This document shows positions 1 through 64,000 of a stretch of DNA of 64,000 nucleotides, piece after piece. The position numbers and the translations under genes were made by a program. Within the stretch, counting starts at the first letter, position 1. Every line of letters begins with the position of its first letter. The notes below the pieces were generated by a model. It saw only the letters and a program-made list of their open reading frames with translations. It had not been told where the DNA came from and ran no database searches. Source of the DNA: Chlorokybus atmophyticus (taxonomy: Eukaryota > Plantae > Mesostigma and Chlorokybus algae); the NCBI GenBank assembly GCA_009103225.1, contig RHPI01003642.1, positions 24,853 to 88,852 on the forward strand. Direction: 5' to 3'.

Positions 1-75
1 CTGTCCATTGTTAGTCAAGTGATGCGAAACCTTCAAGATGCGTATGTACTGTGACATCCAATCATTGCATGTTAG

Positions 76-1314
76 GTTGGGAGGCCAACTGGCAGGAGGG
101 AAGGATTATGTGGGACAAGGGGACATCACCGGAGATTCTGCTGCGCCTCCTGCAAAATAAGCAACTACCACCTGGAAGGGCACTCGTCCCTGGCTGCGGA
201 TCTGTACGTTGTATGCAGCTTGACGTTGTATTTGATGGCTTGTCCTCTATGGCCATCTGGGCTTTGCTTGCATGCAGTGTTGATATTGTCTGTTTTCAAG
301 TGTTAGATTCACAACCCATGCTTGAACGATGATGCATTCGACTTTTGGCCTGCATGCAAGAGTGGGATGTGTGCAATTTCTGACTCTCTCACAACAACTC
401 AAGACCATCATGCCTTTCATAGGGATACGATGTCATCACATTCGCCAAGTCTGGATATCAGGCTGTAGGGTTGGATGGTGCACCAAGCGCAATCAAGAAA
501 GCCGAGCAGGTGGGTACACCACGAATGCATACAGTAGCCTGCTGCCATAAAGTGCCTCTGCTCATCTCACATGCGCGCCTACACAGCTGCGCCAGGACGC
601 TGGCCTCACCGCAGATCAGGCGCAATTTGAGCTAGCTGACTTCTTCACATACAAACCAGACGCACCGTTTGATGTCATCTTTGACTACACGTGAGTCCGT
701 TGCTCTCCTCTTTGATGCATTCAGTGCTCGCACTGCCGCCTTGTTCACCAACTGCAATCATTCTGCCATGGATTGACGGCTGAGTCATCACATATTATCA
801 TGTGTTTCAGGTTCTTCTGTGCGATACAACCTGAGCAAAGACCTGCATGGGCAGCAAAGCAGGCATCGCTTCTGTCTGCATCTGGAACCTTGATCACCCT
901 GATATACCCGGTGAGTACCCGGCTTCCACACTGCCTGGCGCAGGCAGTCAAGGCTGATACTGGGTCTTTGCGCGCAGATTGGCACGCATGAGGGAGGCCC
1001 ACCGTTTGCTGTGCATCCTGATCAGTAAGCAGCAAGCACAGTTGATTTCACACAGAAACACCTGTTAAACGGGTCTAACTTCTTACTTGGCAACAGCTAC
1101 GAAGCAGTGTTGAAGCCGGTTGGGCTCGAATGCGTCACCTTGAGTGATGTGGACTGCAGCCATGCTGGGCGCGAGGTGCGTTGTCACACAAAGGCCACCT
1201 CTGGCAGTTCTGTACTTCAATCAGGGTGCACTGTTGTATGCTGATGAAGTTCTTTGTTTACAGGGTAAGGAGAAGCTCGGCTTATGGCGCAAGCAGTCGC
1301 AGTCAACGTTGTAA
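76..1314 (+). CDS. HOL: HOL/TPMT-family SAM-dependent halide/thiocyanate/thiol methyltransferase (multi-exon, 5' end lies upstream of window)
   Basis: Spliced exons read GWEANWQEGRIMWDKG...RALVPGCGS|GYDVITFAKSGYQAVGLD...|...DFFTYKPDAPFDVIFDYT|FFCAIQPEQRPAWA...LITLIYP|...GGPP...|GKEKLGLWRKQSQSTL* (TAA 1312-1314). These match plant HOL motifs (RALVPGCG, FDLIFDY, FFCAI.P..RPAWA, GKEKLG.W.K). Junctions are GT-AG. Confidence 0.88.
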
Positions 1315-2058
1315 ACATCTCATTGGTTAGTTGTGTGATTTTTGTATAGTTGTTATATAATTGGGCAATTCTGTGCCAGTGTGTTTGCTGAGGGGAAGGG
1401 GGTATAGTTTTCCCTCACCCAGAGGTGAATTTCGCGTCGAACACAGTTGCATAAATGAATAAAAGTCTGTTGTATCAACGAATCTAGCGCCGTGTTTGTA
1501 GGTAGCACTGACCCTCATCATACACCTTTTCGCATTGGTAAGAATGCGTCTTGGTCGCATGATCGCCACTGCTTGTAGTAGTTTGCATGCAATTTTTGCT
1601 GTTGGCAATGTTTGACGCTGAAGACAGCGAATGACACTGACTTACTGTACATACCTTGCACTCTGGCACGCAAACGTCCATGAAGATGTGTGCATTAGGC
1701 AAGAGCAGGCGGGTGTGGATGCTCGGCCTGAGAATCCAGCGACCATCAGGCCAGCAAGCTGCATGCTTGTGCTCGCCACCATGATGGTACACTGAAGGGT
1801 CATCTCGACAACCTGGCCATGTGTGACCGAGTCCTGCTTGGCCATGTTACTGAGATCATGCGCATTGCATTGGCTACGGCATTGGCTACGATGGTCGCTG
1901 GCTGTGGTGCACCGCATGTGATTTTTCCTGCTATATATACATATGTACGAGTGACACATTATGTGGGCACGGTCCTGCACGCGCTCACAACTTACCCTGA
2001 AGCCAGCATTATAGCCATTCATTATACAACACCAGAGCGCACAACTGAGGTTTGTCTG

Positions 2059-3775
2059 CTACGGTAACTTGCTGTGAGTCTCGTCTTGCTTTGTTGGAGC
2101 ATCAACGACTATTGAAACTACAGTCGGCGCCTTGCTTTCAAGGTGCGAGCCAGCTGGAGGACACAAACCCGCCACAGAGTCAGGTTTACTTTCTGATGCT
2201 TGGGATTCTGGAGTACTCAGCTCATCTGCGCTGGCACGCACGGGACGCTTGTAATACATGGCGTACAGCACCAACTGTATGATTCCAAGTATGCTGCCCA
2301 ACACATTGGGTACCTGCAATACAGCAGAAGTTGAGGTAACCAGCAAGCAGTGTGCACAACCAGCATTGGAAGGACTGCTCACCATGACATAGACGTCCCG
2401 CACATATATACCATATGTACCGAAGCAGGCAGCGCAGAGGAAGGTACACAGCGACAGCAAGAACGGCATGTACTCGGTGCTTTTAGTTGTGATGACCAAC
2501 CGCTGTGCAGCAAAGAAAAAAATTGTAAGCCAACAGCACTACAAGCAGTGTGACATTAAGTTGGCCACGACACCGTGCTTGCCAGTGTGAACATGCAGGC
2601 AAAGACCCTACCATAGCTGCAAGTGGGGATGCGAACATGCTCGTTGCCCAGATAGCGCCCAACACGCCAAGAACGGTAGTATCTGTATCCCCTCGTGGAA
2701 TTGCAGAGGACAGCACGAGCACTGACAATGTGACTGTGTACACCAGCGCGGGACCGAGCAGCTTAAAGGCAAAATTTCTCTGCACCACACACAGAGGCCA
2801 CGGAATGGAGCAGATGATGTGTGGGTGTGATGTCTAGCAAGTGTGTCATCACGGGCTGCAGATGCGTACCCGCTGCTGGCCCCGGGAGTATCTGAGGTAT
2901 ATTGAAACATAGATGGCTTCTAGTACAGCGCCAACACCATTGCACACCAGGACAGCATAACTGCAGCACAGGGGCAGCAATGCAAGTCCACAACATCAAC
3001 AACCAGTATAAGAAAAGGTGGCACATGGACCATGCTGGCGCATGCAGCAAATCATTGCATACTTACCGACTAGCAGTAACAAACGGCAGCGAGTACAGCG
3101 TCCATGTCACGCAGTTGCACAGCGTCACCGCGTATGGGACTCCTGAGAAATCTTCGATCGACCGAGTCTTTCTGATTTGCCAAAACGTACGCCTGCATGC
3201 GTGGTGACCATTGGACTGCGGGCCGATAGGACACATTTACTCGAGCTGCTTACAATGCATGCAAAGTAGTGGTGTGTGGTGCTTACACTGGAGAAAGAAA
3301 TAGTGCGATTGCCGCCGCAGCCCCTGCATGCATGAGACAACTCAGCACACGCATGCAGCAACCCGTCGAAGCAATGCTGTTGTACTCTTTGTTTGTGTTC
3401 ATGCAAGCCCGTCTAAGACGTGCTTGACAGCGTGAGCTCCCAGTCAGAAAGTCCGTTCAGACGCCATGAACTATGCAACTCGTGACAAGCATGGAATAGC
3501 AGAGAAAGCTCTTTGCTGCAAGGAAATTGCAGCATTGATTGACACTTTAACTGCACCATGGATATATTACATTAACTTATCTACCGCCAGGGCTTTGAGC
3601 GTATTTGGCTATCGGCATGCATGCATACCCAGCTGCATGCCTCGCCCAATGACCCCTAGCTACTCAATAAATTCAGTCCAATGAGCCGTCACTGTCTCAC
3701 ACTCACCACAATCCAGTAAGGCTTACCGGCGTAGCCCACAGCTGCTTTCACAGTCGGGTCAATATGCCACGACAT
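2059..3775 (-). CDS. SWEET: SWEET (MtN3/saliva) sugar transporter, multi-exon
   Basis: Exons read MSWHIDPTVKAAVGYAG|AAAAIALFLSPV|TFWQIRKTRSIEDFSGVPYAVTLCNCVTWTLYSLP...|VLVCNGVGAVLEAIYVSIYLRY...|...SMFASPLAAM|VITTKSTEYMPFLLSLCTFLCAACFGTYG...|VPNVLGSILGIIQLVLYAMY.... These are the two MtN3 repeats. Start codon at 3775 is inferred from the gtaagc donor. Confidence 0.88.
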
Positions 3776-5653
3776 GCTGCTCCTTCACGCACGACTTAGA
3801 CCAATCAGTGTTGCTGATCTCACCGACCTGCAAGCGGGAGACGTCGTTGAGCAAGAGCAGAAAAGAGATTACAACACAAACACTGACTTGAGAACAAACA
3901 CTTCTACCGCTTAGAGCTAACACTACCGCTGCGCCAATCACATGCAGATCAAGGTAGCATACGCAACACAGCACAGGGCATGCAGCCTGCATAGCAACGA
4001 GTCGCCGATGATCAAGAAAAGCATCCACTCCTGCACTCGCGTTGGAATTCCATAGAAGCCGTTTGCACAAGACCACACCCAGTCAGCCTGCCTCTGTGCC
4101 AGCGCCGGCGGCAGCGGTGATGATATCGTTCTCCCTTCTCCTGTTGCCGCCGCACATTCGAGATGAGAGAGAGTCGGCGTCGACAGCAACGACGACGGCG
4201 CGCACGGCTGCAACGTCAAGCACCGCATCGCCGTGTGGGCTGGTTGGCGCGGCCCGATTAGGCTGGCACTAGCAGGTTAGGCCTAAGCGTTAAGCTCCGC
4301 TGCCGGACATGTTGAGACTGCGCCGGTAGCACGACTGGTATGTCAGCGCACTACATGCCGGCCACGTTGTCCGGGTTAGGCAGCTTTATTGCATGAGCAC
4401 AGCGCAGCCCCGGATGAGGTCGCATGTTCAGCACTTCAGCTCGACACTTTTGGCTTTTGTCAGAAGTGTGTGCACCGTTTGCTTACCCCCGCTGAAAGCA
4501 TACTGGCTATAGACTATAGACGCAGAATGATGGTAGGGATCCATCCAATCAACGCTGCCATGACTTACCGTACCATACAACGAGCAGGCGATGATGTTGT
4601 TCAAATGTCCAATCATAAAAGCACAGGTATTGAATTTGTCAATGTATTATTGAGAAATCGGGTACATTGATCACCGGTAATCACGGACATCGGCAATTAG
4701 GCGCGTGGTTATTTTAGCAACAGTTAAACGCTCTACTTCTTGACCTCTGTCATCAATACAAACTCCCCTTACAAACAACGCCCCCAGCCCCCCCCCCCCC
4801 TTTTCAAGATCGATGGGGGGGGGTTGTAGTACGGGGGTATTCGACAAAACATACCCGTATACGGTGAGTGGCATGTGGATGTCTGATCAATTGGTGTAAG
4901 TAACCTAATGTCGTATACCGGTAGTTCTAGCAACCACGACGATTATTTCAACTTGGTGCATTGTTGGGTTGCAGGGGTGCACATGTCACTCTGTTTCACC
5001 ATTACATCAAGTAATGCGTAGCGTTACACAAAAGAATATCAATGAACATGAAGGTTGAACTTTATCTTGTAATGCAAACAACATCAAATATGATGAGCAC
5101 AATTGGGTTACTAATATCGGCTCTTAAAGTCATACAGTTCATTATTCTTTGTCGCCGACATGCATGCGTTACAACACGGCGTGAGGGAAGAGATGCGACA
5201 TCAATGTTATCAAATTGCACATTAAATAAGTTGACTATGCAAAGTGATGTTCATATCATGTGCAAAGCGATTAATATGCATGTAGTGCAAAACACAACAA
5301 AGTGATCATTGCCTATCATAGTTCACTTGTATGTTACAAGGGTATGGCTAGTTGTAATACAGGTATAGTGCAACCAATCACATTGGTGAAATACAAATGG
5401 CTGTGCTTGCCTGCATGTTGACAATGACCGTGTATACACACATGCACCGCATTGCATACTTTGTACAGAATTTAGTCCGATGTGCCCCAATGACTGACAC
5501 TGCAGTGTCTCAAGTCGCGAGTTGCCGGCATGGTTGTGGGTATGCCATCAAACCCACTTAACCTTAGCAACACCTACTGTAACTGCAGACCTGTCCTTAC
5601 ATACAAACAGCGCAATCACCAACCCCAACCACAAGAATTGTGATACAAGCTCT

Positions 5654-7602
5654 TCATTGAATCAGACAGCACGTGTTGTGCTTCTTGGCAGTTTTGTAGA
5701 ACATCTGCGGCACAGCGAGCCTGGTAAATACACGCAACACAAGCACAACTCGTACTGCAAAGTAGGTCAACATGACACCACACCTGCGAAGCCATTGAAA
5801 GATCGGTGCTTTTGCTAACAAGAGTGTCCAACTTTTCGCCCCTTGCCAATACGCTATCAATGGTTTTGTGCTGCAGAGCCCCACGGTCAGCATTAGAATC
5901 AAGCACTGTACTAGGTTGCTAACTACACAAGGTGAAAAGTAATTGAACAGTGTGCAATCTACTACCAGAATGATCTTTGTCTCATCAAGCTCTTGCTGAA
6001 TCTTCATCAACTTGTCCGCTTGTGAAGGATCCTACGCACGCTCTGTCAGCAGGGAGCACACCACATAGCGGCATACAGATGTGGAGAAAAACACCAACAT
6101 CTACCTGATATTTGACAATCGCATCTTGCAAAACTGGCACTTGAGCGGCACTGTCTTCCGTCACAGCTTTCCATGTGTCTCCAGCATACGCCATGTAGTC
6201 ATCAAGGACCTGATGGAAGGTTACATGGTAGATTAGCAGCAAGCGGCAAGTCATCTTAAAAGCACACAACAACAGTACACCTGTACAATGTTGCCAATAA
6301 CTGGTGGGTACCTTGTTGATGACGCAGAATGCACTTCTGAGGGGATACGCGTTATCTACTACTGCAATTCCACACAGCCCTGATCGGTTGTGGCAATGAC
6401 ATATGTAACCTGCAAGCCACATCTGCAATCAATGAAGGCAGATCATAAATGCAATTCGTGACGGTAGTTCAAACCACGAAGCACGAGGACGCAACCAGCA
6501 TAGCATGCCAACAACTTTGATCATAGGCAGGGCAGATTCACACGATCTACGACTGAAGCCCTCAAGTTAACACATCTACTTCCTTCCTGCACCGTCTGCA
6601 ACATAAACCGTCTACTCATGGTGGAACTTGGGGCATAGCTTCATTCAGAGTAAGGAGAAACCCTGTGCCTTCTGGTCTGGAGCTACACCCATGCCAGGCC
6701 TGCAGCCTACACACAGTCATGGGGAGTGATGGCGAGGAGTGTCTCGCAACAACCTGCTAGCTACTCCAAGTATATTGTCAAGGTAGGTTGAAGGCTAGCC
6801 TCTCTTGTCTCTCAATCAGGTTAACATCACAAGCATGCCTAGAGACTGGCATCGCTGCAATGGATGCTAGCATGCCTAATGCGCCAAATAAGAAACGAGG
6901 CGCCTGACTAGGACCATGAATATTGCACGTGCACGCAAATTCAGAACACAACATCTAGCATCCCAGAGAGAGCCACAAGCTTGGCAAAATTGGCTACAAC
7001 AGCACACGATTGACAAATTTGCCACATAATTGGTTTCGTTATGGCTTGCACAGCCATAACGAAGACAACCAAGACAGCATGTGGTACAGATTAAATAAAA
7101 AAAAAGTCCTCTGCAGCTGGTGAACAAAACACTGACCAAGTGACGATGATGAATGCAGCACACATAGTAAACTACTGAATGGCGGTTGACCGTATGTTGA
7201 CTAGTTGCAACACATGGCTGCGTGTAAGCTAACTACAACCGTACGCCGCAGGCAGTTGAGGAAGTGGGCGTGCCTGCTAGCATGCTACTGAAGGTCATTT
7301 AGGAAACGACATCAAGCTCGTGTTGCGGCGCATACTGTTACACCCTAATCCAGCCGAAACGCAAAGCGAGGAGAACTGCACAAGCAAGCATTCAGGCCAA
7401 ATCAGCCACCTTCGTGCTCAACGGACTGGCGCGTGCCGGGGGCAGTGCGTTTGGCGACGGTCCTAGCGACGAAGGTGGCCATCTCCTTAACGCTGCTCCG
7501 TTGGAAGTACCCGAAGTTGCTCACATCCGCCGCCATGCCCAGCAGTGTCGCCTCCCCCACCTCTCCGTTCCATCGCAGCAACGCCAGCGCCGTTATCTTC
7601 AT
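5654..7602 (-). CDS. YKT6: R-SNARE YKT6 (longin + SNARE + C-terminal CCxx prenylation motif)
   Basis: MKITALALLRWN...SNFGYFQRSSVKEMATFVARTVAKRT...; GYICHCHNRSGLCGIAVVDNAYPLRSAF; DPSQADKLMKIQQELDETKIIL; HKTIDSVLARGEKLDTLVSKSTDLSMASQ; MFYKTAKKHNTCCLIQ*. Confidence 0.96.
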
Positions 7603-8121
7603 CTCCCCCTCTCCCGCTGTCTACCTCAACCCTCTCGCGTTGCCGCCACCTCCTAGCCTACCACCAGCCTCTCACTGTCAGGCCGACTCAGCTGGCTCCA
7701 GGCCTGCACATCAGCTCTCCAGCAGCGATAGCCAGGGGATGAAGACGCCTTGCCTAGTACTTGGGCAAGCTGCTGTGTGCGTGAAAGCTCAACCAAGCAC
7801 GCCCGGCCAACGCCGCAAAGACAACTTCTCCGCTTGGCAACTTGCTGCCGGTTCCCTTGCGTGCTGGTCCTTGTCTCCTCCTCCTGCTTGCCGTCAGCTG
7901 CCGCCGCGCCTGCGGTCGGATCAGCGCCTCGACACGTGTCCGTTGATGGAGTCAGCCAGCTGTCAACACAGCAGACGTCCGTGCTTGTCATGCGCACAAG
8001 GATTGTGCGCAGCGCACAGCAAATTAGCTGAGGTTAGGGTTTGTTAGGTCTGTTGGCGGGGGGGTGGGAGGGGGTTGTAGCGGCGGTGTCGTGCTTGTAG
8101 GCGTCTGGCCTGCCGAGAGGG

Positions 8122-9828
8122 ATGGCGTCCAAGCTGCCAGAGCTGCAAAAGCTGTTTGACAGCTTCAAACAGGCGTACGCCGTCGGGGATCTCAAGCGCT
8201 GCAGCGACTTACTGGTCCAGCTGAAGGTGTGCGTGTGTGCGGGCCCTGGCAATTGCTTGTTCTGCTGCTCTAGCGCAGGCGTTACAAGCACAGATACATA
8301 AGTGGCGTACTGATGTTTTAATGTGCATGCTGTGGTCCTGCATTACCACATGTGAAGGACACTTGCAGCTCATTTAGTCACAAGCTTTTGCGACATCCAC
8401 GTTGTTAGTGCATGTTTTTGTAATATTACCAATTGTCCGGTGAAGTAACAGCAGCTCTCAATTACAGTAGCAGTTAGCACTCGTCGTAAGTCACAGCATG
8501 CTGTATGATTGTCATCGCATCGACGCATGTGCCACTTCATCCCAGACAAGGCTTTCCTCCACATTACATGAACTCATCTCCACAAGTTTATGTAATCATG
8601 ATGATAACATCAACTCGTGGAGATGTGGTAGATGAGTTCATTGGCCGCTACGAATGCTGAATATGATTTGTTGTTTATTCAGATCAAGTTGACGGAGTTC
8701 TCTTCCCTGCCACCACTGTACAAGGAGTCGCAAAGCTCCATTCAAGAGCTCACCGTCGCAAGTACGTGCTACATCGCTGACAATTTGGCTTTGAAACGCC
8801 ATTACATACACGTTGACAACGTGCAACATGATGCTCAAGAGCATTTGGCCAACAGGAGACATTTTGGAGCATGCAGTCTTGCTGAGTGTCCGGTTGCGCG
8901 ACGAGGCAGCTTTTGAGCGCAACTTTCAACAATTGAAGGCATACTACACAGACACAACGTGCGCGCTTGCAGCATGTCCCAGCTACCATCATTGGTGGGT
9001 TGCATATTGTCCAGCTGCAAAACTCTTGTCGTCACTTGCAGGCATCTTTTAGCACCATCCGCGCAACAGTATTGCATCACTGGGCTCAACCTGTTGCGGC
9101 TACTTGTGCAAAATCGCATTGCCGAGTTTCACACAGAGGTGGAGCTTATCCCACCTCAGGCTCAGGTATGTAGTGTTTGGACATGGACGTCACAACTGTT
9201 TACAGCTTGCTGGCAGCACGCATATACAATATGGTATGGCATGGCTGTGGCTTGAGATGGTCACGTGCAGGCAAGTCCACACATCCACCATGCGATTGCA
9301 GTTGAGCAAAGCCTTATGGAGGGCGCATACAATAAGGTGTTGTCTGCCCGGAATGACATTCCAGATTCCGCTTATGGCTACTTCATGGACTTGCTCATAA
9401 CGACTGTAAGGTGGGGTTATGTTTGTAGGTTTGCACTTTGTGTCTCAAGATCGCAATGATGTTGTTCTCAACTGCTTATCTTTTTGGTCACTGCCAGGGA
9501 TGAGGTTGCTGGGTGTAGTGAGAAGGCTTACACATCTCTGAAGTTAGGTGATGCGCGCAAGATGATGATGTTGCCATCCGATGCAGAAGCCCTTGAGTAT
9601 GCACAACAGGTATGGTCTTTGCAGTGCAATGCGCAATAACATGTACCAGCTGCGCAACTTGATTTTGCTTATAACAGCGTGTTCTTTTTGCTGCAGAGGG
9701 GTTGGGAAGTGCGAGACTCAACGATTTACTTTACAACCAAAGAAATGACAGCCTGCCGAGAGCTCCCATCCCTCCAGATCATAGATCAGACATTAGCGTA
9801 TGCTAGGGAGTTGGAGCGCATAGTCTGA
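8122..9828 (+). CDS. RPN12: 26S proteasome lid subunit RPN12 (PSMD8)
   Basis: Exons include DILEHAVLLSVRLRDEAAFERNFQQLKAYYTDT, ITGLNLLRLLVQNRIAEFHTEVELIP, HAIAVEQSLMEGAYNKVL, DEVAGCSEKAY and a terminal LAYARELERIV*. Confidence 0.96.
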
Positions 9829-11100
9829 CCACGTTGGTTGGGATCTACCTCCTCAGCTTGTTGCTGTTGCACTAATCAGCTGCAACCACGACCTTGCCAG
9901 CATGTTTGGTGTAACCTGTGCCAGGAAGTCTCTCCAGATTTTGCAGCGAAGCAGGTCTTCCGAGCTGGTGCATGCGGGCAAAACCAGCCATGACAAGCAC
10001 GTGAGAGTGGTACTTCATTGCAGATGTTGGCAAATTTGTCAAGCGCGAACACATTTGCTAGTAGGCAATCTGCGAGCTTTCTAGAAACGTCAATGGGATG
10101 TCAGCATACAATTCACACAAGCAGCATGCTGAGTACACATACCAACCCCACCACCCAACCCCAACCAGCACCTAACCAGCCCAGCACCCAAACCGAACAC
10201 AGCACAGCCTGTGCGGAGGGCACTGGACCAGGCACTGCTGACGTCGGCAGTGCAACGCAACTACGACACAACCCAGCAAACCCTGCTGCGTCGCTAGCAG
10301 AGGGCGAGGAAGGAGGCGGAGCCAGGGAGAGAGGGAGGGGGAGTCCTGGTCGCCAATGTGCATGCTGTCTGCGTGACCGAAAGCGCCAACAACTGACCAA
10401 CGCCCATGTGGGCAGGTGATTACCAACTGCATATTGACTGCTGCATGTCTAACGGGGTAGAGGCAGTAGATTAGCGTGCTAGTAGTAGCCCGGTGGTCAA
10501 CTAATTGTCATTTGTACGACACCTTGCATGTGTTGCTGCGTGCTGACTGAACTACACATTATGCATGCGCATGCATGTCCTGCATTTGATGTATACCCCT
10601 CTCGCATTTCCTGTACATTGCCTGCGCACCCGCACGTATGTTGCGTAACAACCTCCACAATGGCTGCATCTCGTGTGCACATCAGTTTGTTGCGTGCTAC
10701 ATGACTCAGCACACCCTCCTGCGGACCACTCCTTGCGGAGATAGTGCATTAGCGCCAACATCGCTCACTCGTGGCTCAAGGTTCCTGGCTGTCCAAAATT
10801 ATAGAACAAAGCATTGCATGTGTACTGGGTAAGCTACGCATGCTAGCATATGTGTGCAACTGGGCACATGCCGGTCGAATACACCAGCATACTACTTTCA
10901 TTCCCCATACTATACTGGTACATTTACATGGTGTATACTATACACCTTTCCTGAGTAATGTATATACAAACACGTCAATGTACATGTGCCAGCAAGCGTG
11001 GGCAGCGCCAGGCCGGGACACGCTTGCGCTCCACCGGCTTGTTGGTTTGACGTTAGTATACATACGGGCTTCAAGTGCCTTGTTGGACTTGCGAGGCGCG

Positions 11101-12165
11101 TCAAACCTTGATACGCCGTTCACTGTAGTTGATCGGGTAGTCGTTTGCGCTCATGTCTCGGCGGCGCATGAGACCCCTGTCGTCAAACTCCCAGTGCTCA
11201 TTCCCGTGCGTGCGGTACCACTGACCCGTGTCGTCATGCCATTCGTACTCGAACCGCACCTGCTTCACCAGGACAATGCGTGCTGTGACTGCTGCGACGA
11301 CACATGCTGTGCTTGTGTGCACACGTACAGTCATGTGAACAACTAACTCTCATGCGTGCATGTGCAAGCAGCAAACTGCTTCACACCGATATGCGGTCGC
11401 CTTGGTAGCACCACAGCTCCTTCATCAGCTTGTAGTCCAGCTCCTTGGACCACTTGCGCGTGAGGAACTCCTTGATGGCCTGCCGCCCGCGGAAGAACTC
11501 CGTCCGGTTGCGCCAGTCGCTGTCCTCCGTGTATGCCTGAGCCACCCGCTCCGGGTCTCTGCTGTTCCAGGCATCCTCCGCAAGCTGCACCTGCAGCGCA
11601 CAGCTGTGTTCCATTTCTGCACACAATGCAAATATGCAGTCCTATGGTATTCATTGCGTGCATGCGACACTGCATTCTATGGTCAACCTTCACAACCATC
11701 AGGTCCTCCGCACAGTGCTTGACTGTGGCAATGATGTGAAACGCATGCATGCAAGCATTTGCAATGAGACATAGGCCAAGAGCTAGGATTCCTCCTTCTG
11801 TGTGACACGTGGTCAGCATGATCCTGTGCGCCCGCTTGGCTGAAGGCTATTGTTTTGGGACGCATGCAACACCTGGAACCAGAAGTATGTGGCCAACTTG
11901 TGCACATTGCACGCATGCACAGAATGCAGCATTCCGCAGCCGCAGCAGCACTAGCCCTCGTCCGCATTCTTACCTTGATCCTGGCGGTCTCTTCATTGAA
12001 CGGCGGCCGGGGCGGCTTCGCCTCAGTCTCTGCGGGCGCGGACGCCATTGCCGAAGCCGCGAAACAGTGCTGAAGCAGCACCGGCCTGCTGCCTGCACTG
12101 AAGCCCCACACCCGCCTCGCTACCGCCGCCAGCGCCATGCCGTGCCTTGCCATTGCATGCAGCAT
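11101..12165 (-). CDS. DUF1348 / NTF2 (SnoaL-like) fold protein with N-terminal extension (start uncertain)
   Basis: [12 protein letters not shown]|[60 protein letters not shown]...RIS|[40 protein letters not shown]. This is the characteristic DUF1348 signature. Two GT-AG introns. Confidence 0.88.
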
Positions 12166-12741
12166 TCATCAATCAACCTCCAATGCCAATTGTGGTAGCC
12201 TGCCAGTGGTACTGCGGGCAGGCGAATGACATTCAAGGGTGTCCCGTCATGCCTTGAGAGAGAGAGCCTGATTTCTGGTAGCGCAGTACTGATAAGGCGG
12301 ATTCCATGGAAAAACATCACTCACGCTTGGCCGCATCTTACCGGTAATCACTGCAGTGGTCCGACGTGGCAAAGCTGCGTGTTCGAGGCATTGTGTTGGC
12401 GCTGACGTCAAGCTGCCAGTGGTGAAAGCGGCGGCGGTGCAGGCGTCGTCGGCGTCGTCAGCGCTGCAACACTCCAGGCGAGGTGTGCGCGAGGAGTGAA
12501 TGCTTGGTTGACGTGTGTGCACGGTTGAGCTAGTAGAATATAGACGGACGCACTCGACTTCCGCTGGGTCTTGCTGCCGACCCAGTGATTTCTTGAGCAA
12601 CACAGTGGCTGCCGCTGCCGCTGCTGATGTTGCTGCGCTCACCTACCGCATTGCCGCAGCCCCTAGTTTGTCACTTAACGCAAGCAACTGAGTCGGCTGC
12701 TGTCTTGTCTTGTTAACACAAGGTGTGCGTTGCAGACCGAA

Positions 12742-15286
12742 ATGGCAATGGAAAAGGACCCTCTTTATCAGCTCGGGACGGAAGATTACCAAGTTGTGGT
12801 GTTTCCCAAGTATGAAGCCAAAGCGGGTTCTAGCAGCAGAGGCGGCGCCTTATTCATGGCATTGCTGCTGGCAGTGATCGCCTTCTTGGGCTACACTCGC
12901 CCAGTGCTTGGCGCCGTCCTGGCAATCCTGGGCTCTGCCGTCTACGCCTACGGCTGGTACCCCGCCTGGAGACTGCGACACATACCTGGCCCTGAGCCAA
13001 AATGGCTTGTTGGCAACCTGGCGGAGTACCGCAGGTACAACAACCTGTGTTTCAGTGTCCATAATTGCGGCTGCTTGACTCGTGCTTTCTTGTCCCCTTG
13101 TGCATGGCTGCTTGCCGCGCATGGCTCCTCATCCTGGTTTTTCTGCTGTATGCGCTGCATGTGAACAAACAGGATGTGAATGGTGCCATGCGCATTGTTG
13201 AGCAGTGCACTTACCCAGACATTTCATGTTTGGGTCCCATGCTGGCGTATGCCATGCCCATTGTTGAGCAGTTCATGTTCTCAAAAATTGTATGTTTGGA
13301 ATGCGTGCAGCCTTATGCCGCACATAGCTCTGAAACTCTGGTCCGACAAGTACGGCCCTGTCGTGAAGTACTGCATCGGGCACACGCCGGCTGTGGCCGT
13401 CTGCGATGCCGACCTCGTAAAGGAGGTCACCATCAAGCAGTTCAAAAACTTCCACGATCGCATGCGCAACCCGCTGCTGCCTCCCAGGGCCGAGCTGGGC
13501 CTCGTGTTCAGCAGGTGCATTGGGTTGCATGCGAGATGGCTTGCGTTTCAGTCATGACTGCATTTTTGTTTAATCAAGCTTGAAGCTGCTACACTCTGCA
13601 GGGGTACGTACTGGGAAGGGGTGCGCAACAATGCCATGCCTCTGTTTCATAGTCAGCGGTTGGCAAAGTACGGGCCTCAGATTAACATAGAAGCAGAGAA
13701 GCTGATCAAGCGTCTGGAGGATGTCCCGAAAGGCGAGTTCTTACCGATCTCGGTTTGGATCAAGCAGATGACTCTGGATGTCATCGGCAGCACCGTGTTT
13801 GGACAGGAGTTTGCTGCGCAGCGCGACAGCAGTTCTGGTTTGGGGGCAGCTGTCAACAACCTGGTCAGCTTTGACAAGTTGCCCCTGTCAATCCTGGTTG
13901 CCTTCTTCGTGCCGGAGCTGGCCCCGATTGTCTGGGCAGCGATGCTGCGCATACCTTCCACATCAGAGCATCAGATGTCCAAGGTAAGGGGCTTCGTTGT
14001 CCAGCCTCCAGTGTTGTCTTTGTCAGCACATTTTTTATCGTATCAATTGTTGTTGTTTGTTTTTAAGTTGTGCATGGAAAGAACTGTGCACCAGGCAAGT
14101 ACAGCACTGTGCTTGCAAAAACTTGTGCATTGGTGCATTTGTGTGTGATGATGTATGCGCGTCATGATCTGATTATGTGTACATGTCAACGTGCAGTTGC
14201 GCGAGGTTGCTTTGGAGCACTGCATGAAGACTTTGCAAAATCGGAAGCATGACGCCGACGCTGACAACATGTTTGACTTTATGACAATGCTTATGCGCTC
14301 AAAGAACAAGGAGACCGGTCAAAGCCTTTCTGACGATGAGACAACAACTCAAGCCTTTGATATGATTGGTGTGTGCGGCACGTGTGTCTCACAATGCTGT
14401 GGAATTGCAGCAGAGTACTAATAATCGCGACTGTTGCAGGTGCGGGATTTGATACAACAGCCAATGCGTAAGTAGAAAATGCACATTATGTGACCACGAT
14501 GAAGTGGTGTGCATGCTACGTACTAGATATTAGTAGGCTCCGTTTGCACATAGCAAGTATCAGAAGCTGACAGCTCTGTGCAAAAGGCTGGCGTTTGCGG
14601 TGCACCTTATTGCGCAGCATCCTGGGGTAGAGGCGAGATTGCTGCAGGAGATTGACGCCTTTGGTGATCGCCTGCCAACTTTTGAAGATCTCAGCGACTT
14701 CCCATATGTTGGTAAGTCAAGGTAGCGGAGTTCGTGGATGCTTGGTTACCAACTTCCTGAGGCACCCACCTGCATGCAGAGGCTGTGTTCAAGGAGACCA
14801 TGCGCGTGCATCCTCCAATCGCAAACTTCTCACGCGAGGCCATCAACCCCACCACGATTGCGGGCTACCACATTCCCAAGGGAGTCAGCGTTGTCACTGG
14901 AACGTACGCTCTGCACATGAACCCTGAGCATTTTGCGAATCCGACCAAGTTCCAGCCGGAGCGCTTCATGCCTGAATCCGAAGAAAACAAGCGAAGGCAT
15001 CCGTATGCATATGTTCCGTTTGGAGCAGGCCCCAGGTAGGCTTCTGATGTGGCAGTTGTCGAATCTTGCTTACATGCTTGCCAATGGTCGCTGACTGCAT
15101 GCTTGTGATGACAGGATGTGCCTTGGCTACAAGTTTGCTCTGGAAGAAGCCAAGCTTACGCTCATTCGTGTGTATAAGCGCTTTACTTTCCGTTTGAAGC
15201 CTGGCACTGAGGGGCCACTCAAGATTCGCAGTGCGCTCATCAATCGTCCTCTTAACCCTGTCATGGTGTCGGTGCATCCTCGTTGA
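12742..15286 (+). CDS. Cytochrome P450, probably CYP711-clan / thromboxane-synthase-like
   Basis: N-terminal membrane anchor followed by IPGP. I-helix AGFDTTANALAF, K-helix KETMR, PERF and heme motif FGAGPR|MCLG are spread over about 7 exons. TGA at 15284-15286. Confidence 0.92.
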
Positions 15287-16304
15287 GTCAATATAAGGGT
15301 GTCGTACAGCCCATTTTGTTGATGCACATGTGGGGCTGTGTATATAGTCGTCATGCAGTGTTATTTATCACTAGCCAACTGCTGTTCTTGTGCAATTCCT
15401 GTCTGACTGGCCACCTCGCCTTGACAGTGTCGTGTCACATGTAAGTGACGAGAATTTGCTGCGTAGACGCATGTACTAGTCATAGGTGATGTCGTAGACC
15501 CTGACCTTGGCCTTGTGCTGGTCATTTGCAATCATGTTTGCCCTTGTTCGTTTTGCTGGTAACCATGTTACTGCCAGTGGCAGGTGCCTATGAGTCTGCC
15601 ACTGGCTGGTGCCTTTGAGAGGACAATTGAAAAGTCTACGTCAGATGGCAAGCACTGCAACCCGTGTTCTAATGCACGGTCGCAATCACATGATTGGATT
15701 CTGAGCATTGCAACACTATAATACAGCTATTCATACAGGCATAGTGTCACCTGCCATACGTAGATACACATACGTGCACAAAGCTTGCCATGTATGATTT
15801 GCCTCTTCCATGTTGTGTATACTGCAAGCCATCCGCATACAGATGGGGTGGTAGTAGTAGTTGTAGGTGGCAGTTGTAGGTGGTAGACAATTCAACAGCG
15901 TGCTATAATCCGATGGTCGTGAAGGTGCATGTTTGTGCACCGTGCTATGTTGTGCATGTGAGTTGTGGAATACATGCAACAAATACTGTCAGCGTCCTTT
16001 TGTACACTGTTGAACAAGAGCAGTATTCAGATGGTAATATCTCAACATTATGCACACAACTCTCACCTGCAACAGCAATCACGACCAAACGGAAAGTGTC
16101 ACCAAGCTTACGACGTTCAAGCCAAACACGGATACTTCATCACAGCTGAAGCAGCTGCAATAATTCAAAAAATGATTTCGCACTTGACTTTAACTGAAAA
16201 GCCCTTGCCATAGTATTGCAGCAGCTCAAGAGTACACTCACAAGCCTGTTGCATCGGCAAGCTATGGGAGGATGACGCTTCTATCTGCATGCCTTAGTGT
16301 GTTG

Positions 16305-19091
16305 TCAGGTTATGCGCAGCGTCCACGTCGTTAAGGCCACACTCAAGATTGATGTCTTTCTACAAGAGGGTTTCCTAGAGAAAGCGCAGTTCTGCCACCT
16401 GTGCCCATTACAATTTCCCACCCAGCTGAGGCAGCGACTGTAGCTGATATCTGCCAGCTCAGACCAAACTTCGCTCAGGGCATACACTGTCCAGACTCTC
16501 AAGACACTTTGAGTTGCTTGCAACCTTCATGGCCCGGCCGGCGTGGTAGCACCTACCTGCGCAATTGCTATGCCACTGAGCGTATGCTCACATCCAGAGC
16601 AAACGAGACTGCTGTGAATCCATACGTACCTCAGGCCGCTTGATGTCCTGTCTGGGACACGCAGCAAGCTGCTGAGTTGTCTACAACCAGCAAGCCTATC
16701 ACCTTTCAGATGAAGCGCTCGGTGCCACTCCCTCCAAAGATGCACGTGCTGTGCTGAGTGCAGCACAACACATAACACACTGGTTGAAGGGAGGTATGCA
16801 CGTAACTGCGCATGCCAGATGTCTGGACTCAACACTTCTACTGCTGCAGCTGACAGCAACTCCAATGTTAAACAGCGCCCACTCACTCTGCTCCCTGTTC
16901 ACATCACCACTGAGCAGATGCCGCGGTACAGCGTCTGGCACAGGTCAAAGATCTGTCGTGCCGCCACAGCAGCGTCACGCGGCCCATTGCGCCCGCAGCG
17001 CAGCCCAGGCAGGCTGCTCTCTTCACTGACCGACCAGCGATTGTCCTCCTCCTCCTCTTCCTCCTCATCCATGTCTTCGCGCCCCTCGTCACCTTCTTTG
17101 CAATTGCTGCTATCATTGTGACCAGTGATATGCGTCTTCAGCCATGCATCAAGCTTGGCATCCAGCACCCTGTTCACAGCGCCCAACAGCCCCGCGTGCG
17201 GCGCAGACGCGGTTTGAAGCACCTTGCCCGCATGCACATGGCGCTCCTTGAGTAGAGCTGGCAACACAACAGCCTGCACATGACGCTCCTCAAACAAGCA
17301 GTTGCATGACATCCGTTGAGGGCCAAACTAACTATTCAAGCACAACCTGCCTACCATGCTTATGCCAGCACGTGGCCCATAATGCTGCTCAAACAGCGCT
17401 GTGTCAAGCTTCGACTGTCGCCACACCATCTCACGCTCGGTCACTGCGCTCTGCAACTTCAACAGATTAGATCACAAACCAGCAAGAACGAGCAGCGCTG
17501 AGCTCATGCTTACATACCTTGAGGCGCACCAGCCTTGGCCGTGACAACAGATAACTCTCTGCTCCTGCCACCATGCCAGCTGCCTCGTCATGCTCGTCTC
17601 CATTGCTACACAACACCCGTAGCATCGCAAGATGATGATGATGCGAGAACCCATTGTGGTGGTCTTCCATTGCTCCGTCCTGCTCATCACCATGACCTTC
17701 GGCCCCGCCAACAGCCGGGCTCTCAAGCTGCAGTAGCTGCCAGCGGCAGCGTGCAATGGCACAATCCAACTCGCTACTTGGAAACCGCGTGGAAGAATAC
17801 ACTCCACCATCTACTCTGTCTCCTCCTTGCTGCTGCTCCTCTGAGCTTGGAAGTGCCTGCGCAGGGAGAAAATTTTCCGTTCGTCGGCGTCGTTTGCGCA
17901 CTGGGCCGAGCGAGTCGTCGCCGCCGTCTTGCCACAACCACGACTGCGTGCAGTGCACTGGCTGTGCGTGCGGTAGGGAGCCCGCCTCCGGACGTGCAGC
18001 CACCAAGCCTTCGCCTCTTGGGGTGTTGGTGGGAGCAGATGTTGCTGCAGTTGCCATTGGCATGGGGGAGTCGGATGACTCTCGCGCTGCTGGCAACCGG
18101 TTGTTGGCGGCCACTGATGGCGATGCAGCAGCCTGTTATGGACAAGACGGGATCAAACAACCCATAGCCATGCATGCGTGCATGTGCAGATGATCACGCT
18201 CATGTTCATGCCTGGTTCTGTGTACCTTCAAGAGGGATGTCAGCTCATTGTGCTTGGTGGCAGCATAAGATCTTCGGCCAACCAGCCGTATCTGCAACGC
18301 CTGCACCTGCCAGGCACCCAAAGTTTTCATGCTTTACACTTTGCAATTCATGCGCTTCCTGTGCGTACAGATTTGATCTATTACATGCAAGCTTGCACCA
18401 ATGCACAGTTGCAAGATTGATGGGACGACGTTGGCTGGCGTGGTCGCAAGAACGAACGAACACCCGTGCGATTCAGTGTCAACCCCTTAAGCTATGGCAC
18501 ACCAACGGCGCATGGCTTATGCCAAACAAGGCAGCCAGCTTGAGGGAGAGTTACTGAGGAGACTGTGTGCATTGCAGTGGCACTCATGTGTCTCACCTGG
18601 TCCAGTGGCAGCGCCTGCAGCGGCGGCAAGTCCAGCCTCAGACGGTCCCTCACTCCCGTCACGTTCAGCGCCCCACAATGCCCGCAAAACGTCCTGCATG
18701 CAAACTGCGCTGCGTCAACAACTCAACGTGGTTCTGAAGTGACAACCCCCTACGACAGTGGGCGTGCATGCTCAGCTTGCGAACACCCAAGCTGTGAATG
18801 CAATCTGCATACATCGCATGCAAGCGTCAGTGAGCGCAGCAGCAGTTGCAGTGCTCGCCTTGCGTATGAAGAAGTTGCGCCACTTGCAGGTGGTTGTTGC
18901 TGGGGTACAATCGGCAGGAGGGCATGGCAGCTGACGCACGGCCACACCTTGGCTCCGCACGACGCGCACGCCAGCGACACCGCCGTCCACACGGTGACGA
19001 CGGCGGCGGCGGTCGACCCAGCATCGCTTTCAGGCCATGTCCCGGGCAGCTCCGCCAGCGCCGCCCGCACTCCGCACGCCGGACATTGCAT
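16305..19091 (-). CDS. Hypothetical multi-exon protein with Cys-rich (CxxC x3) N-terminus; exon structure and 3' end uncertain
   Basis: GC-rich coding-like ORFs bounded by GT/AG: MQCPACG...CASCG...CVSCH (ATG 19091), a 215-aa ORF ending at a gtatgt donor, and an acidic exon (DEEEEEEED). No family recognised. Confidence 0.4.
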
Positions 19092-19610
19092 GACTGACTC
19101 TCCCCAACCTGTCTCCTTTAAGGGCCCTGCCGCCCACCTCCCCCTGGCAACCACCCCCACCGCCGCCCAGCCCGAACCCTCTTCAAAACCCCCAAAAGGT
19201 CCCAACCACACCCCCAACTCCGGTCCTGAACTCAGCCAAATCTCCCGCCCTACCAGTGTACCGTACATTGTGTACGACGGGCCCCCAGAAGCCCAAATCA
19301 TGGAAATCATGACATTTCCCGCGTAGAAAGTTCTTGGCTATTGTTCAAAAGATCACACGGTAGATCGGGAGACAGCAGGAGGATTTACTTTTCTGCGCAT
19401 CACAAACGATTGGAATCGCACTTGTAGGCAGGCGTAGCCGTATAGGCAATGCAATCAACGATGATTAGTGGGCTTTCAGGGCTTGGTTGGAACCTACACT
19501 TTAGCGAAGCTGCCACGTGTGGGTTTGTTGGTGCTTTGGGGGGAAAATCAGGGAGGAGAGAGGGACAGACAGGCGTTGGTGTGCGGCGGCGGCGGCGGCG
19601 GCGGGTGGGG

Positions 19611-21277
19611 ATGGAGGGGCGGAGGGCGCCCGGGGCGTTGGGACCAACGTCGGCGTGGTCGTCAGCGGTGGAGCAGTTGCCGGTCGAGCTGGTGGGCGAG
19701 GTTCTGGCGCACCTGGACGGCGCCAGTCTCGCTAGGGCGACCTGCGTCTCCCGCCGCTGGAGGGACTGCGCTGCCAGGGACGAGCTCTGGCAGGGGGTCT
19801 GCGCTCGGCGCTGGCCCGTCTTCCGACAGGTATGCGTTGCGGGGATGGGTATGCTTTGGTAGGGCGGGAAACGGAGAGCCTGGCAAGGAGAGAGTATTAC
19901 CACCCCTTCCCCACCTCCCTTTCCCATTTCTCTTACTTCTTTGATCTGCGAGAGATTGCCTACCTTGCACCCCCAGAACAAGGGTTGTAGGTGGGACACT
20001 TACTTTATTACTTACTTTATTTTTGTAGACTGTGCACATATTCCAGTGCTCGCGCGCCTTTGAACTTCGGCTGTGTGTAACAGTCTCCTCATCGCCAGAA
20101 ACGCCTCACGTCTGTTTCAATTTGGGGTGGCGGGGTTCAAGATTGTATTTACAAAGCACGTGTTCTTGATGCCCTTCAAGCTTGATAATATGTGAACCAG
20201 GTTTAATGAAAGATTCGCACTGCGCGCAAGACCATATTGTGGTGATTGGTCGTGTTGCTCTTGACGGTCTGCATGGGACAGTTTCACGAAGCGCCAGCCA
20301 ATGAAACAGCGTGCATGAGGGTACCAGCTGTTGACAGCGCGCTCACCACGTTGTGTCGCAGGTGAAGCGCAGCAAAGCGTCGTCCTACAAGCAGCTGTAC
20401 GCGCAGTTGGGGAACTTTAGCGATGAGCAGGCAGCTTTAGACGGCGAGGAGCTGTTCGCATCACAGCCGGACGTGAGCCTCGCTGATCTCTCCCTAGTGC
20501 TGGACGTCACATGGCAAGGCTCACCGGTGAGTGTGTTGTCATTATCACGCACGCATGTCATTGTATTGCAATTGAGTACTGCTACAGCTCTGAAACTGAC
20601 ATACCACTCTCTCTCGGCATGCAGATTCTCCAAAGCATCGTGCCGGGGCAGCTTCTGAAAGAGCTATGTACTTCTATCCTCAGCATGCGGCCTCAGACGA
20701 CAGCCGGCCACCTGCTGGGGTTCCGCGCGGAACACGCCGTCGGGGGCTGCAGCGCCAACTGTCTTCGCTGCGCGCGTGTGCTTGTGCATGCCATCCGCCA
20801 TTCCGATGGCGGTGTCGCGCGACTGCTGGACTCCGCTCGCGATCTTGCAGAGGTGAGACTTGTTAGCAGCATCATGATGCGCGCATTTGTAGGAAGGTTT
20901 ACGGACAGAGGGTTGACACCATGCATGGTTTGTATCCGCAGATGAAGTTTGCTCCGCCTACCCTTGTGTTGCAAAGGCAGCTGAAGTTGCCAGACGGCAA
21001 TGTCAACATGCACGCTGAGTTGAAGCTGCCTGAGTTGCGGCGCTCCCTATCAGGCGAGGAGAAAGATGACGAGGAGGAGGAAAGGGAGGATACAGTTGCT
21101 GATGTTGCCAGTGGCGCCGATGGTGACGCACACACAGGTGGCTGCGCAAAGCACTGTCTGCGCTCGCTGATGCTGTGCTCCCACCTCGTGTATGAGGGCG
21201 CCTCCCACGTGTCCATCCGCGTGGGTATTGTGCTGCTGGAGCAGTTTTTGAGGCACGCAGACGTCACTTGGTTTTGA
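19611..21277 (+). CDS. F-box protein
   Basis: Exon 1 reads LPVELVGEVLAHLDGASLARATCVSRRWRDCAARDELWQGVCARRWP (F-box consensus). Later exons (KQLYAQ..., LADLSLVLDVTWQG, ...HADVTWF*) are bounded by AG/GT. Confidence 0.82.
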
Positions 21278-22249
21278 AGTGTAGTGCGCTGCTAGCGTTG
21301 GGGTTGGCGTAGTTTGTGTGTGATTAAGAGAGTAGCACTGCTTGCTGTGACAGCATTGTTGCCTGTCACAGGTATGTATTGTACAGTAGTAGGGTTGGTC
21401 TAGGTGGCCTTCTCCTATCCCTTGTCAAGTAGCTAGATCTAACTGATGAGAGTGTGGGGTTGGGTATTGAATTGAGTACATTCCTTCGCAATAACTGTGT
21501 TGGGATTGCACGTATGGTGGTTGCGCCAGACACATTGGTAGCGTAAGCTGGACCCATACTGCTAGCACTGCATGTGCGTGCTCGTGATAATTGGTGAAGA
21601 TATCCATGGGACTTCGAAGCAACTTCACCGCGCCTCAAGTATTGACCCACAACACGTCTATCATGGGTACAATGCTCCGACTACTACCTAACTCTGATGA
21701 CAATGTTGTTGGTTGAAATATCTACCATTGCGGTGGAGCCTCACTTGGCTCTACCTGCGATGTACCCAGTGCAACGACAAGGCATAAGCATTGTGATGTC
21801 AGCAAGGGGAATGGGTACGATCTGGTCTTGTTCATCGCGGCATATATTCATGCTAGTGCAAGCAAAGTGCAAACGTATTGAACTGGCGTTGTTGGCATGA
21901 AATACCAAGTGGTGCTTAGCATTAGTACAAAAATTGTTGGCTAAGCACCAATAGTCAATTTTCGATATCCAGAAGGATTTTTTGTCCATACATGTCCAGT
22001 TTGATCATCGCTTGTTAGGACCATTTGCTGAAGTAGGCCTGAACAGGCTAAACTGGATCACCAACAGGTTGATCTTGACAAAGTTCATTCATCCCCACCC
22101 GGCAATCGTGTAATAATTGCTAAACACCTAGGCACACAAAGGCTCCAGAGCATGTAGGCAACTGGAATCTCATTGTGCAGCAATAACTGCAGACCAACAC
22201 AGACAACTCCTTCACTCCTCTGCTTGACATATACACACTGACACACACG

Positions 22250-24256
22250 CTACTGCACAGCGATTTGGAGTAAATTCCTCTTATCCAGGAACCCGATAAC
22301 TTGGTCCGAGACAGCCCACATGATGGCCTGTCCCGGTGGTATACGCATTAGTCTCGGAAGTAGTCCCTTCCATAGCGCTGGAAACCCCTCTTCGCGTGCC
22401 GTGAGCAGGATGCAATGCACCATGCCTTTGTACTTTGGGGTATGATCGGCGGCGGCCCGGCCTTGAGCCATGAGACGGGTCTTGGCCACATCGAATGGAC
22501 CCGTCGCGCACGGGCCGAACATACCAGCCAGGAAGCCGGATAACATCGACTGTTGCGGTTTCAACACCACGCCATCGCCCTCCTGCTTACCCCACAGATG
22601 CACGTCGAAGAAGTTCTTCGCCCAGAACATCGCCGCCTAAACAGTGTACATGTGCACTTGTGTGTGTATGCATGTGTGTATGTGCATGTTCGCACGCGTC
22701 TGTATATGTGTGCGTGCGTGTATGCGCGTGCGCGTGCGCGTGCGTGCTGCTGTGAGTATGACTGTCACTGTGACCATCTCCGGTGGCATGCGTATACCTG
22801 GTTTGTGCCGTTGCGCATGACTGTGGGTGCTGCGCCGCTCCATAGTCCGCGCAGGCCCTCCTCCCTGAGTATGAGCCCCGCCGTGTGGACCGGCCCCTTA
22901 TACTTGAGCGTCTCCCTCACCATGCCCCTCTGCTGCTGAAGACGGATCTTCACAACCTGCGCACACACTCTCGCTAAGTTGCTGAGAGAGCCATCATCCA
23001 AGGACGAAGACAACTCGCAACAAAGACAAGCACACTTCTGCATATTGGCACTCGGTCACACACCTCAAAGGGAGTGACGATGACGAGGGCCTCTGTCACG
23101 CCCGCCCCAAAGCCTGCGAGCATGCGTCTCGCAGGCGTCAGCATCCCCGTCTCTCGTGACCTCAACGCCGACTGCGGGTCAACAACCAGCAGATTGGACG
23201 TGTTACTAACAATGACAACAACAACAACAACAGCGACTCCCGCTGCTGGTGGTGCATGAGCTTGCCTGAAAGACGGCGTTGGTGCCCATGCGCAGGCCGT
23301 ACTTGAGCGTGAGATGCGTTGCGAAGGGGGTCAGACCCTTCCACAGCGACCGCAACCCTTCCTCCCGCGTGACCTGTGATAATGACATGAGAATGACTGC
23401 ATGCCTTATACTGCATTGGTTGCGTGCATGTGAGAAGCGTATGCATGTGCGGCAATGTTGAAATGGACCTGTGCTAGAGTGCCGGAAATGCCCCCGTGGT
23501 AGCGCCCCGCCCTGTCCAGCTGCAACCGCGTCTTCACCACGTCCATCGGCTGAAACCCAGAAAGCACCACACCATCAGACCATGAGTACCACGTGCTTGG
23601 TGCAAGATTGTTTTGACTCTAGCAGGTGCACAAGACCGCAGGACAAGGACTGCCATTGGATGATCTGATGCGACCCACTCTACAGCTTCATCTTGTTTGT
23701 ATTTTTAGATTCCCCTGTCTCCATAACTCTCATGCCTAGAGGAGATTAACCTTACAGGCCTCACTTGCTCGACCGACATGGCGCCCGTTGTGTGCATTGC
23801 TGCTCGTTTGCGCACTCGCAAACTCACAGGCCATTTCTCTGACTTGGACACAGCAGAGGGCGAAACAAGGCAATAACGATGAGGCATTGGCATCTGAGAA
23901 TTGAACCAGCCAAAACAACAACACCAACGCAACACGACACAGTGCAGAGAACGATACCACAGGCACTCCCACGTCAACCCTCACCCTGTGACAGTCACAT
24001 TCGCGTGATTCGTTTTTCCCCGTGTTTGCTAATCTGGACTCTCTACCTTTTCACATCTCTCACATGTCTTTTGTACCTGCAGGCAGCATGCCTCGATGAC
24101 GCCTCCGACGGATCCCGCCATGGCCCTGGCGGCGGGGCTGGCGGTCGTCCGACGGTCGTTGTGGCCCATCCTGTCCATCCGCCGTGGCTGAGGAGCGGAC
24201 GAGGAGGCGACATCATCAGACACAGCGGCGGCGGTGGTCGCCTTGAGCGGTTCCAT
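22250..24256 (-). CDS. SFC1: Mitochondrial succinate-fumarate carrier
   Basis: GSVGGVIEACCLQ|PMDVVKTRLQLD...|LWKGLTPFATHLTLKYGLRMGTNAVFQ|...GFGAGVTEALVIVTPFE|VVKIRLQQQ...GLWSGAAPTVMRNGTNQ|...GPFDVAKTRLMAQ...LPRLMRIPPGQAIMWAV. Three carrier repeats, with plant SFC1-specific wording. Confidence 0.95.
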
Positions 24257-24972
24257 CAACGGCAGCGCCCGCCGGGCAGGACGGGCGAGGAGAGGACCTG
24301 TTCGCACAGCTACTACTCTGCTACAGCCGCCACCGCATTGTGACTGTCAGGATGAGAGAAGTAGTAGAGAGAGAGCTTGTCTGTGGCAGCTGCTGCCCGG
24401 TTTCAACGCCGCCTTCTCACGCCGCTATCGCCACCCCTCCCGAGCTTGACCGACAAGGCGACGTGCACCCCGCTCATGTACTCTGGAATGCAGAGTTTTT
24501 CGCATGCGCATACAAGAATGTGCTGTCGTTGAACTTGTGGGCCGCTGGGTCACCACCGCCGCCGCCTTGCCGCCACCCCCGCACCTCAATCCAGTGCATG
24601 CATATCCACTCGCTCGCGCACGCCTCTCTCTCGCTCTCTTTCCCAGCCCCCAGGTGGCAATCTTAAACGGGCTGAGGCGCAGCCTCGATATCGTACATCA
24701 CAGCGCCCGACAGCGCCTGCCTACTCCGATACCGTTTCCCTTCCTGACCCGCTTTCAGCGGCAGATGACGGCGCCGCTTGTAGTTCGCGCGAGTCGCGCT
24801 GCCACGTGTCACATCGTTATCATCAACCTGGTTGAGATATCTCTCTCCTTGCCCTCTCAAGTCACGTGACAGGGGCCATCCTCCTCCTCCCCCTCCTTGT
24901 TGGTCGCGGAGCAGGTGAGCAACACCGCCGCCGCCGCCGCCGCCGCTGTGAGAGGTGGTACAGTGCCGTGCG

Positions 24973-27900
24973 ATGGGTCAGGAGGGGTCGCCGGCGAGGC
25001 CTTCCAGTGCGGTGTCTGTGTCGGGCGGTGGTGGTGGGGGCGGCGGTGGGAGGAGGGTGAGGGCGGGAGGGGTGGAGCTGGCGGGGGGAGGGGAGAGCGC
25101 CATCATCGTGCACTACTCCGTGAGCACGCACACAGACTCACTCTATGACACACAGAGCGATGTTGAAACAGGACCACTCCCATACTACTTGTTATGCAGT
25201 AGTAGATCAGTCCGTCTCCTCAACAGTGCATTGATCCAACAGATGTCTGTTGTTGGCTTTCAGGTAGAACAGACGGGCCTAGCGGACGACGGCAACACAA
25301 TCAGACGGGACTGGAAGGAGTGCACAAAAAGGTAAGAGCACATAAGACCATCGGTCCAACACCATTCACATGCTCGTACACTCAGCTGTATAAGTAATCC
25401 TTCACATCGTTCGTGCATCCCGATACATACAGATGCACCACCACCACCACCACCATCACAGTCTCATCCTCATCATGATGATATCTTAGTTATTCCCAAC
25501 CCAGGATACGCGTGAAACCGCCGTCACCCAACGCCGATCTCTCCTCTCTTGCATCTGAAATCATAGACGCCTGCCGCCTGATCCACCGCTCGCGCGTCGG
25601 GGACGTCGAGCGCTTGCTTCGTGAGTTGCAGACGAGACAACAACAATCGCAACACAAAGGAGATGAGGATGGGGAGGGGATGGTGAGGAGGGATAGGGTG
25701 TGGATGGTCAGGGAGGAGGAGGAGGAGGGGGAGGGGGAGGGGGAGGGAATGGGGGAGGAAGCGGATGTGAGGAGGATGGAGGAGTATATGGAACAGCTGT
25801 ACGAGGACATGCCGCTGAAGGTAGGGAGGGCTGAGAAGTGTGGGTGGGTGGGTATGTGGGGTCGCTTGGTGGTTGTGGTTGTGGCTGAAGAAGGGAGTAA
25901 AAGTGACTGTGATATCAGGTTGCAGCTACGAGGCGGATTGCGCAGCTGGCGCGCAGGGTGGAGAACCTCGAAATCCTGGCAGGCCATGAGACTCTGCTGG
26001 TGCGCATGCTTGCGTGTATATGTTCACGTGTTATACTTGCGCAAGTGCGCATGCACATGTGTACAGTGGTGTTTGCATCTGTGACAAAGTCGAGCAAATG
26101 CAGGGCGCACTGGCTCGCGTGGTGCGCGAGGAGGGCGCCAAGAGCCTGGACCTCTCCCTCCACATCGCCCACGTCTTCTTCGCCCTCTCCAACTTTTCCC
26201 ACTTCCACCAAGTCAGTGCACCCACCACATCATTATCCCCATCCAAGTCACCATCAACCTCTAACCCTCAACAACACACTCCTCCTCCCCCCTCCCAGGT
26301 GCTGGTGGAGCAGCAGGTGGGCGTGGTGACCATGCAGATGGTGGAGCTGGAGCTCAAGCGCCTCAAGGCACGGGGAGAGAAGGAGGACAACATGCTGATG
26401 TTTAGACCACAAACAGGGGGGGAGATGAGTGAGGGGCAGCAGAGGACTCTTCTTGCTGCACGCAAACAGGTAGGTGATGGTGAGGATGAGCATGCTTGAT
26501 CTGTAGAGTGCTATGTTGGTGTTGATGTGGGGGTTGATGGTATGTGTGTGTGTGTAAACAGGAGAAGCTGGTGTACGTGTGCCTGTATCTGCTGCTCAAC
26601 ATGGCTGAGGACGTAGGCATCGAGCGCAAGATGAAGAAGCGCAACCTCGTTGTAAGAGACACAATGCACACACGGCAAACAATAACATCTACAACCTCGT
26701 TTAACACCTGATACTGATTTGCCCTCAGGAGATGCTGTGCCAGCTGTTGACCCGCCACAGCGTTGAGCTCCTTTTCCTGTATGCATCTCTCAGATCTTGC
26801 TGTAGTCCAACTTGTGCGGAAGAAGTGCGCAATCAACATGCATTCTTGATGTGTGGCAGGGTGGTGGTGTTCCTGAAGAAGCTGTGCGTCTACCGCGAGA
26901 ACGTGACGCGGGTGCGCGAGTGCGACGCGGTGCGCGATCTCGCACCCCTGCTTCAGTCCCCTAACCAGGCATGACAACAGTGATGCATCAACAGAAATAA
27001 ATGACGACCAAGACGACGGCATTAGATGATATGATGATGTTCAGGCGCTGTTGCTGGTGGTGCTGAAGCTGCTCACCAACCTGTCTTTTGATCCAGCCCT
27101 GCGTGAAGCCATGGTAAGCTGTAGCAACAGCAACATTTAGGACAGCGAACAACAGACACAACATACCTCATGCAATTGGGTGTATGGTCTTGCTCATTGT
27201 TGATGCATGTGCAGGTGAGAGCGGGCATGGTACCCAAGCTGGTGGACCTCCTGCAATACTCACCGCACACGCAGCCGGTGAGAGTCTGATGATGCAGGGT
27301 GCAAGTGGGAGAGACTTGAGCACGCATACACAGATGCAACTGATGCTATCGAACAACAGGTCCTTGGAGTGCTGTATCAGCTCTCTATGGACACGAAGCA
27401 CAGGGCGGTCTTCGCCACCACACGCGCCGCTCCACGCCTCCTACAGGCACGCACTTAGCGTATGATGACACTAGTCACAGTAATCGTCATCGTTAGCATC
27501 ATTCAACAGTCTCATGATCTCACTGTGTGCGGCGGTGCAGATTGTGCTGGAGTTGCCTCAGGCCTCTGCTCTTCCCGAGGCCGTGGCGCTGCTGATCAAC
27601 CTCACGACAAGCGCACGCAACGCGCAGGCAAGCGCGCGCGTGGTCGTCGTTGTTGTGTGCCATGTGACGCATCCACAAACGTACACATGCACATTGTTTC
27701 ATGTAACATGGCTATCTCGCACAGGCGCTCTTGGCGGAGAGGGACGCTCTGAGGGCTTTGGTCGCTCGTGCAATAGAGGCGCGCGACTCCCTTGTGGCCA
27801 AGGTCCTGCGCAACGTCAGCGAGCACAGAGACCTCCAGCCACGCTTCACACAGTAAGCGACAGAGTATTTCAGTGTAACAAGCCATACAGATGCACACAT

Positions 27901-29314
27901 GCGCGCGCGCACGCGCGCACACGCGGATCCACACATATGCTGAAGCGCGCGCATGAGCACACGTGGTGACTCCTTGTACAGCAACCAACAACGTTGCCTG
28001 CCATTGTGACAGCCACGTCAACGCCATTGCGGCTGCCATCAAGTCCCCCAACACCGACCCCAACCTCATGGTACAAACTCCACAGCACTGGGCACTGTAG
28101 TCAATGTCTGATTGGTTTTGGTGAATCGGGAGCAACGACTGTTTGTGTAGCTGGAGTTGGTTGGCACGCTGGGGGCGCTGTGCGGCGGCGGGTCGCGCGA
28201 GTGCGTGGTGGCGGTGGCGGACGCCGTGGTGCGGCACGACCTCGCACCCTTCCTCGCACGAGGCATGACGATCGACGCGTCACCGGACGACGCCATACTT
28301 GAAGTGAGTGTGCGTGAGGATGAGTCATAGTCATAGTCATGGTTAACATGTGGTTGTGTGTGTAGTGATGCTGGCTGTGCTATCTCCTCTGTCTTGTAGT
28401 GTGTGGTGTTGGTGGGCAGAGTGGTGGGTGGTGGTAGCAGCCAGGCCGATGCCGATGAGGAGGACGACGACATGAGTGACGATGGGGAGGGGACTGAGGA
28501 GGAGGAGGAGGAGGAGGAGGAGTTGCAAGCGAGAAGAGACAATCACACTGCCCATACCGCCAGCTCCCGCAAGTGCGCGGAGGCACTGGCACGTGCGGGC
28601 GTGGCCGGGAGGCTTGCGGAGGTGGTGGGGATGCGTGCCGGCGACAGAGCCATACTCATGCAGGTGCATATAGCAGTAGTACTCTTTTTCTGTGACACTG
28701 AGTGCTCTATTGAGCAACACATACTCACCACATGTTGCTGCAGGCTCTCTATGCAATTTGGAGGTTTCTCGCGGTGCCCGCAACGCGCCAGGCCATCCTT
28801 GCGCTGCCTGAGGTATGTAGTGTAAGAAAGAAATGTTATTATGGCTTGGAAGGCACAACTGCAACAGCTGTGTGTGTGCGTGCAGCTTGTATATGCTTTG
28901 GTGGACCTTTGGCGCGCCAGCTCGTACAGCGATATACACCGGCTGGCCGATATGTGTCTTGACGAGGCTTCCGAGGGCGGGGGTGTCGATGATAACAACC
29001 ATCCCAATGGTGGTGATAGCAACTCCTGGGCGGAGCAGATACGCAGGCTCAAGTTCAGAGCTCACAACACCGAGTGGGTCGCGTTGGTTGAGGTGAGTAC
29101 TGGTGTGTGGATGTGTGCGTGAAAGGTGAACATGGGTGATGGTATGTGTGTTTGTCTGGCGCAGCGTGAGGGGGACAGTGAAGGTCATTATGAGGATGGG
29201 GATGAGGAGGAAGGTGAGAGCGATAGCGAGTATGATGAGGACGATGACGCGTTTGGGATGCATCTTGGACACGAGCGCGTGAACTACGGAACACTATCAC
29301 CCGCCGATGAGTAA
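24973..29314 (+). CDS. KAP3: Kinesin-associated protein 3 (KAP/FLA3), armadillo-repeat subunit of kinesin-II / anterograde IFT
   Basis: EIIDACRLIHRSRVGDVERLL, MEEYMEQLYED, IAQLARRVENLEIL, GALARVVREE, VFFALSNFSHFH, KQ|EKLVYVCLYLLLNMAEDVGIERKM, VVFLKKLCVYREN, LKLLTNLSFDPALREAM, LYQLSMD, ALLINL and FRAHNTEW across about 17 exons. The 3' end is approximate. Confidence 0.92.
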
Positions 29315-30462
29315 GTGTGGGTGCAATTGTCTCCATGGTTATTATTGTTGTTGCCATGGTGGGGCGTAAAGCGCATATGGTTTATGTGGTATGTGCGCAG
29401 GGAGGAATATTGGGATGGCAATGAGGGGTATGCTCGACAATATGCGCAAGCGTAGTGCCTTCACACGTAGGCCGTGACAACCGATCTTGTAGACCATCAG
29501 ACAGTGAACATCGTTGTGGATACTTTGATAACTGTACCGACGCCTTGGACACACAAACGCAAATCAACACGCTAAACCATCCCTAACACATTGGCATGCA
29601 TGTGACTGCCACTATGTGTTCAAGGGTGAAGGCAAGTAGTTGCATGGTAACTGTTGTTGAATGGGAGAGACGGCAACAGTGCAGTGAGTAAGCTTTGCAT
29701 CAACGCTGTTAGTTGTGCAGCAACGTCTACCTGTAAGAAGCTGCAACTTAGGTTCACTTGCCATAAGCAGACAAAGAAGCACTGAGATATGTAGATACGT
29801 GGCATGTGCAGCGAAAACATGAAACAGACCATGCTCCGTATGTACAGACGGAAAGCTGCAATTTAGTGTACTTATCATATTTATCATAAACAGACAGAAA
29901 AACAATTGTATATATCGACGTATACATGGCATGTGCAGCAAGAATAAGAAAAACCACTTTTATTGCGTGTAGTGTGCAACATTACACATACAATGTATCA
30001 CAAGACCTGACCTGGTACATTGCATGTCGAATGTTACACCGTCTTGCCCCAAGCAGGCCTTGTGACCATGACAATAATAAAGGCATGATGTCAACTTACT
30101 TTGTATACAATGCATCTCCTCATACTCACCAACATCAGCTTTATCAAGTTAGTGCCCACTAATGCGCAGTGGCGACACAGCAAGCTTGCGCAGCACCGAA
30201 AACCCTTGAATCTGTGACATGTAGATGCAAACAAGCAGACACAGCAACACAACATCAATACACCTTCGTAGAATAGCAGAAGGTGTCTCAACCACTTATT
30301 GCCATAACAATCAGTCCTACTGTACAGCATATTCTACTCATGTATGGTCACATGTTCGACGTATAACACAAAGCCGAAGCTGGCTACTTCATGGACCAAC
30401 AACGGGACGCGCGCAGCAAACAACTACTTATGAACACCAGCACAACCATAGGGGGCCATCAC

Positions 30463-32835
30463 TCAATGCATTGGCTTGCGGAAAGACAGCGTCTTGGACA
30501 CCTGCAATGATGATGATGTGTGAGGTTCGACACACTCGAAGTACACAGTGACAAACAACTAAGTGTAAAAACCGCTTGCAGCTGCATTGACTTACCCATT
30601 CCAAGTGTTTTTCCCCGCACTCAAACCCAGCCTCCTTGAAGAGCTTGCCCAGATCAGTCTGTGTGTAGTTCAGATGGTGGGGCTCATTAAAATTGTCAGC
30701 GAACCACGCATTGGCCATCTTCAGCATGTGCACGCGGTCACCCTCTTGCAGCGCGTCTGTGATCACCACAAGACCGCCGGGCTTGACAACTCGGAACATC
30801 TCCTTCACGGCAGCGCGGTGAGCCTCAGCAGGAATCTCATGGAAGAGATAGATGTTTGTGATCACGTCGTATGAGTTGTCGGGGAACGGGAGCTTCTCTG
30901 CAGGCGCTTGCACATAATCGGACTTGCCCCTATCCTCATTGTTGGTAAAGCTAGCCCAGTACTTCATGTTGTCACGAGCTTTCTCAAGGTAGTAAGCGCT
31001 CAGGTCCAATGCAGTAACTAACATGTCCGGGTAATTGTCCCGGGCAAAGGTCAGGAATCGGCCTGTACCACAAATTGAATGTTAAAAGCCACACCTTGTG
31101 TCACAAGCCATGCCAATTTGACATTAAATCTGACTAAAGGCAACAACCAGCGACAGATACACCCGTCAGCAAGCATGCAAGAGACACACACAGACTTCAC
31201 ACACCTGTTCCGCAGGCAACATCCAGCAACTTCATTTTGCCCGGAACCATGCGCTCCTCCTTGATGTAGTTGGTCACAGGTATCAGTGTGTGGCGTTGCA
31301 TAGAATCCTGCATCCCAGCGAACACCAATTCTGTCTGGTACTCGTAGGCTGCTGCGGAGTCTGAGGAGAACCACCCGTCCGGCTGGAAGTGGAAGTTCTG
31401 TGCACACGGGAATATGAGCAACACAGCATACAGTGACAGGGTGCTGCTGCAACTACAGCAAGGCATTGCATATACACTCACGTGTAGGTAGTAGTCTGGG
31501 TACAGATTGCTGTCAATCCAAAGGTCCTTGCGCTTCTTGCTCTGCATAATGCGGTTGGCGCCAACTGCACTGGAAACAAGGCGCGCGATGTTGCGCACTA
31601 CAAAGAGGGGGTTGAGCTGACGATGTCTCAGGTTCATGTCCCAAGGAAGCCTGCATAAGCAACAATGTCACACCCGAGCAAGGGAATTGCTCGGCATACA
31701 CACGACTGCAGCATTGAGTGTACATGCAAGTGTTGGCAAGGACACAATAGACCCGCGCTTGCAGTGACATAGCACAACTTACTTGTAATAGCCAGCCTTG
31801 ATGTTCGCATAGTCCTGCTTGAAGAGCTGAAGAGCATGCGTGATGCCATACCGGTAGTCATAATCCCTGCCGGTGATTTGGGAACCGACCAGGTACTGGC
31901 TGATAAAGAAAAGCGTGCGCGCTGAATGATAAGCCCAGTACTATGTAGGACGCGACAAATAGTGATGTAAGTATGTCGCCAACCGTGTGTTGGACTTAGC
32001 AGACTTATGTAGAAGCAAGAAGCTTACGCTTTGCGGCACAAGTAGAACTTACCAGCCGTCCTGTCCAATCGGATGTCCTAACCAAATCAGCAAGCTCGCG
32101 CTGCACATCCCCAGCCCGCTCAATGTCGGCCTTGAAGTCTTTCCAATACGCGACAGACGGAAACTCCTTGAATGAGTGTGTGTCGTCCATGCTGCTGAAC
32201 TGTTCAGGCGCTGCAGCCACCTGCAGACAGTGCACAAAGTTGCAAAAATTCAGGACACCAAGCCACGTCCGTGTGACAGCAAGCCAACGGTAGCGATCTG
32301 CACGCCTGCCGACTAGCAGTCCCTCCCCCCCCCCCCTGCCCCCATCACCACGACCGCAAGCAAAGGAACCCAAAGTGACTACGATTGAGTTCAAGCGGTA
32401 GCAGTCAAGACTCTTGCCTTGGGGACCACGACAAGGTTCGCAGTTCCAGCAGTGGTTTGCAGTGTGGCCAACAGCTTCCCGTTGTCCAACTCCCTTGACC
32501 GCTCAGAAAGCGGGATGTCTGACATTGGCCTCGAGGGCGTCTGGACGGCAACTGTCGCCAGCCATCGCCTTGCAGGCACAGAGGCTGCTCTCTTGCCACT
32601 GAACCGAGACACCTGCGCAAACGCACGCAGTCATGCAACGAGCATAGCTGCAAATTTGCACTTGAGCTGAGCACCAATAATGTGTGTCTGGTGTTAGGAA
32701 GATGGTTTGGTAGTTGGAGACGCGAGCAGAATTGTTGCAACTAACCAGCTGCAGCTGGCGCTGGTGTGGTCGCTGGATGCATGTTGCCCGTGCAACAAGT
32801 AGGCAAGCCCGAGGCGCCGCCACTGTGCTTGCCAT
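30463..32835 (-). CDS. Class I SAM-dependent methyltransferase (UbiE/type-11-like, probably plastid-targeted)
   Basis: Transit-peptide-like MASTVAAPRACLL...; NFHFQPDGWFSSDSAAAYEYQTELVFAGMQDSMQR; motif I LLDVACGTG|RFL; ALDLS; AEKLPFPDNSYDVITNIYLFHE; VVKPGG; last exon VSKTLSFRKPMH*. Confidence 0.88.
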
Positions 32836-34042
32836 GCTTGAGACACCGCCTGCTGGGGCAGCAGCAGCAGCAAGAGTTTAGCGTTGACAAGCAAGACAGT
32901 CTAGTCTGCGATCCCAGTCAGCCGGACACCAAAAATTGAGGCAAAATCTTGTACTGAAAGTGGACTTTTGTCAAACCTACCACATTCTAGCATGCCAGTG
33001 CGGTGCGGAGCACTGTGATGAAAGTTGTCACATGCATGTCGCATACTCTGCATGCTGCGGCAGCGACGTTGCGCAAACGGCACAAGCTACGACGTGCTTG
33101 CAGACCGGAACCACAACAGTAACGACTACAGCAATGTACGTAGGAGGTGCTCACAACCGCCTACGTCTGCCAGCTGGGAGCATGCAAGTCTCTTAAGGTT
33201 AAACATGCACCACCCCAACCTGAGGTTTTCACGCCGCAGCGCCTCCTCTCAAGCTCAGGACGATGCTACCGCCTGCTAGTGCAACAGGCAAGTGCCAGCG
33301 CAGCGAGTCTGCCTGAGCCTACCTGACCCCACGTCACCACTGGCTCTTGCTGCCCGAGGCTCACTCTGCTTACACCAACTTCGGACAAAAGTGGTGTGCT
33401 TAATCAAGCAGTTGTGAGAGAGATCTACCCGTCGATGTGGCGCTGCTGAACGGCCGAAGTGGCGGCCACGCTGTGCGCTGGGCGAGTGGTGGCAAGCGTG
33501 GGATATCGGACGTACGGAATCTGATCAGTAGGTAGGCCTAGCCTAGTGTGCCCATTGGAAGACGCCAGTCTCACGTGGCACTGTCGCCGCCGTCGCTGAC
33601 GTCTGACTGCACAGTATCACTGTCGCACAAGCGTAAGCGTGACGCTGCAAATGGCGAAGTCGGTCACAAGTTGTGACCAAGTCGCCAGTTGTGACTCGCA
33701 ACTAGATTGCTGGTTGAAACTTGAAGTTCAACCCCGCTTCAGAATGCTGGAGGATTACCTAGGCATATAAGTATAAACGTCTATAAAACATGCATTAACG
33801 TCTACTGACATACCTATAGCCAACGACGGTCTGGACGCTTATGCTTGGCGATACGCATAAAGGTTTGGGCGTATGCATGACACATGCATTATTAAAGAAT
33901 TCATTGCTTTACACACATGTGAAAATATAATTGCTTGTTGATTCATATTCTTTGTACTTCATGATTATTCCACGAAAGGCCCCGAACACCCTGCTTGCGA
34001 CACCTCGGAGCACGGCTTCAATGTCATCATGATGTACAGTCC

Positions 34043-34550
34043 TGTAACAATTGGGGCCTGACCACTAGGCCATGGTAGTAAAAGACACTACCATGAGTGA
34101 GGTCTGTCACAATAAATCCCAATTCGTGACTTTCCTCCCCAATTTATCCCGTGAGTTCCTCATAATCCAATGAGGCACTAGCCCACATCACCGTGTTCGC
34201 GGCCGTACCACGATTGGCCTGCCCGCGGCCTGTTGGATCCGGCCCACGAACGGTCCTGACCGATCGAACGGCCATCCTCACCACGCGACCTGCCATCGCA
34301 GCGCGACCGCTCACGCGGCCTTATGTTGATCTGGCTCGGCACGCAGGTTGTGATCCCGCGCCCAGCCTAGGGCAAGCCGCCCCAAATGTTTTTGTTTTTG
34401 CCTTGGATCTGCCTCAGTCCCCTACGGAAATTGAACATGAGACGTCAAGCTCCTTTACCATTGTAACAATTGGGGCCCGACCACTAGGCTATGGTAGTAA
34501 AAGACACTACCATGAGTGAGGTCTGTCACAACTTATCCCAATTCGTGACA
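34043..34550 (-). mobile_element. TRIM-like miniature LTR element (two 89-bp LTRs, non-coding interior); second copy at 39314-39821
   Basis: Direct repeats 34043-34131 and 34462-34550 (about 6 differences), with TGT(A/C)AC..AATTGGG terminal inverted repeats. On the minus strand the 5' repeat is followed by A-TGGTAAAGGAGC (PBS-like) and the 3' repeat is preceded by GGGGAGGAAA (PPT). No clean 4-6 bp target-site duplication. Confidence 0.6.
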
Positions 34551-35019
34551 TCCGGTATGAAGGGTGTGAAATTGTATTCACAAAACCAACCCTTGAGAGG
34601 CAGTCCGGTGGCAACATCGGCTGCCGTTACCGCCGGTCAGTGCGGTGAGGCCGCCAGAGTTACTTCGTGCTGCCGATATCAAACTCACAACTCACAACTC
34701 GCTGATATCAACCTGTAGGGTTGATTCAACGAGATTTTCGCACCCTGTGTGTCAATTTCAATTGTGGGTTGAGCTGAGTTGTACAAAGTGAAAACTTTGA
34801 CAAGTTGTATCTTGTGAATCGCCGCGTGGATTCACGTGCGGTTTGTTTGAGAGTGAGTGTCTAGTTGAAAGGTGTGTGGAGAGCTCTTATTTGAGCTGAA
34901 TACTCCACGTTAAGCACTTGAAACTTGACAAGACAAAAACTATAAATTCTGACACTTTTGCAGTGCACAACTTGCGTGTTTGTGCACTTCTACTATTGAC
35001 GGCTTGTATTCTTGGGCAG

Positions 35020-37109
35020 ATGTCTGACTCAGGAGGGGATGATGTGGAGTAGTCCACATCATATGAGCCATCGAGTGAAGAGGAAGTGAACTACTCTGAC
35101 ACGAGTGAAAGCTATAAGCTTACTGACAGTGAGAAGGAAGGAGCTAAGCAAGACAGCGAAGCTTCTCCCAACCAGTCTTCTCACAGTGAACCAGCTGCAG
35201 TGGACACACAGAGTGTCATTGGCGGGGCCATTGAGAAGTATGCCTCAGAGCGTAAAGCTCTACTTGCTGCCCACCCTCAGCTTTGTCAGGAAACGTGGGA
35301 TGCATGGGCGCAGACGGTTCGTGATGGCTATGAGACAGACTTTGCCACACTCCCTGGTGCAAGCAAGGAGATGGTGATCCGCATGCTCGAACTTGAGCTG
35401 ACGAACAACATCCCGCCACTCGTGCGAGGTAATCCAAAGGTGGCTGCTATCATGACCGTATATGATAAACCTCTCCCTTACCAAGGCAAGCGAATGGCGT
35501 TTGAGGCTTTGGCCAACTTGGGAGTGGAAACCTCACAGCGTTGCAAGAACGTGTTCTGATACTTGGGACCTAACTTGGAAGACAATTTGACTGGCTGAGT
35601 GCAGTTGACGGCACGCCTCGATGCTATGCAGTCTGAGTTGGTGGCGCTGCACCAACAGGTTGCGGGTGCTACTTCAGCAGTCGGTGCATCAGCGGGGCTG
35701 CCGGTTACAGCGCTGAACAAGCTAGAGAAGTTCAAGCCCAACGGCAGTGTCAGCATCCATGATTGGGTGGTCACTGTCGAGCACTACATGACGGCACTCA
35801 AGCGCCCGGTTAATGAGCGCATTGCTGTTGCTGAGTTGCTCATGCCATCTGATGCTCTCGCCGAATGGGCGAGGCAGACAGAAGATGGTGCTGCCAAGAC
35901 AGTGGAGGCACTTTTTTAGTTCATGATGGAACGCTATATGGTGGCATGGACCCGGCTACTCAGGCTCGCAACAAGCTCAGCAAGTTGCGCCAGAATGGTC
36001 GGGCGGCCTCAGCCTATCTGCAGAAGTTTCAGGCATTGGTGGGTCGTGCAAACAGCGGCCTCATGCCCATGGACAAGGCCGAGCAATTTAAGTTCAACTT
36101 AAATGTACAAGTTGTACAAGCGCGGCTTAGATGCGCGTGTGCGTGATCAGCTGCAGTACAACACGGCAACGGAACTTTCTTGGGTTCCAGAGGACTTGGC
36201 CAAGCTGCAGAAGCTGAGCGTGTACCTGTACAATGATGACACGGCGGTGCAGGACAAGTCACATGTGGCAGTTTCGACCAAGCCGCCGGGGGAAGGAGAA
36301 AAGCGTTTCTCTCATCCGAGTGCACACATGGCAAAGAAGGCGAAAATATTTGGTGCGTCTACCAGTGGCGCACCTGCTAGTGGTGCCATGCCTGCTGCTG
36401 CTCGCACCTGTTACGTCTGTTATCAGCCTGGCCACATCGCAAAGAACTGCCCAACCAAGGGGAAGGGCAAGGCCAAGAAGGTTGAATAGGATTACGCCGT
36501 GACTGATGTAGGATTGGTTGATAACCAGTTGCTTGTACTAAAAGCAAATTGGTTTAGTGAGCTGTCCCAAGTGCATGTGATGACGCATGCATGGCAAGCA
36601 CATAGCAGGTTGCCCCTTTTTGATGTTGAACAGGTGGAAGAGAATACTTGTGTTGTGGTACATGTGGAGTTCAACGTGCTTACCGATGTGTTGCACACTT
36701 TGACTGAGTTGCAAAGTAAGCACAGAACCTTAGGTGTGGTAGTGATGGTGCCTAAATATCATGGCCCATGGTTGAAACACACTCGAGGGGGAACTGTGTT
36801 GAAGCAGTTTAGCAAGCGTGAAACAGGGACAGTGCGATTGTCATCAATTTTACTCAACCCTCGCATTAGTCACGGACTCTTTGCTACTTTTCAAGGACGG
36901 GTTGTACCTCTGTTGTGGACATTCAGTGGCACAATGCAAGGGATAACCAGTTCGTTCTTGATTGACACTGGTGCAACACACAACTTTTTTAAGGAACGAT
37001 GGGTTATGCGCAATAAGATAGCGTGTAAACCCTCAGCATTTTCAGCTGCCGGTGCTGAGGGTACGTTGCTAGTGAAAGGAGAAGTTAAAATGACGGTATA
37101 GATTGGTAG
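35020..37109 (+). mobile_element. Decayed Ty3/gypsy gag-(MTase-like)-protease, truncated in the protease; duplicate at 40291-42380
   Basis: Retrotransposon Gag-like segments (IHDWVVTVEHYM; QARNKLSKLRQNG...YLQKFQAL), zinc knuckle CYVCYQPGHIAKNC and protease LIDTGATHNF. Several in-frame stops and frameshifts. Confidence 0.85.
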
Positions 37110-37477
37110 TGTCGTGCCTGTTATGGTCGAGGGCAACCTTGTCTCGGACAGGCTGCGGAGGAGTGCTAGTGCTGCACGCATGCTAGTGCCGTGCACTGCA
37201 TTGGAGTCATGCAAACAAAAGACAACCCCCCAATCGTGGGCATAGGCTTGAAGATGGGCCTACGCGATGTTTAGTGTAGTGGACGAGCCGATGCCGCTCG
37301 CCACCTTTGTGTACAGACTGTGCCGTAGTGCACACAGTCAACAAGCCACTACGATAGGTAGTGCTGTGGACACAGTTCTTTGCATGAGTGGATAGAATGA
37401 TACACTGTTAAGTGAGGTGAATGAGTGTGCAACACGTGGATACAACACCCTGACTACTGAAACAACACACCACCGAN

Positions 37478-38106
37478 GGCGCTGCAGCCACCTGCAGACA
37501 GTGCACAAAGTTGCAAAAATTCAGGACACCAAGCCACGTCCGTGTGACAGCAAGCCAACGGTAGCGATCTGCACGCCTGCCGACTAGCAGTCCCTCCCCC
37601 CCCCCCCTGCCCCCATCACCACGACCGCAAGCAAAGGAACCCAAAGTGACTACGATTGAGTTCAAGCGGTAGCAGTCAAGACTCTTGCCTTGGGGACCAC
37701 GACAAGGTTCGCAGTTCCAGCAGTGGTTTGCAGTGTGGCCAACAGCTTCCCGTTGTCCAACTCCCTTGACCGCTCAGAAAGCGGGATGTCTGACATTGGC
37801 CTCGAGGGCGTCTGGACGGCAACTGTCGCCAGCCATCGCCTTGCAGGCACAGAGGCTGCTCTCTTGCCACTGAACCGAGACACCTGCGCAAACGCACGCA
37901 GTCATGCAACGAGCATAGCTGCAAATTTGCACTTGAGCTGAGCACCAATAATGTGTGTCTGGTGTTAGGAAGATGGTTTGGTAGTTGGAGACGCGAGCAG
38001 AATTGTTGCAACTAACCAGCTGCAGCTGGCGCTGGTGTGGTCGCTGGATGCATGTTGCCCGTGCAACAAGTAGGCAAGCCCGAGGCGCCGCCACTGTGCT
38101 TGCCAT
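37478..38106 (-). pseudogene. Duplicated 5' exons of the SAM methyltransferase gene (likely assembly artefact)
   Basis: Identical to 32207-32835 and cut at the n (37477). Confidence 0.7.
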
Positions 38107-41100
38107 GCTTGAGACACCGCCTGCTGGGGCAGCAGCAGCAGCAAGAGTTTAGCGTTGACAAGCAAGACAGTCTAGTCTGCGATCCCAGTCAGCCGGACAC
38201 CAAAAATTGAGGCAAAATCTTGTACTGAAAGTGGACTTTTGTCAAACCTACCACATTCTAGCATGCCAGTGCGGTGCGGAGCACTGTGATGAAAGTTGTC
38301 ACATGCATGTCGCATACTCTGCATGCTGCGGCAGCGACGTTGCGCAAACGGCACAAGCTACGACGTGCTTGCAGACCGGAACCACAACAGTAACGACTAC
38401 AGCAATGTACGTAGGAGGTGCTCACAACCGCCTACGTCTGCCAGCTGGGAGCATGCAAGTCTCTTAAGGTTAAACATGCACCACCCCAACCTGAGGTTTT
38501 CACGCCGCAGCGCCTCCTCTCAAGCTCAGGACGATGCTACCGCCTGCTAGTGCAACAGGCAAGTGCCAGCGCAGCGAGTCTGCCTGAGCCTACCTGACCC
38601 CACGTCACCACTGGCTCTTGCTGCCCGAGGCTCACTCTGCTTACACCAACTTCGGACAAAAGTGGTGTGCTTAATCAAGCAGTTGTGAGAGAGATCTACC
38701 CGTCGATGTGGCGCTGCTGAACGGCCGAAGTGGCGGCCACGCTGTGCGCTGGGCGAGTGGTGGCAAGCGTGGGATATCGGACGTACGGAATCTGATCAGT
38801 AGGTAGGCCTAGCCTAGTGTGCCCATTGGAAGACGCCAGTCTCACGTGGCACTGTCGCCGCCGTCGCTGACGTCTGACTGCACAGTATCACTGTCGCACA
38901 AGCGTAAGCGTGACGCTGCAAATGGCGAAGTCGGTCACAAGTTGTGACCAAGTCGCCAGTTGTGACTCGCAACTAGATTGCTGGTTGAAACTTGAAGTTC
39001 AACCCCGCTTCAGAATGCTGGAGGATTACCTAGGCATATAAGTATAAACGTCTATAAAACATGCATTAACGTCTACTGACATACCTATAGCCAACGACGG
39101 TCTGGACGCTTATGCTTGGCGATACGCATAAAGGTTTGGGCGTATGCATGACACATGCATTATTAAAGAATTCATTGCTTTACACACATGTGAAAATATA
39201 ATTGCTTGTTGATTCATATTCTTTGTACTTCATGATTATTCCACGAAAGGCCCCGAACACCCTGCTTGCGACACCTCGGAGCACGGCTTCAATGTCATCA
39301 TGATGTACAGTCCTGTAACAATTGGGGCCTGACCACTAGGCCATGGTAGTAAAAGACACTACCATGAGTGAGGTCTGTCACAATAAATCCCAATTCGTGA
39401 CTTTCCTCCCCAATTTATCCCGTGAGTTCCTCATAATCCAATGAGGCACTAGCCCACATCACCGTGTTCGCGGCCGTACCACGATTGGCCTGCCCGCGGC
39501 CTGTTGGATCCGGCCCACGAACGGTCCTGACCGATCGAACGGCCATCCTCACCACGCGACCTGCCATCGCAGCGCGACCGCTCACGCGGCCTTATGTTGA
39601 TCTGGCTCGGCACGCAGGTTGTGATCCCGCGCCCAGCCTAGGGCAAGCCGCCCCAAATGTTTTTGTTTTTGCCTTGGATCTGCCTCAGTCCCCTACGGAA
39701 ATTGAACATGAGACGTCAAGCTCCTTTACCATTGTAACAATTGGGGCCCGACCACTAGGCTATGGTAGTAAAAGACACTACCATGAGTGAGGTCTGTCAC
39801 AACTTATCCCAATTCGTGACATCCGGTATGAAGGGTGTGAAATTGTATTCACAAAACCAACCCTTGAGAGGCAGTCCGGTGGCAACATCGGCTGCCGTTA
39901 CCGCCGGTCAGTGCGGTGAGGCCGCCAGAGTTACTTCGTGCTGCCGATATCAAACTCACAACTCACAACTCGCTGATATCAACCTGTAGGGTTGATTCAA
40001 CGAGATTTTCGCACCCTGTGTGTCAATTTCAATTGTGGGTTGAGCTGAGTTGTACAAAGTGAAAACTTTGACAAGTTGTATCTTGTGAATCGCCGCGTGG
40101 ATTCACGTGCGGTTTGTTTGAGAGTGAGTGTCTAGTTGAAAGGTGTGTGGAGAGCTCTTATTTGAGCTGAATACTCCACGTTAAGCACTTGAAACTTGAC
40201 AAGACAAAAACTATAAATTCTGACACTTTTGCAGTGCACAACTTGCGTGTTTGTGCACTTCTACTATTGACGGCTTGTATTCTTGGGCAGATGTCTGACT
40301 CAGGAGGGGATGATGTGGAGTAGTCCACATCATATGAGCCATCGAGTGAAGAGGAAGTGAACTACTCTGACACGAGTGAAAGCTATAAGCTTACTGACAG
40401 TGAGAAGGAAGGAGCTAAGCAAGACAGCGAAGCTTCTCCCAACCAGTCTTCTCACAGTGAACCAGCTGCAGTGGACACACAGAGTGTCATTGGCGGGGCC
40501 ATTGAGAAGTATGCCTCAGAGCGTAAAGCTCTACTTGCTGCCCACCCTCAGCTTTGTCAGGAAACGTGGGATGCATGGGCGCAGACGGTTCGTGATGGCT
40601 ATGAGACAGACTTTGCCACACTCCCTGGTGCAAGCAAGGAGATGGTGATCCGCATGCTCGAACTTGAGCTGACGAACAACATCCCGCCACTCGTGCGAGG
40701 TAATCCAAAGGTGGCTGCTATCATGACCGTATATGATAAACCTCTCCCTTACCAAGGCAAGCGAATGGCGTTTGAGGCTTTGGCCAACTTGGGAGTGGAA
40801 ACCTCACAGCGTTGCAAGAACGTGTTCTGATACTTGGGACCTAACTTGGAAGACAATTTGACTGGCTGAGTGCAGTTGACGGCACGCCTCGATGCTATGC
40901 AGTCTGAGTTGGTGGCGCTGCACCAACAGGTTGCGGGTGCTACTTCAGCAGTCGGTGCATCAGCGGGGCTGCCGGTTACAGCGCTGAACAAGCTAGAGAA
41001 GTTCAAGCCCAACGGCAGTGTCAGCATCCATGATTGGGTGGTCACTGTCGAGCACTACATGACGGCACTCAAGCGCCCGGTTAATGAGCGCATTGCTGTT

Positions 41101-42380
41101 GCTGAGTTGCTCATGCCATCTGATGCTCTCGCCGAATGGGCGAGGCAGACAGAAGATGGTGCTGCCAAGACAGTGGAGGCACTTTTTTAGTTCATGATGG
41201 AACGCTATATGGTGGCATGGACCCGGCTACTCAGGCTCGCAACAAGCTCAGCAAGTTGCGCCAGAATGGTCGGGCGGCCTCAGCCTATCTGCAGAAGTTT
41301 CAGGCATTGGTGGGTCGTGCAAACAGCGGCCTCATGCCCATGGACAAGGCCGAGCAATTTAAGTTCAACTTAAATGTACAAGTTGTACAAGCGCGGCTTA
41401 GATGCGCGTGTGCGTGATCAGCTGCAGTACAACACGGCAACGGAACTTTCTTGGGTTCCAGAGGACTTGGCCAAGCTGCAGAAGCTGAGCGTGTACCTGT
41501 ACAATGATGACACGGCGGTGCAGGACAAGTCACATGTGGCAGTTTCGACCAAGCCGCCGGGGGAAGGAGAAAAGCGTTTCTCTCATCCGAGTGCACACAT
41601 GGCAAAGAAGGCGAAAATATTTGGTGCGTCTACCAGTGGCGCACCTGCTAGTGGTGCCATGCCTGCTGCTGCTCGCACCTGTTACGTCTGTTATCAGCCT
41701 GGCCACATCGCAAAGAACTGCCCAACCAAGGGGAAGGGCAAGGCCAAGAAGGTTGAATAGGATTACGCCGTGACTGATGTAGGATTGGTTGATAACCAGT
41801 TGCTTGTACTAAAAGCAAATTGGTTTAGTGAGCTGTCCCAAGTGCATGTGATGACGCATGCATGGCAAGCACATAGCAGGTTGCCCCTTTTTGATGTTGA
41901 ACAGGTGGAAGAGAATACTTGTGTTGTGGTACATGTGGAGTTCAACGTGCTTACCGATGTGTTGCACACTTTGACTGAGTTGCAAAGTAAGCACAGAACC
42001 TTAGGTGTGGTAGTGATGGTGCCTAAATATCATGGCCCATGGTTGAAACACACTCGAGGGGGAACTGTGTTGAAGCAGTTTAGCAAGCGTGAAACAGGGA
42101 CAGTGCGATTGTCATCAATTTTACTCAACCCTCGCATTAGTCACGGACTCTTTGCTACTTTTCAAGGACGGGTTGTACCTCTGTTGTGGACATTCAGTGG
42201 CACAATGCAAGGGATAACCAGTTCGTTCTTGATTGACACTGGTGCAACACACAACTTTTTTAAGGAACGATGGGTTATGCGCAATAAGATAGCGTGTAAA
42301 CCCTCAGCATTTTCAGCTGCCGGTGCTGAGGGTACGTTGCTAGTGAAAGGAGAAGTTAAAATGACGGTATAGATTGGTAG

Positions 42381-42619
42381 TGTCGTGCCTGTTATGGTCG
42401 AGGGCAACCTTGTCTCGGACAGGCTGCGGAGGAGTGCTAGTGCTGCACGCATGCTAGTGCCGTGCACTGCATTGGAGTCATGCAAACAAAAGACAACCCC
42501 CCAATCGTGGGCATAGGCTTGAAGATGGGCCTACGCGATGTTTAGTGTAGTGGACGAGCCGATGCCGCTCGCCACCTTTGTGTACAGACTGTGCCGTAGT
42601 GCACACAGTCAACAAGCCA
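42381..42619 (-). repeat. Partial (239-bp) LTR unit of the DNMT-gypsy family abutting the broken protease (also 37110-37348)
   Basis: Matches the PPT-proximal 239 bp of the 891-bp unit, with about 7 substitutions versus 43272-43510. Confidence 0.85.
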
Positions 42620-43510
42620 CTACGATAGGTAGTGCTGTGGACACAGTTCTTTGCATGAGTGGATAGAATGATACACTGTTAAGTGAGGTGAATGAGTGTG
42701 CAACACGTGGAAACAACACCCTGACTACTGAAACAACACACCACCGACAAGCTCACAGCAATGACAGGCACAGCGCACAAGAGCATGCACCGTGTCTCAC
42801 GCAGTAAGGGAATTCTTGGCAACCGGGGCAGCGTGCTTCCAGTTCAAGTCGCTTCACAAGCTCTTTAGAAACAGAGTCTTTACTTCTTAGTACTCCTAGT
42901 ACTCACAGTACTCACTTACAGTGTCACCAGCCAGTCTGGTGACGTGACTTCCTACTTATACATGTCAAATCATGACTGTGCAGTGCCACGCGGGCACTAG
43001 GCCAACGGTCACATCGAGGCCTCATGCTATTTCGGAAATCTCCTAAGACTTGATATAGCACATGTGTTCTTAACAGACTTGCAACTGATCAGCTACGCGC
43101 GGTCCCTACAGACAGGTCTATAAAGTAGCCCTAGCTACATGCTACATGAGTGGTACAGTAGCTAGCAGTAGGCTGGGGCTCGCGCGGTCTTCATGCTGGT
43201 AGCCCGGGCGTGGGGCTGGGTGTAGGCATGCTTGAGAAGAACTGGCATGCGAGGGTAGATGGCATGACAGCTGTCGTGCCTGCCATGGTCGAGGGCAACC
43301 TTGTCTCGGACAGGCTGCGGAGGAGTGCTAGTGCTGCACGCATGCTAGTGCCGTGCACTGCATTGGAGTCATGCAAGCAAAAGACAACCCCCCAATCGTG
43401 GGCATAGGCTTGAAGATGAGCCTACGCGGTGTTTAGTGCAGTGGACGAGCCGATGCCGCTCGCCACCTTTGTGTACAGACTGTGTCGTAGTGCACACAGT
43501 CAACAAGCCA
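42620..43510 (-). repeat. 3' LTR (891-bp unit) of DNMT-gypsy copy 1
   Basis: Begins TGGCTTG on the minus strand directly after the G7 PPT (43511-43517). Near-identical to 52935-53825 and 53826-54716. Confidence 0.92.
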
Positions 43511-43556
43511 CCCCCCCTGAGATTCTGGGGTAGCCCTCTGCTCCAGAACTCAGTTC

Positions 43557-46500
43557 CTACCGACTGTGTGGGGGACCGTTGATGCGGCAGTCATCGCACC
43601 AGTACTCCCACAAGGGTACTGCGTCCAGTGGAGGGTCAAGGCAGTAGCAGTGCATGCCTTGATTACAGCCGTCGCATAACATCATCAATGGGTCGTCGTC
43701 GGCGCTGCCACACTTCTCGCATCGGGTGCTGCGCAGCGGACGCGGGTGCTGGATCTTGGTGAAGCCAGCAATGTAGGGGAGATGACAGGGCGCGCAGTTG
43801 ACCATGTTGTCTTTCATGCGCTCGCCTCGTTGTCCCAACAGGTCCAGTACCCCTGTGGGGTGCACCTTCAATACCTTGTAGACAGCACGCCCGACGGAGG
43901 TATCGAGGGTGTCGCGTGTAGACGCCATACGGTAGACGAAGTCTCCTGACTCGAAGCGGCGTTCCCGCTCCTTGTAGAAACCACTGCGCACACGCTCGTA
44001 ACGCAGCGTGTCGCGGTGCTGCGCGATGCGCAGGTTGTTGAAGGCCATGGGGACTGTGTGTTCGAACAGCGCACTGCGCACTGTCAGATCATACAACATC
44101 TCGTCAGGGTTGTCGAGATTGTCCACCACTCTGTCGACCTCCTGCTGTGCGCGAAAAGGGAGCAATGGTTGCCTTCCGAACAGTAGATAGTATGGGCTGT
44201 ACTCTCGCAGGGCTGCCTGCTTGGACAGCCGGTAGCCCATTGCTACCCATGGGAGGTGATCATCCCAGGTATTCTTCTCGTAGGCGAGGACGTACTTGCG
44301 CAGTGCCTTCTTGATGGTCTGCACGGTACGCTCGGCGAGGCCGTCGGCCTGTGGGTGGTCGCGTGAGGTGCGACGGTGGTCGATGAAGCATCTGTCGACA
44401 AGCTTGTCGAAGGCTCCTCTGAACTCCGTGCCCTGGTCGGTGATGACTTCCGCACAGCTGCCGAAGCGTCCGAGTACATGGGAGAGGAAAGCCTGGGCTA
44501 CTCCCTCACTGCTCTTGTCGGGCAGGGGCACCAGCTCCACCCACTTGGAGAAGTGCTCGATCATGACGACGATGTAGCGGATGCCTCGCGCTAAGGGCGC
44601 TAGGTCTCCGAGGATGTCCAGTCCCCAGCGGTAGAACAACCCGGAAATGGGAAGGGGATGCAAGGTGGCATTGCGCGTATTGAGGCTGGCGCGAACCATG
44701 TCACACTGCTGACAGTTGCTGACGAACTCCCGCACCTGTCTGTGCACCCCATACCACCAGTACTGGGTCCTGACCAGGCTGACCGTGCGCTTGACACCGA
44801 AGTGCCCGAGCTCGGTGTGAAGGGAGGAGATGATGCCTTCACGTGCAGCTGGTGTGGGGACCTCCTGATCTGCATCTTGTATCCGTCGATACAGCCTGTC
44901 GTTGGCCCAGCGGTAACGCTGAGTGCGTTGTCGGACGCGGTCCTTCTCGCGTGCGCTCATGCCTGCTGGAAGTTGTCCAGTCTGAAGCAGTGCGAGCGAT
45001 GGCTCGTCCAGCCAGATGTCTTGTCATGTGTAGGTGGGTGCCAGCTCCTCATCATCCACCTCAGGGTCGGCAGCGATTGCTTCTTCTGATAAAGGATCGG
45101 TGGTGGTGATGGCGGGCTCGAGAGCGGGCATGTCCCCGTCTGCTGCTGCCTCAGCAATCTGAGTCCTGCGTCCTAAGCGTAGCGCAGCGACAGCGAACAT
45201 GGTGGCCACACCTGTAGGTGCAGCTGTAGGACCCAACTCATGTCGGGCGCCTGTGGCGTCGTTGGTGCTGAGGTGGGGGTTACGGCTGAGGCCATCCGCA
45301 TCCTGGTTGGCAAGGCCTGCGCGGTGTTCCACCTCGAAGTCGTACTCCTGGAGCAGCAGCGCCCATCGTGCTAACTTTCCTGTCAAGTGCTGGTTGTTCA
45401 TTAGCCACTTGAGGGGTTGATGGTCAGTGACCAGTTGGAACTGCCGTCCAAACAGAAAGGGTCGGAAGAAGGAGATGGCCCACACTGCGGCGAGACACTC
45501 CCCTTCGTAACTGCTGTAGTTGGCCTCAGCACTGTTGTTGCTGCGGCTGGCGTACGACACAACGCGCTCCTTCTTGTTGTTGTCGTGCTGTACGAGCACG
45601 GCCCCATGCCGAGCTTGCTCCAGTCTGTGTGCAGGATGAACGACCTGGTGTAGTCAGGGCGTTGCAGAATGGGAGCTGTGGTGAGGAGGAGCTTCAGTTC
45701 CTGAAAGGCCTCCTGTTGTGCCTCCTTCCACAAGAACTCGGTGTCCTTCTTCAGTAGTTCGTTGAGAGGCCTTGCGATCTTGGCAAAGTCCTTGACAAAT
45801 CGGCGGTAATAGTTGGCAAGGCCGAGGAAGGCCCGCAGCCGCGTGAGGTCTGTGGGGGCAGGGATAGCCACCAGTGCCTCCACTTTGGCCTGCTGTACGT
45901 ACACACCATGGGGCACAATCATGTGTCCTAGGTAGGGTACCTTGTGGGTGAAGAAGGTGCACTTGTCAGGGTGCACCGTCATCCCGACTTCCTTCAGCCT
46001 CTGTAGCACCTCTTCGATGTGCTGGAGATGCTCCTCATTGCTGTGACTGAAGATGAGGATGTCGTCGATGTAGCAGCGTGCGAAGTCCAACCCCTTGAGG
46101 GCTTTGTCCATGACGCGCTGGAACTTGGCCGGAGCGTTCTTCAGCCCGAAGGGCATGACCTTCCACTGGTACAGCTGCCGGTTTCCCCAGAAGGAAGTCT
46201 TGTGCTTGTCCTCCTCCTTGATGGCGATCTGGTTGTACCCTTGGCGCATATCCAAGATGCTAAAGACCGTGCATTCTCCTACATCGTCAAAGATGCCTTC
46301 TGCGGTAGGCATTGGATACCGGTCCTGCTTGGTCTTGTTGTTGAGGGGGCGATAGTCGCCACACATGCACCGGTCTGTCCAGTTGCCTACTGAATCTTTC
46401 TTCAGGGGCATGACGGTCGCGGCCGCAAAGTCCGATGTGGACTCCTCGATCAGGCCTGCATCTAGCAGCGCCTTGCACCTCTGTTCCACCAAGTCTTCTT

Positions 46501-49500
46501 CTAGCTTGGAGAGGCGGTACTGTCTTCTGAACACCGGTTCGGTGTCCACTAGTTCAATGTCCATCTGGTATGCTGAGCAGATGCCCAGCTCCTTCACACT
46601 GAAGCTGAATTGGCTCCTCCACTTGTTGAGGAGAGCCTCGAGTTGCTCTCGAGTCTGGCCTGTGGCCAGCGGTCCAATGGCGTGGGACCACGAGGTAGCA
46701 TTGGCGACCACTGGAATGTCTTCCACAGTGACTGCTGCCTGCTCCTCCATGTGGGCGGTCTCGAGGGCGGTGTGTGCTGCTTTGGTCTCTGAGAAGCGAG
46801 CAATCCACCCCCCAGCCAGGTGTTCAAGCTCCTAGAAGGACACATGGCGGTCCTGGAGAGCAAAGCACATTTCCAAGTACCACACCATGCTGTTCTGATC
46901 CATGGCGCGTCCTAACAACTGACATTGTTGACTGGTTGTCAGTGTGGAGCCTGTGATGCTGCCTGGAAAGAATCCCATAGCACGCTCGCGCTCACGAGCG
47001 TTGGGTTCTTCCAGCTGTCTAGTGTTGGAGTCTAACACCATGCCGTCGCCTCCATTGCGGAACGCGTAGGAGCCTGGATAGGATACAAGCGTGGGTAGTG
47101 CGCGGCGCGGCTGACCAGGCTGGTTGCACTGGTAGAAGTGGTGGTGGTCACGGCGTGTGACTGGTTGCGCTGTGCGTCCAGGGTCCAGGATGTCATTGAC
47201 GACGAGATTTCGTGGCCGATTGCTGTATAGGTACTCCGCCAGAAACAGGTCTTCCACAACGGCCAGGTTGGTCCACTTGGCGCGGACGCGGTGTGCACGA
47301 GATCCATGACGCGCGGCATTGATTTTGAGAGGATGCCCCAGCAAGGAGCATACTTGCCGATAGGCCTTGGCGACGTGATGCCGCTTGTCATCCTCAGAGT
47401 GCACATTTTCGATGATGTACCCCAAGGGTCTAGCGATCTGACTGGTCTGTAGGAGTTTGATGACTCTCATTAGCTCCCAGAACAGCTGTGAGCGAGGATC
47501 AGAGAGCCCTTGGCCTCTGCCTGCCCTGGAGTGCCCTTGACACTCCCATCCTGCTATCAGCAGGTCAATGTTGCCGACTGCCTGCAGGTGATCCTTGGTA
47601 ATCCAGCGGATGTCCTGCGGTAGAGCCTTCTGGCTCCCTTGCAGTGCCGACAGCGGTAGCTGCTGCGGGTAGCGCTGGTGCAGCTGTCGTAAATGATGGC
47701 TCAGAGCCTCCTGTGCATGAGGGTCAGTGTCACAGCAGAGGTACTTGGTGACTGTTGTTCCTGTGTTGAGGACAGCCGCAAGCCCACTGCCTATGCCTCC
47801 GAACAGCTCCAGCACGGTGATGCTCTGTTGTCAGCGGAACATGTGGAACTCCACAACTCCCGTAGCTATATGGTACTGCTCCTGCACTGTAGCCTGGTCT
47901 TTGTAGACAGGAAAGTGTGCAGTGAGCTGAGGCCTGGTCAGCAGCATGTGTGCTGCTACTTGTGCGCTCCAGCGACGCTCGGATGGCTCCTGAAAGGCCA
48001 CTTCATTGTTGACAGTCTCCTGAGACTCATCGTACGGTGTAGGAGAGTCCTCCTCAGCGTTTAGGCTCGGGCTCGAGCTTGCAGTTGTCCTTGGCTGCGT
48101 TCGGGCACGAGGCACACGTGAGCGTTTTGTAGAACTGTAGGTGGCTGCTGCGGCCAATCTTCGTTGCGAGCGGACTTTGGCCACCAGTTCGAGAGGTAGG
48201 AATCCCTGCTCCTCTCCATCATCCTCATCCCAATGTGGTCGAAACCATGCCTGCTCAGTCCAGCAGTCCAGCCCTATGCCGATAGGGAAGTTGCAGTCCT
48301 GTCCCAACAGTAGGTCAAAGGACCCGGCATCGGTGACCACACACCTTTGTACAATCTCGGTGCTGTGGGAAGGGTTTAGTCCGGTGAGGCGGATGCTCAC
48401 AGCCTGCTTGGTAAGGCCGAGTACCTTGTCGCGGTTGCCGGTTGCGGTGTCCAGCTGGTAGGGACAAGGAAGCAGCTCAGCGCTGGTGATGCCGAGATCT
48501 CGTGCGAGATAGCGCCCAATGATGACAGGCTGTGCTCCAGTGTCCAGCATCACGCGTTTGGGTGCTTGCCCATTGACGTTCACGTGCTTGCCTTGGTTGG
48601 CGATCATGGCTGCATTGGCGTTGATGCGCAGCCTCTTGAAGCGACGGAACCTCTTGCGTGGAGAGACTGTTGCTTTACTCTCATCTGTGGGGCCTGACCG
48701 TAGGGCAGCCAGGGCTCCTCTGCCTGATGGATCTTGTGGGCCTCCTTGTCCTCGGCTTTGTCCAAACCGTCCTTGTCGCGGTTGCTGGTACACGCGTGGT
48801 GGCCTAGGCACTGGAGGTGCTGCTGCAACCTGTCCAAGTGGAGGTGCAGGAGGGTTGACCCTCTGTGCAGCTGTTGTCATGCCAGGAGGAGTGGCCAGTG
48901 GCTGTGGCGGGAACCCTGGAGGACCTGGTGTTTGCGGGACTGCCTCTCGTGCAGCCTGCTCCTCTGCATAGGTCCATCGCACAGCATGGGCTGCCTCTCT
49001 GACTAGTGTACCTTCCCATGTCGCCGTCGCATTGTTGTCCACGTCTATATAGCGATGGTTCTGAGGCATGGGCTGCAGGTACACTGCGCGTAGGAGCCGC
49101 GCCCTCATGTCGTGAGTAATGGTGGGCACCCTGAGGATCCCTGCCATGTACGCATCCCATCTGCCGTTGACCACTCCCACTTCCAGCACTGTTATTGCTC
49201 GTGTGCGTACAGTGAGGCGGGTTTCTGGCTGTTGGACATGCTGCTCGTAAGCAGCGGCGATGCGCCTGCGCTGACGTCCTGCCTCCACTCCTGGCAAACT
49301 CAGTATCGCCTCCAGAGCTCCCTCCAGAGTGTCAGTGGCGGCGGAAGCCACTTCATCATAGGCTTGCCGTATGGAGCGAAGGAATGCGTCCACCCACGCT
49401 ATTCTGGCGCCGAAAGCGAACAACGGGACTGCGGGATGGTTGGTGACCAGCCACGTCACTAACCGTGCGCGTGCCGCGTTGCCATTGTCTCGCATCCCAA

Positions 49501-52500
49501 GCATCTGCCGGAGTCCGATGCCTTCTTGACGATGCAGCATGGTTGCTTGTTGCAACAGAGCAGTGCGTAGTTGTTGCTCTCCAACCAGTCCTGCTCCATC
49601 TCTTTGTGTACACCCTTGTGGTGTAAGGTAGCCCCTCCCTGGCTCCCTTTGGTCCTCAGGTAGATCCTCCACCAGCGCAGGCAGCAACGGGGCGATCACC
49701 CCCCTGGTTTGTTGAGTCAACGCCCTCGCTTGGTCAGAGTTGATCTCGACGAAGAGCGGAGTGGTGCTGGAGGATGGACCAGCAGTGGGTGACTGAGGTA
49801 TTGGTGCACGTGTAGCTTTAAGAGCTTGCTCACGTGCAGCAATGGCGGCAGCTTGATCCTGTCGCCAATGATATGCTTGTTCAAGTGCGTGGTAGCGCTG
49901 ATGAAGACGAGCGGTTGTAGGAGGTCCGAGTTCTTCATCAGTGCCCAAAGGCAGGTTGGCTGCGTCGGCGATGCGCTGCTGAACGGTGTCTCGGCGGTCC
50001 CGATACGTGTCCAATGGGCTGGGTTAAAAGGTGGTGGTTGGCATGCGTGCAGGCTGGCGCGGGGCGGTCTGCATGTTGTTGTGCAATGCCCAGAACAGCT
50101 GCAGAGCCAACTCCAACACTACAGGTGGGCTGTAGCTGATCAAAAACACCCTGTCACGCATCGGAGGTGCAGTGCCAGCAAGGATCTCATCTTCTAACTG
50201 GTGTTGAGTGAGTGCTGGAAGGGTGTGAACCTATGGTAACGGGAAGACGCGATCATCGCGGGCGACACGCGTGGTGCGCTCCCCCCCCCGACCGAAGGCG
50301 ATGGTAGTGGGGTCTGCTCCGCGCAGGATGGTCTCCCATGCTCGCTCAGCTTACTGACCAGTTGGGACAGCCTGAGTGACGTCGAGAGCGGGCAGAGTGG
50401 CTGCGCGCGTCGCTGCAGAGACAGCGGGCTCGACGATGGCCATTGTGGCAGTTGCGACGGTATCGGTCGGTGGTGCGAGAGTTGTCTCAACGCCTACGGA
50501 CAGAGGCCCTGCTGTAGTGGGAAGTGCACCGCCCACTGGTGCAGGTTCGGTAGTGATGGCGGCTGCTGCCAGTGTGCTCACCAGCGTCGGCGTCACGGTG
50601 CCCACCGGCGTACCAGGTTGTGGTGCAACTGGAGTGGGTACTGCTGACGTTGGTGGAGTCGACGTTGTAGCCGGTGTGGCTGTCGCTGCGGAGGCAGCTC
50701 CACTGGTGGCTTCGGAGGAGGTGCCTGCTGATGTTGTTGCAGCTTCCCCTCGTGCTCGTCGTGATGGTTGCACGCGGGACGGAGTGTTCCTGTCTCTCTC
50801 GCGTTTTGCAGCCATCAGCGCCCATCGGGCCGTGTAGCAGGCGCGGTAGTCCTGCTCCTTGTCTTCCTCCAAGCGTGCTATATGTGCCATGAGGGCTGCC
50901 ATATGGTCATCAGCTGGTGGGTTGGCTGAAGCCTTGGCGGCAACAGCAGCAGCGCGCGGACGTGTCTCTGGTCCCTTACGCTGAGGAGGTCTGTTCTTCC
51001 CCCTGTAGCCTTGCTCTTCCTTGCGAACACTGGCGTTGTTGTTGTTGTTGCCACCAGCGTTGTTGCTATTGTGGCCACTGAAGTGGTTGCCAGTGTGGCC
51101 CCCAGTGTTGTTGCTGTTGTAGCCACTGAAGTTGTTGCCAGTGTGGCCCCCGGTGTTGTTGCTGTTGTAGCCACCGAGGTAGTTGTGGTTGTAGCTGTTG
51201 GCGGGCCTCAACTCTGGGAACTTGAGCCAGCAAACTGACTCCAAATGACCAGTCTTGTGACAGTGGTCGCAAACCAAAGTTGAGTATTCTTCGGTGCACT
51301 CCTTTTGGTAGTGCCCATGCCGTCCACAGCGATGACACAGCACAGGGGCAGCAAGTGCAGCATGAGCTGACCGTTTCCCTTTGTCGCGTGCTGGTGGAGC
51401 GTCCCGGCCACGGTTGCGGCGAGGAGGCTCAGTTGTTGTGCTGACTACAGGCCGTACGGCGCTGCGGTTGGTGTCCAGCACTGCCTTCTCATACACCAAG
51501 CGCTTGTGGATGGCTTGTGCAGTCTCGANAGTTGTCGTGCTGACTACAGGCCGTACGGCGCTGCGGTTGGTGTCCAGCACTGCCTTCTCATACACCAAGC
51601 GCTTGTGGATGGCTTGTGCAGTCTCGAAGGCTTCTTTGAGGGTGTAGCCAAGGGGCCTGCTGTAGTTCAGAGTCAGGCGTGTCGACTCGCTCAGAGCAGC
51701 ATCCAACTCATTGACGTATATCACTGCAGCAGCCTCCTCACTGACAATCTTGTAGTCAGTGTCCTTCAGCAGACCTTCCAGTCTGGAGTACAAGCGGAGG
51801 GGATCCTCATTGGGCTTGCGTCGGAAGCGTCTCAGCTCCTCAACCTTGCTGGTGGTCTGAGGAGGGAAGGTGCGGCGCAGGGCAGCGTACAGGTCCTTGA
51901 GTGGAGAATCAGAGATGGCAGCACCTACGGTGATGGCTGGTGCGCGCAGTGCTACTGACCCGAGGGTGAAAGCGCTGCCTCCTGCACGAGAGCCAGGTGT
52001 TGCTGGAGGTAGAGGAGTACCCCACTCTGCGGCTGCCGCTTGCTGTACAGCTCTTTGTTCCTCAATGATGCTGGCAGAACGGTCAAGGATGCGGACTCGA
52101 CGTGTGGCCTCCTTGGACTCAACTTCTGCAGGGGTCAAGTTGACAAGTACCAACTCTGGTTCCTCCTCCTCTGCCTGCTTGAGAGCTGCAGCTATGGACA
52201 AGCCTGTTACTGCAACTGAAGTGGCAGGTGGAACGACACCTGCTGGACGGTGCAGAGATGCAGATGCTATGGTGCTGGCAAGCTCGCCATAGCCGTCTAC
52301 TCGATGCAGTTCAGCAACGGACTTCCAGACATCGTGTGCTTCATGATCAAGATACTGAGCAGCAATGTGGAAAGAGATCTCATCTGACCAGTCTTTGTTC
52401 TTCAGTGCTTGCTGCCGCATCTTGGAGTGGAACTTGATGATGAACTCATCCAGCGAGGTGGTGCCGGCACGTCCGGAGAAGCGCAGGGATGTGGTTGAAC

Positions 52501-52720
52501 TGGAAGATTCCATCTCGTTGTCGTCGCTGTCCGATGATAGTGGAGAAGCTTGATGACGAGGAGTAGAGTGGAGCGGGGTGAAGCTGGAGATGGAGCGCGA
52601 GCCTCTGCTGCTGCGGTCGATGCTCCCGTCACTGGTCCGCTCGTAGGTGAGGTTGGTGGTTGGGCTCCAACTGCTGAGGTCACCCTCGTCTATTGGGGAG
52701 AACGGGGTGGGCCTGCTCAT
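43557..52720 (-). pseudogene. Disrupted gag-pol-DNMT-PHD polyprotein of copy 1
   Basis: Relative to copy 2: TAA 50351-53, TAG 50231-33, TGA 47831-33, TAG 46832-34, and a 1-bp deletion in a C-run at about 45602. Confidence 0.93.
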
Positions 52721-52909
52721 ACAGCTGGTCCAGAGGTGAAAGGGTAGAGTGCTTGTGCTCTACCGTCTATCCTGATGCTGTTACCACCCAACACACTAGT
52801 GCTTGTGCGCACTATGTGATGACAATGATAACGAATGCCCAGCGATGTATCCCTGGGTGCAGACTGCACTATCTGATGCAGATTGCAACACACTCACTTG
52901 TGCAAAGAG

Positions 52910-52924
52910 GGTGACACTGTAAGT
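52910..52924 (-). promoter_or_regulatory. Putative self-priming primer-binding site / U5 end
   Basis: Minus-strand ACTTACAGTGTCACC spans the ...CTTACA LTR end. It is perfectly complementary to GGTGACACTGTAAGT at 53243-53229 inside the LTR. Confidence 0.65.
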
Positions 52925-53825
52925 CAACAAGCCACTACGATAGGTAGTGCTGTGGACACAGTTCTTTGCATGAGTGGATAGAATGATACACTGTTAAGTG
53001 AGGTGAATGAGTGTGCAACACGTGGATACAACACCCTGACTACTGAAACAACACACCACCGTCAAGCTCACAGCAATGACAGGCACAGCGCACAAGAGCA
53101 TGCACCGTGTCTCACGCAGTAAGGGAATTCTTGGCAACCGGGGCAGCGTGCTTCCAGTTCAAGTCGCTTCACAAGCTCTTTAGAAACAGAGTCTTTACTT
53201 CTTAGTACTCCTAGTACTCACAGTACTCACTTACAGTGTCACCAGCCAGTCTGGTGACGTGACTTCCTACTTATACATGTCAAATCATGACTGTGCAGTG
53301 CCACGCGGGCACTAGGCCAACGGTCACATCGAGGCCTCATGCTATTTCGGAAATCTCCTAAGACTCGATATAGCACATGTGTTCTTAACAGACTTACAAC
53401 TGATCAGCTACGCGCGGTCCCTACAGACAGGTCTATAAAGTAGCCCTAGCTACATGCTACATGAGTGATACAGTAGCTAGCAGTAGGCTGGGGCTCGCGC
53501 GGTCTTCATGCTGGTAGCCCGGGCGTGGGGCTGGGTGTAGGCATGCTTGAGAAGAACTGGCATGCGAGGGTAGATGGCATGACAGCTGTCGTGCCTGTCA
53601 TGGTCGAGGGCAACCTTGTCTCGGACAGGCTGCAGAGGAGTGCTAGTGCTGCACGCATGCTAGTGCCGTGCACTGCATTGGAGTCATGCAAGCAAAAGAC
53701 AACCCCCCAATCGTGGGCATAGGCTTGAAGATGAGCCTACGCGGTGTTTAGTGCAGTGGACGAGCCGATGCTGCTCGCCACCTTTGTGTACAGACTGTGT
53801 CGTAGTGCACACAGTCAACAAGCCA
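52918..53825 (-). repeat. 5' LTR of copy 1 (908 bp, TG...CA)
   Basis: On the minus strand it starts TGGCTTGTTGACT and ends TGGCTTGTTGACTTACA. Confidence 0.85.
53271..53275 (-). promoter_or_regulatory. Putative LTR TATA box
   Basis: TATAAG on the minus strand, 32 nt upstream of G53243, the predicted transcript start. Same motif in each LTR unit. Confidence 0.55.
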
Positions 53826-54716
53826 CTACGATAGGTAGTGCTGTGGACACAGTTCTTTGCATGAGTGGATAGAATGATACACTGTTAAGTGAGGTGAATG
53901 AGTGTGCAACACGTGGATACAACACCCTGACTACTGAAACAACACACCACCGTCAAGCTCACAGCAATGGCAGGCACAGCGCACAAGAGCATGCACCGTG
54001 TCTCACGCAGTAAGGGAATTCTTGGCAACCGGGGCAGCGTGCTTCCAGTTCAAGTCGCTTCACAAGCTCTTTAGAAACAGAGTCTTTACTTCTTAGTACT
54101 CCTAGTACTCACAGTACTCACTTACAGTGTCACCAGCCAGTCTGGTGACGTGACTTCCTACTTATACATGTCAAATCATGACTGTGCAGTGCCACGCGGG
54201 CACTAGGCCAACGGTCACATCGAGGCCTCATGCTATTTCGGAAATCTCCTAAGACTTGATATAGCACATGTGTTCTTAACAGACTTGCAACTGATCAGCT
54301 ACGCGCGGTCCCTACAGACAGGTCTATAAAGTAGCCCTAGCTACATGCTACATGAGTGATACAGTAGCTAGCAGTAGGCTGGGGCTCGCGCGGTCTTCAT
54401 GCTGGTAGCCCGGGCGTGGGGCTGGGTGTAGGCATGCTTGAGAAGAACTGGCATGCGAGGGTAGATGGCATGACAGCTGTCGTGCCTGTCATGGTCGAGG
54501 GCAACCTTGTCTCGGACAGGCTGCAGAGGAGTGCTAGTGCTGCACGCATGCTAGTGCCGTGCACTGCATTGGAGTCATGCAAGCAAAAGACAACCCCCCA
54601 ATCGTGGGCATAGGCTTGAAGATGAGCCTACGCGGTGTTTAGTGCAGTGGACGAGCCGATGCCGCTCGCCACCTTTGTGTACAGACTGTGTCGTAGTGCA
54701 CACAGTCAACAAGCCA
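53826..54716 (-). repeat. 3' LTR (891-bp unit) of DNMT-gypsy copy 2, fused head-to-tail to the 5' LTR of copy 1
   Basis: Follows the G7 PPT (54717-54723). About 4 differences from the adjacent unit. Confidence 0.9.
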
Positions 54717-54723
54717 CCCCCCC
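54717..54723 (-). other. Polypurine tract (G7) for plus-strand priming; same at 43511-43517
   Basis: CAGGGGGGG immediately precedes the TG LTR start on the minus strand. Confidence 0.8.
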
Positions 54724-54762
54724 TGAGATTCTGGGGTAGCCCTCTGCTCCAGAACTCAGTTC

Positions 54763-57700
54763 CTACCGACTGTGTGGGGGACCGTTGATGCGGCAGTCAT
54801 CGCACCAGTACTCCCACAAGGGTACTGCGTCCAGTGGAGGGTCAAGGCAGTAGCAGTGCATGCCTTGATTACAGCCGTCGCATAACATCATCAATGGGTC
54901 GTCGTCGGCGCTGCCACACTTCTCGCATCGGGTGCTGCGCAGCGGACGCGGGTGCTGGATCTTGGTGAAGCCAGCAATGTAGGGGAGATGACAGGGCGCA
55001 CAGTTGACCATGTTGTCCTTCATGCGCTCGCCTCGTTGTCCCAACAGGTCCAGTACCCCTGTGGGGTGCACCTTCAATACCTTGTAGACAGCACGCCCGA
55101 CGGAGGTATCGAGGGTGTCGCGTGTAGACGCCATACGGTAGACGAAGTCTCCTGACTCGAAGCGGCGCTCCCGCTCCTTGTAGAAACCACTGCGCACACG
55201 CTCGTAACGCAGCGTGTCGCGGTGCTGCGCGATGCGCAGGTTGTTGAAGGCCATGGGGACTGTGTGTTCGAACAGCGCACTGCGCACTGTCAGATCATAC
55301 AACATCTCGTCGGGGTTGTCGAGATTGTCCACCACTCTGTCGACCTCCTGCTGTGCGCGGAAAGGGAGCAATGGCTGCCTTCCGAACAGTAGATAGTATG
55401 GGCTGTACTCTCGCAGGGCTGCCTGCTTGGACAGCCGGTAGCCCATTGCTACCCATGGGAGGTGATCATCCCAGGTATTCTTCTCGTAGGCGAGGACGTA
55501 CTTGCGCAGTGCCTTCTTGATGGTCTGCACGGTACGCTCGGCGAGGCCGTCGGCCTGCGGGTGGTCGCGTGAGGTGCGACGGTGGTCGATGAAGCATCTG
55601 TCGATAAGCTTGTCGAAGGCTCCTCTGAACTCCGTACCCTGGTCGGTGATGACTTCAGCGCAGCTGCCGAAACGTCCGAGTACATGGGAGAGGAAAGCCT
55701 GGGCTACTCCCTCACTGCTCTTGTCGGGCAGGGGCACCAGCTCCACCCACTTGGAGAAGTGCTCGATCATGACGAGGATGTAGCGGTTGCCTCGCGCTGA
55801 GGGCGCTAGGTCTCCGAGGATGTCCAGTCCCCAGCGGTAGAACAACCCGGAAATGGGAAGGGGATGCAAGGTGGCATTGCGCGTGTTGAGGCTGGCGCGA
55901 ACCATGTCACACTGCTGACAGTTGCTGACGAACTCCCGCACCTGTCTGTGCACCCCATACCACCAGTACCGGGTCCTGACCAGGCTGACCGTGCGCTTGA
56001 CACCGAAGTGCCCGAGCTCGGTGTGAAGGGAGGAGATGATGCCTTCACGTGCAGCTGGTGTGGGGACCTCCTGATCTGCATCTTGTATCCGTCGATACAG
56101 CCTGTCGTTGGCCCAGCGGTAACGCTGAGTGCGTTGCCGGACGCGGTCCTTCTCGCGTGCGCTCATGCCTGCTGGAAGTTGTCCAGTCTGAAGCAGTGCG
56201 AGGGATGGCTCGTCCAGCCAGATGTCTTGTCGTGTGTCGGTGGGTGCCAGCTCCTCATCATCCACCTCAGGGTCGGCAGCGATTGCTTCTTCTGATAAAG
56301 GATCGGTGGTGGTGATGGCGGGCTCGAGAGCGGGCATGTCCCCGTCTGCTGCTGCCTCAGCGATCTGAGTCCTGCGTCCTGAGCGTAGCGCAGCGACAGC
56401 GAACATGGTGGCCACACCTGCAGGTGCAGCTGTAGGACCCAACTCATGTCGGGCGCCTGTGGCGTCGTTGGTGCTGAGGTGGGGGTTACGGCTGAGGCCA
56501 TCCGCATCCTGGTTGGCAAGGCCTGCGCGGTGTTCCACCTCGAAGTCGTACTCCTGGAGCAGCAGCGCCCATCGTGCTAACTTTCCTGTCAAGTGCTGGT
56601 TGTTCATTAGCCACTTGAGGGGTTGATGGTCAGTGACCAGTTGGAACTGCCGTCCAAACAGAAAGGGTCGGAAGAAGGAGATGGCCCACACTGCGGCGAG
56701 ACACTCCCCTTCGTAGCTGCTGTAGTTGGCCTCAGCACTGTTGTTGCTGCGGCTGGCGTACGACACTACGCGCTCCTTCTTGTTGTTGTCATGCTGTACG
56801 AGCACGGCCCCCATGCCGAGCTTGCTCCAGTCTGTGTGCAGGATGAACGACCTGGTGTAGTCCGGGCGTTGCAGAATGGGAGCTGTGGTGAGGCGGAGCT
56901 TCAGTTCCTGAAAGGCCTCCTGTTGTGCCTCCTTCCACAAGAACTCGGTGTCCTTCTTCAGTAGTTCGTTGAGAGGCCTTGCGATCTTGGCAAAGTCTTT
57001 GACAAACCGTCGGTAATAGTTGGCAAGGCCGAGGAAGGCCCGCAGCCGCGTGAGGTCTGTGGGGGCAGGGATAGCCACCAGTGCCTCCACTTTGGCCTGC
57101 TGTACGTACACACCATGGGGCACAATCATGTGTCCTAGGTAGGGTACCTTGTGGGTGAAGAAGGTGCACTTGTCAGGGTGCACCGTCATCCCGACTTCCT
57201 TCAGCCTCTGTAGCACCTCTTCGATGTGCTGGAGATGCTCCTCATTGCTGTGACTGAAGATGAGGATGTCGTCGATGTAGCAGCGCGCGAAGTCCAACCC
57301 CTTGAGGGCTTTGTCCATGACGCGCTGGAACTTGGCCGGAGCGTTCTTCAGTCCGAAGGGCATGACCTTCCACTGGTACAGCTGCCGGTTTCCCCAGAAG
57401 GAAGTCTTGTGCTTGTCCTCCTCCTTGATGGCGATCTGGTTGTACCCTTGGCGCATATCCAGGATACTAAAGACCGTGCAGTCTCCTACATCGTCAAAGA
57501 TGCCTTCTGCGGTAGGCATTGGATACCTGTCCTGCTTGGTCTTGTTGTTGAGGGGGCGATAGTCGCCACACATGCGCCGGTCTGTCCAGTTGCCTGCTGA
57601 ATCTTTCTTCAGGGGCATGACGGTCGCGGCCGCAAAGTCCGATGTGGACTCCTCGATCAGGCCTGCATCTAGCAGCGCCTTGCACCTCTGTTCCACCAAG

Positions 57701-60700
57701 TCTTCTTCTAGCTTGGAGAGGCGGTACTGTCTTCTGAACACCGGTTCGGTGTCCACTAGTTCAATGTCCATCTGGTATGCTGAGCAGATGCCCAGCTCCT
57801 TCACACTGAAGCTGAATTGGCTCCTCCACTTGTTGAGGAGAGCCTCGAGTTGCTCTCGAGTCTGGCCTGTGGCCAGCGGTCCAATGGCGTGGGACCACGA
57901 GGTAGCGTTGGCGACCACTGGAATGTCTTCCACAGTGACTGCTGCCTGCTCCTCCATGTGGGCGGTCTCGAGGGCGGTGTGTGCTGCTTTGGTCTCTGAA
58001 AAGCGAGCAATCCACCCCCCAGCCAGGTGTTCGAGCTCCTGGAAGGACACATGGCGGTCCTGGAGAGCAAAGCACATTTCCAAGTACCACACCATGCTGT
58101 TCTGATCCATGGCGCGCCCTAACAACTGACATTGTTGACTGGTTGTCAGCGTGGAGCCTGTGATGCTGCCTGGAAAGAATCCCATAGCACGCTCGCGCTC
58201 GCGGGCATTGGGTTCTTCCAGCTGTCCAGTGTTGGAGTCCAACACCATGCCGTCGCCTCCATTGCGGAACGCGTAGGAGCCTGGATAGGATACAAGTGTG
58301 GGTAGTGCGCGGCGCGGCTGACCAGGCTGGTTGCACTGGTAGAAGTGGTGGTGGTCAAGGCGTGTGACCGGTTGCGCTGTGCGTCCAGGGTCCAGGATGT
58401 CATCGACGACGAGATTTCGTGGCCGATTGCTGTATAGGTACTCTGCCAGAAACAGGTCTTCCACAATGGCCAGGTTGGTCCACTTGGCGCGGACGCGGTG
58501 TGCACGAGATCCATGACGCGCGGCGTTGATTTTGAGAGGATGCCCCAGCAAGGAGCATACTTGCCGATAGGCCTTGGCGACGTGGTGCCGCTTGTCATCC
58601 TCGGAGTGCACATTCTCGATGATGTACCCCAAGGGCCTAGCGATCTGACTGATCTGTAGGAGTTTGATGACTCTCATTAGCTCCCAGAACAGCTGTGAGC
58701 GAGGATCAGAGAGCCCTTGGCCTCTGCCTGCCCTGGAGTGCCCTTGACACTCCCATCCTGCTATCAGCAGGTCAACGTTGCCGACTGCCTGCAGGTGATC
58801 CTTGGTAATCCAGCGGATGTCCTGCGGTAGAGCCTTCTGGCTCCCTTGCAGTGCCGACAGCGGTAGCTGCTGCGGGTAGCGCTGGTGCAGCTGTCGTAAA
58901 TGATGGCTCAGAGCCTCCTGTGCATGAGGGTCAGGGTCACAGTAGAGGTACTTGGTGACTGTTGTTCCTGTGTTGAGGACAGCCGCAAGCCCACTGCCTA
59001 TGCCTCCGAACAGCTCCAGCACGGTGATGCCTTGTTGTCGGCGGAACATGTGGAACTCCACAACTCCAGTAGCTATGTGGTACTGCTCCTGCACTGTAGC
59101 CTGGTCTTTGTAGACAGGGAAGTGTGCAGTGAGCTGAGGCCTGGTCAGCAGCATGTGTGCTGCTACTTGTGCGCTCCAGCGACGCTCGGATGGCTCCTGA
59201 AAGGCCACTTCTTTGGTGACAGTCTCCTGAGACTCATCGTACGGTGTAGGAGAGTCCTCTTCAGCGTTTAGGCTCGGGCTCGAGCTCGTTGCAGTTGTCC
59301 TCGGCTGCGTTCGGGCACGAGGCACACGTGAGCTTTTTGTAAGACTGTAGGTGGCTGCTGCGGCCGATCTTCGTTGCGAGCGGTCCTTGGCCACCAGTTC
59401 GAGAGGTAGGAATCCCTGCTCCTCTCCATCGTCCTCATCCCAATGTGGTCGAAACCATGCCTGCTCAGTCCAGCAGTCCAGCCCCATGCCGACAGGGAAG
59501 TTGCAGTCCTGTCCCAACAGTAGGTCAAAGGACCCGGCATCGGTGACCACACACCTTTGTACAATCTCGGTGCTGTGGGAAGGGTTTAGTCCGGTGAGGC
59601 GGATGCTCACAGCCTGCTTGGTAAGGCCGAGTACCTTGTCACGGTTGCCGGTTGCGGTGTCCAGCTGATAGGGACAGGGAAGCAGCTCAGCGCTGGTGAT
59701 GCCGAGATCTCGTGCGAGGTAGCGCCCAATGATGACAGGCTGTGCTCCAGTGTCCAGCATCACGCGTTTGGGTGCCCGCCCATTGACGGTCACGTGCTTG
59801 CCTTGGTTGGCGATCATGGCTGCATTGGCGTTGATGCGCAGCCTCTTGAAGCGACGGAACCTCTTGCGTGGAGAGACTGTTGCTTTACTCTCATCTGCGG
59901 GGCCTGACCGTAGGGCAGCCAGGGCTCCTCTGCCTGATGGATCTTGTGGGCCTCCTTGTCCTCGGCTTTGTCCAAACCGTCCTTGTCGCGGTTGCTGGTA
60001 CACGCGTGGTGGCCTAGGCACTGGAGGTGCTGCTGCAACCTGTCCAAGTGGAGGTGCAGGAGGGTTGACCCTCTGTGCAGCTGTTGTCATGCCAGGAGGA
60101 GTGGCCAGTGGCTGTGGCGGGAACCCTGGAGGACCTGGTGTTTGCGGGACTGCCTCTCGTGCAGCCTGCTCCTCTGCATAGGTCCATCGCACAGCATGGG
60201 CTGCCTCTCTGACTAGTGTACCTTCCCATGTAGCCGTCGCATTGTTGTTCACGTCTATATAGCGATGGTTCTGAGGCATGAGCTGCAGGTACACTGCGTG
60301 TAGGAGCCGCGCTCTCATGTCGTGAGTGATGGTGGGCACCCTGAGGATCCCTGCCATGTAAGCATCCCATCTGCCGTTGACCACTCCCACTTCCAGCACT
60401 GTTATTGCTCGTGTGCGTACAGTGAGGCGGGTCTCTGGCTGTTGGACATGCTGCTCGTAAGCAGCGGCGATGCGCCTGCGCTGACGTCCTGCCTCCACTC
60501 CTGGCAAACTCAGTATAGCCTCCAGAGCTCCCTCCAGAGTGTCAGTGGCGGCGGAAGCCACTTCATCATAGGCTTGCCGTATGGAGCGAAGGAATGCGTC
60601 CACCCACGCTATTCTGGCGCCGACAGTGAACAACGGGACTGCGGGATGGTTGGTGACCAGCCACGTCACTAACCGTGCGCGTGCCGCGTTGCCATTGTCT

Positions 60701-63700
60701 CGCATCCCAAGCATCTGCCGAAGTCCGATGCCTTCTTGCCGATGCAGCATGGTTGCTTGTCGCAACAGAGCAGTGCGTAGTTGTTGCTCTCCAACCAGTC
60801 CTGCTCCATCTCTTTGTGTACACCCTTGTGGTGTAAGGTAGCCCCTCCCTGGCTCCCTTTGGTCCTCAGGTAGATCCTCCACCAGCGCAGGCAGCAACGG
60901 GGCGATCACCCCCCTGGTTTGTTGAGCCAACGCCCTCGCTTGGTCAGAGTTGGTCTCGACGAAGAGCGGAGTGGTGCTGGAGGATGGACCAGCAGTTGGT
61001 GACTGAGGTATTGGTGCACGTGTAGCTTCAAGAGCTTGTTCACGTGCAGCAATGGCGGCAGCTTGATCCTGTCGCCAATGATATGCTTGTTCCAGTGCGT
61101 GGTAGCGCTGATGAAGACGAGCGGTTGTAGGAGGTCCGAGTGCTTCATCAGTGCCCAAAGGCAGGTCGGCTGCGTCGGCGATGCGCTGCTGGACGGCGTC
61201 TCGGCGGTCCCGATACGTGTCCAACGGGCTGGGTTCAAAGGTGGTGGTTGGCATGCGTGCAGGCTGGCGCGGGGCGGTCTGCATGTTGTTGTGCAACGCC
61301 CAGAACAGCTGCAGAGCCAACTCCAACACTACAGGTGGGCTGTAGCTGATCAAAAACACCCTGTCACGCATCGGAGGTGCAGTGCCAGCAAGGATCTCAT
61401 CTTCTAACTGGTGTTGAGTGAGTGCTGGAAGGGTGTGAACCTCTGGTAGCGGGAAGACGCGATCATCGCGGGCGACACGCGTGGTGCGCTCCCCCCCCCG
61501 ACCGAAGGCGATGGTAGTGGGGTCTGCTCCGCGCAGGATGGTTTCCCATGCTCGCTCAGCTTGCTGACCAGTTGGGACAGCCTGAGTGACGTCGAGAGCG
61601 GGCAGAGTGGCTGCGCGCGTCGCTGCAGAGACAGCGGGCTCGACGATGGCCATTGTGGCAGTTGCGACGGTATCGGTCGGTGGTGCGAGAGTTGTCTCAA
61701 CGCCTACGGACAGAGGCACTGCTGCAGTGGGAAGTGCACCGCCCACTGGTGCAGATTCGGTAGAGATGGCGGCTGCTGCCAGTGTGCTCACCAGCGTCGG
61801 CGTCACGGTGCCCACCGGTGTACCAGGTTGTGGTGCAACTAAAGTGGGTAATGCTGACGTTGATGGAGTCGACGTTGTAGCCGGTGTGGCTGTTGCTGCG
61901 GAGGCAGCACCACTGGTGGCTTCGGAGGAGGTGCCTGCTGATGTTGTTGCAGCTTCCCCTCGTGCTCGTCGTGATGGTTGCACGCGGGACGGAGTGTTCC
62001 TGTCTCTCTCGCGTTTTGCAGCCATCAGCGCCCATCGGGCAGTGTAGCAGGCGCGGTAGTCCTGCTCCTTGTCTTCCTCCAAGCGTGCCATACGCGCCAT
62101 GAGGGCTGCCATATGGTCATCAGCTGGTGGGTTGGCTGAAGCCTTGGCGGCAACAGCAGCAGCGCGCGGACGTGTCTCTGGTCCCTTACGCTGAGGAGGT
62201 CTGTTCTTCCCCCTGTAGCCTTGCTCTTCCTTGCGAACACTGGCGTTGTTGTTGTTGTTACTGCCACCAGCGTTGTTGCTGTTGTGGGCTCCAGTGTTGT
62301 TGCTATTGTAGCCACTGAAGTGGTTGCCAGTGTGGCCCCCAGTGTTGTTGCTGTTGTAGCCACTGAAGTTGTTGCCAGTGTGGCCTCCAGTGTTGTTGCT
62401 GTTGTAGCCACCGGAGTAGTTGTGGTTGTAGCTGTTGGCGGGCCTCAACTCTGGGAACTTGAGCCAGCAGACTGACTCCAAATGACCAGTCTTGTGACAG
62501 TGGTCGCAAACCAAAGTTGAGTATTCTTCGGTGCACTCCTTTTGGTAGTGCCCATGCCGTCCACAGCGATGACACAGCACAGGGGCAGCAAGTGCAGCAT
62601 GAGCTGACCGTTTCCCTTTGTCGCGTGCTGGTGGAGCGTCCCGGCCACGGTCGCGGCGAGGAGGCTCAGTTGTCGTGCTGACTACAGGCCGTACGGCGCT
62701 GCGGTTGGTGTCCAGCACTGCCTTCTCATACACCAAGCGCTTGTGGATGGCTTGTGCAGACTTGAAGGCTTCTTTGAGGGTGTAGCCAAGGGGCCTGCTG
62801 TGATTCAGAGTCAGACGTGTCGACTCGCTCAGAGCAGCATCCAACTCATTGACGTATATCACTGCAGCAGCCTCCTCACTGACAATCTTGTAGTCAGTGT
62901 CCTTCAGCAGACCTTCCAGTGTGGAGTACAAGCGGAGGGGATCCTCAGCGGGCTTGCGTCGGAAGCGTCTCAGCTCCTCAACCTTGCTGGTGGTCTGAGG
63001 AGGGAAGGTACGGCGCAAGGCAGCGTACAGTTTTTTGAGTGGAGAATCAAAGATGGCAGCACCTACGGTGATGGCTGGTGCGCGCAGTGCCACTGACCCG
63101 AGGGTGAAAGCGCTGCCTCCTGCACGAGAGCCAGGTGTTGCCGGAGGTAGAGGAGTACCCCACTCTGCGGCTGCCGCTTGCTGTACAGCTCTTTGTTCCT
63201 CAATGATGATGGCAGAACGGTCAAGGATGCGGACTCGACGTGTGGCCTCCTTGGACTCAACTTCTGCAGGGGTCAAGTTGACCAGTACTAACTCTGGTTC
63301 TTCCTCCTCTGCCTGCTTGAGAGCTGCAGCTATGGTCAAGCCTGTTACTGCAACTGAAGTGGCAGGTGGAATGACGCCTGCTGGACGATGCAGGGATGCA
63401 GATGCTATGGTGCTGGCAAGCTCGCCATAGCCGTCTACTCGATGCAGTTCAGCAACGGACTTCCAGACATCGTGTGCTTCATGATCAAGATACTGAGCAG
63501 CAATGTGGAAAGAGATCTCATCTGACCAGTCTTTGTTCTTCAGTGCTTGCTGCCGCATCTTGGAGTGGAACTTGATGATGAACTCATCCAGCGAGGTGGT
63601 GCCGGCACGTCCGGAGAAGCGCAGGGATGTGGTTGAACTGGAAGATTCCATCTCGTTGTCGTCGCTGTCCGATGATAGTGGAGAAGCTGGATGACGAGGA

Positions 63701-63858
63701 GTAGAGTGGAGCGGGGTGAAGCTGGAGATGGAGCGCGAGCCTCTGCTGCTGCGGTCGATGCTTCCGTCACTGGTCCGCTCGTAGGTGAGGTTGGTGGTTG
63801 GGCTCCAACTGCTGAGGTCACCCTCGTCTATTGGGGAGAACCGGGTGGGCCTGCTCAT
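54763..63858 (-). CDS. 3031-aa Gag-PR-DNMT-RT-RNaseH-IN-PHD polyprotein
   Basis: CHRCGRHGHYQKEC and CDHCHKTGHLESVC knuckles. Protease MLDTGAQ (about 59760). MTase ELFGGIG / GWECQG / ENV / RVR / LLGRA (59022-58060). RT RMCGDYR, LDMRQGY, MPFGL, YIDD (about 57270). RNase H LHTDWS...YEGECLA...TDHQPL. Integrase H..LGH...CQQC, GLD, TDQG, AER. PHD C4HC3 (54927-54793). Confidence 0.97.
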   Translation of the reverse strand: MSRPTRFSPIDEGDLSSWSPTTNLTYERTSDGSIDRSSRGSRSISSFTPLHSTPRHPASPLSSDSDDNEMESSSSTTSLRFSGRAGTTSLDEFIIKFHSKMRQQALKNKDWSDEISFHIAAQYLDHEAHDVWKSVAELHRVDGYGELASTIASASLHRPAGVIPPATSVAVTGLTIAAALKQAEEEEPELVLVNLTPAEVESKEATRRVRILDRSAIIIEEQRAVQQAAAAEWGTPLPPATPGSRAGGSAFTLGSVALRAPAITVGAAIFDSPLKKLYAALRRTFPPQTTSKVEELRRFRRKPAEDPLRLYSTLEGLLKDTDYKIVSEEAAAVIYVNELDAALSESTRLTLNHSRPLGYTLKEAFKSAQAIHKRLVYEKAVLDTNRSAVRPVVSTTTEPPRRDRGRDAPPARDKGKRSAHAALAAPVLCHRCGRHGHYQKECTEEYSTLVCDHCHKTGHLESVCWLKFPELRPANSYNHNYSGGYNSNNTGGHTGNNFSGYNSNNTGGHTGNHFSGYNSNNTGAHNSNNAGGSNNNNNASVRKEEQGYRGKNRPPQRKGPETRPRAAAVAAKASANPPADDHMAALMARMARLEEDKEQDYRACYTARWALMAAKRERDRNTPSRVQPSRRARGEAATTSAGTSSEATSGAASAATATPATTSTPSTSALPTLVAPQPGTPVGTVTPTLVSTLAAAAISTESAPVGGALPTAAVPLSVGVETTLAPPTDTVATATMAIVEPAVSAATRAATLPALDVTQAVPTGQQAERAWETILRGADPTTIAFGRGGERTTRVARDDRVFPLPEVHTLPALTQHQLEDEILAGTAPPMRDRVFLISYSPPVVLELALQLFWALHNNMQTAPRQPARMPTTTFEPSPLDTYRDRRDAVQQRIADAADLPLGTDEALGPPTTARLHQRYHALEQAYHWRQDQAAAIAAREQALEATRAPIPQSPTAGPSSSTTPLFVETNSDQARALAQQTRGVIAPLLPALVEDLPEDQREPGRGYLTPQGCTQRDGAGLVGEQQLRTALLRQATMLHRQEGIGLRQMLGMRDNGNAARARLVTWLVTNHPAVPLFTVGARIAWVDAFLRSIRQAYDEVASAATDTLEGALEAILSLPGVEAGRQRRRIAAAYEQHVQQPETRLTVRTRAITVLEVGVVNGRWDAYMAGILRVPTITHDMRARLLHAVYLQLMPQNHRYIDVNNNATATWEGTLVREAAHAVRWTYAEEQAAREAVPQTPGPPGFPPQPLATPPGMTTAAQRVNPPAPPLGQVAAAPPVPRPPRVYQQPRQGRFGQSRGQGGPQDPSGRGALAALRSGPADESKATVSPRKRFRRFKRLRINANAAMIANQGKHVTVNGRAPKRVMLDTGAQPVIIGRYLARDLGITSAELLPCPYQLDTATGNRDKVLGLTKQAVSIRLTGLNPSHSTEIVQRCVVTDAGSFDLLLGQDCNFPVGMGLDCWTEQAWFRPHWDEDDGEEQGFLPLELVAKDRSQRRSAAAATYSLTKSSRVPRARTQPRTTATSSSPSLNAEEDSPTPYDESQETVTKEVAFQEPSERRWSAQVAAHMLLTRPQLTAHFPVYKDQATVQEQYHIATGVVEFHMFRRQQGITVLELFGGIGSGLAAVLNTGTTVTKYLYCDPDPHAQEALSHHLRQLHQRYPQQLPLSALQGSQKALPQDIRWITKDHLQAVGNVDLLIAGWECQGHSRAGRGQGLSDPRSQLFWELMRVIKLLQISQIARPLGYIIENVHSEDDKRHHVAKAYRQVCSLLGHPLKINAARHGSRAHRVRAKWTNLAIVEDLFLAEYLYSNRPRNLVVDDILDPGRTAQPVTRLDHHHFYQCNQPGQPRRALPTLVSYPGSYAFRNGGDGMVLDSNTGQLEEPNARERERAMGFFPGSITGSTLTTSQQCQLLGRAMDQNSMVWYLEMCFALQDRHVSFQELEHLAGGWIARFSETKAAHTALETAHMEEQAAVTVEDIPVVANATSWSHAIGPLATGQTREQLEALLNKWRSQFSFSVKELGICSAYQMDIELVDTEPVFRRQYRLSKLEEDLVEQRCKALLDAGLIEESTSDFAAATVMPLKKDSAGNWTDRRMCGDYRPLNNKTKQDRYPMPTAEGIFDDVGDCTVFSILDMRQGYNQIAIKEEDKHKTSFWGNRQLYQWKVMPFGLKNAPAKFQRVMDKALKGLDFARCYIDDILIFSHSNEEHLQHIEEVLQRLKEVGMTVHPDKCTFFTHKVPYLGHMIVPHGVYVQQAKVEALVAIPAPTDLTRLRAFLGLANYYRRFVKDFAKIARPLNELLKKDTEFLWKEAQQEAFQELKLRLTTAPILQRPDYTRSFILHTDWSKLGMGAVLVQHDNNKKERVVSYASRSNNSAEANYSSYEGECLAAVWAISFFRPFLFGRQFQLVTDHQPLKWLMNNQHLTGKLARWALLLQEYDFEVEHRAGLANQDADGLSRNPHLSTNDATGARHELGPTAAPAGVATMFAVAALRSGRRTQIAEAAADGDMPALEPAITTTDPLSEEAIAADPEVDDEELAPTDTRQDIWLDEPSLALLQTGQLPAGMSAREKDRVRQRTQRYRWANDRLYRRIQDADQEVPTPAAREGIISSLHTELGHFGVKRTVSLVRTRYWWYGVHRQVREFVSNCQQCDMVRASLNTRNATLHPLPISGLFYRWGLDILGDLAPSARGNRYILVMIEHFSKWVELVPLPDKSSEGVAQAFLSHVLGRFGSCAEVITDQGTEFRGAFDKLIDRCFIDHRRTSRDHPQADGLAERTVQTIKKALRKYVLAYEKNTWDDHLPWVAMGYRLSKQAALREYSPYYLLFGRQPLLPFRAQQEVDRVVDNLDNPDEMLYDLTVRSALFEHTVPMAFNNLRIAQHRDTLRYERVRSGFYKERERRFESGDFVYRMASTRDTLDTSVGRAVYKVLKVHPTGVLDLLGQRGERMKDNMVNCAPCHLPYIAGFTKIQHPRPLRSTRCEKCGSADDDPLMMLCDGCNQGMHCYCLDPPLDAVPLWEYWCDDCRINGPPHSR
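62245..62437 (-). repeat. 48-nt coding tandem repeat (GYNSNNTGGHTGNxFS) plus poly-Asn in Gag; counterpart at about 51035-51200
   Basis: Repeated gtgttgttgctgttgtagcca...gttgccagtgtggcc units on the + strand. Unit number differs between the two copies. Confidence 0.9.
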
Positions 63859-64000
63859 ACAGCTGGTCCAGAGGTGAAAGGGTAGAGTGCTTGTGCTCTA
63901 CCGTCTATCTTGATGCTGTTACCACCCAACACACTAGTGCTTGTGCGCACTATGTGATGACAATGATAACGAATGCCCAGCGATGTATCCCTGGGTGCAG

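Follow-up and report, generated by a model that had tools for sequence, protein, structure and literature searches.

A Ty3/gypsy retrotransposon of Chlorokybus atmophyticus whose polyprotein contains a well-conserved DNMT3-type DNA cytosine methyltransferase

Introduction

Cytosine methylation is the main weapon of hosts against transposons, and a transposon with its own de novo methyltransferase inverts this usual picture of host defence. Elements of this kind have been known since 2018, from one alga. KnitGypsy-Dnmt3 of Klebsormidium nitens is an intron-less gypsy LTR element whose Pol includes a Dnmt3-type domain with unpermuted motifs, and the K. nitens family has a Ka/Ks ratio below 0.2 (de Mendoza et al., 2018, Nat Commun 9:1341; PMC5890265). 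Expression of the K. nitens domain in yeast led to no methylation, a result that the authors judged inconclusive (de Mendoza et al., 2018; PMC5890265); this is the sole published activity test of a Gypsy-DNMT3 family member. Copies of the K. nitens family are methylated at CHH and CHG, as silenced transposons typically are (de Mendoza et al., 2018; PMC5890265), suggesting that self-methylation does not visibly protect resident copies in that alga. The K. nitens element is the only member of the family described in the literature that we searched.

Two other groups of retroelements, SymbioDIRS-Dnmt3 of Symbiodinium and the EpiLTRs of Cymbomonas and Euglena, also carry a captured 5mC methyltransferase. 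Their backbones differ, being either DIRS with a tyrosine recombinase or chromovirus with DAM and a DNMT4-like domain, and both are independent captures according to the papers that describe them. In EpiLTRs, the DNMT lies at the 3' end of pol, together with DAM and a chromodomain. SymbioDIRS-Dnmt3 domains have de novo activity in yeast, where they methylate CG.

Here, we describe an element from the alga Chlorokybus atmophyticus that, by sequence comparison, is a divergent lineage of the kind first described in Klebsormidium in 2018. The DNA analysed is a stretch of 64,000 nucleotides (assembly GCA_009103225.1, contig RHPI01003642.1), referred to below as the window. A sequence-only reading of the window had proposed a retrotransposon with a DNMT3-like methyltransferase inside Pol, rightly citing de Mendoza et al. 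(2018; PMC5890265) as precedent. All coordinates below refer to the window, and all features of the element lie on its minus strand.

Results

An uninterrupted Gag-Pol polyprotein

The window contains two copies of the element, which we call copy A and copy B. Copy B (53813-64000) comprises the 3' LTR, a polypurine tract, the complete ORF and part of the 5' leader; in a self-BLAST it aligns colinearly with copy A, at 97.9% identity, as far as the window reaches. Only 142 nt of the window remain upstream of the copy B ATG. Hence, the earlier description of the element as intact holds for the ORF and the 3' LTR but not for the 5' LTR, which lies beyond base 64000. Copy B is a Ty3/gypsy retrotransposon whose polyprotein bears a well-conserved DNMT3-type DNA cytosine methyltransferase (MTase). 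Its single Gag-Pol ORF of 3031 aa (54763-63858) starts with ATG and has 0 internal stops in the ORF listing, in exact agreement with the sequence-only reading, and the Pfam matches agree with the Ty3/gypsy order proposed there. The order within Pol is protease, C5-methyltransferase, reverse transcriptase (RT), RNase H, integrase and PHD finger; protease, RT, RNase H and integrase in this order, together with CCHC knuckles, are features of Ty3/gypsy elements (Metaviridae).

The nucleocapsid has two CCHC zinc knuckles (residues 429-464; 62467-62574), identified by Pfam (zf-CCHC, 429-444) and by motif reading. Gag upstream of the knuckles (residues about 269-450) has weak similarity to Gag of relatives, including that of K. 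nitens, and no Pfam match to a capsid domain was found in Gag of copy B. Between nucleocapsid and protease lies a lineage-specific segment (residues 471-1350; 59809-62448) for which no homologue was detected: there were 0 phmmer matches among the 259 collected relatives and no match in Pfam or the PDB. Residues 471-780 of this segment are low-complexity and residues 781-1350 are helical; the helical part has a dN/dS of 0.30 between copy A and copy B, and a single-sequence AlphaFold model of it was uninformative (pLDDT 41).

The retroviral-type aspartic protease (Asp_protease, residues 1356-1451; 59506-59793) matched PF13650 with an E value of 1.5e-7 and also PF13975. It is followed by the MTase (residues 1610-1934; 58057-59031), the RT (RVT_1, residues 2092-2245; 57124-57585; PF00078, E 1.5e-33), the RNase H (residues 2308-2437; 56548-56937; PF17917 and PF17919) and the integrase (residues 2601-2766; 55561-56058), which consists of an H2C2 zinc domain (Integrase_H2C2, PF17921, 2601-2655) and a DDE core (rve, PF00665, 2675-2766). 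A conserved segment of 130 aa, matched by 20 relatives, links the MTase to RT. The C-terminal PHD finger noted in the sequence-only reading (residues 2978-3022; 54793-54927) was recovered by PF00628 (27.5 bits; cut-off, 24) and by matches in the PDB. It stands at the integrase C-terminus in place of a chromodomain, which by Pfam is absent from copy B.

The best PDB matches of the PHD finger were the PHD fingers of KMT2D, UHRF1/2, BAZ2A/B, ATXR5 and KDM5, which we take to be readers of the unmodified H3 tail; by this analogy, the PHD finger of copy B most resembles such readers. Chromoviruses likewise have a chromatin-reader module fused to the integrase end. By contrast with theirs, the reader in copy B is a PHD finger, whose closest solved relatives bind the unmodified H3 tail and not H3K9me.

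A complete, unpermuted methyltransferase closest to DNMT3

All of the motif strings quoted in the sequence-only reading were found, in the order given there: motif I VLELFGGIG (58996-59022), the strings YCDPD (58930-58944) and QDI (58816-58824), motif IV AGWECQG (58741-58761, a span that includes the 58744-58755 originally reported), motif VI IIENV (58609-58623), motif VIII HRVRAKWTN (58474-58500), motif IX RERAMGFFPG (58168-58197) and motif X QLLGRAM (58108-58128). Motifs I, IV, VI, VIII, IX and X are thus collinear and unpermuted, unlike those of DRM. PF00145, the profile named earlier as a check on the assignment, matched with an E value of 8.6e-10 (39 bits against a cut-off of 22), with the match (residues 1679-1758) spanning motifs IV-VI only. 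A profile built from 41 relatives matched DNMT3A with an E value of 1e-26, in three collinear blocks corresponding to motif I, motifs IV-VIII and motifs IX-X. The same profile matched DRM at 5e-15 to 3e-11, M.HhaI at 1e-9 and DNMT2 at 3e-5; DNMT1, CMT and DNMT5 were not among its matches below 0.01.

An AlphaFold model of residues 1590-1960 had a pLDDT of 91.1 and a pTM of 0.89. The best 50 PDB fold matches of this model were all DNMT3A, DNMT3B or DNMT3C, with E values of about 1e-18, target-normalised TM scores of 0.80-0.83 and an rmsd of about 3.5 Å; viral MTases fitted the model at 7-16 Å. The match to DNMT3 by profile and fold is far beyond chance, and motifs, profile and model together bear out the earlier proposal of a complete C5-MTase of about 320 aa between protease and RT. 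By sequence and predicted fold, the MTase appears closest to DNMT3 among the classes with solved structures, a comparison in which no DNMT4 or DNMT6 entry was among the matches; the DNMT3 likeness proposed earlier holds in this sense. The MTase resembles cellular DNMT3A, DNMT3B and DNMT3C in motif order, in the H-R-x-R...W-x-N block of motif VIII and in the tail of motifs IX-X. It differs from them in having only about 21% identity, about 30 more residues between motifs VIII and IX, a Glu for the Pro that precedes the catalytic Cys, and a place in a retroelement polyprotein; moreover, it lacks PWWP and ADD domains, for which there was no Pfam match anywhere in the 3031 aa.

The usual Pro-Cys of motif IV is therefore absent from copy B, a point on which the sequence-only reading had made no comment; the Glu-Asn-Val of motif VI and the Arg-x-Arg of motif VIII are present. 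Among 202 relatives, the residue before the catalytic Cys is Glu in 115, Pro in 78 and another residue in 9. By column counts across the 41 relatives, whose identity to the window domain is 33-46%, 40 retain the catalytic Cys and all 41 retain the motif VI Glu and the motif IX Gly; the two motif VIII Arg residues are present in 41 and 39, respectively. The Glu and Pro forms alternate in both of the layouts of the family described below, suggesting that the change from Pro to Glu is tolerated and is no step towards decay.

A large family with two layouts

Relatives of the MTase-bearing element formed 259 clusters at E values below 1e-30. The sequence-only reading had called DNMT-bearing elements rare, which is an overstatement given the hundreds of diverged family clusters in public data. 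The family has two layouts: the MTase lies between protease and RT in streptophytes (PR-MT-RT), and between RNase H and integrase in chlorophytes (RT-RH-MT-IN-PHD). Named relatives that share the layout of the window are from Klebsormidium, Closterium and the liverwort Calypogeia, and no relative above 52% identity was found in the protein databases and representative set searched. The PHD finger is kept in most relatives with the MTase in either position and is undetected in some with the window layout; one relative found through its RT region, P0244, carries a chromodomain. We considered whether the relative from Cymbomonas, P0028, is the published EpiLTR; this was ruled out, with the MTase of P0028 lying upstream of the integrase.

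The K. nitens contig DF238327.1, which is cut at both ends, encodes Gag with a zinc knuckle, the MTase and then RT-RH-IN, the same order as in the window. The K. nitens and window MTases are 36.9% identical over 328 aa (E 3e-54), and RT-IN is 45.5% identical. These values indicate that the window lineage differs from that of K. nitens, and the MTase identity of only 36.9% rules out that the element is KnitGypsy-Dnmt3 itself. Both MTases fall in the same architecture-defined half of a neighbour-joining tree computed with no support values. The two also differ in motif IV, which is Pro-Cys in K. nitens and Glu-Cys in the window element, and in the stretch from nucleocapsid to protease, which is longer by about 880 residues in the window element.

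LTRs and a putative self-primer

The 3' LTR of copy B (53813-54716) consists of a repeat unit of 891 bp and a terminal direct repeat of 13 nt; TG is present at the LTR start, but CA is absent from its end. Directly upstream of it we read a polypurine tract of A followed by a run of G (54717-54724), and a G-run also occurs at this position in two relatives, L001 and L002. Copy A has both LTRs (42607-43510 and 52922-53825), and its 3' LTR is adjoined by the 226-nt head of a third LTR copy, identified by self-BLAST (42381-42606). The LTRs abut other LTR copies on every visible side, with no host flank in the window, and no target-site duplication was seen. For comparison with these abutting LTRs, an odd repeat structure was remarked on for the K. 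nitens elements (de Mendoza et al., 2018; PMC5890265).

In Tf1/sushi elements and plant Tcn1, a stretch inside the LTR, at the presumed transcript start, can base-pair with a site on the inner edge of the 5' LTR, such that a tRNA-type primer site is not needed (self-priming Ty3/gypsy elements; PMC6317226). The window element has the same arrangement. The first arm lies inside the copy B LTR (54120-54134), with an identical 15-mer in the copy A 5' LTR (53229-53243), and the second, PBS-like arm at the inner edge of the copy A 5' LTR (52910-52924) is its exact 15-nt reverse complement. An inverted repeat of at least 15 nt arose in 0 of 300 shuffles. An exact inverted repeat between an LTR-internal site and the inner LTR edge is also present in L001 (24 nt) and L002 (15 nt), and the arm sequences differ among the three elements, indicating that pairing has been kept by compensatory change. 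Thus, the self-priming LTR signature proposed in the sequence-only reading has counterparts in two relatives, and a Tf1-like self-priming pairing is supported by covariation in three elements. A TATA-like box lies about 32 nt upstream of the first arm (54161-54166 and 53270-53275), and a TATA box lies 25-32 nt upstream of that arm in two of the three elements; from this spacing we infer that the first arm is the transcript start. The arms of 15-24 nt in the window element, L001 and L002 are longer than the self-primer arm of Tf1, which is 11 nt, and the window element ends in a PHD finger with no chromodomain. A TGG-starting 13-mer after the LTR was considered as a tRNA-type primer site and rejected, as it proved to be the direct repeat that ends the LTR, and the true signal is the inverted repeat of 15 nt. 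No LTR pair was found within the available DNA of the K. nitens and Haematococcus loci.

Purifying selection and recent activity

Copy A (42607-53825), a second full-length copy identified by self-BLAST, lies 11.2 kb upstream of copy B in window coordinates. Its Gag-Pol gene (43557-52720) is broken: relative to copy B, it contains 6 in-frame stops, and of its indels 1 shifts the frame and 3 preserve it. Comparison of the two copies, which are the one pair behind all dN/dS values given here, with copy A taken as it stands, yielded a dN/dS of 0.18 for the MTase (15 synonymous and 9 non-synonymous changes; P = 6e-5 against neutrality) and of 0.24 for the whole ORF (P = 1.6e-19). Selection on the MTase is therefore not near a ratio of 1, an outcome that the sequence-only reading had raised against its own functional model. 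Purifying selection on the MTase matches that on protease and integrase in strength. The copy A LTR pair is 99.1% identical and the copy B ORF is intact, indicating that copy B was probably active recently.

Discussion

The window adds to the published K. nitens case an uninterrupted copy of a diverged lineage, with its MTase under selection in a second genome, and it reveals a large family that is widespread in green algae and reaches a liverwort, with two layouts and with Glu-Cys as a common form of the catalytic loop. In the window element, the MTase is combined with an integrase PHD finger and with Tf1-like self-priming, two features that bear on the life of the element. If the enzyme is active, these elements would be natural cases of a parasite writing a host epigenetic mark on itself.

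Our preferred interpretation, to which we assign a probability of roughly 0.55, is that copy B is a Gypsy-DNMT3 element with an active de novo MTase that acts on the element's own new DNA, with integration steered by the PHD finger and with self-priming. To prime reverse transcription, the element RNA would fold back on itself, with its 5' terminus paired to the complementary site adjacent to the 5' LTR on its inner side. The MTase, being made within Gag-Pol, would enter the particle with RT and integrase; it may be released by cleavage in the low-complexity linker that follows the protease, or remain attached to RT. As an active de novo DNA methyltransferase, it would methylate the newly made DNA of the element, or DNA at the new insertion, and the new copy would thereby be methylated like host DNA rather than marked as foreign or as a repeat. 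The PHD finger, at the position of the chromodomain of chromoviruses, would steer integration to chromatin with an unmodified H3 tail. The sequence-only reading had the protease free the MTase to methylate cDNA in the particle; we infer every part of that step, namely the cleavage sites, the mature form, the substrate and the timing.

An active MTase might instead work on chromatin, entering the nucleus and methylating resident copies or the neighbourhoods of insertions, as opposed to cDNA in the particle. MTase and PHD finger would then form a reader-writer pair like DNMT3 and its ADD domain, and the outcome would be self-restraint of copy number or a gene-body-like CG mark. The DNMT3 fold belongs to enzymes that act on nucleosomal DNA, the PHD finger is similar to fingers that bind an unmodified H3 tail, which is the signal read by the ADD domain of cellular DNMT3, and the finger is kept in most relatives whatever the position of the MTase. 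However, it is fused to the end of the integrase, some 1000 residues away from the MTase, such that processing of the polyprotein would part the two, and some relatives with the window layout have no detectable PHD finger. We regard action on chromatin as unlikely, while giving it appreciable weight.

Somewhat more doubtful is a non-catalytic role, for example in binding DNA or other nucleic acids, polyprotein folding or particle assembly, with methyl transfer abolished by the change from Pro to Glu in motif IV. The Glu-Cys of the window element and of 115 of the 202 relatives is consistent with such a role, as is the negative result in the yeast assay of the K. nitens domain. By contrast, the nucleophile Cys, the Glu of motif VI, both Arg residues of motif VIII and the glycines of motif I hardly vary in either the Glu or the Pro sub-lineages, a pattern that is hard to explain in the absence of catalysis, and the alternation of Glu and Pro in both layouts suggests that the change is tolerated.

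Methylation of RNA or hybrids was suggested for the LINE-borne DNMT of Symbiodinium (de Mendoza et al.), and the MTase of copy B, which lies directly upstream of RT and could stay fused to it through the conserved 130-aa segment, might by the same token act on element RNA or on an RNA:DNA hybrid during reverse transcription. We consider this very improbable, as sequence and fold are nearest to DNMT3, which acts on DNA, and the profile match to the RNA-acting DNMT2 is 3e-5 as compared with 1e-26. Finally, that the MTase is a decaying, functionless passenger in a copy B that is merely young, as might be argued from a comparison of two copies of which one is broken, is already close to refuted by the dN/dS of 0.18 (P = 6e-5) and by the conservation of catalytic residues across the 259 clusters (E below 1e-30), in chlorophytes as well as streptophytes.

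Returning to the preferred interpretation, of an MTase acting on the element's own new DNA, the CpG observed/expected ratio is 0.71 in the ORF and 0.75 in the rest of the window; the ORF thus has no particular CpG depletion of the kind that heavy self-methylation would suggest. On a wider scale, we tentatively suggest, at well short of even odds, that the window element is the tip of an ancient Ty3/gypsy lineage that spans the green lineage and carries a self-contained chromatin module of a DNMT3-type writer and a PHD reader of the unmodified H3 tail. The writer would have moved once between the PR-MT-RT position of streptophytes, a land plant included, and the RT-RH-MT-IN position of chlorophytes, and over half of the members would use a Glu-Cys loop that is not known from cellular DNMTs. 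If the Glu-Cys enzymes are active, their chemistry or substrate could differ, with nascent cDNA or hybrids as examples. On this view, the placement of the copies LTR to LTR, beside copies of their own kind, could reflect self-directed targeting.

Rfam and tRNA scans of the window gave no matches. The flanking ORFs in the window have Pfam matches only to generic eukaryotic exons, namely those of a kinesin-associated protein, a P450 and a class I methyltransferase.

A DNMT3-like methyltransferase domain within an uninterrupted Gag-Pol ORF

The ORF of copy B (element at 53813..64000, minus strand) runs for 3031 codons from ATG to stop (54763..63858, minus strand) with zero interruptions, as the sequence-only reading had claimed. 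Pfam places in it a CCHC knuckle (residues 429-444), an aspartic protease (1356-1451), a C-5 DNA methylase match (1679-1758), reverse transcriptase (RT; 2092-2245), RNase H (2308-2437), the integrase zinc and core domains (2601-2766) and a PHD finger (2978-3022). The methylase match, to the profile proposed earlier as a check (PF00145), has an E-value of 8.6e-10 and exceeds the curated cut-off. A C5 cytosine methyltransferase (MTase) domain (residues 1610-1934; 58057..59031, minus strand) is encoded within Gag-Pol. All of the MTase motif strings previously quoted are in the translation, in the correct order and with coordinates agreeing within a few bases; the original finding is real and was correctly read. 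The description of the element as intact is borne out for the ORF and the 3' LTR; the 5' LTR of copy B falls past the edge of the window, up to which (base 64000) the alignment with copy A continues. Between nucleocapsid and protease sit ~880 residues (471-1350; window 59809-62448) that begin with an Asn/Gly/Ser- and Ala/Thr/Pro-rich stretch and have no counterpart in the collected relatives and no Pfam or PDB match. Despite absent homologues, dN/dS between copies A and B for residues 781-1350 is 0.30 (P = 0.0017).

Compared alone with solved structures, the MTase domain (METHYLTRANSFERASE) matched DNMT3A, DNMT3C and DNMT3B first (3e-7), with M.HaeIII (3e-5) and DRM2 behind. A profile built from 41 short relatives matched DNMT3A at 1e-26, DNMT3C and DNMT3B at ~1e-24, tobacco DRM at 5e-15, DRM2 at 3e-11, M.HhaI at 1e-9 and DNMT2 at 3e-5; DNMT1, chromomethylase and DNMT5 gave no match below 0.01 with this profile. 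The profile aligned with DNMT3A in three collinear blocks (motif I; IV-VIII; IX-X), indicating that the domain is unpermuted, unlike DRM. An AlphaFold model made with the relatives' alignment (pLDDT 91.1, pTM 0.89) had only DNMT3A, 3B and 3C among its best 50 PDB fold matches (E ~1e-18, target-normalised TM 0.80-0.83, rmsd ~3.5 Å), and viral C5-MTases fitted far more poorly (rmsd 7-16 Å). NCBIfam assigned the domain only to the generic dcm superfamily. Profile and model both uphold the proposed DNMT3-like identity: the predicted fold is that of DNMT3, the nearest among classes with solved structures, where we saw no DNMT4 or DNMT6 entry.

We observed strong conservation of the MTase motifs across 41 relatives with 33-46% identity to the window domain: the nucleophile Cys and the following Gln are each kept in 40, the motif VI Glu in 41, the motif VIII Arg pair in 41 and 39, and the motif IX Gly in 41. 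Motif IV of the window domain (58741-58761) reads Glu-Cys-Gln, not Pro-Cys-Gln. Of 202 family domains, 115 have Glu ahead of the Cys, 78 have Pro and 9 another residue; the position is Pro in Klebsormidium nitens and Glu in Closterium and Haematococcus, and both forms occur in each of the two domain layouts described below. As judged from these alignments, the catalytic set is complete except for the substitution of Glu for Pro.

Relatives and domain layouts

The window element is a new, diverged representative of a retroelement type that was published in 2018. KnitGypsy-Dnmt3, a K. nitens gypsy element with an unpermuted Dnmt3 domain in Pol (de Mendoza et al. 2018, PMC5890265), likewise has a zinc knuckle and MTase followed by RT-RNase H-integrase (KFL_013780020 and contig); however, it is only 36.9% identical to the window element in the MTase and 45.5% in RT-integrase. 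No database protein exceeded 52% identity to the window MTase. These low identities to K. nitens and to all database proteins indicate that the window element represents a distinct lineage. A 2026 preprint still gives the known case as 'streptophytes (Gypsy-DNMT3)', and our literature search found no other paper on the Gypsy-DNMT3 family.

The family is a large one, with 2568 representative proteins matched at an E-value of 1e-3 or lower and 259 at 1e-30 or lower. The order RT-RNase H-MTase-integrase-PHD was found in 121 of these 259 collected relatives (named hosts Haematococcus, Chromochloris and Cymbomonas), and protease-MTase-RT-RNase H-integrase, with or without PHD, in 43 and in the window element (named hosts Klebsormidium, Closterium spp. 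and the liverwort Calypogeia fissa). The MTase lies in the protease/RT interval in streptophyte elements and in the RNase H/integrase interval in chlorophyte elements. BLAST against a Haematococcus element showed the MTase block transposed relative to RT-RNase H, with all blocks ~41-43% identical, and a descriptive neighbour-joining tree of the MTase (midpoint-rooted, no support values) splits along the two layouts. We found no paper on the chlorophyte layout. Several observations may go beyond published work, namely how broad the family is, its pair of layouts, the Glu-Cys loop, the covarying self-primer and the LTR-to-LTR junctions. An annotated protease and MTase fragment in the C. fissa genome (P0201) indicates that the family reaches land plants. 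A 455-aa fragment (P0183; 48% identical) labelled as a protein of a Candidatus Obscuribacterales metagenome bin probably comes from a eukaryotic contig that was placed in a bacterial bin.

Selection and the possible role of the methyltransferase

The most likely reading is that the MTase is active in de novo DNA methylation and accompanies RT and integrase; it may methylate the element's new DNA or its insertion site. We put the probability that the domain functions as a methyltransferase in the service of the element's cycle at roughly 0.55; given that reading, the chance that its substrate is cDNA in the particle is below even. The MTase might instead act on chromatin in trans. A non-catalytic role is a second rival, to be set beside the conserved catalytic residues and a yeast assay of the isolated K. 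nitens domain, in which activity was undetectable and which its authors judged inconclusive (PMC5890265). A third is methylation of RNA or a hybrid, by a domain whose profile matches DNMT3A at 1e-26 and DNMT2 at 3e-5. The last, that the MTase is a decaying relic, fits poorly with its dN/dS of 0.18 between copies A and B (15 synonymous and 9 non-synonymous differences; P = 6e-5 against neutrality), the sequence-only reading having named lack of activity together with relaxed selection (dN/dS near 1) as the outcome that would count against function.

The MTase is under selection, and the constraint on it equals that on the classical Pol enzymes (dN/dS 0.09 for RT-RNase H, 0.12 for integrase and 0.24 for the whole ORF, P = 1.6e-19). 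KnitGypsy-Dnmt3 has Ka/Ks <0.2, and its silent copies carry CHH and CHG methylation (PMC5890265). In a self-BLAST, copy A (42607..53825, minus strand) aligned to copy B at 97.9% identity (42381-52862 to 53587-64000). Copy A is broken, carrying 6 stop codons, a single indel that shifts the frame and 3 in-frame indels relative to B; in-frame length differences of 99 and 27 nt fall somewhere within the ORF. The low dN/dS indicates that A and B diverged mostly while their lineages were replicating, and hence that A and B are not a simple local duplication. The coding regions differ at 178 positions, with 135 transitions and 49 differences at CpG/TpG-CpA sites; at these 49, CpG was lost 34 times in copy A and 15 times in copy B, an excess that is what one expects of a dead copy methylated and then decayed by deamination. 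The observed/expected ratio for CpG was 0.71 across the ORF, 0.62 across the LTR and 0.75 for window 1-30000. The two LTRs of copy A are 99.1% identical, and the window element was apparently active recently.

The PHD finger

The C-terminal PHD finger was also correctly claimed. Among solved structures it is matched best by the PHD fingers of KMT2D, UHRF1/2, KMT2C, BAZ2A/B, ATXR5, KDM5 and AIRE, most of which bind an H3 tail that is not methylated at K4 (R2 for UHRF1). Chromoviruses have a chromodomain at the position of this finger, which may bias the site of integration.

Probable self-priming

The polypurine tract is a G-run immediately before the 3' LTR in the window element and two relatives. 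At the inner edge of the copy A 5' LTR, a 15-mer is the exact reverse complement of an LTR-internal 15-mer 319 nt upstream, which is itself preceded at ~32 nt by a TATA-like box; shuffling this region gave an inverted repeat of at least 15 nt in 0 of 300 cases. The same arrangement occurs in two related loci, L001 (24 nt) and L002 (15 nt, with a TATA box ~27 nt upstream), whose elements show only ~44% protein identity, and the three inverted-repeat sequences are unrelated to one another. Pairing of the presumed transcript 5' end with the putative primer site is thus conserved by compensatory change across the three elements. The claim of a self-priming LTR is supported by these exact inverted repeats, in the Tf1/sushi mode (PMC6317226), the transcript start being presumed.

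LTR junctions and the remainder of the window

Copies of the 891-bp LTR unit lie at 42607-43497, 52922-53812 and 53813-54703. The LTRs (52922-54716; 42381-43510) directly adjoin further copies of the LTR, and neither host DNA nor a target-site duplication lies between them: the copy B 3' LTR passes directly into the copy A 5' LTR, and the copy A 3' LTR into a 226-nt LTR head. As delimited by polypurine tract and primer site, the LTR starts and ends with the same 10-13-mer, present once per junction. Circle-type joining through this microhomology, integration beside copies of the same family and assembly artefact are all possible origins. Relatives share such irregularities. At L001 (8595-19184), beyond the 892-bp 3' LTR come another, partial LTR and then an LTR tail in inverted orientation; the same extra piece precedes the 5' LTR. 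L002 (1-18357; record name ending in _c) is a pure head-to-tail array (period 8262 bp, 99.8% identity) in which every unit has a single LTR-like spacer. For the K. nitens family, an odd, DIRS-like repeat structure was noted (de Mendoza 2018, PMC5890265).

Window 32207-42747 holds a 5271-bp segment in tandem (32207-37476 and 37478-42747; 99.98% identity). Each unit terminates in an LTR tail and LTR head, carries 88-nt repeats spaced at 419 bp and includes an ORF that weakly matches aspartic protease (36499-37101, E 0.0025). Across the 64-kb window, searches for tRNAs and Rfam families gave no hits. Putative host exons encode a cytochrome P450-like protein (13621-14148, plus strand), a class I SAM methyltransferase (30428-31024, minus strand) and the kinesin-associated protein KAP (25512-26084, plus strand), the last suggesting a host with flagella or cilia.
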